From contig CAVYYP010000013.1 of NCBI GenBank assembly GCA_963772765.1, positions 186,059 through 250,058 of the forward strand: a DNA stretch of 64,000 nucleotides. Direction: 5' to 3'. This DNA comes from Candidatus Bathyarchaeota archaeon (GTDB taxonomy: Archaea > Thermoproteota > Bathyarchaeia > Bathyarchaeales > Bathyarchaeaceae). Under the pieces are notes generated by a model, which was not told where the DNA came from, searched no databases, and saw only the letters and a program-made list of their open reading frames with translations. Below, in pieces: positions 1-64,000 of the stretch (positions are counted from its first letter, which is position 1; each line of letters begins with the position of its first letter). A program made the translations under genes and the position numbers.

Positions 1-552
1 GGCACCAATCTTCTTGTGAACCATGACATTGGATTGTGCAGCCTCTGTAAAACATCGCGCTTTAAGTGGGAGCACAAGATATTCTTGGATGTCAGTTGTT
101 TTTCCAAGAGCATGTTTTCCTCCACCCAACACGTTTCCAAGAGGAAAAGGAAGGTCAGCGCCAAGATATCCTGACAAGTATTGGAAAAGGGGCAAATCGT
201 AGGATGTTGCGGCTGCCTCTGCGTTAGCTATTGAGATAGCGAAGACAGTGTTTCCTCCAATGTTACTGAAGTTGTCTGTGCCGTCTATTTCGTGTAGAAG
301 TGCATCAATCTCGTTTTGTTCTTCAGCGTCCATTCCGATAAGTTCGGGAACAACAAGTTCCTCCATCTTCTGAATGGCAACATCGACACTGTCTTCGGGA
401 TAGGATACTACTTCAGCTTTGCCTTTGCTGGCTCCAGCCGGTGCGCCTACTCTTCCAAATCCGTCAACAGTTACGATGTCAACTTCGATTGTTTCCTGTC
501 CTCTGCTGTTGTAAAGTTTTCGAGCCGTAACATCTTCAATAATTGTGGACAT
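1..552 (-). CDS. eno: Enolase (5' part; runs off the window start)
   Basis: Read manually on the minus strand from ATG at 552: MSTIIEDVTARKLYNSRGQETIEVDIV...AAPAGASKGKAEV, a typical enolase N-terminus. Lies downstream of rpo10 as in other archaea. Confidence 0.93.
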   Translation of the reverse strand, partial: MSTIIEDVTARKLYNSRGQETIEVDIVTVDGFGRVGAPAGASKGKAEVVSYPEDSVDVAIQKMEELVVPELIGMDAEEQNEIDALLHEIDGTDNFSNIGGNTVFAISIANAEAAATSYDLPLFQYLSGYLGADLPFPLGNVLGGGKHALGKTTDIQEYLVLPLKARCFTEAAQSNVMVHKKIGA

Positions 553-563
553 CTTGTTCACCG

Positions 564-791
564 CTAAAATGATTGAGGGCGGTTTATTTTCCCTTTTTCC
601 TCGTAAAATCTGAGAATACTTTCAGAAATTTCTACGTGACCTAGAATCATTCTTCGACAACAATATCTTGTTACACCTAAACTGTCAAGAACCTTTTTGG
701 GGTCTTCTCCAGCGTTTACTCTTTGAGTAAAATCTTCCCACTTGTCAGCTATTAGCTTACCGCAAGTAAAACAACGAACGGGAATAATCAT
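564..791 (-). CDS. rpo10: RNA polymerase subunit Rpo10 (RpoN)
   Basis: [12 protein letters not shown]...RYCCRRM signature. Confidence 0.97.
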
Positions 792-929
792 TCACATTGA
801 CCTCCTATACATAATCATGACCTTTCAGGTTGTTCCGAGCATTCAATTCATACTTATACATTTCGGCATCAACATATTCTCAACCAGTTGACGCCATTTA
901 CTACCAACATGCCACCAGAACGGAGACAT

Positions 930-1343
930 TTATCGGTAGCTTTTCTGGTCTCTAGCTCTAGCTCCAGGTCCTCCAAACTTTTTGGATTCGCTTCGTCTGG
1001 GGTCACCAGCAATCATTGTTCTGTCATAATCTCTAAGGGTCGTACGAAGTCTGGTGCTTTTTGTCCACTTCAATAAAGCGTTAGCTACAGCCATTCGTGC
1101 AGCTTCAGCTTGACCCATGAAACCGCCTCCAGAAACTGTTACATTGATGTCTAGTTGGTTCCAAACTTTGTCGTCTGTCAACAAGAGGGGTTCCAATATT
1201 TTGTCGCGAGAGATTTTAGGCTCATATATCTCTAATGGAACGTTGTTTACGCGAACTCTTCCTTTTCCAATTCTGACAGTAGCTCGCGCTATTGCAGTTT
1301 TTCGTTTTCCACTTAGTACCATAACTTTCTTTGTTTTAGACAT
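930..1343 (-). CDS. rps9: 30S ribosomal protein S9
   Basis: [10 protein letters not shown]...[14 protein letters not shown]. Confidence 0.97.
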
Positions 1344-1345
1344 AC

Positions 1346-1789
1346 TTACTCAACCTCTGGTGTCCATCCGCCGATTTCCTTAGCCAATTCGCTCACTGTT
1401 ATATAAGGTGATTTTAATTTATCTGCGGTGGCTTCAACGATGGTCTGGACATTTTTGTTCTCAAACTCCATAGGAGTGCCCAGATAGACTCTAAGTCGCT
1501 TTAAGGCCTGTTGACCTTTTGGTTTTCGTCTAGGAAGCATTCCTCGAATTGTTCTGCTGACAATTGTGTCGGGTCGCCTAGGGTGATAAGGTCCTTTCCT
1601 GGGATGGCCGACCTCAAGGAATGTTTTAGCTTCAGTGACTATGTGCTGTTTTTTGCCAGAAATGGCAGCTTTTTCAGCATTCAAAATAACAATGGTCTCT
1701 CCTTGGAGAAGGCGTTTAGCTACGCTGCTAGCCAATCGTCCAAGAATTAGCCCTTTAGCATCTATAATTGTAGCATTATCAAAAGACAT
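1346..1789 (-). CDS. rpl13: 50S ribosomal protein L13
   Basis: [13 protein letters not shown]...RTIRGMLP. Confidence 0.97.
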
Positions 1790-1795
1790 AACAAG

Positions 1796-2158
1796 CTACC
1801 CCATTAACCTCACATTTTTTCCCGCTGGGTTCTTTTTAATTAAATCTCGGATAGATAAGCAGCTACCCTTAGAAATCTTGATCTTCGATTTAGCCACATC
1901 AGAAAAGCTGAAAGCTGCCACAGTTAAAGAGTGGTCAGGTTTTCCAGCGCCTAAAACTTTGCCTGGAACAACAACTGTTTCGCCTTCTTTTGTGAAACGA
2001 TTCAAACGGCTTATGTTCACAGCTACACGGTTTCGTTTTGAGCTTGTCAAACGGTCAGCTAAGTCTCGCCAGAGATCAGTTTGACTTTCCTGTGACTGCT
2101 TCTTCAAATCTCGAATGAGTGAAATAAGTTCTGGATTAGTTGACTTCAGTTTCTTCAA
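1796..2158 (-). CDS. rpl18e: 50S ribosomal protein L18e
   Basis: VAVNISRLNR...VVVPGKVLGAG...VAAFSFS. Confidence 0.96.
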   Translation of the reverse strand: MKKLKSTNPELISLIRDLKKQSQESQTDLWRDLADRLTSSKRNRVAVNISRLNRFTKEGETVVVPGKVLGAGKPDHSLTVAAFSFSDVAKSKIKISKGSCLSIRDLIKKNPAGKNVRLMG

Positions 2159-2160
2159 TG

Positions 2161-2976
2161 TTACTTACCCTTTTTCATTTGATCGGAAAATTCCTTAACT
2201 TTGCTGTCAAGAATTTTGATAGCTTCAATAACTATTCGTTCTACTGGAAGTGCACCAGTGGACTCGATTTTGAAAATGAATGCACTCTTATCCCAAGACA
2301 CATCCACAGCTGAGGGGTCTTTAGGACATGCATCAACACAATCCATACAGAGAGTACATTCGAATTCGTTCTGGACTTTGACCGCCCCATCACTGACAAC
2401 TAGGCATTCTTCGGGACAGACTTTGACACATTTTCCGCATGCATCACAGTTCTTAACATCAACAGTAATGTCTGGCAGATACATGTAAGTTGACATGGAA
2501 ACAGGCTGCCATTTTGCATGTTTCTTTCCTTTTCCAAGTCGGGCATATGCTTCAAACTTCATTCTTTGCTCAGGAGCCAGCTTTGCTATTGGAATTTTGT
2601 CGCTGACTGGAACTATGCTGGGATTTTCTGGTTTCATGTCTCCTGAATATACAGTAATTGTCTTGTCGTCGGCTTCAACTTCCAGTGTGAGATTTGCTCT
2701 ACACAAGTTACAGCCAAACTCGCTTTCACACTTGCACTCTTCAGGTAGACTGTAAGAGTCCAAATCTGTTTTTAGAGGAATGAACCCCATCCTGTGAGCA
2801 AGAACTTCATCATTAAGAATTGAAGAATTTTCGAGAATAACTATCTCGTCGATAGCCATTGAAGGAACTTCAGTTAGCATAATTCTTCGTAAAGCATTTA
2901 CAAAAGGTGCATTGACTCCTCTAACAATGAACCGCATGAAATCGTCGGTTTTATCAAGGATTTGAATTTCTACCAA
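2161..2976 (-). CDS. rpo3: RNA polymerase subunit Rpo3 (RpoD) with a 2x[4Fe-4S] ferredoxin-like domain
   Basis: NALRRIMLTEVP, LAHRMGFIPL and HAKWQP motifs; two CxxCxxCxxxCP motifs. Confidence 0.96.
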   Translation of the reverse strand: MVEIQILDKTDDFMRFIVRGVNAPFVNALRRIMLTEVPSMAIDEIVILENSSILNDEVLAHRMGFIPLKTDLDSYSLPEECKCESEFGCNLCRANLTLEVEADDKTITVYSGDMKPENPSIVPVSDKIPIAKLAPEQRMKFEAYARLGKGKKHAKWQPVSMSTYMYLPDITVDVKNCDACGKCVKVCPEECLVVSDGAVKVQNEFECTLCMDCVDACPKDPSAVDVSWDKSAFIFKIESTGALPVERIVIEAIKILDSKVKEFSDQMKKGK

Positions 2977-3130
2977 ATTTAAGCCTCAATTAGCCTTTGT
3001 AATAGCGAGTTAAATCTCGTGCTTTTCAAAGAGAGCAAAAGGGATTATTTCAATATTTTGGTTAATATACAAAACAGGTGTGCTAGCATTTTCTGCGAGA
3101 GTTCTCTGTTTGTTGATAAAAAGGGAGGGT

Positions 3131-3526
3131 CTAGACTCTTCGTCCTCTGCGTCCACCCTTTCTTCGGGTTCCATCATGAGGTATTGGTGTTACTTCCTCG
3201 ATTCGACCTACACGGAATCCAGCCCTTGCCAAAGCACGTATAGCTGCCTGAGCTCCTGCTCCAGGCGTTCTAGCGCCTGAGCCTCCGGGGGCACGGACTT
3301 TGATGTGTATTGCAGTTATTCCTTTGTCTTTTGCGACTGTGGCTGCGTGAGCTGCGGCTCTCATTGTAGCGTAAGCAGATGATTCTAATCGGTCTGATTT
3401 TACGTGCATTCCACCTGAGGACCGTGCAATGGTTTCTGCTCCTGAAATGTCTGTGAAGTGGATTATTGTGTTGTTGTAAGAGCTGAAAACGTGTACAACT
3501 GCCCATTTGTCATTCTTTTTACTCAT
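3131..3526 (-). CDS. rps11: 30S ribosomal protein S11
   Basis: SYNNTIIH...[18 protein letters not shown]. Confidence 0.97.
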
Positions 3527-4088
3527 CTGTATTTTCCTCTTCTTTACTCATTGATACAGGCTCTGGTTGAATATTTGCAGCCTTTGCTACTGGATGATCA
3601 GGGTCAGTAAGTGGACTTTTTGATGAATAGGCTATGTTGTCTTCTTCATCTCTGAGCACCAGATAGCTGGGAGATGAAACTTTTCGTCCATTAACTGAAA
3701 TATGACCATGTGCAATCAGTTGGCGAGATTGCTGAATAGTCTGAGACAATCCTCTCTGGAAAACAAGAGTTTGGAGTCTGCGTTCAAGAATATCTTCCAA
3801 GGTCAAGTCCAAAACATCGTCAAGCGCAGATCCTTCAGGAAGTATTCCTAATCTGTCAAGTCTGCCTAGAAGCTGTTCTTCCTGCACACTTCGCTCTTCA
3901 GCTGATTTGCCCAAAAGTGAGCGCCCTATACCTCTGTATTTTGAGAGTAATGTTTTGTGGCGCCATATTTCTCGTTTATTTCGCAAACCATATTGACCAA
4001 GAATTTTAAGCTCGGCTTCTAGGGTGTCAATTTGCCAAGGGAATCGTGGCGTGTCAAACTTTTTTCTTTGCCTCTTTGGATCTCCCAT
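3519..4088 (-). CDS. rps4: 30S ribosomal protein S4
   Basis: [11 protein letters not shown]...[10 protein letters not shown]...LERRLQT. Confidence 0.97.
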
Positions 4089-4091
4089 CTA

Positions 4092-4556
4092 TTATTTGCC
4101 TCCTCGCTGTATCTGTTTCTTCTTTACACCCATTGCCTTTCCAGCTCTGCCAGTTGATTTAGTTCTTTGACCACGTACTTTCAGTCCATAGCTGTGGCGG
4201 AAACCTTTCCATGAACGCATCTTTTTCATTTGATCGATGTCATCTTTTGTTTTCACAATCAAGTCTGTGTCTAAAAGGTGAATGTCCTTTCCTGTGTCTA
4301 TATCTTTTCTGCGATTTAGAAGCCATACGGGTATGCCGTAGCTTTTTGGGTTTTTGATAACATCCTCAATTTTTTCTACTTCAGCGCTAGAAAGGAATCC
4401 CATTCTTGCCTCTGGGTTAATTCCAGATTTTTCTATGATTACGTGCGCTAATCTTACTCCTACGCCTTTTACGTTTGTGAGGGCGTAAGTTACCGGTTGA
4501 CTTCCTTCAATATCGGTTCCGGCAAACCTTATGATGTGCTGAAATTCTCTAGACAT
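4092..4556 (-). CDS. rps13: 30S ribosomal protein S13
   Basis: RH.YGLKVRGQRTKSTGR motif. Confidence 0.97.
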   Translation of the reverse strand: MSREFQHIIRFAGTDIEGSQPVTYALTNVKGVGVRLAHVIIEKSGINPEARMGFLSSAEVEKIEDVIKNPKSYGIPVWLLNRRKDIDTGKDIHLLDTDLIVKTKDDIDQMKKMRSWKGFRHSYGLKVRGQRTKSTGRAGKAMGVKKKQIQRGGK

Positions 4557-4754
4557 CTTGAATGTTCACGTCTCTTTTATTAGGCTAACTACGGAAGTGA
4601 ATTGTTGTTTATTTAAGTTTTCCTTCGGACGTATTGTTTTGTTTCAATAAAGAGAAAATAACCAGCTACATCAGCAACAAAAGTAAACGCGTAACGGATG
4701 GCAGTGCGATAAGTTTTTTTGCGTTAACTTTGGCTGTTTACTGGGGCAAAGGCT

Positions 4755-5984
4755 TTGGCTAGGCTAAAAGGTTTTGAAAAACTTACAAACGTAGATGATG
4801 CGCTTCAATCTTTTTTGAGTAAACTTAATCCAGAAATGCTAGATTCTGAACAAGTTCCAATTCAGGAAGCATTGAATAGGGTTACTGCAGAAGATGTACT
4901 AGCAAAATACAATTTGCCGCTTTTTGACCGTTCTGCCGTAGACGGTTATGCACTGAAGGCAAAGGACACGTTTGGGGTTTCAGCGTTTAAGCCAAAAACC
5001 TTCAAACTGACCAAAGATAAAGTCCATGAAAATGAGGCAAAAGAGCTGTGGACTGGGAACCCAGTTCCTGAAGGTGCTGATGCCGTAGTCATGCTTGAAT
5101 ATACAAAAAAGTTTGATGACCAAATTGAGTTGACAAAAGCAGTTACGCCTGGAAGAAACATCTCCAAAATGGGCGAAGACGTAACCAAAGGAAATGTAGC
5201 AATCACTGCAAAGACCCGATTAAATCCTCATCATCTGGGATTGTTGGCTGCTTTGGGTGAAACCCACGTTAATGTTGTCAGAAAACCGAAAGTTGCTATC
5301 TTAGCAACTGGAAGCGAACTTGTGGAGTTGGGTCAAAAACTCGAGCCCGGCAAGATTGTGGATACTAATCGACTTGTTTTCTCCAGCATGTGCATGGAAT
5401 TGGGTGCGGAGCCGCTGAATTTGGGTGTCGTCAAGGACGATTTAGAGGAGATAGTTTCCAGAATTGAAGAGGGACTGAGTCAGGCAGATGCGGTTATCAC
5501 AACGGGTGGAACAAGTGTTGGATATCCAGATTTGGTTCCTTTGGCAGTTAACAAGATTGGAAAACAGGGAATGGTTGTTCATGGCGTCGCAATAAGGCCA
5601 GGGATGCCGACTGGTCTTGCAATTCTTAAGGGCAAGCCTGTGTTTGTGTTGTCTGGAAATCCTGTGGCGGCAACTGTCGGGTTTGAGGCGTTTGCTAGAC
5701 CCACACTTCTTAAAATGTTGGGAGTAGATGAGGCTAGACCGATAGTTGAGGCGAAGCTGACTAGAAGGGTTACGGGTGTTTTGGGACGAAGAGTCTTTTT
5801 ACGTGTTCGCATATCTGAAAGAAAAGGAACTCTTTTTGCTGAGCCTGTTAGGGTAACGGGTTCGGGCGTGCTTACAACCATGACCAAAGCGAATGGCTAT
5901 GTCATTATTCCTGAAAACCGCGAAGGAGTAGAAGAGGGCGAACCTGTTAAAGTGAGCCTTTTTTCCAATATTGTGAGGGATTGA
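4755..5984 (+). CDS. moeA: Molybdopterin molybdo/tungstotransferase MoeA, paralogue 1
   Basis: FDRSAVDGYA, TTGGTSVG and PGMPT motifs. Confidence 0.93.
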   Translation: MARLKGFEKLTNVDDALQSFLSKLNPEMLDSEQVPIQEALNRVTAEDVLAKYNLPLFDRSAVDGYALKAKDTFGVSAFKPKTFKLTKDKVHENEAKELWTGNPVPEGADAVVMLEYTKKFDDQIELTKAVTPGRNISKMGEDVTKGNVAITAKTRLNPHHLGLLAALGETHVNVVRKPKVAILATGSELVELGQKLEPGKIVDTNRLVFSSMCMELGAEPLNLGVVKDDLEEIVSRIEEGLSQADAVITTGGTSVGYPDLVPLAVNKIGKQGMVVHGVAIRPGMPTGLAILKGKPVFVLSGNPVAATVGFEAFARPTLLKMLGVDEARPIVEAKLTRRVTGVLGRRVFLRVRISERKGTLFAEPVRVTGSGVLTTMTKANGYVIIPENREGVEEGEPVKVSLFSNIVRD

Positions 5985-5985
5985 A

Positions 5986-7236
5986 ATGTTTCGAAAACTG
6001 CTTTCTTTTGATGAAGCAAAGAAATTGTTAGACCAGAATTTTTCTGCTAAGCCTGTTGGCGTAGAGCAGGTCTCAATCTCTGATGCTCATGAGCGTGTGC
6101 TGGCTCAGGATATTTTGTCTTCAATGAATATTCCTTCGTTTACGCGCTCAATCGTTGATGGTTATGCTGTAAAAGCTGCTGACACATTTGGTGCAAGTGA
6201 AGACAAACCGCTCACTCTAAAGTATTGTGGACACGTGGCGATAGGTGAAGCCCCCAAAGTTGCCGTTAAAGATGGAATGGCGGCTGAGATAGTCACTGGC
6301 GCACCTTTGCCTGATGGCGCAGATTCTGTAGTGATGGTAGAATATACAACGCGTAGAGGAGATGATGTCTTTTTGCATCGCCCAGTTGCGATAGCCGAGA
6401 ATTTGATGGCTGCAGGTTCAGACATTAGAAATGGCGAAACTATTCTTAAAAAAGGCAGGTTTTTGGGTTCACGAGAAATTGGGGTTTTGGCTGCTCTTGG
6501 ATTGACAGAAGTTACGGTTTATTTGCGTCCCAAAGTGGCAGTTCTTTCTACTGGAGGGGAAGTTGTAGCTCCCGGAGAGCCTCTTTTACTAGGTAAAATC
6601 TATGACATAAACGCGCATAGCTTGAGTGCTGCTGTTCAAGAAGCTGGGTGTGAGTCCATAAATTTGGGCATTATTCCCGATGAAACTGACAAGTTAACTG
6701 CTGCTCTCAAGAATGCTGTGGATTCGGCAGATGTTGTTATTACTTCTGGTGGTGTTTCGGTTGGTCCCAAGGATTTCACGCCTCAGGTTGTGGATAGTTT
6801 GGGGAAGCCGGGTGTGATTATTTCAGGAGTTGCTGTGAAGCCAGGAAAACCATTAACTATTGCTGTTGTTGATGGAAAACCTGTTTTTTCTTTGCCAGGC
6901 AATCCCACTTCGTCACTTTTCATGTTCAATGTCTTTGTTCGACCCATACTTGTTAAGCTTGCAGGCAGACCAGAAGAAGAACTACCAAAGGTTAAGGCGG
7001 TTTCTGCAAAGAAGATATTTCCTGCGCGGGGTCGTCGCACGTTCATTATGGTAAATTTGTCAGTTGACAAGAATGGGGCATTGATTGTTAGTCCTGTTCC
7101 CACTGGCTTGTCGGGTGCGATAACTACTTTGGCAAAGGCTGATGGTTTTGTTGAGATTTCTGAGAAGCAGCAGTTTGTGGATGCGGGCGCAAAGATAGAC
7201 GTATATCTGTTTGGGAAAAATAGAAAGTTTAGTTGA
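5986..7236 (+). CDS. moeA: Molybdopterin molybdo/tungstotransferase MoeA, paralogue 2
   Basis: RSIVDGYAV, SGGVSVG, KPGKP and LPGNP motifs. Confidence 0.93.
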   Translation: MFRKLLSFDEAKKLLDQNFSAKPVGVEQVSISDAHERVLAQDILSSMNIPSFTRSIVDGYAVKAADTFGASEDKPLTLKYCGHVAIGEAPKVAVKDGMAAEIVTGAPLPDGADSVVMVEYTTRRGDDVFLHRPVAIAENLMAAGSDIRNGETILKKGRFLGSREIGVLAALGLTEVTVYLRPKVAVLSTGGEVVAPGEPLLLGKIYDINAHSLSAAVQEAGCESINLGIIPDETDKLTAALKNAVDSADVVITSGGVSVGPKDFTPQVVDSLGKPGVIISGVAVKPGKPLTIAVVDGKPVFSLPGNPTSSLFMFNVFVRPILVKLAGRPEEELPKVKAVSAKKIFPARGRRTFIMVNLSVDKNGALIVSPVPTGLSGAITTLAKADGFVEISEKQQFVDAGAKIDVYLFGKNRKFS

Positions 7237-7597
7237 AATTTTGTCGTTTTGCCAACAGGTAAACTGATACTATAAGCAGTATTATCATGTATGCTATCAG
7301 GGCGATGTGAAATAGTATTGCGCCGTCAAATCCTTGTAAAGTAACAGAGTCTGCGAGGGTTGTTGCTGCAAAGGTTATTCCTGTTACGAAGAGTCCAGCT
7401 ATAAGTGGCAGAGCCCATTTTGACAGCCTGAAGACAAGATATGCTGTGAGTAGGCTCAGGATTCCAAGGACTGGAATGTGTGCGGGTGCGCCGCTTTCGA
7501 TTGCAAAGTAGCCTATTAGTACGATTCCGACTGCGATATAGAAGATTGTGGAAATTAACATGATTGGATTTTTTGTAGTGTTCGTTTCTGATGTCAT
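7229..7597 (-). CDS. Hypothetical membrane protein (about 4 TM helices)
   Basis: 122 aa with four hydrophobic stretches; SD-like AGGA upstream. Confidence 0.75.
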   Translation of the reverse strand: MTSETNTTKNPIMLISTIFYIAVGIVLIGYFAIESGAPAHIPVLGILSLLTAYLVFRLSKWALPLIAGLFVTGITFAATTLADSVTLQGFDGAILFHIALIAYMIILLIVSVYLLAKRQNFN

Positions 7598-7797
7598 ATC
7601 GCATTCCTTGCTTACCGCCTATTATTACGATTGGTAATAAATTAGTTTCCCATAATCAGGCGACAAAGACGGTTTTTGCTGAAAAATTTTGGCAAAAATA
7701 TGGTAGGGTTGCTCATGATGGGGAAGATGGATTCGTTGTAATTATCCTGTTTTCATAAGTGTTATCCCTGTTTTTCTGTAATGTGGTTGCGATTAAA

Positions 7798-8025
7798 ATG
7801 AACTCTAAAAAGATGCTGACAAAAGAGATCTCTTACATGGTGAAGGGGCAGATTAGTGAGCAGATTATTTCTGAGACTGTTGATGAGTTCTTCAAGCATG
7901 GTAACATGTTTCTTTTCATGGAGTTAATTAGTCTGAAATGTGAAGTGAAAAGTTTACGTGAAGAGCTTCAGCAGCATAAAGAAAACAAGAAACAGAATAC
8001 TCTTCATGCTTTGCTTGTTCGCTAA
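7798..8025 (+). CDS. Small hypothetical protein with a C-terminal coiled-coil-like segment
   Basis: ORF filling an intergenic gap; LKCEVKSLREELQQHK heptad pattern; start uncertain (7798 or 7813). Confidence 0.55.
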   Translation: MNSKKMLTKEISYMVKGQISEQIISETVDEFFKHGNMFLFMELISLKCEVKSLREELQQHKENKKQNTLHALLVR

Positions 8026-8153
8026 AACCCCTTTACAGAGTATATGTTCTGTCTGGGCTGTGCGCCTAATAAGGCTGTAAGGTAGGACGGGATTCTGTTT
8101 TCAGTAAGGTTAAATGCTAGAAGTAAGCGATTGTTCTTTTAGAAGTGACCGTT

Positions 8154-9044
8154 ATGAGTTACCGTGAGCTCTTTGTATCGCCATCTCCTGTCTTCATTGG
8201 CAATCAACACAGTTTCGAAGAAGCAAAATATGTTGTATTAGGTGTTCCCTTTGATGTTACCAGCACATACCGTTCTGGTTCAAAGTTTGCGCCTCTGTCA
8301 ATCAGAGATGCCTCGCTGAATGTTGAGTGCTACAGTTTTAGAACTGGAGTGGATGTTGAGGACCTCAAAGTGCATGATCTGGGAGATTTGCATGTTGCTG
8401 GCGATGCTGAGTTGACGTTGGGGCGGCTGGCTTTGGTTGCTCAGGACCTTTTTGAGGCAGGAAAAGTTCCGGTGTTTATTGGTGGAGAGCACACTATCAC
8501 GTTGGGTGTGGTTCGGAGTCTTGATGAGAAGGTTGCAGTTGTGAGTTTTGATGCTCATCTTGACCTGCGTAATAATTACCTTGGTCTTAGCGTGTCTCAT
8601 ACAACTTTTATGCGCAGAATAAAAGAGGACGTCAATCCTTGCAAGATTGTGGAAGTTGGCACCCGAGCAGTTTGCAAAGAGGAGCTGGATTATGCAGAGG
8701 AGGCGGGAATTGAGTATTTGACTGCACACCAGATTCGAAAGGATGGCGTGGGAAAGGCGTCTGAGGCAATTAAGGAGGCTCTTTCTGGCTGTGAAAAAGT
8801 TTACGTTACTGTGGACATGGATGTTTTGGATCCTGCTTTTGTGCCTGCTGTCCCGAATCCTGAGCCTGAAGGACTGGACACGGCAACGCTTCTTGACTTG
8901 CTGGAGTCTGTGTGTAATAGTCGGGTGGTTGGATTTGATGTTGTTGAGGTCGCGCCGCATTATGATCAGGGTGTGACTGCTACTCAGGCTACAAAAGTAA
9001 TCTTTGAGATGCTGGGATTTCTGGAAAAGGCGCAAAAAAGCTAG
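8154..9044 (+). CDS. speB: Agmatinase (ureohydrolase family)
   Basis: GGEHTIT, FDAHLD and DMDVLDP metal-binding motifs. Confidence 0.92.
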   Translation: MSYRELFVSPSPVFIGNQHSFEEAKYVVLGVPFDVTSTYRSGSKFAPLSIRDASLNVECYSFRTGVDVEDLKVHDLGDLHVAGDAELTLGRLALVAQDLFEAGKVPVFIGGEHTITLGVVRSLDEKVAVVSFDAHLDLRNNYLGLSVSHTTFMRRIKEDVNPCKIVEVGTRAVCKEELDYAEEAGIEYLTAHQIRKDGVGKASEAIKEALSGCEKVYVTVDMDVLDPAFVPAVPNPEPEGLDTATLLDLLESVCNSRVVGFDVVEVAPHYDQGVTATQATKVIFEMLGFLEKAQKS

Positions 9045-10384
9045 TTATGCTGTTTCTTTTTTCAGCTTTGCCACAAAGAATCCGTTGCATTCATGGATAT
9101 TAGGGTAGAGCCGCTGGCAATTGGTTAGTCCTCGAAGTCCGGGTAATCCGATTCTGGGCTTTGATTCTACGAGCATGAATTCGGGGTGTAGTTTTAGAAA
9201 GTTTTCGATTACCATCTCGTTTTCTTCTACGGTTATGCTGCAAGTGGAGTAGACAAGGTTGCCGCCTGCTTTCACGTAGTCTGCGCAGTTTTCTATCATT
9301 TCTGCCTGAATTTTTGACATGCCAATTACTGAGCGTTTGGTGAGCCGCCATTTTGCGTCTGGTGACTTGCCGAAAGTTCCGGTGCTTGTGCATGGAGGGT
9401 CTAAGATGACAAGGTCTGCCGAAACCTTCAAGGGTATGGAGGATCGTACGTCTGCGACTATTGGTTCTGCGTTTTCTGTGCCCATTCTTTTTGTCACGTT
9501 TTTCCATACGTGTATTCTGCGTTTTGAGTAATCCATGGAGATGATTTTGCCTGTGTTTTGCATCAGCTGTGATAAGTATGTTGTTTTGGAGCCCGGAGCC
9601 GCACATATGTCAAGAACTGTTGTGTCTTGTTTTGGGTTTGCGATTTCTGCGGCTAGGCAGCTGGCTTTGTCTTGTATGTAGAAGAGTCCTTGGTTGAAGC
9701 TTTGTGTTCTTGCTAGGGGCTTTTTGGTGTCTATGAGTTTGTATGTGTGTTTTAGGTTGGGGACTTTTTCTATTGTTATGTTTTCTTGTTGTATGTTTTG
9801 GAGTATGGTTTCTGTTGGTGCTTTTAGTGTGTTTATTCGTATGTATGTTGGCGTGATTTTTGCAGATTGTTCTAAGAATTTTAGGGCTTCTGCTCTTCCA
9901 AGGAGTTTGATGCAGTACTTGACGAACCATGTGGGATTGTATGTTTTTATGGCAATTTTTTCTGTTTCTTCTAGACCTGTTAGTGCGGTTTTGGGTTTGT
10001 GCTAAGTATTTTGCCGAGCGCGGGTTCGACGTTTTTGAGGTGCCACCAGCCCAGGATTTTTCGTCCCATTTGTGCGATTCTTTGGGCTTTTTCTAGGTTT
10101 GTGTCGGTAAATTTTGTTTCGTAGCAGTATAATCGGAGAAAGGATCTGGGTCCAAGTTTTATTTCGTTTATTGTCTGTGGCTCCAGAACAGAGTTTAGTA
10201 GATGGTCGATTAGGTTTTTTCTTCTTAGGGTTTCTGTTACGAGCCTGTGGGCGAGTCCGACGGCTTTTCGGTCTTTTATTCTGAGTTGGTTTGTTGCTCG
10301 TGTTAATGCTAGTCGCTCACCTAGCCGTTTCAGGTCTATCCAGCTCATTGTTTCTATTGCGAGCGTCCAAGCATCTCGTAACAT
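9045..10384 (-). CDS. RsmB/NOP2-family RNA m5C methyltransferase (one apparent -1 frameshift near 9988)
   Basis: N-terminal ORF 9980-10384 continues in another frame: ...FYIQDKAS...VLDICAAPGSKT...DPPCTSTG...YSTCS. The break lies in the CCCAAAA run. Confidence 0.88.
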
Positions 10385-10466
10385 GTCTGTTGCCTACTTG
10401 GGTCTTAACGATGCGCCTATTAAAGGCTTGATTACTGTTAAATATGTCAAAGTTTGGTGATTACGT

Positions 10467-10754
10467 ATGTTGTTGCAGGAGACTTCTGAGGGCATCGTTT
10501 TTGGTGTGTATGTTAAGCCTAATTCGAAGGAGTTTCGTCTTCAGCTTGAGGGGGACGGTCTTGTGGTGTTGTGTCGTGAGGCTCCTGTGAAGGGGAAGGT
10601 CAACAAGGAGCTGTTGAAGAAGTTTTCGCGGATTTTTGGTCGTAAAGTGGAGCTGGTTTCGGGGTTTACTTCTAGAGAAAAGAAGTTTCTGGTCAAAGAC
10701 ATCTCGAGGGACGAGGCTGAGCAGATTTTAATGTCTGCAGTAAAAACAGAATAG
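10467..10754 (+). CDS. DUF167 / YggU-family protein
   Basis: VYVKPNS...EAPVKGKVNKEL...SGFTSREK. Confidence 0.88.
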   Translation: MLLQETSEGIVFGVYVKPNSKEFRLQLEGDGLVVLCREAPVKGKVNKELLKKFSRIFGRKVELVSGFTSREKKFLVKDISRDEAEQILMSAVKTE

Positions 10755-10842
10755 TTTGTTTTTGCAGTAAGTTATTTAAAAGCTGAAATGGACCGTCTTC
10801 TAGTTACGAGCCTTGTTGTCCTTGTCGTTGGGGTGAATAGAG

Positions 10843-11889
10843 ATAGTTAAATCTGAGCTTTCGAAGGAAGAGCTTGAGTATTATTCGCGTCAGATTGTAT
10901 TGGCGGAGTTGGGCTACAATGCTCAGCTTCTGTTGAAGAAGTCTAGGGCTTGTTTGTTGGGTGTTGGGGGTTTGGGTTCTCCTGCGGCTATGCAGTTGGC
11001 GGCTATGGGTGTTGGATATCTTCGTATTGTTGACAGGGATGTTGTGGAGTTGACTAATTTGCATCGTCAGCACCTCTATGGGGTTGATGATGTGGGCATT
11101 CCAAAGGTTGAAGCTGCCGCCAAGCGGTTACGGCAACTGAATCCCTACATCACAATCAAGCCGATGCCTGTCTCAGTGAATGAGACCAACGCAGAAGACA
11201 TTGTACGTGGCATGGATGTTGTTGTTGACGGCTTAGACAGCATGAAGGCACGATATGCTGTTAACAGGGCATGTGTGAAGCTTGGTGTTCCGTATGTTTT
11301 TGGTGCTGCAGTGGCAACTAATGGGAACGTGTCCACGATTGTTGCAGCCGAGACGGCGTGTCTTGAGTGTTTTTATGGTAACCTCGATGATAGTAAGCTG
11401 CCTAAATGTGGGGTTGTTGGGGTTCATCCCTCGTTGGTGAATATTATTGCGAGCCTAGAAGTCAGCGAGGCTATCAGGATACTTACGGGAAAGCAGCCTC
11501 GTTTATTGAACAAGCTTTTGTATTTTGATTTAGACGAACTAGAGTTTACTGAGGTTCAGGTTGCAAGGGTTGAGTCGTGTCCAGTCTGCGGAGACAATGC
11601 CTGCTCTAAGCCGATAGGTCATGAGCTGGTTGAGGATGTCTGCGGTCGAAACGGAAAGAGGGTTTTTGTTGTTGTTCCTGAGGGAATCTTGGATGTCGAC
11701 CTTTTGGAGGTTAAGGGTCGTTTGGTGAGGTTGGGTTTTTGTCTTCAAGCTGAGGGTGAGCTTGGGTTGACTGCTGTTTTGGGGGATGTTAAGGTGAGTG
11801 TTCTTGGGAGCGGTGTTGTTATTCTTGAAGGTCTCAAGGAGCGAGAGGATGCGCTTGAGTTTTTCCGTGATGTAATAGGGAATTGTTAG
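10843..11889 (+). CDS. ThiF/MoeB (E1-like) adenylyltransferase with C-terminal extension
   Basis: YSRQI motif upstream of the called TTG; GVGGLGS, DRDVVELTNLHRQ and CxxC...CPVC motifs; probable ATA start at 10843. Confidence 0.9.
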   Translation: MVKSELSKEELEYYSRQIVLAELGYNAQLLLKKSRACLLGVGGLGSPAAMQLAAMGVGYLRIVDRDVVELTNLHRQHLYGVDDVGIPKVEAAAKRLRQLNPYITIKPMPVSVNETNAEDIVRGMDVVVDGLDSMKARYAVNRACVKLGVPYVFGAAVATNGNVSTIVAAETACLECFYGNLDDSKLPKCGVVGVHPSLVNIIASLEVSEAIRILTGKQPRLLNKLLYFDLDELEFTEVQVARVESCPVCGDNACSKPIGHELVEDVCGRNGKRVFVVVPEGILDVDLLEVKGRLVRLGFCLQAEGELGLTAVLGDVKVSVLGSGVVILEGLKEREDALEFFRDVIGNC

Positions 11890-11906
11890 GCTTTTTCGTG
11901 CTGCTG

Positions 11907-12079
11907 ATTTTGTGAAAAATGACTGTTTTCAACATAGCACTGCTATTAGTATCCTATTAGGCTCCAAATATGATTGCAGCTAGCCTGCGAAAATGTTTCT
12001 TTGGCGTAAATTTTCTGAAAAAAGGTTGTTTTCAACAATGAAGTAATATTTGGATACTATTAGGAGTCTAATATGATTG
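11907..12079. repeat. Degenerate tandem duplication (two ~70-bp units, period ~103 bp) between convergent genes
   Basis: ATTTTGTGAAAAATGACTGTTTTCAACA...CTATTAGG...AATATGATTG vs ATTTTCTGAAAAAAGGTTGTTTTCAACA...CTATTAGG...AATATGATTG. Confidence 0.7.
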
Positions 12080-12087
12080 TGGTCGGT

Positions 12088-12903
12088 TTATGGCATGTAG
12101 AATTGGAAGATCAGTCTTACTCCTGCTATGATGGCGATTGCGAAGAGTATGGTTCGTATTGATTTTGCGTTTACTCGTTTTGTGAGGTGGCATCCGACTT
12201 GGGCTCCGATGATTGTGCCGATTGTTATTGGGATTGCGTAGTCAAGCAGTACGTTGTTTAGGAGTCCGTGGGTTATGACGCCGACTCCGTTTGTTAGTGC
12301 CATGGCGAATTCTGATGTAGCTACCGCGATGTGTGTTGGGACGCCTAGTAGTATCATGGATGTGACGTCTGTTATTCCGCCGCCGAGTCCTGCGAGTCCT
12401 GTTACTATTCCGCCCATGAAGCTACTTAGCATTGCGAGGGAGCGGCTGTGAAGATGATACGTGAATTTGTTGCCTTTGTGGTCGACTCCGTTTCTTGCCC
12501 ATTTTTTGGTTGTTTCTGGGTTTTCGCAACTGGTTTTTCGTTTGTTTCTTATCATGATGAAGGCGATGAAGAGTACGAAGATGCCGCAGATGCCTGCAAG
12601 TATGTTCTGTGGCAAGATTGTGGTGACAAATGCGCCTAGGACTATTCCGGGAATGTCTAGTACGTCGTATAGTAGTCCAAGTTTGTAGTCGATTTGTTTG
12701 TGTCTGACGTATCCGACCGTTGCTGAGACTGTTGTGCCAAGGATAGCAACTAGGCTTATGGCTATGGCATTGTTTGCTGGCACCCCAAAGAGTACGATGA
12801 GGGCGGGAACTATGATGACTCCGCCTCCAAGACCAACCATCGAAGAAGGCACGCCAACAGCAAAGCCCAAAACAAACACAAGAACAACAGTAATAATGTC
12901 CAT
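12088..12903 (-). CDS. TauE/SafE-family sulfite exporter-like permease
   Basis: Duplicated GLGGG motifs, about 8 TM helices, AVATS motif. Confidence 0.88.
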   Translation of the reverse strand: MDIITVVLVFVLGFAVGVPSSMVGLGGGVIIVPALIVLFGVPANNAIAISLVAILGTTVSATVGYVRHKQIDYKLGLLYDVLDIPGIVLGAFVTTILPQNILAGICGIFVLFIAFIMIRNKRKTSCENPETTKKWARNGVDHKGNKFTYHLHSRSLAMLSSFMGGIVTGLAGLGGGITDVTSMILLGVPTHIAVATSEFAMALTNGVGVITHGLLNNVLLDYAIPITIGTIIGAQVGCHLTKRVNAKSIRTILFAIAIIAGVRLIFQFYMP

Positions 12904-13358
12904 CGGTAATCAATGCCGAAAAAACAAACAACACGATTTAAAGATTACTAAAAAATAAAAATTCACTAAATTCTTAAATGTGAAGTGAACAACAAAAATC
13001 TCTGTGTATATGAAAAACAGCAAAATGCTGATGCTATTTCCATGGGTGAGAAAATAGCTGAATGTGATATTCATAGAACTAAACTCTAGAAAAATTTGAG
13101 TCTAAGAATAGAGGCTACATGTTATGAAAACAATCCAAAATGTGCATATTAATACAAAAAGCATACAAAAATATCTTTTATCATATTTGTATATACACAA
13201 TAAGATTTGTTTACTCAAAAAATAATAAAGATAAAAAGCAATAGGATATAGATGATAAAACGTGGGGGACGTAATTATCGATGTATTCAACTACACCATA
13301 TGGGGCTTTGATTTTCTTAATTACAATTACCCTGAATTGGTTGTGTGGTGCTTTGGCA

Positions 13359-14249
13359 TTATTTGCGTTTTCTGAGTTTTCTGACTAGGAATAGTACGAA
13401 GCCGAACCAGAATAGTAGTAGTCCGCCGATGATGAATATGAATGGGAATAGGATGCTTACGAGTTCGACTGGAAGCGTGACGTAGTGTAGAAGTAAGCCG
13501 TTTATTCCCAGAACGGTTCCTATAATTCCGAACAGGAGAAGAGGTCTAACGTCAAACATTAGCCGTACAGTGGTTCCAAGTATTCTTCCGCCATCCTTTA
13601 TCGGATGAAGCTTTGTCTCGCCGACCCTTGGCATGTAACTGATTGGCACTTCTTGTATTCTTGCGCCAGCGGAACGGGCTTCTGCCAGCATCTCCATAGC
13701 CAAAGGCATACCCACTGCAACCAAATTCATGCTGTCTAGGAGTTCAGATTTGAAGGCTCTCATGCCGCTCTGAGTGTCAAAAACGTTAAGCCCCAAAGCC
13801 AACTTTGCAACTAGAGAAAGTACTCTGTTTCCAATCATGTTAATGAAAGGCATTGCTCCTTTTTGCATTCCTGCAAATCTGTTGCCTAGGACCATGTCTG
13901 CTTCATCTTTCAAAACAGGTGCAACAAGGGACGGAATGTATTTTGGGTCATAGGTCATGTCGGCGTCCAGCATGACAAGCACTTTAGCGCCTAGCCGTTT
14001 TCGTGCATAATAAAAGCCAGTTTTCAGGGCATTTCCGTAGCCTTTGCCCCGCTGATAGATGACAATGGCGCCCATGTCTTTGGCAATCTTGTCTGTGCCG
14101 TCAGTGGAATGTCCATCTACAACTACCATTTGACAGTCGTAGCCTTCCATGGCAGATTTTACAGCAGCCAACACTTTTCCCACAGCTTCACACTCATTCA
14201 ACGTGGGAATAACAACAGCAATTCTTTTTGCAGAACGTTTAGTCTCTAT
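13359..14249 (-). CDS. GT2 glycosyltransferase (dolichol-phosphate mannosyltransferase-like) with two C-terminal TM helices
   Basis: IAVVIPTLNE lies upstream of the called start; VVDGHSTDGT, DAD and DTQSG motifs; probable ATA start at 14249. Confidence 0.9.
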   Translation of the reverse strand: METKRSAKRIAVVIPTLNECEAVGKVLAAVKSAMEGYDCQMVVVDGHSTDGTDKIAKDMGAIVIYQRGKGYGNALKTGFYYARKRLGAKVLVMLDADMTYDPKYIPSLVAPVLKDEADMVLGNRFAGMQKGAMPFINMIGNRVLSLVAKLALGLNVFDTQSGMRAFKSELLDSMNLVAVGMPLAMEMLAEARSAGARIQEVPISYMPRVGETKLHPIKDGGRILGTTVRLMFDVRPLLLFGIIGTVLGINGLLLHYVTLPVELVSILFPFIFIIGGLLLFWFGFVLFLVRKLRKRK

Positions 14250-14597
14250 GACTCATTCCTCACACATACTACTCTGAACAGGTAGTCACTCGTTATCCAA
14301 CAATTTAAAAGAATTCCTAAATAAGTGGTGTGGGAAACAGGGGTCAAATGCTAATTTACAGCTCAAAAACAAAAAAATGAAAAAATAAGAAAACAATATT
14401 GTAATTTTGTACATATAATTACAGAAAATGATAATGATTAACTTGTAAATAACTCAATCTCGCTTAGAAGTGAAAAGATTGAAACATAATAAATATAAGT
14501 AGCCCCAAGTAACGGCAACAAACATAAAACAAGCTCTTGGGATGCGATAGCCTGTTTCTATCAATGTTTCAGCTTGTTTTATTTGGAGAAATTTATA

Positions 14598-15924
14598 GTG
14601 ACTTTAGAAAACCCCGTAAAACTTAGCCAATACCAAAAATCCATCGCAAAAAAAGTAAGTAAATACACAACAGAAGGAAACTGGAAAGACTACAAGTGGC
14701 AATTGAAGCATTTAATAAAAGATGTAGCTACTTTCGAAAAATTAACTGGAATAACATTCACAGACAAAGAACACAAAGAATTTGAAAAAATTGTCGACAA
14801 ATTTCCAATGAGCATCACACCATATTTTGCATCGTTAATAGATAAAGAAAACTACAGAAACGACCCAATATTCAAGCAAGCGTTCCCTAACCCTGCAGAA
14901 CTAAATATGTCAAGATATGACATGTCAGACCCTTTACATGAAGACAAAGACAGCCCTGTAGAAGGAATTACCCACAGGTACCCAGACAGAGTGCTTTTTT
15001 TGGTCAGCAACCGATGCTCCATGTACTGCAGACATTGCACCCGCAAAAGAAAAGTTGGAGACTCCAACCATATTCCTTCAAAGGAACAAATACTCAAAGG
15101 AATCGAACTACATCAAAACTAATCGTCAAGTCCGAGACGTCCTGCTTTCAGGCGGCGATCCACTAATGCTACCTGACGAGTACCTTGAGTGGATACTGAC
15201 TGAATTAAGAAAAATTCCGCATGTTGAAATAATAAGAATCGGCTCAAGGGTACCTGTTGTTCTTCCGTATAGGATAACTTATTCACTTGTCGAAATGCTA
15301 AAGAAACATCATCCAATATGGCTAAATACGCATTTTAATCATCCAAGAGAGCTTACACATTCGGCACGAGAAGCGCTTCGAAGACTGGCAGATGCCGGGA
15401 TTCCGCTGGGGAATCAGTCTGTGTTACTTGCAGGCGTAAATGATTGCCCACGGATCATGAAAAAGCTCAACCAAAAGCTTGTGCAAAACCGAGTGCGACC
15501 ATATTATTTGTTCCAATGTGACCTTTCTGAAGGGCTTTCACATTTTAGGACACCTATCGGAAAAGGTATCGAGATTGTAGAGAGTCTTGTGGGGCATACC
15601 TCTGGTCTTGCAGTGCCTACATATGTGATAGATGCTCCAGGCGGGGGCGGAAAAATCCCAATTATGCCAAATTATCTTATTTCGTATTCCACAAACAAAG
15701 TTGTCTTAAGAAATTACGAAGGAATAATAACCACCTATCATGAACCCGACAGCTATGAACCCGTCTTCTGTGAACGAAACTGTGACGAATGCGCTCTACT
15801 ACTGAAATTAGATGAAGCCGATGAAACAAAAGCAATAGGCATAGAAAAACTACTGACAGACAGTGACAGCGAAACATCCCTAATACCCAATGGAAACCCA
15901 AGATTGGAACGAAGAAACCAATAG
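14598..15924 (+). CDS. kamA: Lysine 2,3-aminomutase (radical SAM, AblA/KamA type; +1 frameshift near 15108)
   Basis: [33 protein letters not shown] and [10 protein letters not shown] motifs across two overlapping ORFs. Confidence 0.93.
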
Positions 15925-15947
15925 AACCAGTTTATCATGTGTTTTCA

Positions 15948-16463
15948 ATGTCAAACAAAGAAGACGGTTTGGACTTCAAGATAAGAAAAGTAAAGGTGGA
16001 AGACATTAAAGAAGTCTACAAGTTGCTTTTGGACAATCGACCATATGTTGGCTTGAATTCTCGCTACACCTATTTTCTTTTGGCAAGAGACTTTTCAGAC
16101 ACTTGCGTTGTAACTGAACATGATGGCAAAATAATCGGCTTTTCATCAGGTTACATATCCCAGTCTAGGACAGACACGTTTTTCAATTGGGAAACAGTTG
16201 TTCACCAAGGTTACCGAGGAAATAACCTACAAAAACAAATGCTGTTGCATCAAATCAGAAATACAAACGTAAAATATTTTGAAGGAACAGTAAACCCATC
16301 AAATAAAATATCTGAAAAAAATTTCTTTGACCTAGCCGAATTATTAGATACCAAATGCCAAAAAAAAGTCCTGTTTAAAGAAGAAGACTTTGAAAACGAT
16401 GGACATGAAGCCGAAATCCTCTGCAGAATTGGACCAATACCCAAAAACAAACTACAAGAATAA
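15948..16463 (+). CDS. GNAT acetyltransferase resembling diaminobutyrate acetyltransferase EctA
   Basis: LNSRYTYFLLARDFSDTCVV...GFSSGY...DTFFNW...HEAEILCRIGP matches the EctA pattern LNSxYxYLL...F..TCVV...DTLFVWQ...HE.E.L.RIGP. Confidence 0.8.
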   Translation: MSNKEDGLDFKIRKVKVEDIKEVYKLLLDNRPYVGLNSRYTYFLLARDFSDTCVVTEHDGKIIGFSSGYISQSRTDTFFNWETVVHQGYRGNNLQKQMLLHQIRNTNVKYFEGTVNPSNKISEKNFFDLAELLDTKCQKKVLFKEEDFENDGHEAEILCRIGPIPKNKLQE

Positions 16464-16551
16464 TGGTGCGGGGAGTGGGATTCGAACCCACGAACCCCTA
16501 CGGGACAGGCTCCTGAAGCCTGCGCCTTTGACCTGGCTCGGCGACCCCCGC
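16464..16551 (-). tRNA. tRNA-Leu(CAG)
   Basis: GCGGGGGTCGCCGAGCCAGGTCAAAGGCGCAGGCTTCAGGAGCCTG...GTTCGAATCCCACTCCCCGCACCA; long variable arm, encoded CCA. Confidence 0.96.
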
Positions 16552-16650
16552 ATGTTCTTTGTTTGAGAAAATCAAATCTTCCTTAAGTGTCTTTTCGCTT
16601 AAATTCTAGTACCCCTAAAATGAGATGTGACTGGACAGGCGTGAAAAAGG

Positions 16651-17460
16651 ATGACAGACTGGCAGAAGATAATAATTGAATGCTCACAAAAGATGAGAAA
16701 AGCAGCCTGCAGATATTATGGTACACCAAAAGCCGCCACAGGCTTTGGAGTAGGAGCAGGCGGAGACACATCAAAAAGAATCGACCTAGCCGCAGAAAAA
16801 GCCCTGATAGACTGCCTAGGCAAATACGAAGTCTCGTGCACTCTTGTCAGCGAAGAGGCAGGAACAAAAAAGATAGGAAACATAGAATCAGAATACTACA
16901 TTGTAACTGACCCAGTGGACGGCACAACCAACGCTGTACATGGATTGCCCTTCTGCGCAAATGTTGTTGCAGTAGCAAAAGGACCAAATCTAAAAGACGT
17001 GGAGTACGCGATTGTCTCTGACATCATCCACAACGTAACATACACTGCCCAGAAAGGCAAGGGCGCATTCAAGAACGGAGAAAAAATCGAACCATCCAAA
17101 ACAACGGACATTGCCGATGCTGTGATTGGCGTTGACATGAACACCTTCAGAATAGAAGAACATTCGGCAAAGCTGCAAAAACTCTTCAAAGCAGGCAAAC
17201 ATTTTAGGCATTTTGGGGCAAACGCACAAGAAATCTGCTACGTCGCAGACGGCTCAACAGACGCCTTCATTGACATAAGAGGAAAACTAAGAGTAACAGA
17301 CATGGTCGCCTCGTACCTGATACTCAGAGAAGCAGGCGGAATCATCCAAACACCCGAAGGAACAGAACTAGACGCGCCCCTAGAAGCAACATCACGACTA
17401 TCATTCATCTCAGCAGCAAACAAGACATTGTACGAAAAAATCAAAGAACTCCTAGAGTAG
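16651..17460 (+). CDS. Inositol monophosphatase / FBPase (class IV)
   Basis: SEE and DPVDGTTN motifs. Confidence 0.92.
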   Translation: MTDWQKIIIECSQKMRKAACRYYGTPKAATGFGVGAGGDTSKRIDLAAEKALIDCLGKYEVSCTLVSEEAGTKKIGNIESEYYIVTDPVDGTTNAVHGLPFCANVVAVAKGPNLKDVEYAIVSDIIHNVTYTAQKGKGAFKNGEKIEPSKTTDIADAVIGVDMNTFRIEEHSAKLQKLFKAGKHFRHFGANAQEICYVADGSTDAFIDIRGKLRVTDMVASYLILREAGGIIQTPEGTELDAPLEATSRLSFISAANKTLYEKIKELLE

Positions 17461-17503
17461 TCCAGTTTTTAACAGAGTAACACAGAAATAATTCTGATAT
17501 ACC

Positions 17504-18349
17504 TTGACATCAATAAAGCCAGTTCCCCCATATCCAGCTCTTCTACTACAAAAAAACAATGATAGAGCAGTTGTGGTTGCTGACCTTCACATAGGCTGGG
17601 AACGGCTACTAAGCCAAAAGGGAATCCATCTTCCATCCCAGACACCAAAACTAAAACACCTACTGCTTAAGCTGATAAAAGAAACAAAACCTACACATCT
17701 GATACTTTTAGGCGACCTAAAAGACGCCATAACCAACCTATCGATGGAAGAGTGGAAGGACATCCCAGAATTTTTCGAAGACATACAACAAAAAGTTCCA
17801 GAAATGCAGGTAATCATCGGAAACCACGACGGAAACATCGAACCCCTAATGCCAGAAAAAACAAAAATCGTACCCGCATCAGGCACAACCTTCGGAGACG
17901 TAGGACTATTCCACGGACACGCATGGCCAGCACCCGAACTGCTAGCATGCAAAACCCTAATCACAGGACACATCCACCCAACAGTAGCCATAAGAGACCC
18001 AATGGGCTTTCGGATGACAAAACAGGTCATCGCAAAAGCAGAATGCAACAGCAAACAACTAGCAAAAAAGCTGCTAAACAATCTGGGAACAAAAACAGAC
18101 AACATCCCCAAGACCCTAAAAGAACAATATAACGTAGAACTTGCGGTCTCACATCTTTTCATACTACCATCCTTCAACCAGTTTCTTGGAGGCAGACCCA
18201 TAAACGAAAAAAGAAAAACAAAAAAGAAGACCGAACCGTACATAGGTCCAATTTTGCGGTCAGGCTGCATAAACATGGACACAGCAGAGGTGTATCTACT
18301 TGACGGAACATTTCTGGGAACAGTTAAGCAACTAAAAACGTTGAGTTAA
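17504..18349 (+). CDS. Calcineurin-like metallophosphoesterase
   Basis: DLH, GD, GNHD, HGH and GHIHP motifs. Confidence 0.9.
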   Translation: MTSIKPVPPYPALLLQKNNDRAVVVADLHIGWERLLSQKGIHLPSQTPKLKHLLLKLIKETKPTHLILLGDLKDAITNLSMEEWKDIPEFFEDIQQKVPEMQVIIGNHDGNIEPLMPEKTKIVPASGTTFGDVGLFHGHAWPAPELLACKTLITGHIHPTVAIRDPMGFRMTKQVIAKAECNSKQLAKKLLNNLGTKTDNIPKTLKEQYNVELAVSHLFILPSFNQFLGGRPINEKRKTKKKTEPYIGPILRSGCINMDTAEVYLLDGTFLGTVKQLKTLS

Positions 18350-18411
18350 GCATTGTTTTAGAAAAGTTTTAATCAATTTCTAGACGTACTTAACAGTGAA
18401 GGTGAAAACAT

Positions 18412-19032
18412 TTGTCAGGAGACGATATGCCAGAATGGTTTAAGAAAAGAAGAAGACGAAACCCATTTTTTGGAAACTGGTTTTTTGGCGACATAGACAA
18501 CATGATGAGAGAAATGGAAGAGATGATGGAACGCGAATTCAACGAATTCAAAACAAAAATACCAGAAGACCTAAAACGCGAAAGAAAACTTCCTGACGGC
18601 TCAACAATACCAGAATGGGGACCTTTCGTTTACGGCTACAGCATGACCATAGGACCAGACGGAAAACCGAAAATAAGAGAATTCGGCAACGTCAAGCCCT
18701 CAAACGACCCAGAATCATGCGGACTGGACCAGCCATGCATCGACGTAAAAGAAGAAAGAGAACCACTAGTGGACATAGTTGACACGGACGGAGAAATAAA
18801 AGTCATAGTAGAACTGCCCGGAGTTGAAAAAGAAAAAATCAAACTCTCAGGAACAGAAGACAAACTAACAATCTCAGTCGATGACCCCGATCGCAAATAC
18901 TACAAAGAAATTGACATTCCAGCAAAAGTAGCGCCCAAAAAAGCCAAAACAACATACAAAAACGGAGTCCTAGAAGTCACCATACCCAAAATAGAAGAGA
19001 AGCAGAAAAAAGAAGAAATAAAAATCGAGTAA
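18412..19032 (+). CDS. Small heat-shock protein Hsp20
   Basis: GPFVYGYSMTIGPDGKP...ELPGVEKE...YKNGVLEV. Confidence 0.93.
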   Translation: MSGDDMPEWFKKRRRRNPFFGNWFFGDIDNMMREMEEMMEREFNEFKTKIPEDLKRERKLPDGSTIPEWGPFVYGYSMTIGPDGKPKIREFGNVKPSNDPESCGLDQPCIDVKEEREPLVDIVDTDGEIKVIVELPGVEKEKIKLSGTEDKLTISVDDPDRKYYKEIDIPAKVAPKKAKTTYKNGVLEVTIPKIEEKQKKEEIKIE

Positions 19033-19081
19033 TATTCCAACAGAAGTGGCGCTTTCACTCAGAACAAGGACGAATAAGACA

Positions 19082-19492
19082 ATGAGGACAACAAAAGAAA
19101 ACAAGGTGCTAGAGCAGATCTGCAGAGAAGCAAAAGTCCAAGGCAAACTAACTGACAGCCAAAGAAAACAGCTTTCGAAAGCGCTTGGCTCACGATTCAC
19201 CAAAGCATGGGACGCAGTAAAGGAAGAAAGAGTCAAAAAATACATTTTTAGCCCAAGTGGCAGAATTGTCTGGATAGTGGTAGGCAGAGAAAGAGAATAC
19301 CAGATAATGCCAGCCGCAGAATTCTGTTCCTGCGACGACTTCTACTTCAGGGTAATGGACAGAGAAGCAAACATCTGCTATCACCTTGTTGCACAGAAAA
19401 TTGCGGATGCGTTAGGGGAGTATGACAAGATAGAGGAAGGAGACAGGCTCTACGAGTGCCTCATGGAAGAGTGGAAGAAGGTCACAGCTTAA
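19082..19492 (+). CDS. SWIM zinc-finger protein
   Basis: CSCDDF...CYH motif; WIVVG. Confidence 0.85.
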   Translation: MRTTKENKVLEQICREAKVQGKLTDSQRKQLSKALGSRFTKAWDAVKEERVKKYIFSPSGRIVWIVVGREREYQIMPAAEFCSCDDFYFRVMDREANICYHLVAQKIADALGEYDKIEEGDRLYECLMEEWKKVTA

Positions 19493-19531
19493 ATATAGCA
19501 CATTCAAATAGTAAGCGAAGGAGAGGTTTAG

Positions 19532-19657
19532 ATGACAACGGACGCATACTTCGCATGGGTTCTAATTATCTTATCAACCATGATTTTTGTAGCATTAGTT
19601 CTAGGCTTCCTTTACATGGTATACGGAAAAGAAGACACCGAAGACGAAGAAGAATAA
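19532..19657 (+). CDS. 41-aa single-pass membrane protein with an acidic tail (below the ORF-track cutoff)
   Basis: GGAGAGG SD, then MTTDAYFAWVLIILSTMIFVALVLGFLYMVYGKEDTEDEEE*. Confidence 0.7.
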   Translation: MTTDAYFAWVLIILSTMIFVALVLGFLYMVYGKEDTEDEEE

Positions 19658-19797
19658 ACACAAAATTCTTTCATATAGTCCTTCTTCGCTTCAATAAACA
19701 AGTTTAAGCCAAAAACAGTTAAAACGCTAAAACATGTAGACCACACCACAAACAGGCAATGTCCTGCAAAGGCGAACAAGCTGCATAGTGAAGCAAT

Positions 19798-20607
19798 ATG
19801 GGTTTAAACGAAATCATTAACCAAATTCTATCCTCGCGCCCAGACATCAAACGAGAAGAAATCATGCAAATGATCAAAACCAAAAAACAGGGCGCAGCAA
19901 ACTTTCTAACTGACGAAACAGCAGCGCGCATCGTAGCAACAGATATGGGAATAGAAATCGCCAAAAAAGCCCCTCAGCTCAAAATCCAGATAAAAGACCT
20001 TATCTCAGGACTAAATGATGTGTCCCTGTCAGGGCAGGTGATGTCTGTTTATCCGCCTAAAACATTCAAACGAAGAGACTGGACAGAAGGAAGACTTGCC
20101 AGCATACTTGTTTCAGACAAAACAGGAACCCTAAGAGTAGTTCTCTGGGACAACAAAGCCGACATAATCGAAAAAGGAAAGATACAGCAAGAACAGATCA
20201 TCAAAATTTCTCACGCATACGTGCGCGAGGGACAGGATGGAAACCCTGAACTGCATCTAGGAGACAAAGGAAACATCAAAATCGTCTCCGACATAACAAG
20301 AAATTTGACAGAAATAACACAGCCAGGTGGTCCAATAACAGTCCAAGGAACAATCTCCACAACCCCAGAATTCAGGGAAGTCACAACATCAAAAAACGAA
20401 CAGGTCAAGGTTGCATCCTTTGAGTTAAGCGACAAAACAGGCAAAATCAATGTTACAGCCTGGAGAAACAATGCACAAGCTGTCAAAGACTTGACTGTTG
20501 GCACTAAAATAAAGATGCAAAACATTTACGCCAAGAAAGGACATAAAGGCGACATAGAATTGTCTTCTCGTTACTCCACAATAATAGAAGTAATGACAGA
20601 CGAGTAG
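19798..20607 (+). CDS. RPA/SSB-like protein (helical N-domain plus two OB folds)
   Basis: Two repeats of the DKTG.(L/I)...W OB-fold motif. Confidence 0.88.
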   Translation: MGLNEIINQILSSRPDIKREEIMQMIKTKKQGAANFLTDETAARIVATDMGIEIAKKAPQLKIQIKDLISGLNDVSLSGQVMSVYPPKTFKRRDWTEGRLASILVSDKTGTLRVVLWDNKADIIEKGKIQQEQIIKISHAYVREGQDGNPELHLGDKGNIKIVSDITRNLTEITQPGGPITVQGTISTTPEFREVTTSKNEQVKVASFELSDKTGKINVTAWRNNAQAVKDLTVGTKIKMQNIYAKKGHKGDIELSSRYSTIIEVMTDE

Positions 20608-20610
20608 ATG

Positions 20611-21954
20611 CTAGCTGGAAGATTCTTCGTCAACCTCTTTGATGACATCCCCGATAATCTCTAGACTTGAGTCCACTAGTTCTCGGGTGATTGTCAAAGG
20701 CGGAACAAGCCTAAGCGTGGAAACTCCACAGGTAACGATTGCTACTCCGCGCCTCCAGCAACGAATCATCACCTCTTTAGCCTGCTCAACACCAGTCTTC
20801 TTGGAATCTTTATCTTCCACAAACTCGACCCCAATCATGAGCCCCTTGCCGCGAACATCGCCTACAATATTTCGTTCTTCCTTGACGTCCTGCAGCCACT
20901 TCATGATATAGCTGCCCTGTTTCTCAGCGTTCTCAAGAAGCTTCTCTTCTTTAATCACATCAATAACAGACGAAGCAGCAGCACACGCCACTGGATTGCC
21001 ACCAAAAGTGCTAGCATGAGAACCAGCTTCCCAGTCCATTAGCCGCTCCTTAGACACAGTTGCACTCAAAGGCAGCCCAGAAGCCAAAGACTTTGCCGCA
21101 CAAACAATGTCAGGCTCAACATTCCAGTGTTCCATAGCAAACCATTTTCCAGTTCTTCCAATTCCAGACTGAACCTCATCTGCAATCATCAACAGTCCAT
21201 ACTTGTCGGCTAACTTTTTGAGTCTCTGGAAATAGTCTGGCGGAGGAACAACATAGCCGCCTTCACCCTGTATGGGCTCAAAAACAAAACCTGCAACCTC
21301 CTCTGGCGGCACATACTTTTGCAGAACTTGCTCATCAATGAAATCTACACACTTGTAGCTGCACTCAGGAAATGCTAAACCAAAAGGGCAACGATAACAG
21401 TAAGGATAGGGCACATGAGTTATTCCCGGAAGCAGTGGAAAGTAGTGGCGTCTTTGTGTTGGTTTGCTTGCAGTAAGAGAAGTAGCGCCAGATGTTCTTC
21501 CATGAAAAGCGCCAATAAATGCAATAAACTGGTGCTTACGAGTATGCCACTTGGAAAGTTTGATTGCAGTTTCTAGAGCCTCTGCTCCGCTGTTCCCAAA
21601 ATGGACCTTCTTCTTGAAAGTGCCAGGAGTTAAGGGGAATAGTTTCTCTGCAAGGTCCACTGTTTGCTGATAATAAAAGTCGGTGATGCCATAATGAAGG
21701 AATTTGTCGCATTGATTTTTTATTGCCTTGACAACCTTTGGGTGGTTGTGACCCACGTTTAGGCATGCTAACCCAGAGTTAAAATCGATGTACTCGTTTT
21801 CGTCTACATCCTTGACAATGCAGCCATGTCCAGAATCGACTACAAGAGGATAATAACGGGTATAAGATTGAGAAATAGCCACTGAATCTCGTTTGACTAT
21901 CTCTCTAGCCTTTGGACCAGGAGGACGAACAACAATCTTGGGATAATCAGACAA
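20611..21954 (-). CDS. Class III PLP aminotransferase (ornithine/4-aminobutyrate-type)
   Basis: FHGRT, EPIQGEGG, DEVQSGIGRTG and AKSL motifs. Confidence 0.92.
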   Translation of the reverse strand: MSDYPKIVVRPPGPKAREIVKRDSVAISQSYTRYYPLVVDSGHGCIVKDVDENEYIDFNSGLACLNVGHNHPKVVKAIKNQCDKFLHYGITDFYYQQTVDLAEKLFPLTPGTFKKKVHFGNSGAEALETAIKLSKWHTRKHQFIAFIGAFHGRTSGATSLTASKPTQRRHYFPLLPGITHVPYPYCYRCPFGLAFPECSYKCVDFIDEQVLQKYVPPEEVAGFVFEPIQGEGGYVVPPPDYFQRLKKLADKYGLLMIADEVQSGIGRTGKWFAMEHWNVEPDIVCAAKSLASGLPLSATVSKERLMDWEAGSHASTFGGNPVACAAASSVIDVIKEEKLLENAEKQGSYIMKWLQDVKEERNIVGDVRGKGLMIGVEFVEDKDSKKTGVEQAKEVMIRCWRRGVAIVTCGVSTLRLVPPLTITRELVDSSLEIIGDVIKEVDEESSS

Positions 21955-22060
21955 TCTTTTCACCAGCAACAATCCAGTAAGTTCCAATACTATTATACAT
22001 ATCTGAGCAAAGCTAAGCCAAGCCCAACTGCATACAGAATAAGCAAAAACAAGAAAAGAA

Positions 22061-22405
22061 CTAGCTTTCTTCTTCAGATTGCTTTGGTTTGGCTTTAGCG
22101 ACAGTTATCTCTATTGTTGACACATTCGATTTTTGGTCACTTTCTGCCCTGAAAAGCTCTTCAGTGCTTATGTCAACATTTTTTATCTCCAAATTTTTAA
22201 CAAAAGCGCGACGAAGCAACTCTACAGTATCAACAGCTCTGCTGATTGCGCGTCCTCGAGCCTTTACAACAACGTGTTTTTCGCCGCTGTTAAAGAATGT
22301 TATACATGCCGTAACATAGTTCATCACAGGTTTTTTGCCAATAAGAACAAAATTATCTGATTTGCTAGTTTCATCTTCGTCATTTCTAGTTGATTCATTA
22401 TCCAA
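22061..22405 (-). CDS. albA: Chromatin/RNA-binding protein Alba
   Basis: IGKKPVMNYV...KARGRAISRAVD...VSTIEI. Confidence 0.94.
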   Translation of the reverse strand: MDNESTRNDEDETSKSDNFVLIGKKPVMNYVTACITFFNSGEKHVVVKARGRAISRAVDTVELLRRAFVKNLEIKNVDISTEELFRAESDQKSNVSTIEITVAKAKPKQSEEES

Positions 22406-22698
22406 GTTTTATTACCTCATTATCTCCAAACAGCGCCGATTAGAATGAAATTAGATTGCCAGTATAGGCTCTTATATTTTTGCACCCAATTACTTTCAAG
22501 TCTGACAATCAACAACCTAGCAAACAACAAGATGAGCCAACTGCACAATGTTTTTCGAACTTTTAGATGCAATATAACAAAAAATGACCCAAAAAACGCG
22601 TTGTATAGAACAGATTTCCCTAAATACTTAAGAATGGCGAAAACTTGTATGTCTCACTTTAACATCAGTTACGTAAGATGCTGTTTGGAGGAAGTTTA

Positions 22699-23256
22699 TT
22701 GACCCTCAAAGAATTTAGATGGCATGGACGCGGCGGTCAAGGAGCTTGGACAGCAAGCGAGCTTTTGGCACGGGCTGCAATACATGAAGGAAAATATATC
22801 CAATCTTTTCCAGAGTTCGGACCTGAAAGGATGGGAGCACCCGTGAAAGCATACACACGCATCAGCGACGAGCCGATAAGACTTCATTGTGCAGTGTATA
22901 ACCCCAATCTTGCAATTGTTATGGATCCAACGCTTTTGGCAACTGTTCCTGTCACAGAAGGTTTAGGAAAAACTGGAATTCTCATATTGAATACACCCAA
23001 AGACCCAAAGACTATGAAAGAGGAGCTAAAAATGACAAAAGGAAACGTTTGGACAGTTCCTGCTACAGAAATAGCCATGAGGGTTCTTGGAAGAGCCATC
23101 ACTAACACAGCTATGCTGGGTGTGGTTACTCGGGCAACTGGAGTAGTGAAAATGGAAAGCGTAGATAAAGCTGTGCATGAACGTTTTCCAGAGCCACTTG
23201 CAGAAAAGAACATGGGTGTCATAAAGGAAGCTTACAAGGAGGCAAAACCTGAATGA
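22699..23256 (+). CDS. porG: Pyruvate/2-oxoacid:ferredoxin oxidoreductase gamma subunit
   Basis: RWHGRGGQG and FGPERMGAPV motifs. Confidence 0.9.
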   Translation: MTLKEFRWHGRGGQGAWTASELLARAAIHEGKYIQSFPEFGPERMGAPVKAYTRISDEPIRLHCAVYNPNLAIVMDPTLLATVPVTEGLGKTGILILNTPKDPKTMKEELKMTKGNVWTVPATEIAMRVLGRAITNTAMLGVVTRATGVVKMESVDKAVHERFPEPLAEKNMGVIKEAYKEAKPE

Positions 23257-23540
23257 GTCCAGAAGCAAAGAACTGGAAAGAAATTCCGCTTGGCGGTGCA
23301 TGCTGGAAGTCAAGCACAGAATACAAAACTGGAGACTGGCGATCATACAGACCCGTATGGGACACAGAAAAATGTACCCGATGCATGTTCTGCCACATTT
23401 ACTGCCCAGAAGGCGCAGTAAAACATGACACAGAAACTAACGAGATGGTTTTTGATTATGACTTCTGCAAGGGATGCGGAATATGCGCTAACGAGTGCCC
23501 AGCAAAAGCAATAGAGATGGTATTGGAAGAAAAGGAGTAA
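23253..23540 (+). CDS. porD: 2-oxoacid:ferredoxin oxidoreductase delta subunit (ferredoxin)
   Basis: KTGDWR and CKGCGICANECP motifs. Confidence 0.9.
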   Translation: MSPEAKNWKEIPLGGACWKSSTEYKTGDWRSYRPVWDTEKCTRCMFCHIYCPEGAVKHDTETNEMVFDYDFCKGCGICANECPAKAIEMVLEEKE

Positions 23541-23546
23541 AAGAGA

Positions 23547-24776
23547 ATGTCTAAAGTTGAACAAAAACTTGTACCCCTAAACGGAGACGAGGCAGTAGCC
23601 TTCGCAGTTAAACAATGTGACGTAGACGTAGTACCAGCATACCCAATTACACCCCAGACAATAATTGTAGAAAAATTCAGCGAATACGTCGCAGACGGAG
23701 AAGTAGAAACAGCCTTTGTATGTGTAGAATCCGAACACACGGCCATGGCTTGCAGCATCACAGCATCTGCAACTGGCGCCAGAACATTCACTGCAACAGC
23801 ATCTGCAGGTTTGGCTTTGATGCACGAAATGTTGGGCGTAGCATCTGGCTGTAGAGCACCAGTTGTAATGGCGGTCGCAAACAGGGCATTGTCAGCTCCA
23901 ATTAACATTCACTGTGACCACTCGGATGCTATGTGTGAAAGGGACATTGGCTGGATACAAATCTTCACTGAAAACAGTCAAGAAGCATATGATTCAATAA
24001 TTCAGGCATTCAAGATAGCTGAAAACTTGAATGTAATGCTTCCAACAATGGTCGGTCTGGACGGATTCGTTTTAAGCCACACATTAGAAAACGTAAGCAT
24101 ACTCCCAGATGAGGCAATCAAAAAGTTTGTGGGAACACGCCAAGTTCCACGAGTAATGAATCACGAAGGAGAACTTGTTCCTTTCAAACTTGACCCAGCA
24201 AACCCACTAACAATTGGACCATTAGACCTTCACGATTACTACTTTGAGCACAAGAGACAGCAAGAAGAAGCAATGAGAAAAGCCCTAGACGTAATCAAAC
24301 AAGTCCACAACGAATACGCAAAACTTAGCGGACGAAGCTACGGAAACGGCTTAGTTGAAGCCTACAGACTTGAAGATGCCGAAATAGCAGCAGTCTGTAT
24401 GGGCTCAACCGCAGGCACAGTAAAAACTGTCGTAGACGAACTGCGCGAAAAAGGAGTAAAAGCGGGATTGCTCAAAATAAGAACGTTTAGACCACTACCA
24501 GTGTCCGACATAATCAGCAATCTTGCAGGCAAGAAAGCAGTTGCAGTGATGGATCGTTCATGCAGTTTTGGCGGAGACGGAGGACCACTATTCCATGAAA
24601 TCCGACATGCAGTCTACGATTTGCGGAATAGACCAAAGCTGATTAATCGCGTTTATGGTCTGGGAGGAAGAGATATGCCTCCAAACCTGATCAATAACAT
24701 CTTCAGTGAACTTCAAAACATTGCACAGACTGGAAATGTTGATGAAACGGTTCAGTTTGTCGGAGTCAGGGAATGA
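23547..24776 (+). CDS. porA: 2-oxoacid:ferredoxin oxidoreductase alpha subunit
   Basis: YPITPQT, ESEH and NRALSAPINI motifs. Confidence 0.9.
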   Translation: MSKVEQKLVPLNGDEAVAFAVKQCDVDVVPAYPITPQTIIVEKFSEYVADGEVETAFVCVESEHTAMACSITASATGARTFTATASAGLALMHEMLGVASGCRAPVVMAVANRALSAPINIHCDHSDAMCERDIGWIQIFTENSQEAYDSIIQAFKIAENLNVMLPTMVGLDGFVLSHTLENVSILPDEAIKKFVGTRQVPRVMNHEGELVPFKLDPANPLTIGPLDLHDYYFEHKRQQEEAMRKALDVIKQVHNEYAKLSGRSYGNGLVEAYRLEDAEIAAVCMGSTAGTVKTVVDELREKGVKAGLLKIRTFRPLPVSDIISNLAGKKAVAVMDRSCSFGGDGGPLFHEIRHAVYDLRNRPKLINRVYGLGGRDMPPNLINNIFSELQNIAQTGNVDETVQFVGVRE

Positions 24777-24790
24777 ATGGGGTGAAAATA

Positions 24791-25750
24791 GTGTCGGAAT
24801 GGAAATTTACTAGTAAAGAATTTGCTCAAATTCCTGAAAAATTTGCATCTGGTCACAGAGCCTGTGCAGGTTGTGGTCCAGCAATTGTTCTTCGTTTGGT
24901 AATGAAGGCGGCAAGAGGACCAGTAATAGCCACTAACGCCACAGGATGCATGGAAGTAGTTTCAACAATCTACCCGTACACTGCATGGAAAGTACCATGG
25001 ATACACACTGCCTTCGAAACTGCAGCAGCAAACGCTTCTGGAATTGAGTCTGCTCTAAAGGTTCTAAGAAAGAAAGGAAAAATAAAAGATGAACATGTTG
25101 ACGTTGTTGCCTTCGCAGGTGACGGCGGAACATTCGACATTGGCTTTCAAGCACTTTCTGGAGCAGTAGAAAGAGGACACGACTTCCTTTACGTACTCTA
25201 CGATAACGAAGCATACATGAACACAGGAATACAGAGAAGCGGAGGCACCCCACACGGCGCATGGACAACCACATCACCAGCAGGAAAAGTCGTTCCAGGA
25301 AAAGCCGAACACAAAAAACCAATAGCAGACATCATGGTCGCCCACGAAATGCCATACGTAGCCACAGCAAACATAGCATACTGGAAAGACCTAGTAATCA
25401 AAGCAAGAAAAGGAATGGAAGTAAACGGACCAGCATTCCTACACACATTTGCTCCATGCCCAAGAGGATGGAGAAGCGAAAACGCAAAAACCGTCGAAAT
25501 AGCACGCCTAGCAACAGAAACGTGCGTCTTCCCACTATGGGAGGCAGAATACGACCAATACAAGCTCTCTGCACCAAGCAAAGTAATAGCGCTAAAGCCA
25601 GAAAGAAAGAAGCCAGTAGAAGTATACCTAAAGACACAAAGAAGATTCAGGCACCTATTCAAACCAGAAAACAAACATGTTCTGGAAGATATCCAAAACG
25701 AAGTTGACCGCCGCTGGAAAAAACTGCTAAAAGCATGCGAAATAGCATAA
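24791..25750 (+). CDS. porB: 2-oxoacid:ferredoxin oxidoreductase beta subunit
   Basis: GHRACAGCG and the TPP motif GDGG...DNEAYMNTG. Confidence 0.9.
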   Translation: MSEWKFTSKEFAQIPEKFASGHRACAGCGPAIVLRLVMKAARGPVIATNATGCMEVVSTIYPYTAWKVPWIHTAFETAAANASGIESALKVLRKKGKIKDEHVDVVAFAGDGGTFDIGFQALSGAVERGHDFLYVLYDNEAYMNTGIQRSGGTPHGAWTTTSPAGKVVPGKAEHKKPIADIMVAHEMPYVATANIAYWKDLVIKARKGMEVNGPAFLHTFAPCPRGWRSENAKTVEIARLATETCVFPLWEAEYDQYKLSAPSKVIALKPERKKPVEVYLKTQRRFRHLFKPENKHVLEDIQNEVDRRWKKLLKACEIA

Positions 25751-25764
25751 ATCCAAAAACGGTT

Positions 25765-25791
25765 GAGAAGGGCGATTTGCCTTCTCTTTTT
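25765..25791 (+). terminator. Hairpin plus T-tract after porB
   Basis: GAGAAGG-n8-CCTTCTC-TTTTT between convergent genes. Confidence 0.55.
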
Positions 25792-25819
25792 CTAATTCTT
25801 TAAAAAATAGGTTATTTTT

Positions 25820-26299
25820 TTAGCCGCCTGGCGCTCCGTGGAAGGGAACATTTTCCCATAGGACATCCCACCAGTCAGCGTCTGTTATGGTTTCTCCCTT
25901 AACCAGAATGTCTAAGACCTTCTTCAAGAGGGCATGATGCCTGATTTCGTCTGATAGTATGGCTTCTAAAAGGAGTTTAACTTTCTTGTTTGTAACAGAG
26001 GGAATGACATTTTTTAGTGTCTTGATTATCTGTGCTTCAAGTCGTATGTGCTTTTCCACAAGTTCTCTTTGTTTGTCAAGGTTTCCTTCTGTCAAAGCCT
26101 GAGGAACAGTCGTCATAAGGTCAATAGCTGAAGAATACATGTTGGCATGTTTTGTGGAATCCAAGGAAATTCCTTTCAGAACTCCTTTGACTGCCTCATT
26201 TTCTATGTCAGCTAAGCCTTCGGTTACTGAATCCACAATTTCTTTTTCGACTTTGATTTGATTTTTGAAAAGAGCAACTAGCTCATCGGTTGAACTCAA
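25820..26299 (-). CDS. Ferritin-like / rubrerythrin-family di-iron protein
   Basis: Paired helices with DSTKH and DEIRHH (ExxH-type) motifs. Confidence 0.8.
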   Translation of the reverse strand: MSSTDELVALFKNQIKVEKEIVDSVTEGLADIENEAVKGVLKGISLDSTKHANMYSSAIDLMTTVPQALTEGNLDKQRELVEKHIRLEAQIIKTLKNVIPSVTNKKVKLLLEAILSDEIRHHALLKKVLDILVKGETITDADWWDVLWENVPFHGAPGG

Positions 26300-26358
26300 A
26301 ACAATAACCCATAATGAGAAACAATAGCAACAAGCATAAGGGTTTCGGAAATTAAGCC

Positions 26359-28176
26359 CTAGAAGAGAAAGACCAATGCAATTAGAAGGATTGTGGCAAG
26401 AGGGAATAGTGTTATGGCTACTCGTTTGACGCGTTCTGTTGTTTTGTCAGCTAGAGCAGTTAATTCATGTATCTGATGCTCCCCAATTACCTCAATATCA
26501 GGAATAACTTCTGTTCGCCAAGACGCAGTAGCAGGCTCCATGTTTTTTATGGCAAGAGTTGTTGCCTTTTTTATGTATTCGATGAGTTTTTGGTGGTCTA
26601 TTGCTTCGCCGACAAGGTTGTAGCCCCGGGCGCTGCGAATCATACCACAAACTGAATGAGTGTCGGTAGTGAGAACTTCGCCGTCATCTATTCCCAATTC
26701 TTTTATTGACGAAAGAATCTTTTCCCGTAAACCTGATACCATGTTGTTTCCATCAATTGTCACATAAGCCGCCTTCTTGCTCTCAACCTCAGTAACAAGA
26801 ACAGTTATTCCTCCTGGACCCATTCCCTCCTGAAGAGTAAAATCAGTCACCACAGTAGAAGCCCCTACCGTGAAAGACGAAAACTTGCTATTCATAGCCT
26901 CTTTTAGACATGCCACAGAAGAGGCACTAAATGAGCTAACAGCAGCCCCTAAATCAAATTGACCACCCATACTGTTGTGGGCATCAATAGCCAATGCAGA
27001 AAGCCCCCGCTTTTTAGCTTCTTCAATAATAAATGCGTCCAGTTCTGGAGGAAGGTCTTCCATTGTTTTCGGAGCAGTAGTCAAGGTAAGAAATGCGGCG
27101 TCGCCAAAGACTTGACAACTGGTTTTGGCATCTCCTATTTCGGTCCGAAGCATAGGAGAGGCTTTTGAGTAACTGGAAGATGACCCCACAAACCCAACAA
27201 TACTATCTATTACTTTTTGATTTTGAGATTGAGAAGCAAGATCCACCTCGTGACCCACCAAGCCGTGAGGAACAGAAACAACGCAACCGTACTTGTCGTG
27301 AATAGCCTTCTGAAGCAAAGACGGAAAAAGACTGCTTCCAAGATTCTTGAATGGACCAGGATGCAGGGATGGAACCACAATTGCAGCTTTTAGTTTTTCG
27401 TTAGTTCTGAAAGTCAGCAAAGAAACATTGATGTCTTGAATGTTGCCAAGTTTTTCAAAAAATGTTTCCATAGGCGCAACAAGGTCTTCTGTCCAGTTGG
27501 CTAAAAATGCTTTAAACAGAACTGATGAAGCAATGCCGAGGCTTCCTGTGCCTACAGTATCCATGAAATACTTGAAGATAGCCACAACTACAATAGACGA
27601 GGAAACAGATACAGAAAGCAAGGACAAAAACTCCAGTTCAGGAACATAGCCAATGGCTGAGCCTATGGATGAGATCGAAACAAGAACAATTACAGGCTGC
27701 AATAATGCAGAGAAAAGGGCACTGATAAACCTAACAAATGAAGTGATTGATAGAACAAGTAGCCTCAGTATTAGGGAGCCACCGAATCCTAAGAAAAAGA
27801 ATTTAATCCAAAGCTCTGGAGCCCCAAGACTGCCACTTATTAAGCCGCCCAAAATAAGCACACCAAACCAGACAAGCGAAGAGAAGAACGATAGTGCTGA
27901 GCAGCGTCTCAAATTGAAAATTATGTCACGTTTCATTGAGGTGCGGCTGACAATAAGGTCTGAGACCATTGTCAAAAGAAAGAATAAACCGCCGAAAACC
28001 AAACCAACAACAAAGTTTTCCACAGACAAGCCCAAAGTCAATATTGACAGGACACCAGCATGCAAAGATAATACGGCAAGATAGACAGTGATCCTGTTTT
28101 GAGAGGGCAAACCAAACAGCTTAGAATACCGTTTTACAACCTTATCGATGTATTTATCTGTGGAATCGTCGGTCAA
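26359..28176 (-). CDS. DUF2070-family membrane protein
   Basis: N-terminal TM bundle; HPGPF, DAHN, DGNN and TTDTH motifs; C-terminal TM helix. Confidence 0.85.
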   Translation of the reverse strand: MTDDSTDKYIDKVVKRYSKLFGLPSQNRITVYLAVLSLHAGVLSILTLGLSVENFVVGLVFGGLFFLLTMVSDLIVSRTSMKRDIIFNLRRCSALSFFSSLVWFGVLILGGLISGSLGAPELWIKFFFLGFGGSLILRLLVLSITSFVRFISALFSALLQPVIVLVSISSIGSAIGYVPELEFLSLLSVSVSSSIVVVAIFKYFMDTVGTGSLGIASSVLFKAFLANWTEDLVAPMETFFEKLGNIQDINVSLLTFRTNEKLKAAIVVPSLHPGPFKNLGSSLFPSLLQKAIHDKYGCVVSVPHGLVGHEVDLASQSQNQKVIDSIVGFVGSSSSYSKASPMLRTEIGDAKTSCQVFGDAAFLTLTTAPKTMEDLPPELDAFIIEEAKKRGLSALAIDAHNSMGGQFDLGAAVSSFSASSVACLKEAMNSKFSSFTVGASTVVTDFTLQEGMGPGGITVLVTEVESKKAAYVTIDGNNMVSGLREKILSSIKELGIDDGEVLTTDTHSVCGMIRSARGYNLVGEAIDHQKLIEYIKKATTLAIKNMEPATASWRTEVIPDIEVIGEHQIHELTALADKTTERVKRVAITLFPLATILLIALVFLF

Positions 28177-28451
28177 GCTGATGCCTCTCCTTTAGGTTTA
28201 GGAAATCTCTCAAAAATATTAATGTATACTTCTGCAGCCCAAGGACATACTTAAATTTGCCGCGAAAACGGTTTTAGAGAACCAATTTTACATAAACACA
28301 CGTATATTTGGGAAATTTTATTGACATTTTTATGAAAAAACAACGCTAAAAAAGTCGCACTCACAGAACTGAAACCCCAGAAAGTATGTTTAAAATCATA
28401 ATTTTGGGGCGTAAAAGCTTTTATGGTGAATACAAATTAAATTGAAAGGCT

Positions 28452-28733
28452 ATGTCAAAAGCCGGAGCCCCTCCGCCATCTGTGTTCCAGATTATGGAGC
28501 GCAATGTTGGACGGAAAATAATTGCAATTTTAGACCCTTCCTACGGGTTTGAAGGCACGCTAGCTGCCATAACTAGGGAACCTCCAGGAATCTGGCTTTC
28601 TGACGCCGAAGTTGTCACATTAAGGTCTACCATAGCTCAGCCTGTGCCACAGATTGTAAGCAGAGAAAACAGAAGCGAAGTTTTCATTAACCTAAGTTCT
28701 GTTCAGCGAATAGAAGTTCTGCACGAAAAATAG
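28452..28733 (+). CDS. Divergent Sm/LSm-fold protein (putative)
   Basis: Helix plus VGRKI.A.L...FEGTL (Sm1-like), LSDAE, and EVFINLSSVQRI (Sm2-like). Confidence 0.6.
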   Translation: MSKAGAPPPSVFQIMERNVGRKIIAILDPSYGFEGTLAAITREPPGIWLSDAEVVTLRSTIAQPVPQIVSRENRSEVFINLSSVQRIEVLHEK

Positions 28734-28738
28734 AAAGA

Positions 28739-28915
28739 TTATACGAAAAATACTGTTGCCAAAAGGCTGCCTACGATTAGGGCAATCGCTATGATTACTG
28801 CTACTTCAGGTTTTACCTTGACGCCTCTAGTGTCCTCTTCAAAAAATCTTAGAAGCCCAGCGCCTTGAGCAGGCATGCGTGCTCCGTCTTTCCGTTTTTT
28901 CCTTCGGACACTCAT
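28739..28915 (-). CDS. secG: Preprotein translocase Sec61beta (archaeal SecG)
   Basis: Read manually: MSVRRKKRKDGARMPAQGAGLLRFFEEDTRGVKVKPEVAVIIAIALIVGSLLATVFFV*. Confidence 0.93.
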   Translation of the reverse strand: MSVRRKKRKDGARMPAQGAGLLRFFEEDTRGVKVKPEVAVIIAIALIVGSLLATVFFV

Positions 28916-29133
28916 TTTCGATCATTCATACAATTTCATGAGAAGTTAATTAAAGTTACGTATCCCCAGTGTGACAGAGGCTATGTATTTCATTTGAATA
29001 TTACTCGTTTGGTTAATGTCAACAAACTGCTAGCGTAGTAAATTATACTTTAAGGTATAGAATTATACGCAGAAGCTTTAAATATTGCTCTGTAGTCTAT
29101 GAAGATTCCTTGGAGAGATGAAAATGAGGGATA

Positions 29134-30543
29134 GTGTTTGGCATCTACAAACCATATGCGCCCAAAGCGCAAATTACTGAGCAACTAAAAATTAAAGAAA
29201 TATCCTTCAACAAACCGCCTCTCGAAGTCTTCTCGAAACTCTACAACCATTACGAAAATGCATACATTCTCGAGTCAATCGAAGGTCCAAAGAAACTGTC
29301 ACAGTATTCGTTTATAGGATTCAACCCAGAACTAACAATCACAATCAAGAACGGAGAAGCAGTTACCCACAACCTGCGAACAGAAGACAAAGACAGAGAA
29401 AAAACTGACGAGCCCTTATCTGTAGTAGCAAAAACACTCCAAAACAGACCCGGATTTATGGAGCAAAGATTCGTCGGCGGAGCAGTTGGATACATATCAT
29501 ATGACGCAGTCAGATGTTGGGAAAAAATTCCCAAAAATTCTCTTGACGACCAAAAGTTTCCCGACATCAAAGTCGGAATATTTGACGACGGCATCATTTA
29601 CGACCACAGAAGCAGACAAGCATTCTACTACTACATACATCAGAACAGGCTGGAAGAAATAAACAAAAGAATACAAGAACAGGACAGCAACGAAACAATA
29701 ACCCAAAAGCAGCTTAAAGTGAACATGTCCAAAGACCGCTTCGAAGATGCAGTGCGGAAAGCAAAAGAATACGTTAAAGCTGGAGATATTTTTCAGGTTG
29801 TTTTGTCCAAACGTTACGATTTCCAAATAGAAGGCAATTTGATAGGGTTTTATCGGAATCTCAGAAAAATAAACCCATCACCCTACATGTATTTCCTAAA
29901 ATCGGGTGAACACCAGATAATCGGATCAAGCCCAGAAATGCTAGTAAGAGTCGAAAACAGAAGAGTGGAAACTTTTCCAATAGCAGGCACAAGACCCCAC
30001 CTAAAAGACCCAGAAGAAAACAAGAAGCTAACACAAGAATTGCTGGCAGACCCAAAAGAACGAGCCGAACACGTGATGCTTGTAGACCTTGGCAGAAATG
30101 ACATCGGAAAAGTATCAAAATACGGAAGCGTTCATCTCCCAGAATTCATGAAAGTACACCAGTATAGCCATGTGCAGCACATAGTTTCGCGGGTTGTAGG
30201 CAACCTCAGAGACGAATACGACACTTATGACGCATTAAAAGCTGTTTTTCCTGCAGGCACAGTTTCAGGAGCCCCAAAAGTCAGGGCAATGGAAATAATC
30301 GAAGAACTGGAACCCACAAGAAGAGGACCATACGCAGGAGCCGTAGGCTACTTCTCACACAACGGCAACGCAGACTTTGCCATAACAATCAGAACACTTG
30401 TAGCCAACGGAGAAAAGGCTCACATACAGGTGGGAGCGGGAATAGTTGCAGATTCTGACCCAGAAAAGGAATGGTTCGAAACAGAGCACAAAGCCCGTGC
30501 ATTAATCAAGGCATTAGAAATGTCAGGAAGTGAAAACAAATGA
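29134..30543 (+). CDS. trpE: Anthranilate synthase component I
   Basis: [19 protein letters not shown] and GTVSGAPK motifs. Confidence 0.95.
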
Positions 30544-31130
30544 AAGTGCTAGTTATCGACAACTATGACTCCTTCGTCTACAATCTTGTTCAGTACATTG
30601 GAGAGCTTGGAGGAAACCCCACAGTATACAGAAATGACCAGTTAACACTACAACAAGCCATGAAACTGGACTCAGAAAGGATAGTTATTTCTCCAGGACC
30701 CGGAACACCAGAAGACCCTCACTACTTTGGAGTATGCTCCAAAGTCTTGCAGGAAATGAGCAGCAAAATTCCCACGCTGGGAGTTTGTCTTGGAAATCAG
30801 GGAATAATTTCTGTTTTTGGCGGAAAAGTTGTTCGTGCAAATAATCTGATGCATGGAAAAACAAGCATAATAAAGCATGATGGAAAAGGCATCTTTGAAG
30901 GCGTTAAGAACCCTTTCACTGCAACCCGCTATCACTCTCTTGTTGGAGACAAAGCAACAATCCCAGCATGCATCGAAGTGAGCGCCCAATCAACAGATGA
31001 TGAAGAAATTATGGCAGTTCGTCACAAAAAATACCCAATTACGGGCGTGCAGTTCCACCCAGAATCCATACTGTGTGAAGATGGAAAAAGGATTATTAAA
31101 AATTTTCTTGAAGGAAAGAACCAAAAATGA
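30540..31130 (+). CDS. trpG: Anthranilate synthase component II (glutamine amidotransferase)
   Basis: IDNYDSF, GVCLG and QFHPES motifs. Confidence 0.95.
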   Translation: MKVLVIDNYDSFVYNLVQYIGELGGNPTVYRNDQLTLQQAMKLDSERIVISPGPGTPEDPHYFGVCSKVLQEMSSKIPTLGVCLGNQGIISVFGGKVVRANNLMHGKTSIIKHDGKGIFEGVKNPFTATRYHSLVGDKATIPACIEVSAQSTDDEEIMAVRHKKYPITGVQFHPESILCEDGKRIIKNFLEGKNQK

Positions 31131-32189
31131 TCAAAGAAACCATACAGAAGCTAGTCAACAGCGCTGACCTGACCTACGAAGAGGCTACCACAGCAATGAA
31201 AGAAATAATGTCTGGCAAAACAACAAACGCGCAGATAGGCGCATTCTTGACTTCCCTAAGAATAAAGGGTGAAACAGCCCAAGAAATAACCGCCTTCACG
31301 TCAGTTATGAAAGAATACTGCAACAAAATCCAACCAACCGTGGACGGGAAGACTTGTTGACACCTGCGGAACAGGAGGAGACAAAATTAAAACATTCAAT
31401 ATCAGCACTGCAGCCGCTTTTGTTGTTGCTGGAGCAGATGTCGCAGTGGCTAAGCATGGAAACAGGTCAGTTACAAGCAAGTGTGGCAGCGCCGATGTTC
31501 TAGAAAGACTGGGACTCAATCTTAGCATGGAACCTAAAGAAGTGGAAGAGGCGATTGAGAAAGTCGGGATTGGATTCATGTTTGCTCCTGCTTTTCATCC
31601 AGCAATGAAGCACGCTATTGGTCCCCGAAGAGAACTGGGAATCAGAACAGTATTCAACGTTCTTGGTCCACTAACAAATCCTGCGGATGCCAGCGCACAA
31701 TTGCTAGGAGTTTACGATCCAAAACTTACAGAGCCTTTAGCTGATTCTCTGAAAAGCTTAGGCTGTGAAGAGGCAATGGTTGTCCACGGCTTAGATGGAT
31801 TGGACGAAATTTCTACAATTGGAAAGACGCGTATCTCGTGGTTAAAGGACAGCGAAGTTACAACAAGGGAAATGGCTCCAAAAGATTTTGGCATAAAACC
31901 AGCCACTTTAGAGGATATCAAGGGAACTGCGCCAGAAGAAAGCGCCGAACTTACATTCAAAATGCTGTATGGAGGCATCTTTGCGGATGATCCTAGAAGG
32001 GAGATTGTGCAGGTCAACGGGGCTGCTGCTATTATTGTAGCTGGAAAGGCGGACGATTTTGGCTACGCAATTGAAACTGCAAAAGAAGCTATAGAAAGCG
32101 GTGGTGCGTACAGGAAACTCAAGGAATTGGTCAAATTCTCTAGCGTAGACCTTTCAATGCTTGAACAGTTGGAAACAAAACATGCCTGA
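31127..32189 (+). CDS. trpD: Anthranilate phosphoribosyltransferase (+1 frameshift near 31349)
   Basis: N-terminal ORF joins LVDTCGTGGD...NISTA...KHGNRSV in the next frame. Confidence 0.92.
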
Positions 32190-32962
32190 TTATATTGACA
32201 CATTAGCAAAAGATGCAAAAGAAACAATTTCTTCGGGTTACTATGAAGTTTCAGCAAAACACACATGTCAACATGTTAGTCTCAGAAAGGCAATAATCGA
32301 AAGCCGTCAGAATGCGATAATAACAGAAGTCAAAGTTGCGTCACCATCCCGAGGAACAATCAAAACAAGTATTGATCCATCTGATGTTGCAAAAGCCATG
32401 GAAAATGGTGGAGCAACTGGAATATCTGTTCTCACAGAGCCAAAGCACTTTAGCGGCTCTCTTGGCTATCTTGAAAAAGTTCGTGAAGCGGTAAAGCTTC
32501 CGATTCTTATGAAGGACATAATTATTGACCCAATACAGATCGAGGCGGCATCAAGAATCGGAGCCAATGTTATACTCTTAATAGGAGCCCTTTTCGACCG
32601 TAAGATACTGTGAGCTTTCCTTAGAAGAGATGATCGAACAGGCACACATGAAACATCTTGAGGTGCTACTCGAAACTCACAGTGAAGAAGAATTTAAACA
32701 CACTATAGAAACTGATGCTGATTTGGTTGGAATCAACAATCGTGACTTGCGAACATTAAAAGTTGATCTTGGAATAACAGAGACAATTCTGAAAAACCAG
32801 ACCCAAAAAGGGAAAGTTGTTGTTAGCGAAAGCGGAATAATGGCTCCAAAAGACGTTTTGTTTCTTCGTAGTTGTGGCGCTCAAGCTTTTTTAATTGGCT
32901 CATCAATCATGATGGCTGACAGCATTGAACAAAAGGTTAAGGAGTTTGTTACTGCACATTGA
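32182..32962 (+). CDS. trpC: Indole-3-glycerol phosphate synthase (+1 frameshift near 32601)
   Basis: EVKVASPS, SVLTEP, GINNRDL and SESG motifs split across two ORFs. Confidence 0.92.
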
Positions 32963-33624
32963 GAAGCGTCAGAGTGAAGGTTTGTGGCTTAACCAGAGAT
33001 GAGGATTTGGCTGTTGCCGTGGATGCAGGGACAGATGCTGTTGGATTCATTTTGGGTATTCCGTCTTCGCCTAGAAACTTGACTTTAGAAAAGGCTGAAA
33101 GGCTAGTCAGTAAAGTGCCAGTTTTTGTTGACAGCGTCATAGTTACAGCTCCCAAGAGCTTTGAGTGGCTAATCAAAGTTGTCCAGAGAGTGAAGCCTTC
33201 AGCAATCCAGATTCATGGAAAAGAACAATTGGACTTTGCAGAAATTCGTGGAAAACTTGGGAACACTCGACTGATTAAAACAGTCTACGTTGCAGAGGCA
33301 CTGGACAAAGAGGAATTAGAAGAGCTGAAAGGTTTTGATGCAATATTGTTGGATTCTTTCAGCAAGGGACAGTATGGTGGAACAGGAAAAATCCACGATT
33401 GGGGATTGAGTGCAAAAATCAGGGAAGCTGTTAAACCTGTTCAAGTAATCTTGGCAGGGGGACTTAAACCCGAGAATGTCAAAGAAGCAATTCTTAAAGT
33501 TCAGCCATATGCCGTGGATGTTGCCAGCGGCGTTGAACAAGAACCAGGAATTAAAGACCATGAAAAAGTCAGGGCTTTCGTTGAAAATGCAAAACAAATC
33601 AAACTAAAAACAACTGAAAGGTGA
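32959..33624 (+). CDS. trpF: Phosphoribosylanthranilate isomerase
   Basis: VKVCGL, GGTG, LAGGL and VDVASGVE motifs. Confidence 0.94.
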   Translation: MRSVRVKVCGLTRDEDLAVAVDAGTDAVGFILGIPSSPRNLTLEKAERLVSKVPVFVDSVIVTAPKSFEWLIKVVQRVKPSAIQIHGKEQLDFAEIRGKLGNTRLIKTVYVAEALDKEELEELKGFDAILLDSFSKGQYGGTGKIHDWGLSAKIREAVKPVQVILAGGLKPENVKEAILKVQPYAVDVASGVEQEPGIKDHEKVRAFVENAKQIKLKTTER

Positions 33625-33630
33625 TAGAAA

Positions 33631-34803
33631 GTGAACAATGGAAAATTTGGAGAATATGGCGGACAATACGTCAACGAGATACTGATGCCAATTCTGATAG
33701 AGCTAGAAGAGGCATTCGAGAAGCATTATCCTACACCTGAGTTCCAAGAGAAACTCAACGGGCTGCTTAAGGACTATGCTGGAAGACCAACATCCATATA
33801 TTATGCAAAAAACTTTAGCGACCTAGTCGGCTGCAAAGTTTACCTCAAAAGAGAAGACCTAGTTTGCGGAGGCTCACACAAGCTCAACAACTCTCTGGGA
33901 CAGGCACTTCTGACAAAAGAGATGGGCAAAAAAAGGATGATAACAGAAACTGCAGCAGGACAGCACGGGCTCGCAACAGCAATGGCAGGAAACATCTGCG
34001 GACTAGAAACAGAAGTCTTCATGGGAGTAAAGGATATCAAAAGACAAGCAAGCAACGTCAAACGCATCAAACTACTAGGAGCAAAAGTAACCCCCGTTGA
34101 CATAGGAAAAGGAGTTCTAAAAGACGCAGTGTCCGACACTCTCAGAAAATGGACAACATGCTCACAAACAACCCATTACCTGATGGGCTCAACAGTAGGA
34201 CCTCACCCATATCCAGAAATTGTTGCAACATTCCAGAGCGTAATAGGAAAAGAAATCAAAAAACAGATACTTGAAAAAGAAGAAAGATTACCAGACACAA
34301 TAGTGGCATGCGGAAGCGGAGGAAGCAACGCCCTAGGAGCATTCCGACAATTCATAAACGAAAAAGACGTCAAACTTGTTTTTGTTGAAGGCGGAGGCGA
34401 AAGCCTAGAAGCCGACAACAGCGCAGCTGCCTTCAAAATAGGCAACCCCGGAATCCTGCATGGCGCAGTAATGCAGCTGTTACAGGACGAGAATGGCCAA
34501 ATAAAGCCTTCAAAAACACGAGCCGCTGGACTCAATTATCCTGGAAGAGGACCAGAAATATCAAGCCTAGTAAACAGTGGAAGAGTGAAGGCAGGATGTG
34601 CCTTTGACAACGAAGTTTTTGAGGCAGTAAAAGTGATGAGCCGAACCGAGGGATTGATACCAGCACTCGAAACAGCCCATGCAATCGCGTATATGGTGAA
34701 TCACAAAGAAGAATTTGATAAAGATGAACTCGTGGTTCTAAACTTCTCTGGAAGAGGCGACAAGGATCTAGAAACAATAATGAGGTATTTCCATGAATCT
34801 TGA
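33631..34803 (+). CDS. trpB: Tryptophan synthase beta chain (TrpB1 type)
   Basis: KREDL..GSHKLNN, GPHPYP and SGRGDKD motifs. Confidence 0.95.
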   Translation: MNNGKFGEYGGQYVNEILMPILIELEEAFEKHYPTPEFQEKLNGLLKDYAGRPTSIYYAKNFSDLVGCKVYLKREDLVCGGSHKLNNSLGQALLTKEMGKKRMITETAAGQHGLATAMAGNICGLETEVFMGVKDIKRQASNVKRIKLLGAKVTPVDIGKGVLKDAVSDTLRKWTTCSQTTHYLMGSTVGPHPYPEIVATFQSVIGKEIKKQILEKEERLPDTIVACGSGGSNALGAFRQFINEKDVKLVFVEGGGESLEADNSAAAFKIGNPGILHGAVMQLLQDENGQIKPSKTRAAGLNYPGRGPEISSLVNSGRVKAGCAFDNEVFEAVKVMSRTEGLIPALETAHAIAYMVNHKEEFDKDELVVLNFSGRGDKDLETIMRYFHES

Positions 34804-35614
34804 AGACAAATTCGAAGAACTACAAAACAAACAAGAGGGCGTTCACATGCCCCACATCTACTATGGCGACCCCAACGAAGAGTTTTCCCAAAAGCTACTA
34901 GAGATACTTGTGGAAAATGGCGCAGACATTCTTGAGTTTGGGATACCCTTCTCTGACCCAACAGCGGATGGACCTACATTTCAAGCAGTATGCGAAAGGG
35001 CACTAGAGAACGGAATGACACCAAACCGATGCATTGAGGGCATAAAGAAGCTAAGATCAAAGGGAATAGACAATCCGATTGTAGTTACCACATACTATAA
35101 CATCCCCTATGTTATGGGTGTAGGAAATTTTCTGAAAAAAATCAAGGATACTGGCGCCCAAGCAGTGATTGTGCCTAATGTTCCAGTTGAAGAGGCTAGC
35201 GTTTTGATATCTGAAGGAAAAAAGACTGGAATACACCCGATATTCCAGATAGCCCCTACAACAACAGAAAAGAGATTAAAGAAAATCACGGATATCGCAT
35301 CAGGATTTCTTTATGTTATTGGCGTTGAGGGAGTTACTGGAGTAAGAGAGAGCCTTACTGATTCTACCCTGAAACTTGTTGAGCGTGTAAGGAAACACAC
35401 GGACATGCCGCTGCTTGCAGGATTTGGCATATCAACAAGACAACAAGCCTCAAATGTGGTTGCGGCAGGAGCAGATGGAGCAATAGCTGGAAGCGTATAC
35501 GCCAGAGTCTACGAGAAGAATTTAGCAAATCCTGAAAAAACATTGCCACAAATCGTTAATGTAGTTAATCAGATTAAAAAGGGATGCATCGAAGGCTATA
35601 AGCAGCGAAAATAA
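34793..35614 (+). CDS. trpA: Tryptophan synthase alpha chain
   Basis: EFGIPFSDPTADGP, GVTG and GFGI motifs. Confidence 0.95.
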   Translation: MNLEDKFEELQNKQEGVHMPHIYYGDPNEEFSQKLLEILVENGADILEFGIPFSDPTADGPTFQAVCERALENGMTPNRCIEGIKKLRSKGIDNPIVVTTYYNIPYVMGVGNFLKKIKDTGAQAVIVPNVPVEEASVLISEGKKTGIHPIFQIAPTTTEKRLKKITDIASGFLYVIGVEGVTGVRESLTDSTLKLVERVRKHTDMPLLAGFGISTRQQASNVVAAGADGAIAGSVYARVYEKNLANPEKTLPQIVNVVNQIKKGCIEGYKQRK

Positions 35615-35660
35615 ACTAAAGTCACACCAATCTCAATATTCAAAGTGAGGTACACGGACA

Positions 35661-35948
35661 ATGCAAATTAGCGAATTTCAAAAAATGATGCACCAACTCT
35701 ATTTTTCAAGAGACTCTGAACGAGGAAAAGACAAAACGTTAGATTGGCTTCAGGACGAAGTAGAAGAACTAAAGGAAGCTCTCAACGAAGGCGATAAAGA
35801 AGCGGCTGGAAAAGAGTTTGCTGACGTTTTGGCGTGGCTGGCCTCTTTAGCAAATGTAGTGAACATTGATTTAGAAAAGGCATCATTATCAAAATATCCG
35901 AACAAATGCCCAAAATGTAAACAGAATCCCTGCAACTGCCCATTCTAA
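35661..35948 (+). CDS. MazG-like nucleotide pyrophosphohydrolase with C-terminal Cys cluster
   Basis: EVEEL...EFADVLAWL motif; CPKC...CNC. Confidence 0.88.
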   Translation: MQISEFQKMMHQLYFSRDSERGKDKTLDWLQDEVEELKEALNEGDKEAAGKEFADVLAWLASLANVVNIDLEKASLSKYPNKCPKCKQNPCNCPF

Positions 35949-35955
35949 CTAATGT

Positions 35956-36219
35956 TCAGGTCAAAGTTTGTTGTCCAAGACCTGTTAATTCCCAAACATA
36001 TTACCTGCTACCCCTATGACGCAGAATGTTTTCGACTTCAAGAAGATGCAAATGATAAAGAACCGATGAATAACTCAAGCCCACTTCTTTGGAAATCTTT
36101 CTTGCAGTAGACATCCTAGCTTCGAGAACAGAAAGAATTGTTGTTCTAGCCACCAGACTAGGCAAAATGTTATGTTTCAATTTCAAGAAAGCGTTGGGAT
36201 GATGGGGTAACTGGAACAT
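35956..36219 (-). pseudogene. ArsR-like winged-helix protein interrupted by an in-frame TAA (36001-36003)
   Basis: HTH SARKISKEVGLSYSSVLYHLHLLE; frame continues after the stop as YVWELTGLGQQTLT*, a typical wing strand. Confidence 0.6.
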
Positions 36220-36269
36220 AAGCTCTCAAACCATGTTAGCTTTTAGAGCAAAAAAGATTTGCACAAAAA

Positions 36270-39200
36270 TTATGAAAACGATGTTAGACTAACCTGTCGA
36301 GGTTTCTTGCCCTCAAACAAAGTCAAGATTTCCTCATCTACCATACTGAGCCTCTGTGCATAATATTCCAGCAAACCATATTTCTTAACAAGTTCAGTTG
36401 CTGCCAGTAAGTACTTTTCTATTCCGCCACGGTACACCGTAAGAATCAGATCACTGTTACATGAGGGACACTTTCCCAGAAGAGGCATCCTCCTGAACTT
36501 TTTGTTACAGCCCTTACAGCGAAACTTTTGGGTACAAAAAGCCCTTAGATTTCCAGCGATGTCACGAATAAAATGAGTGTTCAAAACCTTCAAAGCCACC
36601 ACATCAACGTCTACAGCAGCAATTTTTTCTGCTAAAGCTAGTTGGCTTTGCAGCTTATCGGTCATTTTGCCAAACTTTTTGTAAACACTCTCATCATTGC
36701 CCATGTTCACATTAGAAACAGGGACAGTATATTTATAGCCCTCAAACTGTGCCGGAGTGTTCAACCGGTCTTCAATTGTGTCAATTATAGTGCTTATTTC
36801 TCGGGGTTCTGCCTGCTCCAAAGTCTTCTGATAAAAGGATAAAGGATACTTTCCTGCAACATCAACTTCGTGAGCTTGCCTTTGTACTTCCAGCGGATTT
36901 ACAATAGGGATAATCAAGATGGGAGCATCCATGATTCCACCTATGTGTGAAGGCAAAAACACTTTGGAGAAATTCAAGATTGTATCCAAGGCTAGCATCA
37001 CTGCATCTTCGTCACCGTCGCAGTCTCTACGTTTTGCTGAATGCCACATAGGATGCGCATAACAAACTTTCAAAGGAGTAAAACCAATAATTCTGCCAAC
37101 AATACCAACTGAGGTGTGCGGCGCCAAACCGATTATAAGGCGGCCAACCAGTTGGCTTGGTTTTTCTATATTATAATACGGAGGAAGATCGTATACCTTC
37201 TCGAGCAGTTCATCAAGAAATTTGGCCACACGAACAAAATATGTCGCACAGTTTCGAGGAATAATGATATCCTGAATTTTTAGCTCACAAATCTGGTCAG
37301 GACTAGTTAGAGTCTTTCCTTCATAATCATGGAGATATCCATTGGTTTTGAGCTGTTCAACGGAAACATTAATCTCTTTAGCAGTAAAGTGTGTTATAGG
37401 AGCGTTCGTAGCATCAAAACGAATTGTTCCATCTTTGAAGACAGACAAATTATGTTTTACCCGCAAAAGTCCTTTTTCTAGGAGTTCAGGCGTTTTTGTT
37501 TCGTTTGTCATACCCTTTACGCCTTTCACGAGACTAAACATTGGAAGCCCCAAATTTTTACTAGCCGAAGAAAGCAAATCACGCACGCTAACCTCTTGTC
37601 TAGAATAGCTCCGTGTTGAACAATTACATGCAGGACATTCATCAATATCGAATACTCTGCCACAATGAGGACAAACCTTTTCCAGAACAGTATCAGTTCC
37701 ACATTTTGGACATTTTAGCGTGAATGTAGTTTCATTGCATTTCAAACATCGACGGTTTACAAGATCAACTTCAATCACAACCTTTTTTGCTGCTTCAACA
37801 AGATTACGCCTCGAACCGCCAGCAAGACCAATAGGAAAAAGAGTGTGAACAAGAGGCTTCATCTCTCTGTGCTTAGCCTTTTCAGGGCGTCCCATTCGGG
37901 CGCCAACAAAACTTACACCTTTTTCGCGAACCTTAATTCCTGTAAACTCTTTGATAGCATCCATAACAGTTTCTGAGGAGCCTATTTGCGTTTCAGGAGA
38001 GTTTAATCCTAGACAAAAAGCAAAGATGTGTGCCTGATCACCAACAATTTGTAGGTTATTTAATATGACATCGTGGGGAATACAGAGTTTTTCAAGAAAA
38101 CCTTTCACAATTTTATCGTTAACCCCAACAATCTCTTGAACGGAATTATCAACAATCTTTGTTTCAGAAGATAATAACCATTTTCTTAGAACCAAAAAAT
38201 CCTCTAAAGAAAGAGTTTCCCAGAAAAAAGTATAGAAAGGATGAAGGGGCACCCCCAAAATTGACGATATAGTGATTACCTCCTTGGGAGTAGGTCTATT
38301 ATTAAAAACGTCAGCTAATAAATTCTCAACAGATTGGCTGGAAAAACCTAAGCTATCTGCAGCTTTCTTTAAATCGCCACCAAATTTCTGTTCAATAGCA
38401 GCAACAAGCTCTTCACGCCACCACTCCTCAGAGTAGCCTGATGGACGAAGAGTCTTATTGGTATAAAGAAAGTCACCAAAGCCTATGAGAATATCTCCCA
38501 GAAACAGTATTTTGTCAATCGATTTTTCTATTGATTTATAGTTCTCGAGAGTAACACGCACAACGGAGCCATTTTTCAGCCGTACCACAGGAGGCTCTAT
38601 ACTATCAACGGGAACAACAATTCCACCTTTTCCAGGACCCTCTAAACGAAGCTGAGTCCCAGCAGCAAGAAAGTTTTGAACAACAAACATCGTCACCGGA
38701 TGAATCCCAACCGCCGCAAGACCAGTATTCCTAGACCGACCATAACGAAGCCTAAAACCTCCATTCCGAGAAGGAAACGAAAAGATCGGTCGACCAGCAA
38801 TAACATCAGCCATAAATCCAGATTTCTTCTTCTTCGAAAACTCTTTTAGTTTTCCAAGCCATTCCCAGCCATCAATCCCAAGCTTCTCAATAGTTGTAAC
38901 TACTTTTGCAGCTCGTCCTACAATTCCATCATTTACTACTCTGAGGGCGCCTCCTCGAACATTATTGGTTTCAATTCGAGGCAGATTCCTATAAGACGAA
39001 ACCTCCACTGGATCAGACTCTGTGCCAGTAACCTCCACAGGAATCTGGGGAAGAGCTTTTCGTAACTCTTCATCAGAAATATGATACTGAAAGCGCGCTA
39101 TAGTCCGCTCAAATAGCCGAATTTCTTCGATAAATCGACCGATCTCATCTTCGGTTGGCTTATATCGGTCCAGATTAAGGAGACGCCGAATATGATCCCC

Positions 39201-39680
39201 AACAATTATTGTTAATGCCTGTTCGGTACCCCCCGCTGAACGTATTGGTCCAGCATAATAAATCGCCAAATAATTTGTTCGATCATTATTAGCCTTGATT
39301 TCCACACGGGCAATACCCTGTATAGGAGCGGCTGTTATTCCTTCAGTTAATATTGCCAACGCAGTTCTCATCGCTTGCTCTGCTGCCTCACGATCATCCA
39401 TAGCACCAAAGGAGCCATCAATTATTTGCTCAGTAATTCTGAAGGCAATAGCCTCTCGGGAAACATGTTTCTCGGCTAAATCACGAATACTTTTAGCAAC
39501 CCCGGATGGTCCCACTAAGCATTCCACTAGCTCAGCTAAATCCTTTGCAACTTCAGGTTCAGGAAAAAGAGCAGGATCCAGCCCTTTTTTTCGGGCTTCT
39601 CTAACAATAGAATATGTGTTCGCAAGAGTTTTTTCCAAGCCATCAGTGTACTGTTTGTACTCGTCGCTCATCGGGATCAT
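36270..39680 (-). CDS. polC: DNA polymerase D large subunit DP2
   Basis: AGPIRSAGGT, RMGRPEK and the catalytic RRDCDGDED motif; zinc fingers; no intein evident. Confidence 0.97.
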   Translation of the reverse strand: MIPMSDEYKQYTDGLEKTLANTYSIVREARKKGLDPALFPEPEVAKDLAELVECLVGPSGVAKSIRDLAEKHVSREAIAFRITEQIIDGSFGAMDDREAAEQAMRTALAILTEGITAAPIQGIARVEIKANNDRTNYLAIYYAGPIRSAGGTEQALTIIVGDHIRRLLNLDRYKPTEDEIGRFIEEIRLFERTIARFQYHISDEELRKALPQIPVEVTGTESDPVEVSSYRNLPRIETNNVRGGALRVVNDGIVGRAAKVVTTIEKLGIDGWEWLGKLKEFSKKKKSGFMADVIAGRPIFSFPSRNGGFRLRYGRSRNTGLAAVGIHPVTMFVVQNFLAAGTQLRLEGPGKGGIVVPVDSIEPPVVRLKNGSVVRVTLENYKSIEKSIDKILFLGDILIGFGDFLYTNKTLRPSGYSEEWWREELVAAIEQKFGGDLKKAADSLGFSSQSVENLLADVFNNRPTPKEVITISSILGVPLHPFYTFFWETLSLEDFLVLRKWLLSSETKIVDNSVQEIVGVNDKIVKGFLEKLCIPHDVILNNLQIVGDQAHIFAFCLGLNSPETQIGSSETVMDAIKEFTGIKVREKGVSFVGARMGRPEKAKHREMKPLVHTLFPIGLAGGSRRNLVEAAKKVVIEVDLVNRRCLKCNETTFTLKCPKCGTDTVLEKVCPHCGRVFDIDECPACNCSTRSYSRQEVSVRDLLSSASKNLGLPMFSLVKGVKGMTNETKTPELLEKGLLRVKHNLSVFKDGTIRFDATNAPITHFTAKEINVSVEQLKTNGYLHDYEGKTLTSPDQICELKIQDIIIPRNCATYFVRVAKFLDELLEKVYDLPPYYNIEKPSQLVGRLIIGLAPHTSVGIVGRIIGFTPLKVCYAHPMWHSAKRRDCDGDEDAVMLALDTILNFSKVFLPSHIGGIMDAPILIIPIVNPLEVQRQAHEVDVAGKYPLSFYQKTLEQAEPREISTIIDTIEDRLNTPAQFEGYKYTVPVSNVNMGNDESVYKKFGKMTDKLQSQLALAEKIAAVDVDVVALKVLNTHFIRDIAGNLRAFCTQKFRCKGCNKKFRRMPLLGKCPSCNSDLILTVYRGGIEKYLLAATELVKKYGLLEYYAQRLSMVDEEILTLFEGKKPRQVSLTSFS

Positions 39681-39788
39681 CAAATTCTGCCTCCTCACAT
39701 AAGTCATATAACCCGAGGTATTGAGCTTTTCTAAAAAAGAGAGTTCTCGAAAAATAATTGAGATAAGGTTCGGTCAAAAGGTCGTTTG

Positions 39789-40538
39789 TTATTTTTGGAT
39801 TTTCATGTTATTTACTAGTTCGGTTATCTTGCTTTTTCCTTTGCTTTCTTCTAGAACATTACCAGTAACAATTATACTGGCACCAGCTTTCACGACACGT
39901 TTCACCTGTTCACCAGTCCGTATTCCACCACCCACAATTAGAGGGACGTCAGTTACAGCTTTAACTGCACGCACCATATCTGCAGGCACAGGGTTTCCAA
40001 CTCCAGAACCAGCCTCTAGATAGACAAATCTCATACCGAAGTATTGGGCCGCCAAAGCATGTGCAGTAGCAAGCTCAGGTTTACTATAAGGAATAGGGGC
40101 AGCCTTTCCCACAACACTAACCGTGCCGCCGTCTCCGACTGTGATATATCCTAGAGGAATAGGCTCTAAACCAAATTTTTGGATAATAGGAGCCCCTAGG
40201 ATTTGAGCGCCTACAAGAAAATAGGGGTCTGTAGAGTTTAGAAGGGACATGAACCAGATAGCGTCAGCATATCTAGTTATTCCAGTGACATTATTAGGAA
40301 AAAGAATTATGGGAATTTCCACAGAATCTTTCAAAGCCTTTGTAACATCATCCAGATGTGAAGGCGAATCAGATGTTGAGCCTCCCACCATAATAGCAGC
40401 AGTATTGCAGGACTCGGAATCTCTAGCAATATGAGAAGCAGACTCTGGAGTGACCTTTTCTGGGTCAATAAGGGTCATATGAATGGTTCCTTCTTCCCTA
40501 ATTTTCTCTAGAAGATATTTTTCTACGCAACCAACCAT
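39789..40538 (-). CDS. Geranylgeranylglyceryl phosphate synthase
   Basis: LIDPEK, VGGS, YLEAGSG and VGGGIR motifs. Confidence 0.93.
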   Translation of the reverse strand: MVGCVEKYLLEKIREEGTIHMTLIDPEKVTPESASHIARDSESCNTAAIMVGGSTSDSPSHLDDVTKALKDSVEIPIILFPNNVTGITRYADAIWFMSLLNSTDPYFLVGAQILGAPIIQKFGLEPIPLGYITVGDGGTVSVVGKAAPIPYSKPELATAHALAAQYFGMRFVYLEAGSGVGNPVPADMVRAVKAVTDVPLIVGGGIRTGEQVKRVVKAGASIIVTGNVLEESKGKSKITELVNNMKIQK

Positions 40539-40551
40539 CTTGATCACTTAA

Positions 40552-40791
40552 CTAAGCTGCTAATCTTGAATAAAAAAGGTCTGTAAACTGGCAGTATATG
40601 TCAATCTCTCTAAAAGCAGGTCTAGTATCCAATTCTTCTGTTAATTCACAGCTACCACAACGAACCTTAGCACGTTCACCGCCAGGATATATCTCGACAT
40701 TGATTGCTTGTTTGCCGCATCGAGGACAAAGATATACAGTAGGCAACTTCTTTTTAGGCATATGAACGACTTTTCTTCTCCTTCTGCCCAT
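40552..40791 (-). CDS. elf1: Transcription elongation factor Elf1
   Basis: MGRRRRK...LPTVYLCPRC...CGSC...IDIYCQFTD. Confidence 0.9.
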   Translation of the reverse strand: MGRRRRKVVHMPKKKLPTVYLCPRCGKQAINVEIYPGGERAKVRCGSCELTEELDTRPAFREIDIYCQFTDLFYSRLAA

Positions 40792-41213
40792 TTTAAAGCC
40801 CCAGTAGCATTGAATCAGTTTAATCCAAGAATAAGATCTTGTTTGGAAAATGTAATTCAACATTAGCTTAAATATTTGTCCTAAAAACACAGAATAAAGC
40901 AACAAAAGAAAGAGAAAAATTGAACAAAAAGACAAAATCAAGAAATAAAAAATGGGAATAGTGAGGACCTTAAAAATATATTATGAAAATGAATCATATT
41001 TATGAAAAAATTAGATAATGGTAATTTTATTAAAAATAGTTATTAATTTATGCAGAGACATAATCTTGGAGAAATTAGTTGCTCATATGATTGTATCAAA
41101 AAATTCATGCAATAAACTTTCAGGTCAGTTTAAACTAAAGGCTGTAGAATGTGCAAAATCTTTAGATGTGCAGCTACAAAGAAAAATGTCTCGATCCACC
41201 CAAGGAGCATTAA

Positions 41214-41463
41214 GTGATCTATAATCTGTGATATCATAAGTATCACAAAAAATAAACATCCTCAAAATATATTACGGCATAAAAGCTCAAAAAAAGCTCT
41301 AAACATAAAAACAGCCCAAAAACGACTTATTACTGAGTGGTGATATTACGTGACGTCACACGTGATTCTGTGATAATCACACGTGATATTGTACCTCTGC
41401 TTTAGAAATCACAATTATCACATCTCAACAGTTATAGAAAGGAGGGAAACAAAGGTGCATCAC
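41214..41463. repeat. Array 1 of GTGAT/ATCAC half-sites and GTGAYRTCAC palindromes
   Basis: About 12 half-sites in 250 bp, e.g. GTGATATTAC-GTGACGTCAC-AC-GTGATTCT-GTGATAATCAC-AC-GTGATATT at 41340-41390. Confidence 0.85.
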
Positions 41464-41750
41464 TAACAAGTAAGACTTGAAGTGAAATAACGACTGTAGT
41501 GAGAGGGAAAAAATTTCAGAAAGTGTACAAAACAAAAGCCAAAAAAACACATGTTGTTTATTGGCGCATCATATATTACAATCAACTGTATCATAGTGGT
41601 AAAAGATAAAGTATATTGTAAAAATATTATCATTGATTGTGTATATCAACTATTTTCTATAATAGTTTTGCATGATCTAAAATAATGTTTTTATGGGTGA
41701 GCATGGTATACAAAAATGTATCCTTTGGAGAAGGGGTTGAAAAGCAAAAC

Positions 41751-42227
41751 TTGAAAACCAAGGAAAAAGCCCAAAATTGGCTAAATTACTCTTTAAGTGA
41801 CCCGCTAGTAAAAATACTCTCAAAAAATAGCAATCTAACAAAAATACAGCTAGAAACGTTATTAATTGATGTTTTAGCTGAAAACATGTTCGAAAGGGGC
41901 TTAAAATACGACGAAAAAGCCAGATTACGAATTTTAGCCGTAAGTAGGGGCGCATTTAACAGGACTTTAAGACAGGCCAGACATAATGTAACACAGTCAA
42001 TTTACACAATTTTGTTACTTGGATATCTAGGAATTCTTGAAGAAATCAGCCTAGAACCATATCTAGAGGCTGCAAACAAGCTTAAAAAATACGTAGACAC
42101 CCAAAGAGAATCGGTCAAAAAGAAACCAAAAGAAGAACACATCAGAATGGTAGCACAACTCCACGAAGAACTCAAAAACAGCCTAGAAGAAATTTCTAAC
42201 CCACGAAGAATGTCAAAAAGACCGTGA
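41751..42227 (+). CDS. Tfx-like / sigma70-region-4-like HTH DNA-binding protein (putative)
   Basis: SNLTKIQLETL...YDEKA...VSRGAFNRTLRQARHNV resembles the Tfx N-terminal HTH (S.LT..Q..VL...EEIA...SRANVS..EKRAR.NI); TTG start after GGGGTTGA. Confidence 0.6.
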   Translation: MKTKEKAQNWLNYSLSDPLVKILSKNSNLTKIQLETLLIDVLAENMFERGLKYDEKARLRILAVSRGAFNRTLRQARHNVTQSIYTILLLGYLGILEEISLEPYLEAANKLKKYVDTQRESVKKKPKEEHIRMVAQLHEELKNSLEEISNPRRMSKRP

Positions 42228-42589
42228 TATCACAAATCACAACCAATTTATCACAAAAAATACAATCAGTTTCTACCAAAACAAGACGGCATACAAGAAA
42301 GGCATAAGATCACAATAAAGAAAAAACAGCCAGAACAAAAACCGCAATTTAACCGTTTTTTTAAAAATAAACCGATTTTATGAATTTTAAGTTTTAAAAA
42401 GGTCAAAGGCAAGAAGAGATAAACATATAACACAATCACAAAGCAGGAAGAAGACTGAGACCCGATTAAAAGCGATTTGTGAGGTGTGATGTCACGATTA
42501 TCAAAGGTGGGAAAACATTTAAGTTTACTTATATACTAGTGTGATGTGTGATTCCGAATGCATATCACAACATATCACGCTGAAATCAC
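42223..42589. repeat. Array 2 of GTGAT/ATCAC half-sites and palindromes
   Basis: GTGATATCAC at 42223 (overlaps the stop codon), GTGATGTCAC at 42486, and about 9 further half-sites. Confidence 0.85.
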
Positions 42590-42607
42590 ATGTGAGGTGT
42601 ATAGGTA

Positions 42608-43300
42608 ATGGTTTCAGAGATTATGCTAGTAACAACGACAATATTGCTTGTGGGAACGATTGCAGCATTGTTTCTGTATTACAGAAGGATAGCAGGTCTA
42701 CGCCAAGAATATTATAGTGCAAAAAATGTTGTGAATGATATAGTATTGAGTGTGGATGACCAATTCAGGAGACAAAAAAATAGGGTTCTTTTTATTGTCC
42801 AAAAAATGGAAAACGTCCTGTTAGAGAACAAAAAAGTTGAAGAAAAAGTAACTGATTTGACTAAAGCAATAAGCGAGACTCCACAGATTGAAGAGAAACT
42901 TTCTGTAAAAATTGAGGAAATGCGCAGTGAAGTTGAGGGAATAAAAGTCGCTCAGGATAACGTCATGAAGAAACTTGTTGAGATAGAGAAAATAAAAAGA
43001 GAACCATATGTTTCCGAAACAAAGATTGAAGCAGCTATTCCAATAAGAAAAGAGAAAGCATTGGATCCATTAACTGAGACCGAGTTGATGGTCCTTGAGA
43101 CAATAAACAAAGAAGGGGACAAGACTGCCCCTGAAATCCGCGAAAAAATTGGACTCACACGTGAGCATAGTGCTCGCCTAATGAAGAAACTATACAAGGA
43201 CGGATACCTAGAAAGGGACACACATAAAATGCCATATGTCTACCGACTAAAAGATGAGATGCAGAAGATATTGAAGAAAAGGGAAGCCGGTGCTTCTTAG
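42608..43300 (+). CDS. Membrane-anchored coiled-coil protein with a C-terminal winged-helix (MarR-like) domain
   Basis: N-terminal TM (IMLVTTTILLVGTIAALFLYY), ~100-aa heptad region, LTETELMVL...TAPEIREKIGLTREHSARLMKKLYKDGYLER...PYVYRL. Confidence 0.85.
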   Translation: MVSEIMLVTTTILLVGTIAALFLYYRRIAGLRQEYYSAKNVVNDIVLSVDDQFRRQKNRVLFIVQKMENVLLENKKVEEKVTDLTKAISETPQIEEKLSVKIEEMRSEVEGIKVAQDNVMKKLVEIEKIKREPYVSETKIEAAIPIRKEKALDPLTETELMVLETINKEGDKTAPEIREKIGLTREHSARLMKKLYKDGYLERDTHKMPYVYRLKDEMQKILKKREAGAS

Positions 43301-44863
43301 GACGATTCTTCAGAGGTTAGAGATTTTCCAACAGCCTTGAGTCGTTTTAGTTTAGCATCCATTTCAGATAGATGTTCTGAAGGAGCCAATTGGTAGTCAA
43401 CTTTTTCTCTAGTTTTCAGGTAATCAGGGTAATGAATGACTTTTATAGGAACAGCAAACCGAATCTGTGGCTCTGAAATGAGCAATGCTTCCCCAATATC
43501 CAGCATCTTGATTTCTGTGTCACTGTATTCCATGTAAGGCGTGTTTTGGGTAAGATAGTCTCGGTCTCGCTTCAATTCAGTTTTCATTATAACTTTGGTC
43601 CAAAGCTCAGCAAACACATCACGATTGATCTTGGAAGGTCTAGGGGTTACTGCATTTAGCCCAACTCTGTATTTTCGGTAACGTAAGGGCAATGTCTGAA
43701 AAGATTGTTTTATGTATTTCAGGATCAAGAAATTCGTGAGCTTCTTCAAGCGTAATCAGAAGAGTTGGAAGTTTTTTCCAAGCTTCAAAATTGTTTTCCC
43801 AAGACTGTTTATAGTGTTGCGCAACATTTGTTGCTGTGAGGCACGTGACATTTTGTTGTTCTTCAGAAGTTAAACCAGAAATATCGATAAGACAGGTTAT
43901 TCCCTTGCTTAGGTTCTGTACAACATCCTCTATGAAGTTATAATCAGAAGGAGGATAAAGATGTCGTGGAAGGTCAGAAAGCCTACTCATAAGAGCACTG
44001 ATAACATTTTTTTGATTATAATTAATGACCCTTCCAACTCCAGAATAGCCTTCTTGCCGATATACTTCAAGTGATTGCTCAACCCAACATTTTCCAAGTT
44101 GTTCATATAGCCTTCGAGCAACCCTGATTTGAGGTCGTCCGATGTCAGGAAAAATTGTCCATAAACGCCCAGGAGTAAGAGTCCTCAAACCAATACACAA
44201 CTTACCATCTCTGGCTGAATAATAACGAACTTTACTATGAAAAAGAGGGTGATCACCTAAACCACTCTCTGAACCAATGTCTTTACCCGATAATAATTGA
44301 CCAGCAAAATCAAAAATAAGTCCGACTGTTTCAGGGTTATCAATTATGCGAGCGTTTAGAATAAGTTCAGTGTTTGTTTTTCCAGAACCAGTCATTCCGA
44401 ACATACCCATCATTTTTGGGATTGCTTTAGCATTAAGACCCACGATACCCAAAACTTCCTCACCTGAACGAAGGCGCCCAATCTCTAATTCACCTGAAAG
44501 CCGCAAAACTGAATAGTCTTCTTCATTTATTGTGTAAACCTGATCCATATAGTTGGGATTAAAGGTTGGCGAACGAATATTCCCAGCATTACTCTCAAGC
44601 AACAAGACCGCATCGACATGTCTAAAGCTTGAATAAGGTCCAAAGGACTCTTTTCCCTCAGCTTCTCGAAGCTGCTCATTAGTCTTTAGCGTAGAGGAAC
44701 TTCCAGCATCTACAACACGCGCATAAAAACTTCGAGTCTCAGAATTGATCCGAACAATCTGACCAAAAGATAACGTTACTCCTTGATTCAGGAAAAAAGA
44801 GACTGTGTCTCCTTTAACTTCTCGAACAAATCCGACTGGTTCATATTCTGTCAAAGTTCTCAT
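43297..44863 (-). CDS. HerA/FtsK-family ATPase (+1 frameshift near 43681)
   Basis: HAS-barrel-like N-terminus, Walker A GMTGSGKT, Walker B LITLEEAH; YRKYRVGL (RK motif) appears after correcting the frame. Confidence 0.88.
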
Positions 44864-45866
44864 CGCCCTCAAAAAGGTTTGATAATCCATGTATTTTGTC
44901 AGCAAAGCTGCAGGAAAGCTCTTCCATACGAAGAGGCTCTAAGATTCCTGCAGTAGCCAACTCTTTTTCGATTAAATCATAATACTCTAGAAGTTTTGAG
45001 TTTGACGCTCCAGAAAATTCATGAGCAAGCCAAAGTGTAACAGGATACCCCAAACATCTAGGATCTTCAGAAAGCGAAGTAAGGGGAGAAAGCAGCTCGG
45101 AGATATCTCCTGAAGTTGGGTCCATTATATCACAACGAAAGATGTGTTGGCTGTCTTCACATAGCTTCACAAGAGATATATCCCCGTACAGATGGTCAGC
45201 CATGTTCGCTGTTTTTACAGGATGGTAAACCCAAAGAGGGAAAGATGTAAGTATACTTGTTGACGCCATAAAATCTCTTCCTTTCTCATCACACAACATG
45301 GGAGACTGCTTACTCACAGCAAGAAGATTAACTTTTTTACGAAGAGCCTCTTCGTATAACGAAGTATGGAACCCTCGTTTTCCACCAAAAAAACTCGCAC
45401 CATCCAACAAAACATAATCTCCTTCACCTACAAGAAGAGTTTTCCCCTCTTTTGTTAAAGTCCCAGTAGACTCTTCGTGAAGAAGATTCAAGGCCATTTC
45501 ACTTTCTAGTTGTAATCGTCGATCAATCAAAAAGTTTGAACGGTAACGCCGGTCTCCTACTGCACATACGATGCTTTCATCATAATTCCACTGTACGTCA
45601 CGATTCTCTACTGAGGCATATGCAACGCGCATCAGGTAAATACCCCAATTATGGGCTCGTTTCAAGGTTCGAGTTGAACAATCTACCGCGAAAAACCTTG
45701 AGTTAGATTTTTTCATTTTTTTCAAAGATGTGAATTTTTTGATGTCTGGTCTTGTGACAATCAATGGTTGTGGTTTGACATCGCTAAAACCTATTTGGCG
45801 CCCTTTGTCAACATATGATTTGAGCTTAGTTTTAAGTTCATTTAGGTTTCTCTGAAGGTTACTCAT
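44841..45866 (-). CDS. NurA-family nuclease
   Basis: FAVDCS, VLLDGA, LAVSK and GYPVTLWLAHE motifs; overlaps the HerA start. Confidence 0.85.
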   Translation of the reverse strand: MSNLQRNLNELKTKLKSYVDKGRQIGFSDVKPQPLIVTRPDIKKFTSLKKMKKSNSRFFAVDCSTRTLKRAHNWGIYLMRVAYASVENRDVQWNYDESIVCAVGDRRYRSNFLIDRRLQLESEMALNLLHEESTGTLTKEGKTLLVGEGDYVLLDGASFFGGKRGFHTSLYEEALRKKVNLLAVSKQSPMLCDEKGRDFMASTSILTSFPLWVYHPVKTANMADHLYGDISLVKLCEDSQHIFRCDIMDPTSGDISELLSPLTSLSEDPRCLGYPVTLWLAHEFSGASNSKLLEYYDLIEKELATAGILEPLRMEELSCSFADKIHGLSNLFEGDENFDRI

Positions 45867-45930
45867 ATGACCGCGTTCTCCTCAAGGAGTCACAAGTAGT
45901 ATCAAGTATCCTAACAAATTATGTTATTTA

Positions 45931-46341
45931 TTATCTTCCGTTAACCTGATAGTTTGAAATTGCAGTTACGAGTCTGTAACGTAACTGGTTTGAAGAACCT
46001 CGTCTAAGGAAAAAGCCTCTATCTGATAGACGAGACAAATAAGTTGAGATTGTACTCAACCGAATTGGTTCATTAAACTGCTTTTCATACGCCGACTGTA
46101 GGTCCTTTGAAGAAAACCATCCAACTGGATAGCTCTTTTCTGCAACTAAACGAACCTTTTGTATTTTAGGCATTTCAGACGCTGACTTCTGCAACTTAGC
46201 ATTAACAGTTGGCATTCCTCCCAAAAGTTCAACCAAATCAAGTAAACGAAGAGCCTTATCTCGCGTAACTTGACCTTCAAAAGTAATCGTATAACGATCC
46301 CCACCATTGAAGATTTCTACACGCATTTTTTTGGCAGGCAT
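45931..46341 (-). CDS. Origin-adjacent hypothetical protein with a C-terminal winged helix
   Basis: WFSSKDL...IRLSTISTYLSRLSDRG...YRL pattern; transcribed divergently from cdc6 across oriC. Confidence 0.75.
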   Translation of the reverse strand: MPAKKMRVEIFNGGDRYTITFEGQVTRDKALRLLDLVELLGGMPTVNAKLQKSASEMPKIQKVRLVAEKSYPVGWFSSKDLQSAYEKQFNEPIRLSTISTYLSRLSDRGFFLRRGSSNQLRYRLVTAISNYQVNGR

Positions 46342-46538
46342 GCTGTACACCAGTTACGAAAGTGTTCACTAGTTACGACTTCACAAGTTATAGGCATTGT
46401 GGTTAAATTTGCAAAAATAAAAAGCCTAAAAATAGCCTTAAAAGCTAAAATATTTAAAATTTGCAGTTTTCTAGCTTCACAAGCTTCACTATTGTTCACG
46501 TTTACAAAATCAACAAACAAAAAGGAATGGTTCTTATT

Positions 46539-46997
46539 TTCCAGTAGAAACCAAGGGGTAACCTTTTCACTAAAAACAGACCAGAAATGAAGATTTTTCT
46601 GAAAAATAGATGTATTAAACTGAAGGTTTCCTTTTTGATTCACAGCAATTCACAAGGAAGTAAACGAAGAGTTTTACAAGGAATAACTAGGAGGCTCTTC
46701 GTAAGTTTCAATACTATTGTGTCTTTGAAGATACAGACAAAGTAACATATCTGTTTTTACCACAGACCCCTTTGTTTCCATTGTACCAAAGAAAAGAGTC
46801 CAGAGTCCAAATTACAACTTTAAGTTAAGAAATTATATGGTTAACTCTAATTTTTTTGATGAATATTAATAAATAATGAATTCTAAGATAATTCCCGTGA
46901 GATTCTTTTTTATAAAAATATTATACTCGTAAAAAATGATTCTTTTTTTGTCTAAACTCCAGATTAACCTTAATTTTTCCATGAGAAATATAGGGGT
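46539..46997. other. oriC: Replication origin oriC: three ORB boxes and an AT-rich unwinding element
   Basis: ORB(+) TTCCAGTAGAAACCAAGGGGT 46539-46559; ORB(-) GTACAATGGAAACAAAGGGGT 46766-46786; ORB(+) TTCCATGAGAAATATAGGGGT 46977-46997; very AT-rich 46810-46975 between the inverted pair; directly upstream of cdc6. Confidence 0.9.
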
Positions 46998-47175
46998 GCG
47001 AGACCAGTAAACATGTCTTCAAAACTACAAATAACCTAAAACTTATTTTATCCCGAAAGTTTTGTTCCCCTTTAGCTTTTTGTGCAAATTGTCTACTTTT
47101 TTTTATGACAGTTCTTATGTACTCGAACTACAATCGAGGCAATAATTTCACACCATCTAAAGGAGCCTGCCAGAA

Positions 47176-48411
47176 CTGACAGAAATTGACACACTTGACG
47201 ATGTTTTCGACCGTTTTCTCAGTAATACATGCATTTTCAAGGACCGAGAAGTATTAAGGCATGACTACATCCCAAACAAACTTCCACACCGTGACAAACA
47301 AATTCATTGTCTAGGCGGAATTGTTGCTCCAGTCTTGCGAGGTTCACCATGCTCAAACGCCTTTATTTATGGCAAAACAGGAACAGGAAAAACAGCAGTC
47401 ACAAAATATGTTCTAAACAAGCTTTCTTCCAAAGCATACGAGCTAGGAGCCCCAATTGGAGTTTGCTATGTAAACTGCCGCCTGGCTGGCACAGAATATC
47501 GTGTCCTATCCAATTTGTGTGAAGCTCTAGATGTAAAGGTTCCATTTACTGGTTTAGCTGTAGGAGAAGTCTTTGACAGATTCAAACAAGGTCTAGACCA
47601 GCAAAGAAAAGTATTCATTGTTGTCCTTGACGAAATTGACGCTTTGATAAAAGCTCGTGGAGACACACTGCTTTATGAATTAACCAGAGTTAATGAGACT
47701 CTTCGTCACGGTCGAACTTGCATCATAGGAATCTCAAACGATCTACGATTCAAAGAATTTTTGGACCCACGCGTTTTAAGCTCATTGAGTGAAGAAGAAA
47801 TTGTTTTCAGACCTTATGACGCAACCGAATTACAAGACATTCTCTGGAGACGTACTCAAATAGCCTTCTCTGAAGGAGCTCTACTCGATAGCGCAGTAGC
47901 CTTATGTGCTGCACTTGCCGCCGCAGAACACGGTGATGCACGACGTGCTCTGGACTTACTTCGTGTTGCAGGCGAACTTGCAGAACGACAAGGCGTAGAC
48001 ACTGTTACTGAAGAGCACGTGAGAGAAGCAGAAAAACGTGTTGAGCATGATAGAATCGTAGAAGTTTTGGAGAATCTTCCAGTTCACTCAAAATTGGTTT
48101 TGTGTAGCGTCTACTTACTGGGCAAAACAAAGTTAAACTACACAATTACTGGAGACATTTACGGAATATATTGTGAACTTTGCGACCAAACAGGTCTATC
48201 ACCATTAACTCAAAGGCGGGTGAGTGGCTTGATAAGTGAATTAGACATGATTGGTTTATTGAATGCACGCGTTGTAAGTATGGGTCGACATGGACGGACT
48301 AAAAAAATTCGCTTGGGCATAGGACGCGGTCTTATCAGAAACGTTTTTTCTAACAGTGACCGTTTCAGTGAACTACTAAAATATGTCCCAAACTGCCTTG
48401 AAAGCCGATAA
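47176..48411 (+). CDS. cdc6: Orc1/Cdc6 replication initiator (probable CTG start)
   Basis: In-frame upstream IFKDREVLRHDYIPNKLPHRD; Walker A GKTGTGKT, Walker B VLDEID, GDARRALDLLR, C-terminal wHTH with GRHGRT. Confidence 0.96.
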   Translation: MTEIDTLDDVFDRFLSNTCIFKDREVLRHDYIPNKLPHRDKQIHCLGGIVAPVLRGSPCSNAFIYGKTGTGKTAVTKYVLNKLSSKAYELGAPIGVCYVNCRLAGTEYRVLSNLCEALDVKVPFTGLAVGEVFDRFKQGLDQQRKVFIVVLDEIDALIKARGDTLLYELTRVNETLRHGRTCIIGISNDLRFKEFLDPRVLSSLSEEEIVFRPYDATELQDILWRRTQIAFSEGALLDSAVALCAALAAAEHGDARRALDLLRVAGELAERQGVDTVTEEHVREAEKRVEHDRIVEVLENLPVHSKLVLCSVYLLGKTKLNYTITGDIYGIYCELCDQTGLSPLTQRRVSGLISELDMIGLLNARVVSMGRHGRTKKIRLGIGRGLIRNVFSNSDRFSELLKYVPNCLESR

Positions 48412-48433
48412 TTCTTTGTTTCTCTTTTTATGT

Positions 48434-49972
48434 TCACCAAGGTTGTGTAAAATCTATTGTCGAAATCATAGATGTTTGAAGATTTACAAACGGAACGATT
48501 CCGGGAGTGGGCATAAGCCCCATCTTTTGTTGAAAGTCAGTTTGTTCTTGCCATGCTCCAGAGTTCACGATAAGTGTTCCCTTATGTCTATTACATTTCA
48601 TTATGTGGACATGCCCTGCATGAAAGATGTCTGGGGTTCTTTCTATAACCATGAAATCTCTTTTTTCTGGGGATATAGGGGTTCTTTCTCCATAAATTGG
48701 TGCAAGATGCCTGCTCTGTAACAACAGTTTCATTGATTTGTCTGGTGTATCAAAACTGACATTTGGAGCAACAGCAGCTATGTCATCCAAACTTCGTCCG
48801 TGAAATAGAAGCAATTCAACTCCATGAAGTGTAACAGTTGACGGATTCCCCAAGGAGTATATGCTTCGTGACTCTAGCAGTGGTTCTGCGTAGTCTTTTG
48901 GGATTGCAGGTTGCGGTAATGCTTTTCTAGATGCATCATGGTTTCCCGGTATCACTATTATTTCAATGTGTTCAGGAACCTGTTCTAGAAGTTTTGCGGC
49001 TGCCTGATATTGTTCGTAAATATCCGTTATCGATAAACTTTCCAGCTGCCCTGGGTATATTCCTATCCCGTCGACAATATCACCTGCTATTACCAAATAT
49101 TTGGTGTGACTAGCGATTTCTCTGAGTTTTTCGTTGCCTCTTTCTCCTTTTAACCAGCTTAGAAACCTGTTGAATTCTTTTTCCATGAACTTGTCGCTTC
49201 CAACATGGATGTCAGACATTAATGCTGCATAGACTGGAATTGGAGCTTTGCGGGGTGTTTTTTGAGGAAGTTCTGGTAAAATGAAGTCTTTTGCAATAAT
49301 TAGGTCATTGTTTCCTTTTATCGCATTTACACAGATAACTTGGTCTAAGAGCAGAGAATGTGCTTTCGCCAAAATTTCCTTACTTAACTTGGGAGATACA
49401 AGTACCGTAGCACTTGCTTCCAAGTCCTCAATTTTTATAAATAGCCTTTCTTTAGATTCGATCTTTTCTGTAACCATACCTATAATGCTAACTTTTGATT
49501 TGGTTGGCGATTTTAGGGCAACCGAAATAGGTATGGCACTTTTTACGTCCATTCTTTTCTTAAGAATTTTCTTTAATCTTTCAAACCTATCCTTGAAATA
49601 TCCCAGATATTCGTTGATAGAGCCTGTTGTACATATGTTGTCTGTCGGGTCCACCACAACCTTAACTTCGCTATCAACATCCTTTGCATACGGTCTAAAA
49701 GTCCTCCTTGACCCAACATTGCCTATCTCCGAATCAATTTGTAGAGACTCCTCGCTGCACGGCTCTATTTTCATTGTCTCAAGAAAGCCTCGGTTTATAA
49801 AAAGAGGCTTTTGTGGCAAATCCCTAATTTTTTTTACAGCCTCTTCCATTAAATAGAGGGGATCTTCTTTCTTTGCTACTGTATTCAAGAATTCAAAAGC
49901 TTCTTTGTCTAGTTGAAATCCAGACTCTATTGTGAAGGAAACGGCTTTTTGTAGCCTTTCACCCTCACTCAT
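48434..49972 (-). CDS. polB: DNA polymerase D small subunit DP1
   Basis: SDIHVGS, GDIVDG, PGNHD and HAGHVH phosphoesterase motifs; OB domain. Confidence 0.96.
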   Translation of the reverse strand: MSEGERLQKAVSFTIESGFQLDKEAFEFLNTVAKKEDPLYLMEEAVKKIRDLPQKPLFINRGFLETMKIEPCSEESLQIDSEIGNVGSRRTFRPYAKDVDSEVKVVVDPTDNICTTGSINEYLGYFKDRFERLKKILKKRMDVKSAIPISVALKSPTKSKVSIIGMVTEKIESKERLFIKIEDLEASATVLVSPKLSKEILAKAHSLLLDQVICVNAIKGNNDLIIAKDFILPELPQKTPRKAPIPVYAALMSDIHVGSDKFMEKEFNRFLSWLKGERGNEKLREIASHTKYLVIAGDIVDGIGIYPGQLESLSITDIYEQYQAAAKLLEQVPEHIEIIVIPGNHDASRKALPQPAIPKDYAEPLLESRSIYSLGNPSTVTLHGVELLLFHGRSLDDIAAVAPNVSFDTPDKSMKLLLQSRHLAPIYGERTPISPEKRDFMVIERTPDIFHAGHVHIMKCNRHKGTLIVNSGAWQEQTDFQQKMGLMPTPGIVPFVNLQTSMISTIDFTQPW

Positions 49973-50186
49973 GATTTCTTCCTCGTTTAATTCCCTCTAT
50001 TGAAACCGTAATATGTGCTTCGTATCCTATTAATCATGTTATTTCCCCCTCAGGCACCATATTGTTCCTAGTTTTGGATGTCTATACTAGTTAGAACATT
50101 CTTCTATCCTTCAAATGTTTTCTAGTTAACTCTTAATAATTCGTATTGCTTTAAACTAAATTTAATATTCCTTTGAGGATTCAAAG

Positions 50187-51167
50187 ATGGACCTTCGCAA
50201 GATTCAGAAAACTAGCAGCGGAACATTTTTTGTCTGCTTGCCAAAAGCTTGGGCTGAAAAAAATGGACTTGATCGCGGTACACACGTTTCTATTACAGAA
50301 ACCGCAGATGGAACACTTGTTATTAATCCAAAATATGATGTGGAACGAAATCCTCAAGTAGCAGTAATTACGCCCTCTCCCCTACTTGACCGCTTAATCA
50401 TTGAGAAATATTTGTTAGGTTATGACATCATTCAAGTTGAAGCAAAAGACAGAATAAGCCCATTAGACCGCGAACGGGTAAAACATGCCTCAACCCAGTT
50501 GGTTGGTCTCGAAATTGTTGAAGAAAATCATTCAAAAATTGTTATGCAATGCCTCTTAGAACCATCTACATTTCCGCCACAAAAAATACTTCGAAGAGAA
50601 TACTCTATTGTTTCCGGAGTGCACCGTGATGCTGTAACAGCCCTTCTTGAAGGCGACCAAGAATTAGCTAAAAATGTTGTAGCAAGAGACAACGAAGTTA
50701 ACCGCTTATACTTCCTTTTGGTACGCATTCTTCGAACAGTAATTCAGAATCCGGGATTAAGTGAAAAACTCGGAATTTTACCAATAGATTGCTTAGATTA
50801 CCGTTTAGCTGCGAGCTTAGTTGAGTCTATAGGCGATTATGCTGCTTCCATAGGTGAGATAGTTATCGATTTAGCTGGTGCCAAAATTCCGAACAATCTT
50901 TCAGACCTTATTCTTCAACTTCACAAAACAGCCTATGAAGCGCATGAAAATGCGATTAGCGCAGTATTCTATCATGATGTTTCAATTGCAGAGTCTGTGA
51001 GAGCTGAAAGAGAAAAAGTTGATGCCGTTTTTCACGAAATTGAAACATCTATCCTCGATCTTCCTGCCGAGATTGGACAGCACCTGCTTGCTATTGCCTC
51101 TTCCATAAATCGAATTTACGACAACAGCTTAGACATCGCAGATCTTGTTATGCCAAAGCTTCCGTGA
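50187..51167 (+). CDS. PhoU-family regulator with an N-terminal AbrB domain
   Basis: RKIQKT..TFFVCLPKAW; DNEVNRLYFL and ESIGD PhoU repeats. Confidence 0.88.
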   Translation: MDLRKIQKTSSGTFFVCLPKAWAEKNGLDRGTHVSITETADGTLVINPKYDVERNPQVAVITPSPLLDRLIIEKYLLGYDIIQVEAKDRISPLDRERVKHASTQLVGLEIVEENHSKIVMQCLLEPSTFPPQKILRREYSIVSGVHRDAVTALLEGDQELAKNVVARDNEVNRLYFLLVRILRTVIQNPGLSEKLGILPIDCLDYRLAASLVESIGDYAASIGEIVIDLAGAKIPNNLSDLILQLHKTAYEAHENAISAVFYHDVSIAESVRAEREKVDAVFHEIETSILDLPAEIGQHLLAIASSINRIYDNSLDIADLVMPKLP

Positions 51168-51222
51168 TATGTTTAAATTACTAATATTCCTTCTAATTTT
51201 TTAGGAAGTAGTGTGTGGCAGA

Positions 51223-52131
51223 ATGGAAGAAAAAGCCCTAATTGAAAATATTAATGAACTTAAAAAGAAAAAAAATGCCGTAATTTTAGTCCACACATAC
51301 CAAAGACCGGAAATCTATAAAGTAGCTGACTTTATTGGTGACTCCTATGGCTTGAGCAAAAAAGCAACAGAAGCAGATGCAAAAATTATAGTTTTTTGCG
51401 GCGTTGATTTCATGGCTGAATCCGCGTACATTCTAAATCCTGACAAGACTGTTTTGATTCCTACAAGGATGGCTAATTGTCCCATGGCTGCTATGGTAGA
51501 TGTTGAAGGTTTACGTGAACTGAAGAAGAAGCATCCTAAAGCTGCTGTTGTAAGCTATGTTAATACAACGGCTGATGTAAAAGCCGAATCTGATATTTGT
51601 TGCACCAGCGCAAATGCAGTTAAAGTTGTCAACTCTTTAGAAGAAGACGAAATAATATTCGTGCCCGACTCCAATCTAGCACATTACGTTATGAAAAATA
51701 CAAAAAAGAAAATTATTCCTTGGACTGGCTGGTGCTATGTTCACAAAAAATTTTCTCCTGAAGGACTTGCCCACGCAAAAGCTACACATCTAGATGCAAA
51801 AGTTCTTGTTCATCCTGAATGTGTACCCGAAGTTGTTGACCTAGCTGACGAAGTTTGTAGCACAACTGGAATGATGGACTACGTGAAACATAGTCCAGAC
51901 AAAAAGTTCATCGTGGCTACGGAAATTGGTCTAATAGAACGATTAAAACTTGAATTTCCAGAAAAAATCTTTTATCAAGCCCCGCCTGGTGGGACATGTC
52001 TTCAAATGAAGAAGATTACTTTGGAGCTTATTTTGGATTCTCTAATTAATGAACAGTTTAAGGTCATGGTTCCAGAAGATATAAGGGTCAGAGCTAAAGA
52101 GGCTCTAGATAGAATGTTAAATGTGGCTTGA
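51223..52131 (+). CDS. nadA: Quinolinate synthase
   Basis: FCGVDFMAE, CPMA, YVNT, CYVH and HPEC motifs. Confidence 0.95.
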   Translation: MEEKALIENINELKKKKNAVILVHTYQRPEIYKVADFIGDSYGLSKKATEADAKIIVFCGVDFMAESAYILNPDKTVLIPTRMANCPMAAMVDVEGLRELKKKHPKAAVVSYVNTTADVKAESDICCTSANAVKVVNSLEEDEIIFVPDSNLAHYVMKNTKKKIIPWTGWCYVHKKFSPEGLAHAKATHLDAKVLVHPECVPEVVDLADEVCSTTGMMDYVKHSPDKKFIVATEIGLIERLKLEFPEKIFYQAPPGGTCLQMKKITLELILDSLINEQFKVMVPEDIRVRAKEALDRMLNVA

Positions 52132-53077
52132 CCTCTTGGATAGGCAAAAACTTGTTGAACGAGCTTACCAAAAAGGAAACAAACTCAATCTAAACAATGA
52201 TACCTATATTGCTAGGTTGAATGCTTTTTTTGAAAAAGAATATCTTGATGACATTGGAGACGGCGATGCAACTAGCAAAGCGATTCTAACAAAAAATGAG
52301 CCAAAAAAAGCTGTCTTGAAAGCAAAAGCATCAGGAATCATAAGTGGGCTTGAAGAAGTAAGCTGGTTTCTTCGAAAACATAGGTTAGACGTAAAACGTC
52401 ACAAAAAAGATGGCAATGAAATTTTTAATGGAGATATTATTCTGGAGATTCAGGGCGGACAAAAAGACATCTTGGCGACAGAACGAATAGCCTTGAATGT
52501 TTTACAACGAATGTCTGGAATTTCCACAGAAACAAGGCGCTTAGTTGACTTGCTGAAAGACTATAACACTAGAATAGCTGCAACCAGAAAAACACTTTTG
52601 CGTTATCTTGACAAGAAAGCTGTCTTTTTGGGAGGTGGTTTAACTCATCGTTTTGGGCTCTGGGATTCCATTCTGATTAAAGACAATCATCTTGAAACAT
52701 TAAAACGGGAATTCAAAGAAGATTATATTGAGGCTGCAATAGCCCGTGCCTCAGCATTTTCAAATAAGGTTGATTTCATAGAAATTGAAGTCACATCAAC
52801 CGAAGATGCCTTACGGGCGGCAAGGAGCTTTAAAGGTTTGATTTTTAAAATTCCATGTGTTATAATGCTTGATAACATGGCTCCTTCAATGATTGATGGG
52901 ACCCTTGAGACTCTTCGTGAAAACAATCTTTATGATTTTGCGCTTTTGGAAGCTTCAGGCGCCATAACACCAGATAACATACAAGAATATGCAAAAACTG
53001 GCGTCGATGTTATTTCTCTGGGGTACTTAACCCATTCTGTTCATGCTTTAGATATGAGCTTGGAGATGACGCTTTGA
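52121..53077 (+). CDS. nadC: Nicotinate-nucleotide pyrophosphorylase
   Basis: TRKT, LIKDNH, MLDN and EASG motifs. Confidence 0.94.
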   Translation: MWLDLLDRQKLVERAYQKGNKLNLNNDTYIARLNAFFEKEYLDDIGDGDATSKAILTKNEPKKAVLKAKASGIISGLEEVSWFLRKHRLDVKRHKKDGNEIFNGDIILEIQGGQKDILATERIALNVLQRMSGISTETRRLVDLLKDYNTRIAATRKTLLRYLDKKAVFLGGGLTHRFGLWDSILIKDNHLETLKREFKEDYIEAAIARASAFSNKVDFIEIEVTSTEDALRAARSFKGLIFKIPCVIMLDNMAPSMIDGTLETLRENNLYDFALLEASGAITPDNIQEYAKTGVDVISLGYLTHSVHALDMSLEMTL

Positions 53078-54633
53078 ACACTGATTTTTTAGTTGTCGGA
53101 AGCGGCATAGCAGGTTTGAATTTTGCCTTAAAAACAGCCAAATATGGAAAGGTAACAATTGTCACAAAAAAAGAAATAATGGAATCCAATACCAACCTAG
53201 CTCAAGGTGGTATAGCTGCTGTAACACAAAAAAGCGATTCAATTGAACTGCACATCGAAGACACTCTAACTGTTGGTTCTGGTTTATCCAACAAGCGGAT
53301 AGTAAAACTTCTTGCGGAACATGGTCCAGAAGCAATCAGGAATCTGCTATCTTTTGGGGTAAACTTTGACAAAAAAAACAATAAACTTCACCTGACAACC
53401 GAAGGCGGACATAGCATGGCACGAGTACTCCATTCTGGAGACTCGACGGGCAAAGAAATAGAACAAACAATGACAGAATGTGTCCGTGAAAACAAAAATA
53501 TCAAAGTTTTCGAAAACTGTTTTGCAATAGATCTTATTATATCTCAACAAAAATGTGTTGGTGCAAAAATTTTAGACATAAAGAACAGAGCTGTCTGTGA
53601 CATCTTTGCACGGGTAACAATATTGGCTACTGGTGGAATCGGCTACATTTACCAGAATACGACAAATCCTGAAATTGCTACTGGCGATGGAATAGCTATG
53701 GCCCTACGGGCAGGGGCTACAATTGAAGATATGGAGTTTGTGCAGTTTCATCCTACTACTCTGAACAAGCTGGGTGCGCCTCATTTTTTGATTTCTGAAT
53801 CTCTTCGTGGCGAGGGTGCGATTCTAGTAAATGAAGCTGGGAAGCGATTCATGCTAGATTATGATAGTATGGGAGAGCTTGCTCCCCGAGATATTATATC
53901 CAGAACCATATTTAATGAACTCAAGAAGGGATCCGTTTATTTGGACATTCGCCATAAAGGAAAGAATTTCATTTTGGATCGTTTTCCAATGATTTACCAA
54001 GAATGCTTGAAGTATGACATAGACCTTACAGAGGATTTGATACCTGTTTCTCCAGCAGCGCATTATATCTGTGGAGGAATTAAAACAAACGAGTACGGAG
54101 AAACTTCCGTGGAAAATTTGTTGGCTTTTGGTGAATGCGCTTGCACAGGAGTGCATGGAGCTAACAGATTGGCGAGTAACTCTTTGCTAGAATCTGTTGT
54201 TTTCTCTTCTCTGGGAGCAGAAAAGGCAAAAAATTATCTCAAGAACGAAATCGATGCACCTTTGCAACAAAAAGAAACAGTCTCTAACATAGAAACTCAG
54301 GAACTTGATTATCTTAAATCAGACTTAAGAAAAGCAATGTGGGACTACGTTGGAATAATCCGCAACGAAGAACAAATGGAGTTTATGCTCAAAAAACTGG
54401 AACATCAAAACACAAGATTAGCTACAATTGCCAAAAATGGTGTAAATACACGCGTTCTTGAACTAAAAAATATACTAACAGTATCAAATCTGGTCACAAA
54501 AGCTGCATATATCCGAAAAGAAAGTCGAGGAACCCATTTCAGAGAAGATTATCCAAAAACTGACGACAAAAATTGGCTAAAACACATCTGTTTTGAACAA
54601 ACAAATCAAAAACTTCATACCTGCTTCACTTGA
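53074..54633 (+). CDS. nadB: L-aspartate oxidase
   Basis: GSGIAG, AQGGIAA, QFHPT and HGANRLASNSLLE motifs. Confidence 0.94.
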   Translation: MNTDFLVVGSGIAGLNFALKTAKYGKVTIVTKKEIMESNTNLAQGGIAAVTQKSDSIELHIEDTLTVGSGLSNKRIVKLLAEHGPEAIRNLLSFGVNFDKKNNKLHLTTEGGHSMARVLHSGDSTGKEIEQTMTECVRENKNIKVFENCFAIDLIISQQKCVGAKILDIKNRAVCDIFARVTILATGGIGYIYQNTTNPEIATGDGIAMALRAGATIEDMEFVQFHPTTLNKLGAPHFLISESLRGEGAILVNEAGKRFMLDYDSMGELAPRDIISRTIFNELKKGSVYLDIRHKGKNFILDRFPMIYQECLKYDIDLTEDLIPVSPAAHYICGGIKTNEYGETSVENLLAFGECACTGVHGANRLASNSLLESVVFSSLGAEKAKNYLKNEIDAPLQQKETVSNIETQELDYLKSDLRKAMWDYVGIIRNEEQMEFMLKKLEHQNTRLATIAKNGVNTRVLELKNILTVSNLVTKAAYIRKESRGTHFREDYPKTDDKNWLKHICFEQTNQKLHTCFT

Positions 54634-54651
54634 CGGTTCTTTTGTTGCTAT

Positions 54652-54668
54652 GCGAAAGTGCTTTTAAG
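54652..54668 (+). promoter_or_regulatory. BRE/TATA box of tRNA-Ser
   Basis: GCGAAAGTG-CTTTTAAG about 30 nt upstream of the tRNA 5' end. Confidence 0.55.
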
Positions 54669-54694
54669 CGGCAGCAATCTCTACTTTTTTGGTT

Positions 54695-54804
54695 GCCGGG
54701 GTGACAGAGCGGTAATGTGCCGGTCTCGAAATGACTCCACATGAGTTAGAAGATAACCGGTGGTGCTATGCGCCACAAGGGTTCAAATCCCTTCCCCGGC
54801 GCCA
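54695..54804 (+). tRNA. tRNA-Ser(CGA) with a 24-nt canonical (37/38) intron at 54731-54754
   Basis: Acceptor stem GCCGGGG/CCCCGGC, anticodon stem CCGGT/ACCGG, loop CT-CGA-A|intron|A, long variable arm, GTTCAAATCC, GCCA end. Confidence 0.93.
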
Positions 54805-54819
54805 TTCATTTTCAAATAA

Positions 54820-55342
54820 TTATAATCGTGACTTCTTTTTCGGCTTTCGTTTAAGTTCTGTTCCGCAGACCTCGCATGACTTGAATTTGTAATCAGGAGG
54901 GTATTTGTGGTAGCAGGCAGGGCAGGTACAGAATCCATTTGAAGCGAAACTTGATTCCGAAAGTCATTAATGACGAGAATTCTACCTCTATTTTGTTAGC
55001 TACATTCTGTATAGAATAATCGTCTGTAACAACTAATGGATTTAGACCTTTTTCTTTTAGTTCTAACGCTAACGCCAAAACCTGTAAATCTGCATCCGAG
55101 AGATAGCGCATATCACCCACCTTTTTGGAAGCATCCAAAACCTGTTGAAAAACCGACTCTTTTGGACTTAGAATCATAACTTTTCCATTTTCAATTGCTG
55201 CGTTGAACCGTATCCATGGCATAGACCCTACAGTGAGTTCATTTTTGACCTCAGGAACCGTGTATTGCTCATTTGGGACTGCAAGCGGGTCATAACCTGC
55301 AATAAATGCTGAGGTATCCAGAACTATCGCTTTTTCTTTCAA
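54820..55342 (-). CDS. nob1: Nob1-like PIN endonuclease with zinc ribbon (+1 frameshift near 54927)
   Basis: VLDTSAF, LSDAD and TDDYSIQN motifs; corrected C-terminus WILYCPAC...CEVCGTELKRK. Confidence 0.88.
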
Positions 55343-55494
55343 GAGCTTTCCCCATCTCTGCAGACATTCATTATGAAAAATGGGATTACTTGCTATTTTA
55401 CGTTGCTAGCATCTGGCTGTTTATTGCCTATTTTAGGCGATAGATTATTAACGAAGAAATGTGTGAAATTCTTCTATCAGGAGAACTGGATAAT

Positions 55495-55890
55495 ATGAGT
55501 AAACCTATGGATGTGGGTGAACTAAAAGTCGGCAGCTACATAATCATAGACGGTGAACCATGCAAAATAGTAAGCTACAGTAAATCAAAGCCTGGAAAAC
55601 ATGGCGCAGCAAAGGCGCGCATCGTAGCCATAGGCGTTTTTAACGAAGCAAAAAAAACTATCGTAAAGCCAGTGAGTGCACAGGTTGACGTTCCTATCCT
55701 CGATAAAAACACTGGTCAAGTCATCGCCTTGTTGCCTTCGGCTGTTCAGTTAATGGATTTAGAAACTTACGCAATGACTGAAGCACCATATCCTGAAGAC
55801 GAAGACTTGAAAGCTAAATTGGCTACTGGTGTTGAAGTTGAGTACTGGCAAATTCTGGGACGAACCAGAATAACCCGCACAAAGGGTTAA
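55495..55890 (+). CDS. eif5a: Translation factor eIF5A (aIF5A)
   Basis: SKPGKHGAAK hypusination motif. Confidence 0.96.
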   Translation: MSKPMDVGELKVGSYIIIDGEPCKIVSYSKSKPGKHGAAKARIVAIGVFNEAKKTIVKPVSAQVDVPILDKNTGQVIALLPSAVQLMDLETYAMTEAPYPEDEDLKAKLATGVEVEYWQILGRTRITRTKG

Positions 55891-55985
55891 CCCTCTTTTC
55901 TTTAGCCAGAACCTTTCTGGTATAGGTAACTACCTTTTTAAAATGCTAATCACAACTTTAGTACTACAATTGTGGCGGATAATAT

Positions 55986-56924
55986 TTGAAGCGCGTAAAA
56001 CATATACAACTAGGCAATAGCTTAACTGTCGGCGCCCTTGTTTCCGAAATGAATAAATGTGGAGTTCTTGGTGCCGGAAACATCGGTAAAGCAGCAGAGA
56101 TTGTAACAGAAATGTTCAGTGACCCTGATTATACCGTATTTTTGACTCTGGCTGGTCCTCTAGTGCCTGGAGGAATGCGGCAGATAATACGGGATCTTAT
56201 CGAGCAAGAATATGTTAATGCGATTGTAACAACTGGCGCAAACATGGTTCATGATATGGTGGAATCGCTTGGGCACCGTCATTGGATCGGAACCTTTCTT
56301 GCAGAAGATGAAGAACTTAAAGACAAGGACATTGGACGAATAGGCGATATTTACATTGAACAGAACGCCTTCAAAAGTTTAGAAGACTGGATATACAAAA
56401 CTCTTGAAAATATACCTGAAAAAAAGAGAGAACGAATATCCACCACCGAGCTTCTTTCTGAAATCGGGAAAAACATCACTGACCCCAATTCCATACTCGC
56501 CACTGCAGCAAAAAAACGAGTCCCCATCATAAGCCCCGGAATAGTGGATTCTATAGCTGGCTTTCACATGTGGATGTATGGCCAAGACAAAAAATTGAGA
56601 ATAGATCCACTTCTTGACACCCACACAATCGTGGACATTGTTTATGATGCAAAAAAAGTAGGAATGATAATCTTAGGAGGAGGCTGGCCAAAACATTATG
56701 CGCTATTTGCAAACACCTTCAGAGAAGGCGTGGACCGTGCAATCCAGATTACCATGGACCGCCCCGAACCTGGCGGTTTAAGTGGAGCTACATTGAAAGA
56801 AGCGATTAGCTGGGGGAAGGTGAAACCTGAAGGAAAAGAAGTAACAGTCATCTGCGACGCTACTATCGCTTTTCCATTGATTATTGCTTCTGCCTTAGAA
56901 AAAGTCAGCAAAACTCAGAGCTAA
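55986..56924 (+). CDS. dys: Deoxyhypusine synthase
   Basis: TTGANMVHD and GGLSGATLKEAISWGK motifs; adjacent to eIF5A. Confidence 0.95.
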   Translation: MKRVKHIQLGNSLTVGALVSEMNKCGVLGAGNIGKAAEIVTEMFSDPDYTVFLTLAGPLVPGGMRQIIRDLIEQEYVNAIVTTGANMVHDMVESLGHRHWIGTFLAEDEELKDKDIGRIGDIYIEQNAFKSLEDWIYKTLENIPEKKRERISTTELLSEIGKNITDPNSILATAAKKRVPIISPGIVDSIAGFHMWMYGQDKKLRIDPLLDTHTIVDIVYDAKKVGMIILGGGWPKHYALFANTFREGVDRAIQITMDRPEPGGLSGATLKEAISWGKVKPEGKEVTVICDATIAFPLIIASALEKVSKTQS

Positions 56925-56975
56925 CCACGTTTTTGGCAACACTGACCTACGAGAGTCTTTGATGCTGACCTATTT

Positions 56976-57425
56976 TCATTCATTCTGGAATTCATGAATC
57001 TTCTTTCTTGGAAGCCTCAATTCTAAGATGCCGTTTTCACAGGAGACTTTCATTTTTTCAGTGTCAACTTCTACATCTATGCGTCCTTGGCAACGTAGAA
57101 ACGTAAATTCTCCTCGTCTGTGGCATATGCCCAAATCTGTGAATTGTATTTTTTTCTTCATTTTGGCTGTAATTTCGATAAAGTTTCCGTTAATTGATTC
57201 AACTTTTATGGTTTCAGGTTCAATGTTTGGGAGATCAGCTGTGACAATAACTTCTCTGGGGGTTATGAAAATGTTAGAGAGTGCTTGAAGGCAACAAGTT
57301 TCTGTATTCCAGCTGGGACCTTCTGCAGTAGCATAGCTCATGAGCTTGTCTGTCAGTGTGTTAAGTTCTTCTAAGTACTCATCAAGTGAACGTAGTTCTG
57401 TAATCTTTCGTGGTTTCTTGGACAT
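56976..57425 (-). CDS. Hsp20/alpha-crystallin-domain protein (divergent)
   Basis: VTADLPNI...ENGILELRLP. Confidence 0.78.
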   Translation of the reverse strand: MSKKPRKITELRSLDEYLEELNTLTDKLMSYATAEGPSWNTETCCLQALSNIFITPREVIVTADLPNIEPETIKVESINGNFIEITAKMKKKIQFTDLGICHRRGEFTFLRCQGRIDVEVDTEKMKVSCENGILELRLPRKKIHEFQNE

Positions 57426-57438
57426 TAATATCTCCTCA

Positions 57439-58182
57439 TTAAACATATAATGGTGAATCATATTCCTGAGATTTTTGCATACGCTTCATTTCTTGTTGAG
57501 TGCGCTTCATCATATCTCTTGCTTTCAATCGAATCTCTTCGCCTTTTTCAAGAAGCTTGGAGGTGTCAACTTTAACATCTGAAATCTTTGACAACTCTTT
57601 TAGCGCTATTGCCGCAGCCTGTGGATCCGGGTAATTGTAGAATGATTGAGCTAAAATTGCTATTGATGGAACATTCTTACCGACACTATATCTCATGCTA
57701 AGTGCTTGAGGTCCAGCTATATATCCTTCATTTAGGCTTTTCAGCCCATTTTTTGCCAATGTATCAAGCACTTCTTGATTAGATGCAGCAGCAAAAACTT
57801 CAGGTTCCTTAATTGATTGTCTATTTTCTACAGGAATTCCTCCCATAGCAATTATTCTCTTGACTTTCTTTGCTTGCCCCCAATTCACTATCTCCCGCAT
57901 TATAGTATATAGTGCTGGTGCGGGAATAGCCAATTCTGAGACAATTGCAAGGATGTTTTCGTTTCCATATATTCGAAGAGGTGAATGTGGTAATCCTTTG
58001 TGTAATACAACTACTGGAGGAAGCAAGTCTGAGTCCATGTAAGCAACCTCCTCTAAATCGAGTTCGGATATAATGTATGATGTTGCTATGAGGCCTACAA
58101 GACCCACATCTGGGAGTCCAATTATCATTGTAGTGTCAGTTGATATGGGTTTCGTTTCTACAATTTTCACTTCTTCTAACAA
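57439..58182 (-). CDS. PAC2-family proteasome assembly chaperone
   Basis: GLPDVGLVGLIA, PLRIY and PDPQAA motifs; C-terminal HbYX-like LYV. Confidence 0.88.
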   Translation of the reverse strand: MLEEVKIVETKPISTDTTMIIGLPDVGLVGLIATSYIISELDLEEVAYMDSDLLPPVVVLHKGLPHSPLRIYGNENILAIVSELAIPAPALYTIMREIVNWGQAKKVKRIIAMGGIPVENRQSIKEPEVFAAASNQEVLDTLAKNGLKSLNEGYIAGPQALSMRYSVGKNVPSIAILAQSFYNYPDPQAAAIALKELSKISDVKVDTSKLLEKGEEIRLKARDMMKRTQQEMKRMQKSQEYDSPLYV

Positions 58183-58285
58183 AAACCATTCCCCATTTAG
58201 GATATCTTTAACTAAGAGAAAAGAATTATGCTACAAAACTAAATACCTATAAAAGGCAAATTAATTTTTTAAGTGGGAGAAAATC

Positions 58286-59611
58286 ATGGTTCTGGAACGT
58301 CTCGGCTCCTCACTAAACGATGCTCTTAAGAAGGTTTTCAAAGCGCCAGTTATGGACGAGAAGACCGTAAAAGAGCTTGTTCGTGACATTCAAAGAGCAC
58401 TACTACAAGCCGACGTCAATGTCAAGCTAGTTCTTGAAGTTTCGAAAAGAATTGAAGAGCGGGCACTAAAAGAAAAAGTTCCGCCAGGCGTTTCTAGAAG
58501 AGAACATGTAGTAAAAGTAGTATACGAAGAGTTAACCCGATTTTTAGGCGAAAAATCTGCCTCAGTGAAAATAGAACCAGGGAAACGAAAAATTCTGATG
58601 CTTGTAGGAATCCAAGGTTCTGGAAAGACAACGGCATCAGGAAAATTGGCTAAATTTTTCCAAAAACGAGGTCTAAAAACTGCTTTGGTATGTACTGACA
58701 CTTACAGACCTGGAGCATATGATCAGCTAAAACAATTGGCAAGCAGGGCAAACATTTCTGTATATGGTGAACCAAACGAAAAGAAATCTGAAAAGATTGC
58801 TTTGAGGGGCCTGAAGCAATTCACGGATTATGATCTTGTAATTATTGACACTGCAGGTCGTCACAAGGAAGAAAAAGGCTTGATTGATGAGATGAAACGC
58901 CTCGAGAAAGTGATCAAGCCAGATGAAACGATTTTGGTTATCGATGGAACCATTGGGCAACAAGCAGCTTTACAGGCTAAGGCGCTCCACGATGCTACTC
59001 CAATCGGTTCTATTTTGGTTTCAAAGCTGGACGGTTCAGCCAGAGGAGGTGGTGCTCTTTCTGCAGTTGCGGCTATTGGTGCGCCGATAAAGTTCATAAG
59101 TTCAGGTGAAAAGCTTGGTGATATTGAACAGTTTGTTCCTTCACGTTTTGTAGGCAGACTGCTTGGTATGGGCGACCTTCAGAGCCTAGTTGATAAAGTT
59201 CGTGATGCCGAAGTTAAGGTGCCTGAAAAGAAAGTTCGCGCCTTTATGAGCGGAAAATTCACTCTCACAGACATGTATGAACAGTTTGAGTCTATGAAGA
59301 AAATGGGTCCTCTGAAGGGTCTATTGAAGATGATTCCAGGAATGAGTTACAATATTCCTGAAGACAAGATGAATTTGGCTGAAGATGCACTCAAACGATG
59401 GCGTGTGATAATTCAGTCTATGACGCCAAAAGAGCGAGAGAAACCTAAGATTCTTTCATCGTCTCGAATACGAAGAGTTGCCCGCGGTTCAGGAACCTCA
59501 GAGAAAGAAGTAAAGGAACTGTTAACCCAATACAACAACATGAAAAAGATGATGAAAACATTCAGAAGAAAACGGATGCCATTCTTCGGAAAAGGATTGC
59601 CCTCGATGTAA
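58286..59611 (+). CDS. srp54: Signal recognition particle protein SRP54
   Basis: GIQGSGKTT, DTAGR, KLDGSARGGG and the M-domain RRVARGSG. Confidence 0.97.
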   Translation: MVLERLGSSLNDALKKVFKAPVMDEKTVKELVRDIQRALLQADVNVKLVLEVSKRIEERALKEKVPPGVSRREHVVKVVYEELTRFLGEKSASVKIEPGKRKILMLVGIQGSGKTTASGKLAKFFQKRGLKTALVCTDTYRPGAYDQLKQLASRANISVYGEPNEKKSEKIALRGLKQFTDYDLVIIDTAGRHKEEKGLIDEMKRLEKVIKPDETILVIDGTIGQQAALQAKALHDATPIGSILVSKLDGSARGGGALSAVAAIGAPIKFISSGEKLGDIEQFVPSRFVGRLLGMGDLQSLVDKVRDAEVKVPEKKVRAFMSGKFTLTDMYEQFESMKKMGPLKGLLKMIPGMSYNIPEDKMNLAEDALKRWRVIIQSMTPKEREKPKILSSSRIRRVARGSGTSEKEVKELLTQYNNMKKMMKTFRRKRMPFFGKGLPSM

Positions 59612-59651
59612 GAAATAATTTGGACATATTTGATAAAAAAGAGGAATTTTC

Positions 59652-60980
59652 GTGAATTTACTTGAAATGGCGCAAGAAATGCTTGAGGCACATCCTTTAT
59701 GTGACCACTGTTTTGGGCGACAGTTTGCGCTGCTTGGATATGGGCTTTCTGACCAAAAAAGAGGTGAAACACTAAAGCTCTTGCTCACCATGAAAAATCA
59801 TCAATTAGCACTGTCTGGTGAACAATCGGGCTTTTCAAACCTCAGGATATTGGCTGCAAACGGCTCTTTCGAAATGGCAGCAGAGATACTAAAAAACATG
59901 CGAAAACGGTCTAGAAAAAAGACGGAATGTTTCCTCTGTCAAGGTCTCTTCAATAGTGTAGATGTTCTGGTTCAAAATGCCTTGGAAGCACTTGAGACGT
60001 ATGAGTATGACACTTTTCTTGTTGGTATAGAACTTCCAACTGCGGTTGAGGAGCGGGAGGACGAGTTTAAGGCTCGCTTTGAAGTTGCACATGGCGAAAG
60101 TATGAAGAATGAATTCAGTCGTGAAATTGGAAAAAAGATTGTATTTGCATCAAATAAATTGGCTGATTACAAAAAGCCTGATGTTGTAGTGCTTATCCTG
60201 CCATTCACTGGAGAAGTCGTCATCCAGTCTAATCCTCTGTATGTTCGAGGGGAATACAAGAAGCTTGTTCGTGATATTCCACAATCAAAGTGGTTCTGCA
60301 GAACCTGTAGAGGTGAAGGTTGTTCAAAATGTAATGGGACAGGAAAAATGTATGCTCAATCAGTTGAGGAGATTGTTGCTGAACCTCTTTTAAAGCAAAC
60401 TGGGGGAGAAGACGTCGCCTTTCATGCCGCTGGAAGAGAAGACGTGGATGCACGAATGTTGGGAACTGGACGACCGTTTATCATGGAAATCAAGCGCCCC
60501 AAAAAACGGTTCATTTCCCTTCAGAGCATCACGAAGACTATTAATGAACAATCCCGTGGTAAAGTTGAGGTTTTGAATCTTTGTTTTGCAACTAAAGATG
60601 ACATTAAACGTTTGAAAAAGGGCGAAGGGTCAACAAAGGTTTACAAGGTTTTTATCGATTTTGATAGAGACGTTTCGGATGGAGAGTTGGCGGCTGCAGC
60701 AAAAAAGTTGTCGAAAGCTGTTATTCATCAGCAAACTCCTTTACGTGTTTTGCATCGAAGAGCTGACCTAGTTCGGGAAAAGTACATATATGAGGCGTAT
60801 CTTAAGAGGTTGGCGCCTAACCGCGCAGAGATGAAAATACGTTGCCAAGGAGGGCTTTATATTAAAGAGTTGGTAAGCGGCGATGAAGGACGAACTGTCC
60901 CTAGCATAGCCTCTATTATCAGCGCACAAGCAAAGCCTCTTGAGTTAGACGTTTTGAAAGTTATTATGGAGGAATCTTAA
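59652..60980 (+). CDS. pus10: tRNA pseudouridine(54/55) synthase Pus10
   Basis: LCDHCFGRQF, AGREDVDARMLG and GGLYIKEL motifs. Confidence 0.95.
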   Translation: MNLLEMAQEMLEAHPLCDHCFGRQFALLGYGLSDQKRGETLKLLLTMKNHQLALSGEQSGFSNLRILAANGSFEMAAEILKNMRKRSRKKTECFLCQGLFNSVDVLVQNALEALETYEYDTFLVGIELPTAVEEREDEFKARFEVAHGESMKNEFSREIGKKIVFASNKLADYKKPDVVVLILPFTGEVVIQSNPLYVRGEYKKLVRDIPQSKWFCRTCRGEGCSKCNGTGKMYAQSVEEIVAEPLLKQTGGEDVAFHAAGREDVDARMLGTGRPFIMEIKRPKKRFISLQSITKTINEQSRGKVEVLNLCFATKDDIKRLKKGEGSTKVYKVFIDFDRDVSDGELAAAAKKLSKAVIHQQTPLRVLHRRADLVREKYIYEAYLKRLAPNRAEMKIRCQGGLYIKELVSGDEGRTVPSIASIISAQAKPLELDVLKVIMEES

Positions 60981-60981
60981 G

Positions 60982-61281
60982 TTGGGAAGAAAAGCGAAAG
61001 GTTACCGTAGAAAAACCCGTTACCTCCTAAAGAGGAAGCCTAGAGAGCGGGGAAAGACAGGACTCAGTAAGGTATTACGCGAGTATGAAGCTGATGAAAA
61101 GGTTGTAATCAAACTTGATCCCAGTGTTCATAAGGGTATGCCCCATAGAAGGTTTCATGGAAAAATCGGTGTTGTTGCCGAAAAAAGGGGACGAAGTTAC
61201 GTCGTTAATGTATCCCAAGGTAATGCAGTTAAAGAAATAATTGTTCGCCCAGAGCACATTACTCCGCATAAGGGGGCATAA
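60982..61281 (+). CDS. rpl21e: 50S ribosomal protein L21e
   Basis: HKGMPHRRFHGKIG motif. Confidence 0.96.
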   Translation: MGRKAKGYRRKTRYLLKRKPRERGKTGLSKVLREYEADEKVVIKLDPSVHKGMPHRRFHGKIGVVAEKRGRSYVVNVSQGNAVKEIIVRPEHITPHKGA

Positions 61282-61284
61282 ATC

Positions 61285-61623
61285 TTGGCACGAAAGGCTC
61301 TGAAGGAACGTACAATCACTGTTCCACAAGTAAAAGAAGCCTTAGAATCTATCGGTGAGGAGCAACTGGACCAGTTTCAACGGCGCTCCCTTGATTATGC
61401 CACAAAATTTGCTAAAGTGGAACCTACTGCAGTTGACACTCTGCTAAAGAAGCTTGTTGACGATTTCGAAGTAGACGAAGAAGAGGCTGTTCAAATAATA
61501 AATGCTATGCCAGAGAGCATTCAAGAGATTAGAGTGTTTTTGGCTGGGGGTAGAAAGATAATTGAGACCTCAAAATTAGAAAAAATACTGGCTTTTTTGA
61601 ACAAATATAGAAAAAAGGAATAA
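61285..61623 (+). CDS. rpo4: RNA polymerase subunit Rpo4 (RpoF)
   Basis: Q.R.LDY..KFAK...AVQIINAMP pattern; conserved position after L21e. Confidence 0.9.
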   Translation: MARKALKERTITVPQVKEALESIGEEQLDQFQRRSLDYATKFAKVEPTAVDTLLKKLVDDFEVDEEEAVQIINAMPESIQEIRVFLAGGRKIIETSKLEKILAFLNKYRKKE

Positions 61624-61684
61624 AGGACTTTTTCTATCTATATAGCATCTAAACTAATTGTAACCATTTCGGGGGCAGGAAACT

Positions 61685-62248
61685 TTGGAAAGGAGTGAGA
61701 AGAGATACGAAGAATATGCATACGTTTTGGATTATCTTCCTCATGGACGTCCAGGGGCACATCCAGGATACCGAGCAGGCGCACTAGTTCAGGTTGTGGG
61801 AGAAGAATACTTCACTTTTCTTGAGGCAATAGCTAGAGAAGGCATTACCCTAAAAACTGCCGACAGAGTCTATGTGGGAAAAGATTCTAGACGAAAAATA
61901 ACCTACATAATTGGACGCATAAACTATGACGATTTAACATCCAACGCTAAAATGGAACTCTCTGGAACAGTAGAAAAAATAGTGGTTAATCGAGAAAAAT
62001 GGTTCGTTAACTTCTTTAACACTGCACAGGCAATAACTCCCCGAATGCATGCTCTAGAACTGATTCCTGGCATTGGGAAAAAGTACATGTGGCAGATTCT
62101 TGATGAGAGAGAACGAAAACCTTTCCAGAATCTAGAGGATTTGCAGGAACGTGCTAACATGCCTAATCCTTCAAAACTTATTACGCGAAGAATTTTGGAG
62201 GAATTGGCTGGCGAGAGCAAATACCGGCTGTTTACGAGAGCTCCCTAG
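61685..62248 (+). CDS. DUF655-family HhH nucleic-acid-binding protein
   Basis: EEYAYVLDYL...RMHALELIPGIGKK. Confidence 0.9.
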   Translation: MERSEKRYEEYAYVLDYLPHGRPGAHPGYRAGALVQVVGEEYFTFLEAIAREGITLKTADRVYVGKDSRRKITYIIGRINYDDLTSNAKMELSGTVEKIVVNREKWFVNFFNTAQAITPRMHALELIPGIGKKYMWQILDERERKPFQNLEDLQERANMPNPSKLITRRILEELAGESKYRLFTRAP

Positions 62249-63093
62249 TGGAACACGTTAATCTTCTTAGGTGGGCGAAACATCTTTTTCGCCTTTACGG
62301 ATTTTTTCCAAAGAAACGTTTTGGTCAAAATTTTACAATTGATTCAGAGCTTTTAGATAGGCTTGTGGCTCATGCTTCTTTGACTAAGGATGATGTTGTC
62401 TTAGAAGTTGGGGCTGGTTTTGGTTTTCTGACACCGCTTCTTTCTAGGGAATGTAAAAAGGTAATTGCAGTAGAAGTTGACAGTCAACTTGTAGCCTTTC
62501 TACAGAAACAACTTCACAGCTTAGAAAATGTAGAGTTAATAGAAGGCGACATTTTGGATGTTTCTCTTCCACCTTTTAATAAAGTGGTGTCTACTCCTCC
62601 ATATTCCATTTCGTCCCCTCTTCTTTTTAGAATTTTAGAATACAAATTTGATTCTGCAGTTTTGATATTTCAGAAAGAATTTGCTGAGAGATTGGCTGCT
62701 TCGGTTGGGACAAAAAATTACGGAAGACTGACAGTTAATATCTATTATCGTGCAGACGTGGAGCTATTGGATTATGTTCCCAGAAAGATGTTTTATCCTC
62801 CGCCAGATGTTGATTCTATGATTGTGCGTCTGACTCCGAAGGCTCCTCCTTTTCATGTGGCTGATGAAAAAATGTTTGCTGAAATTGTTCGAGTTCTCTT
62901 TACTCAGCGTAACAAAAAGGTAAGAAACTCTTTGATTCACTTCTTACGGCAATGTCAACTGCCCAAAAAAGAGGCTATAGCCTTAGCTGATTCAATGATA
63001 TATAGTGAAAAAAGAGTGCGTGAATTAGCTCCAGAAGACTTCGGAATATTAACAAACGAGTTGATCAAAAAGCTTTCAATTTCGTCGACCTAA
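62248..63093 (+). CDS. rsmA: 16S rRNA adenine dimethyltransferase RsmA/KsgA
   Basis: GQNF, LEVGAG.G, PPYSISS and QKEFAER motifs. Confidence 0.95.
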   Translation: MEHVNLLRWAKHLFRLYGFFPKKRFGQNFTIDSELLDRLVAHASLTKDDVVLEVGAGFGFLTPLLSRECKKVIAVEVDSQLVAFLQKQLHSLENVELIEGDILDVSLPPFNKVVSTPPYSISSPLLFRILEYKFDSAVLIFQKEFAERLAASVGTKNYGRLTVNIYYRADVELLDYVPRKMFYPPPDVDSMIVRLTPKAPPFHVADEKMFAEIVRVLFTQRNKKVRNSLIHFLRQCQLPKKEAIALADSMIYSEKRVRELAPEDFGILTNELIKKLSISST

Positions 63094-63247
63094 CCCACTA
63101 TTGTGAGTGATGTTATTTGCTTTTCGTAATGACACTCCGTAGAAATTGGCTTTTTTTCCGATTTTTCATAAATCTTTGTTCCATCTACAGAATAGTTTTT
63201 ATAATATCTGTTTAACTATCATCAGCAGAACAGACGAGGAACAGACA

Positions 63248-63745
63248 ATGAAGGCTCGTAATTATCGGGAGGTAAAAGGTCAAGCCTACACGCGGAAAAA
63301 GTACATCCGTGGATCTCCTGTATCAAAAATAGTGAAATTCACCATGGGCGATACCTCAGGTATCTACAAGTATCAAGCTCGATTAATTGCTGAAAGAGCA
63401 GTTCAAATTAGACACAATGCATTAGAAGCTGCACGTATAGCATCTAACAGGGTTCTCTCAGAAAAATTGGGAAGAAATTATCATTTGAAGGTATTACCTT
63501 ATCCTCATGTTGTGCTCCGAGAAAACAAAATGATTTTTGGGGCTCACGCAGACCGACTTCAAGACGGTATGAGAAATTCTTTTGGAAAAGCAATAGGACT
63601 TGCAGCACGTGTAAAACCTGGTCAATCACTTATACTAGCTGATATAAACGAGGACGGTCTTGAAGCTGCAACAATGGCGCTCAAACGAGGAGGCGCCAAA
63701 CTACCTACACCCTGTCACGTAGTAATCAAGAAACTTGAGGATTAG
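63248..63745 (+). CDS. rpl10e: 50S ribosomal protein L16/L10e
   Basis: QIRHNALEAAR and ADRLQDGMR motifs. Confidence 0.95.
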   Translation: MKARNYREVKGQAYTRKKYIRGSPVSKIVKFTMGDTSGIYKYQARLIAERAVQIRHNALEAARIASNRVLSEKLGRNYHLKVLPYPHVVLRENKMIFGAHADRLQDGMRNSFGKAIGLAARVKPGQSLILADINEDGLEAATMALKRGGAKLPTPCHVVIKKLED

Positions 63746-63862
63746 TTGAGGGAGTATAGATTTGCATGTGTCTAGCCATAAGGGCGGGACTTGCAAGAAC
63801 ACGATACTCCTTTCTTTGTTTGATATTCATAATCTAATCAATGGAAATTATGGGGTTTGAAA

Positions 63863-64000
63863 TTGGTTTCTGAAAATTTGATAGTAAATATCGAAGAAAA
63901 AATTGCTGCTGATGGACGTTTTACTGGTGGAAAAGGAGCTAACCTAGCTAAACTGTTCCATATTCTCGGAAAAGATAATGTTCCATATGCAGTAATGGTC
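63863..64000 (+). CDS. PEP/pyruvate-binding-domain protein (PEP synthase-like), 5' partial
   Basis: Read manually: MVSENLIVNIEEKIAADGRFTGGKGANLAKL, with the GGKGANL motif. Confidence 0.75.
   Translation, partial: MVSENLIVNIEEKIAADGRFTGGKGANLAKLFHILGKDNVPYAVMV

Follow-up and report, generated by a model that had tools for sequence, protein, structure and literature searches.

In Bacillus subtilis, the origin region is fastened to the cell envelope during sporulation by RacA, a coiled-coil protein that binds palindromic ram sites around the origin. RacA carries an N-terminal MerR-type helix-turn-helix (HTH) and a C-terminal coiled coil that binds DivIVA, reaching the membrane indirectly, and its sites are distributed across hundreds of kb. 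Winged-helix centromere binders include TubR and AspA of the Sulfolobus plasmid pNOB8, the latter a small soluble protein of the plasmid aspA-parB-parA operon. Noc of B. subtilis, which acts on NBS sites, and RocS of Streptococcus pneumoniae are described as bringing chromosomal DNA to the membrane (PMC4331003; bioRxiv 10.1101/359943). Noc, of ParB type and bearing an amphipathic helix, acts in nucleoid occlusion from sites scattered round the chromosome (PMC4331003), and RocS is membrane-bound, acts in chromosome segregation and works with ParB (bioRxiv 10.1101/359943). ParB/parS and the archaeal SegB/SegA system use clustered centromere-like sites near the origin, partly in coding sequence and beside the gene of the binding protein, a layout that the locus described here resembles (PMC7617429).

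The locus lies in a 64-kb stretch of DNA from a Candidatus Bathyarchaeota archaeon, analysed as a whole and referred to as the window. A previous inspection of the letters and open reading frames (the sequence-only reading) had proposed an origin-tethering or segregation module made of two palindrome arrays, an HTH protein (A) and a membrane-anchored coiled-coil winged-helix protein (B). A and B form a conserved gene pair, with A sitting between the two arrays, and the gene order DP2-pcrB-elf1-A-B-(herA-nurA)-w139-[cdc6 spacer]-cdc6-DP1 agrees with the proposed position amid the DP2...cdc6-DP1 replication cluster. The features are as follows.

41214 to 41463, unstranded: array 1, with 11 GTGAT/ATCAC half-sites
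41706 to 41723, plus strand: candidate operator of A, palindrome GTATACAAAAATGTATCC (ATAC-N6-GTAT), just 5' of the start of A
41751 to 42227, plus strand: gene A, 158 aa from its most likely start, TTG 41751
42224 to 42254, unstranded: array 2, proximal block, with GTGATATCAC, then AAATCACA, then another ATCACA
42309 to 42439, unstranded: array 2, A-rich spacer with two lone ATCAC half-sites, at 42309 and 42435
42479 to 42589, unstranded: array 2, promoter block of gene B, with sites and a TATA-like element
42608 to 43300, plus strand: gene B, 230 aa
45931 to 46350, minus strand: w139, a 139-aa probable winged-helix protein, given as context and a candidate module member at most
46540 to 46785, unstranded: ORB-like inverted pair, the presumed origin, with TCCAGTAGAAACCAAGGGG at 46540-46558 and CCCCTTTGTTTCCATTGTA at 46767-46785

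Array 1 (41214-41463) has 11 exact GTGAT/ATCAC half-sites and array 2 (42224-42589) has 12, and together they account for 23 of the window's 99; the arrays thus stood as proposed, with 23 half-sites in place of about 25. Overall, the window is not enriched in these sites (99 observed versus a mean of 119 in shuffles), and the genome holds 2644 of them in 1,917,470 bp (1.38 per kb). Genome-wide, the top two 300-bp windows for site density both fall in the arrays, with 11 and 8 sites against 5 in the next best, and three of the five full GTGAYRTCAC palindromes of the genome, where base composition predicts about 6.5, lie at the A-B locus, in line with the proposal that the motif clusters at the origin locus only. 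Five other genomes have 5-9 palindromes each, of which 2-4 lie at the orthologous locus and the remainder are singletons. A generic repeat finder detected no longer repeat family, the signal being the 5-6-bp half-site. Because a search of positions 35000-52000 against Rfam (E <= 1) returned two sub-threshold chance matches and nothing else, the long non-coding stretches are unexplained by any known RNA.

All four palindromes named in the sequence-only reading were found, GTGATATTAC at 41340, GTGACGTCAC at 41350, GTGATATCAC at 42224 and GTGATGTCAC at 42486. The core of array 1 (41340-41387) reads GTGATATTAC-GTGACGTCAC-AC-GTGAT-TCT-GTGAT-A-ATCAC-AC-GTGAT, and a core block GTGAC(G/C)TCACAyGTGATyyTGTGATAATCACAyGTGAT is kept in the same-genus loci L052-L060. 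Array 1 lies about 240 bp upstream of the palindrome at the promoter of A and does not overlap it. Array 2 opens with the dyad at 42224, which overlaps the TGA stop of A (42225-42227), as had been noted for one site; a dyad at or just past this stop was present in 20 of 21 order-level sequences, while the positions of the two half-sites in the A-rich spacer are not conserved across loci. The promoter block of B starts with GTGAG-GT-GTGATGTCAC (42479-42495) and continues with a TATA-like TTATATA (42529-42535) within the conserved stretch CTTAAGTTTACTTATATACTA, direct GTGAT copies at 42541 and 42548, and ATCAC at 42564, 42574 and 42585. These three ATCAC, spaced 10-11 bp apart, extend to the Shine-Dalgarno sequence of B: the last one (42585-42589) stops 4 nt short of GAGGTG (42594-42599), with the ATG at 42608, so that the arrays bracket A and array 2 runs up to B as originally described. 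Order and spacing of this block are kept in 9/9 same-genus loci and remain recognisable across the order. The site grammar is irregular, with the 10-bp dyad occurring 35 times and direct repeats at 7, 10 and 11 bp, which suits DNA-binding domains on flexible linkers.

The density of sites had been judged to exceed that of a simple operator. Indeed, the sites are not confined to the core promoter of B but also lie 240-650 bp upstream of the promoter of A, on the stop codon of A, and within the coding sequences of hypF, an aminotransferase gene and A. Where hypF lies between A and B, it contains 14-22 sites at conserved columns, and the embedded cGTGATATCACa-N4-ATCACa translates as R-D-I-T-x-N-H-I; the architecture of the proximal block of array 2 recurs within this coding sequence in other families. 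The hypF gene of the genome studied here, 137 kb from the module, has three sites, which is background level. A similar site block is found inside the aminotransferase gene, which has no close orthologue in this genome (best match 35% identity), and hypF was used as the control instead. In Nitrosopumilaceae, sites lie inside the 3' end of A. The locus also illustrates clearly how an array of DNA sites imposes its sequence on unrelated coding genes, hypF and the aminotransferase gene, and on A itself.

Among 201 Bathyarchaeia genomes, 175 encode A and 160 encode B, and the order around cdc6 and PolD was maintained in the 60 fetched loci. Nitrosopumilaceae share the same module and order; there the site density at A-B reaches 8-12 per 300 bp, an enrichment that is local, within loci of 11-19 kb. 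The suggested synteny of A, B and the arrays with cdc6 and PolD thus holds across Bathyarchaeia and in Nitrosopumilaceae, which points to an ancient module and motif. Counted genome-wide, direct GTGAT triplets were a poor discriminator: of five Nitrosopumilaceae genomes, only G307 had them clustered at the locus (4/8 matches), the other four showing 0-1 match there versus 0-8 control matches. Homologues run into the thousands, with Bathyarchaeia-type sequences accounting for 3012 of A and 1173 of B and the Nitrosarchaeum form for 4037. In the related-locus search, the best 80 of 585 matches were all labelled Bathyarchaeia, Bathyarchaeota or Thermoproteota except L172, which carries a bacterial MAG label. 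Vertical conservation and a fixed chromosomal neighbourhood in two classes rule out a mobile-element or plasmid partition cassette, against which also counts that no integrase-like neighbour was found among the proteins scanned.

The arrays follow B, not A. At least five sites per 300 bp were found in 42 of 44 loci with B and at most two in 15 of 17 loci without it, and the medians for the 6-mer TGTGAY were 6 and 1, respectively. One exception, L093, has an array and no B, but lies at a contig end, and in its kin B follows 2.5 kb further on; the other, L067, has seven sites and no detectable B, with a run of N just downstream. Few exact sites despite the presence of B were seen in L043 (four) and L072 (three). 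On the cdc6 tree, the B-less loci need at least two changes, and the assignment of the sites to B, made by co-occurrence only, rests on about two independent loss events. B as the binder of the arrays is the best reading of these patterns, although the co-occurrence would be equally expected if the arrays were operators by which A controls B.

Protein B starts with a hydrophobic N-terminal segment (about residues 5-27, judged by eye and from the AlphaFold helix) followed by YYRRI, and a hydrophobic stretch of about 21 residues with basic residues after it is kept in 27/27 aligned B sequences. As only some four residues precede this segment, B is predicted to have no external sensor domain. The structure model (pLDDT 83.8) comprises one helix (residues 2-130), a disordered linker (131-156) and a winged helix (157-228), and the models of both proteins fit the proposed architectures of a membrane-anchored stalk with a winged helix for B and an HTH protein for A. 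The recognition helix of B, TREH(T/S)ARLMKKL, is invariant across the class in the 27-sequence alignment, matching a motif that is itself invariant. Residues 155-206 match Pfam MarR (PF01047; 6.3e-7, 29.6 bits versus a cut-off of 24.6), and public databases annotate B as 'MarR family transcriptional regulator'. Foldseek likewise returned many MarR structures (best E 1.2e-4) together with AspA and TubR. Whole MarR chains, however, gave long alignments only at an rmsd of 15-17 A, and B does not have the dimerisation helices that surround the winged helix in MarR-type soluble proteins of about 140-150 aa. A weak match to a DivIVA profile (E 0.065) was confined to the stalk. Prediction of a two-copy complex (score 0.02, mark 0.42) weighs neither way. 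B is probably a membrane-anchored winged-helix protein and a putative dimer; such anchoring is not general in the wider family, because some other families of the phylum have a B-like protein without the hydrophobic N-terminus.

With RacA, B would have in common that a coiled-coil site-specific binder, as predicted for B, acts on repeated palindromes near the origin and ties this region to the envelope. In contrast to RacA, the domain order of the archaeal protein is reversed, with a C-terminal MarR-type winged helix and a predicted N-terminal membrane anchor of its own, and its candidate sites lie in one 1.4-kb patch around its own gene. B also differs from Noc and RocS by having no ParB-like domain, a hydrophobic segment of transmembrane length and one origin-side cluster of sites. 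Clustered sites near the presumed origin, a hallmark of ParB/parS, were found at the A-B locus. Unlike in ParB/parS and SegAB, the ParB N-terminal (CTPase) domain was found in neither B nor A, no ParB-type family was among the Pfam matches of either protein (E <= 0.1), and B bears a predicted membrane anchor in place of an ATPase partner. Consistent with the sequence-only reading, no ParA/SegA ATPase is encoded beside the module, whose neighbours are herA, nurA, w139, elf1 and pcrB; the six PF13614 (AAA_31) matches of the genome are on other contigs, C9, C14 and C6, not on C13. The winged helix of B superposes on AspA (PDB 5k5q, 4rs8), which takes ranks 2 and 10 in Foldseek (E 4.7e-4 and 1.0e-3; for the better match, TM 0.67 and rmsd 3.0 over 76 columns), and on TubR (3m9a; Foldseek E 2.5e-3), but because these scores are no better than those of interleaved MarR repressors, they indicate a shared fold only. 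The MarR/TrmB-type archaeal regulators Lrs14 and Sta1, to which NCBIfam gave weak matches far under their cut-offs, share only the winged-helix core of 55-60 residues, whereas in B the dimerisation helices and ligand pocket give way to a putative transmembrane segment, a linker and, between them, a helix of about 100 residues. Literature searches turned up no account of the module.

Stop codons upstream in relatives and public gene calls of 156-158 aa make TTG 41751 the most likely start of A, rather than ATG 41685 of the longest open reading frame. Protein A is all-helical in its model (pLDDT 87.4, pTM 0.79), with an N-terminal sigma-region-4/LuxR-like HTH (VSRGAFNRTLRQA) and a C-terminal helical hairpin. 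It had been termed Tfx-like, which holds as a resemblance at the fold level but not as family membership: Pfam and NCBIfam (E <= 0.1) returned no family, Tfx included. Foldseek, VIA and a PDB profile search gave no convincing relative; the profile matched no PDB sequence, Foldseek matches to SigD4 and sigma region 4 were weak (E 2.8-6.8, probabilities 0.2-0.6), and a match of residues 26-99 to the EsrB DNA-binding domain (Z 7.2) is within the noise range stated for the tool. The palindrome just upstream of A is the sole copy of its 18-nt form in the genome, and an ATAC-N6-GTAT-type palindrome recurs at this position in almost every one of the 61 loci, B-less ones included, as well as in Nitrosopumilaceae. 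The HTH of A is unchanged in B-less genomes. Taken from these sequence comparisons, A is most likely a separate HTH regulator that binds the ATAC-N6-GTAT palindrome at its own start, making this palindrome its candidate operator, at its own promoter or transcription start. A wider regulon of A was rejected, since the genome has 21 copies of ATAC-N6-GTAT, within the range of the controls (10-38). One ATAC-N6-GTAT double site (C8:38927/38951) is located within a different local repeat.

The pair at 46540-46785, which resembles the ORB consensus, lies within a 985-bp non-coding spacer upstream of cdc6. From the adjacency of cdc6 and the ORB-like elements, we infer that this spacer is the origin. 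Array 2 ends 3.95 kb short of the elements and array 1 starts 5.3 kb before them, where 3-5 kb had been suggested; the distance between module and origin is about 1-1.5 kb in most lineages and a few kb here. Of 40 w139-cdc6 spacers, 13 contain a strict ORB pattern, GGAAAC-N1-3-ARGGG, which the rest of these loci shows only twice. No array falls within this spacer, which is bordered by w139 in nearly all loci. GC skew is irregular without a clean V, the local minimum of the cumulative curve being about 4 kb away, and neither supports nor opposes the origin position.

Our tentative reading, to which we give slightly less than an even chance, is that the arrays are bound by B, which both represses its own gene and holds origin-proximal DNA at the membrane. 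B would be held in the membrane, a stalk of about 100 residues and then a flexible linker carrying its cytoplasmic DNA-binding domains, whose winged helices would recognise the half-site TGTGAY. The sole cluster of TGTGAY sites in the genome is the 1.4-kb patch around A and B. Many B molecules would bind there, repress the promoter of B, whose TATA box is flanked by sites, and fasten origin-proximal DNA to the cytoplasmic membrane. B would be produced until its sites are filled, and again once replication has doubled them. The outcome would be a direct origin-membrane tether or a centromere-like patch, with no dedicated ATPase encoded nearby. Autoregulation, which the sequence-only reading had set against a centromere-like role as the main alternative, thereby becomes part of the picture, because the promoter of B is itself wrapped in sites.

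It could, however, be the whole picture: B, or A together with B, might be a tight, cooperative, looped repressor of A and B, with the remote and coding-embedded sites serving as auxiliary operators, like lacO2 in lacZ and the internal gal operator, and the membrane anchor having another function or sequestering B. This main rival we consider rather unlikely. Sites upstream of the TATA box of B and from there to the Shine-Dalgarno sequence flank this box in the classic position of an archaeal repressor, both the fold and the public annotation of B are of MarR type, and the site clusters, 0.3-0.9 kb apart, could loop. Yet a factor targeting its own locus only would have no output unless DNA binding is the function itself, and B appears to have no sensor domain outside the membrane. 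Moreover, about 23 half-sites that have lasted as long as two classes and are imposed on coding regions of unrelated neighbours go far beyond the needs of known auxiliary operators, and the strict linkage to the cdc6 spacer would be left unexplained.

Alternatively, A rather than B might coat the GTGAT arrays and control B, the winged helix of B then binding origin DNA, non-specific DNA or a protein. The arrays do bracket A with one dyad on its stop codon, its HTH is also highly conserved, and A is somewhat commoner than B (175 versus 160 genomes). Against this, in 15 B-less loci the recognition helix of A is the same although the 1.2 kb to each side hold no GTGAT cluster, the ATAC-N6-GTAT palindrome persists at the start of A in these loci, and the recognition helix of B is as invariant as the motif, leaving A an improbable array binder. 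We give still less weight to a replication-control element in place of a segregation tether, in which B-coated arrays, with or without w139, would sequester or insulate the origin by membrane sequestration, as a fork or transcription barrier, or as a datA-like sink. B, w139, the spacer and cdc6 are immediate neighbours in most lineages, the module sits among the replication genes DP1, DP2 and cdc6, and sites that double once the origin fires could provide a natural replication-coupled signal. But the arrays are absent from the w139-cdc6 spacer, and the B-less clades retain the same origin neighbourhood, indicating that B is dispensable for origin function there. Nothing separates such control from segregation tethering, and the two are not exclusive.

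A broader version of the tethering model, which we regard as unlikely at present, is that in Bathyarchaeia and ammonia-oxidising Nitrososphaeria the origin is directly attached to the membrane through the B-array in cis and its copies are separated without a ParA-type motor. B, as a dedicated integral-membrane winged-helix protein, would load in cis on a centromere-like array around its own gene, and the membrane and cell growth would separate the origin copies. If true, the origin-membrane attachment that Jacob, Brenner and Cuzin reportedly postulated in the replicon model would have a living example, and the arrangement would go back to an ancestor of much of the Thermoproteota. How archaeal chromosomes are positioned and segregated is largely unknown, and the module provides a concrete and very widespread candidate with a defined protein, DNA site and chromosomal position. 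Because it is also found in cultured ammonia oxidisers, binding, localisation and replication-coupled expression are directly testable.

Within the window, 99 GTGAT/ATCAC sites were found, slightly below expectation (mean of 119 in dinucleotide shuffles), and 11 of these lie in 41214-41463 and 12 in 42224-42589, stretches that make up ~1% of the window. The sequence-only reading had put about 25 half-sites in these two non-coding stretches, close to the 23 exact copies counted. The whole assembly (1,917,470 bp) holds 2644 sites, or 1.38 per kb. In this genome-wide count, which the sequence-only reading had proposed, the 300-bp windows ranking first and second both fall at the A-B locus, with 11 and 8 sites, and the runner-up elsewhere has 5. 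Five copies of the palindrome GTGAYRTCAC are present genome-wide (~6.5 expected from composition), three of them at the A-B locus (41350, 42224, 42486) and two isolated, in an ORF and in a spacer, respectively. Uniqueness of the cluster was shown by a full site count in this genome and by palindromes only in five others. Neither Rfam families nor longer repeats, both sought in the non-coding stretches, account for them. Comparing 326 clustered sites from 25 loci revealed the half-site consensus TGTGAT (T at position -1 in 63%) and irregular arrangements, with the 10-bp dyad present 35 times and direct repeats at 7, 10, and 11 bp; such spacing would be easier to reconcile with flexibly linked domains than with a rigid MarR dimer.

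Features of the A-B locus and its surroundings
36270-39707, minus strand: DP2
neighbour of the module: PcrB-family gene
40552-40941, minus strand: Elf1-like zinc ribbon (Pfam, 4.8e-14)
41214-41463: array 1
41685-42227: ORF of gene A, a putative HTH gene; likely start TTG 41751, 158 aa
41706-41723: ATAC-N6-GTAT palindrome at the start of A, directly downstream of a TATA-like box
42224-42589: array 2
42608-43300: gene B, 230 aa
between B and w139 in the window's genus: HerA/NurA pair
45931-46350, minus strand: w139, 139 aa, probable C-terminal winged helix
46540-46558 and 46767-46785: ORB-like pair
beyond the non-coding spacer: cdc6 and DP1

The Elf1-like ORF is listed with 129 aa and relatives align only from ~residue 45-50, so translation probably begins within the ORF. 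Two overlapping minus-strand ORFs in different frames (43640-44905, 421 aa; 43297-43749, 150 aa) make up HerA, which is intact as a single 526-527-aa ORF in two loci of the same genus; the split is a frameshift in this assembly, reflecting either an error of assembly or a pseudogene. Related loci have convergent herA and B genes with a 3' overlap of ~14 nt. The cdc6 ORF is listed from TTG 47335, within the Walker A region, and the upstream frame and sequence suggest a true start ~170 nt earlier (~47160-47335).

Public sources annotate B as 'MarR family' or 'winged helix DNA-binding protein'. Its N-terminus consists of four residues and a hydrophobic stretch of ~21 residues, followed by YYRRI; these basic residues suggest, by the positive-inside rule, a cytoplasmic location of the stalk and DNA-binding domain. 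The AlphaFold model (pLDDT 83.8) shows a helix (2-130), a disordered segment (131-156), and a winged helix (157-228), which scores above the Pfam MarR cut-off and superposes equally well on MarR proteins and on the centromere binders AspA and TubR. Its recognition helix, TREH(T/S)ARLMKKL, does not vary among 27 sequences from across the class, and neither does the motif. Protein A, annotated as 'hypothetical', gave no Pfam or NCBIfam match at E <= 0.1, and a 39-sequence profile of A matched no PDB sequence. Relatives have stops upstream of TTG 41751 and public gene calls give 156-158 aa, in line with that start. The model of A is confident and all-helical (pLDDT 87.4, pTM 0.79), with an N-terminal half weakly resembling sigma-region-4 or LuxR-type HTH domains and a generic helical hairpin as C-terminal half.

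In most relatives, A and B are same-strand neighbours. An order-level survey of 41 genomes found B in 35 and A in 37, and the 20 order loci fetched share the arrangement DP2-pcrB-elf1-[gap]-A-B-(herA-nurA)-w139-spacer-cdc6-DP1 as far as contigs extend. In all 20 and in the window, the A-B spacer (78-401 bp) carries 4-11 exact half-sites, with 0.85-3.0 per kb in the rest of each order locus. Its conserved layout is as follows.

Elements of the A-B spacer
dyad overlapping or closely following the A stop, kept in 20 of 21 order sequences
conserved TATA-like box, CTTAAGTTTACTTATATACTA, preceded by a GTGAC/GTGATGTCAC block
pair of direct GTGAT directly after the TATA-like box
three ATCAC at 10-11 bp spacing, extending to the B Shine-Dalgarno

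Among 201 Bathyarchaeia genomes of at least 85% completeness, A was present in 175 and B in 160, and in 40 further loci from distant families the module was still linked to elf1/DP2 and, at its opposite end, to w139/cdc6/DP1. Among the best 80 of 585 matches to the window's B, the closest named records were labelled Candidatus Bathyarchaeum or Bathyarchaeia. L172, a locus titled as a 'Candidatus Krumholzibacteriaceae bacterium' MAG and encoding a full-length B homologue (41% identity), probably reflects a binning error rather than a bacterial B.

To relate proteins and sites, we took the densest 300 bp from 1.2 kb upstream of A to the B start, by exact half-sites, in 61 loci (the window and L041-L100). 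With B at the locus (n=44), at least 5 half-sites per 300 bp were found in 42, the exceptions being L043 (4) and L072 (3); with B not at the locus (n=17), 15 had at most 2. A abuts w139 directly in 11 of these 15, and the other four, from families in which no B was found (f26, 0/8; f28, 0/4), are contigs that are short or have another arrangement. L093, outside the low-site rows, is at a contig end, and B lies 2.5 kb further on in its close kin L094 and L095; L067 combines 7 sites with no detectable B, and a run of N follows just downstream. Medians for the 6-mer TGTGAY were 6 with B (range 3-10) versus 1 without (range 0-5). In a cdc6 tree of 41 loci, B-less rows require at least two changes, with family f23 apart from f26+f14+f28 and the B-containing f33/f35 nested between, so the co-occurrence of arrays and B rests on about two events rather than 15. 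Since the recognition helix of A (VSRGAFNRT.KQA) is identical in B-less genomes, its target should persist there. The element that persists is ATAC-N6-GTAT at the A start, found with or without B in nearly all of the 61 loci and also in Nitrosopumilaceae, and not the GTGAT arrays. Together with the co-occurrence of arrays and B and the invariant B helix, this suggests that B probably binds TGTGAY and A ATAC-N6-GTAT. The 18-nt form of the A-start palindrome is single-copy in the genome. Several TGTACAATAACTAATATACAGT-like repeats occur on another contig (C8:38880-39010), in an AT-rich spacer that precedes a predicted ATPase gene; among them are two ATAC-N6-GTAT palindromes at a distance of 24 bp.

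A phylum-wide search with a B profile found relatives in at most 96 of 151 sampled genomes, an upper bound as many matches are partial (stalk and winged helix). Five Nitrosopumilaceae loci of one family (L101-L104, L112) have the order DP2-pcrB-A-B-w139-spacer-cdc6-DP1 and B-like proteins of 198-214 aa, with a hydrophobic N-terminus, short coiled coil, linker, and winged helix with SREHTSRLMKKL. Their A-B regions hold 8-12 GTGAT/ATCAC per 300 bp versus 2.3-3.3 per kb locally; enrichment was assessed within the fetched loci, and a genome-wide GTGAT triplet test gave a mixed outcome. A protein identical to the B of L102 is named 'winged helix DNA-binding protein [Nitrosarchaeum koreense]' at NCBI, and the nearest relatives bear Nitrosarchaeum or Nitrosopumilales labels, which, together with the gene order, indicates that the module spans Bathyarchaeia and ammonia-oxidising Nitrososphaeria. 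The synteny with cdc6/polD, which the sequence-only reading had proposed to check, extends over the 20 order loci, the 40 distant ones, and these five.

Variants also occur. In other families of the phylum, B-like proteins of L108, L111, L113, and L114 (158-210 aa; coiled coil and winged helix with (A/S/V)REH(V/T)(A/S)R) have no N-terminal hydrophobic segment and appear to be a soluble form of this protein family; the gene adjoins w139 in L108, L111, and L113, and also cdc6 in L111. A compact form (L109, 8518-9314; L110, 8926-9709) encodes a B-like protein of 146-147 aa, with hydrophobic N-terminus, short linker, and winged helix, directly downstream of an A-like gene, with GTGAT/GTGAC sites upstream of the A palindrome and within A. 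Just upstream of B, a gene fusing an XRE-type HTH to a CBS-like domain (...EDIRRLRK..GLTQ.ELA..AGVSQSLI.RIE.G.VDPRLSTL...) recurs in several lineages (L067, L077, L078, L105, L107, and L108).

Sites also lie outside promoters. Array 1 is ~240 bp upstream of the A promoter palindrome in the window's genus; in several other families, the equivalent block, ATCACacGTGAC-N6-GTGATaaGTGACaTCACa, is ~650 bp upstream within a divergently transcribed aminotransferase gene, where it translates as V-M-S-L-I-T-D-R-S-R-V-I. In families f24, f21, and f27, hypF lies between A and B on the opposite strand. There it contains 14 (L062), 16 (L063), 22 (L080), 15 (L094), 17 (L095), and 16 (L078) half-sites, compared to 8 and 9 under other arrangements (L077 and L096). 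The hypF sites of module loci sit at conserved alignment columns and include cGTGATATCACa-N4-ATCACa, read R-D-I-T-x-N-H-I, with an architecture matching the A stop-codon block. The hypF of the window's genome, 137 kb from the locus, has background levels (3 sites in 2253 bp) and unrelated residues at those columns. In Nitrosopumilaceae, sites extend through the 3' coding part of A. The sites in hypF, the aminotransferase gene, and A indicate that selection maintains the array of the A-B interval whether coding or not, which is typical of architectural or centromere-like sites; auxiliary operators embedded in coding DNA also exist.

We infer an origin beside the module from the cdc6 adjacency, the w139-cdc6 spacer, the ORB-like pair, and the specificity of the ORB pattern. 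The non-coding spacer (0.7-1 kb) is kept in nearly all loci; that of the window spans 985 bp, with an inverted ORB-like pair and AT-rich DNA. Of 40 spacers, 13 contain a strict ORB-like pattern, which occurs twice in the remaining parts of those loci. The contig has an irregular GC skew, whose cumulative curve shows only a local minimum ~4 kb from the ORB-like pair. For Nitrosopumilus maritimus, a single origin has been mapped, according to a review (PMC4010727). The arrays lie 4-5.3 kb from the ORB-like pair in the window's genus, where herA-nurA separates B and w139, and ~1-1.5 kb from the spacer in most other lineages, where B abuts w139. In Nitrosopumilaceae, the spacer carries 7-12 TGTTAA (either strand) per 400 bp (L102, ~10601; L103, ~8001; L104, ~10701; L112, ~9901), which are distinct from the GTGAT arrays and may be origin repeats. 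The w139 protein, for which a family search gave no significant match, adjoins the cdc6-upstream spacer, opposite cdc6, in nearly all loci of both classes (L041-L114); it is a candidate origin-associated factor in its own right.

The functionally nearest systems would be RacA/ram, Noc/NBS, RocS, ParB/parS, SegAB, and AspA. Unlike ParB/parS, the module's B has no ParB domain, and unlike ParB/parS and SegAB the module has no adjacent ParA/SegA ATPase, as the sequence-only reading had noted for the window. The genome has six PF13614 matches (ParA/MinD-type ATPases), all on other contigs and none linked to the module. RacA has the opposite domain order, the match of AspA to B is one of generic fold only, and MarR proteins have only the winged-helix core in common with B. 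Literature searches found no description of an A-B module.

In the mechanism proposed from this entirely computational evidence, the N-terminus of B would insert into the membrane, and its winged helices, on a long stalk and 25-residue linker, would fill about two dozen half-sites around the B gene. Because sites bracket the TATA box and 5' leader of B, their occupancy should silence the gene, and replication of the locus, by doubling the sites, should reopen its expression. Since B lies within its own site cluster, new, co-translationally inserted protein would be made beside its target. This would produce a nucleoprotein patch bound to the membrane next to the origin, which may serve segregation, replication control, or division-site marking, and the module is a candidate site-specific chromosome-to-membrane tether or centromere-like array.
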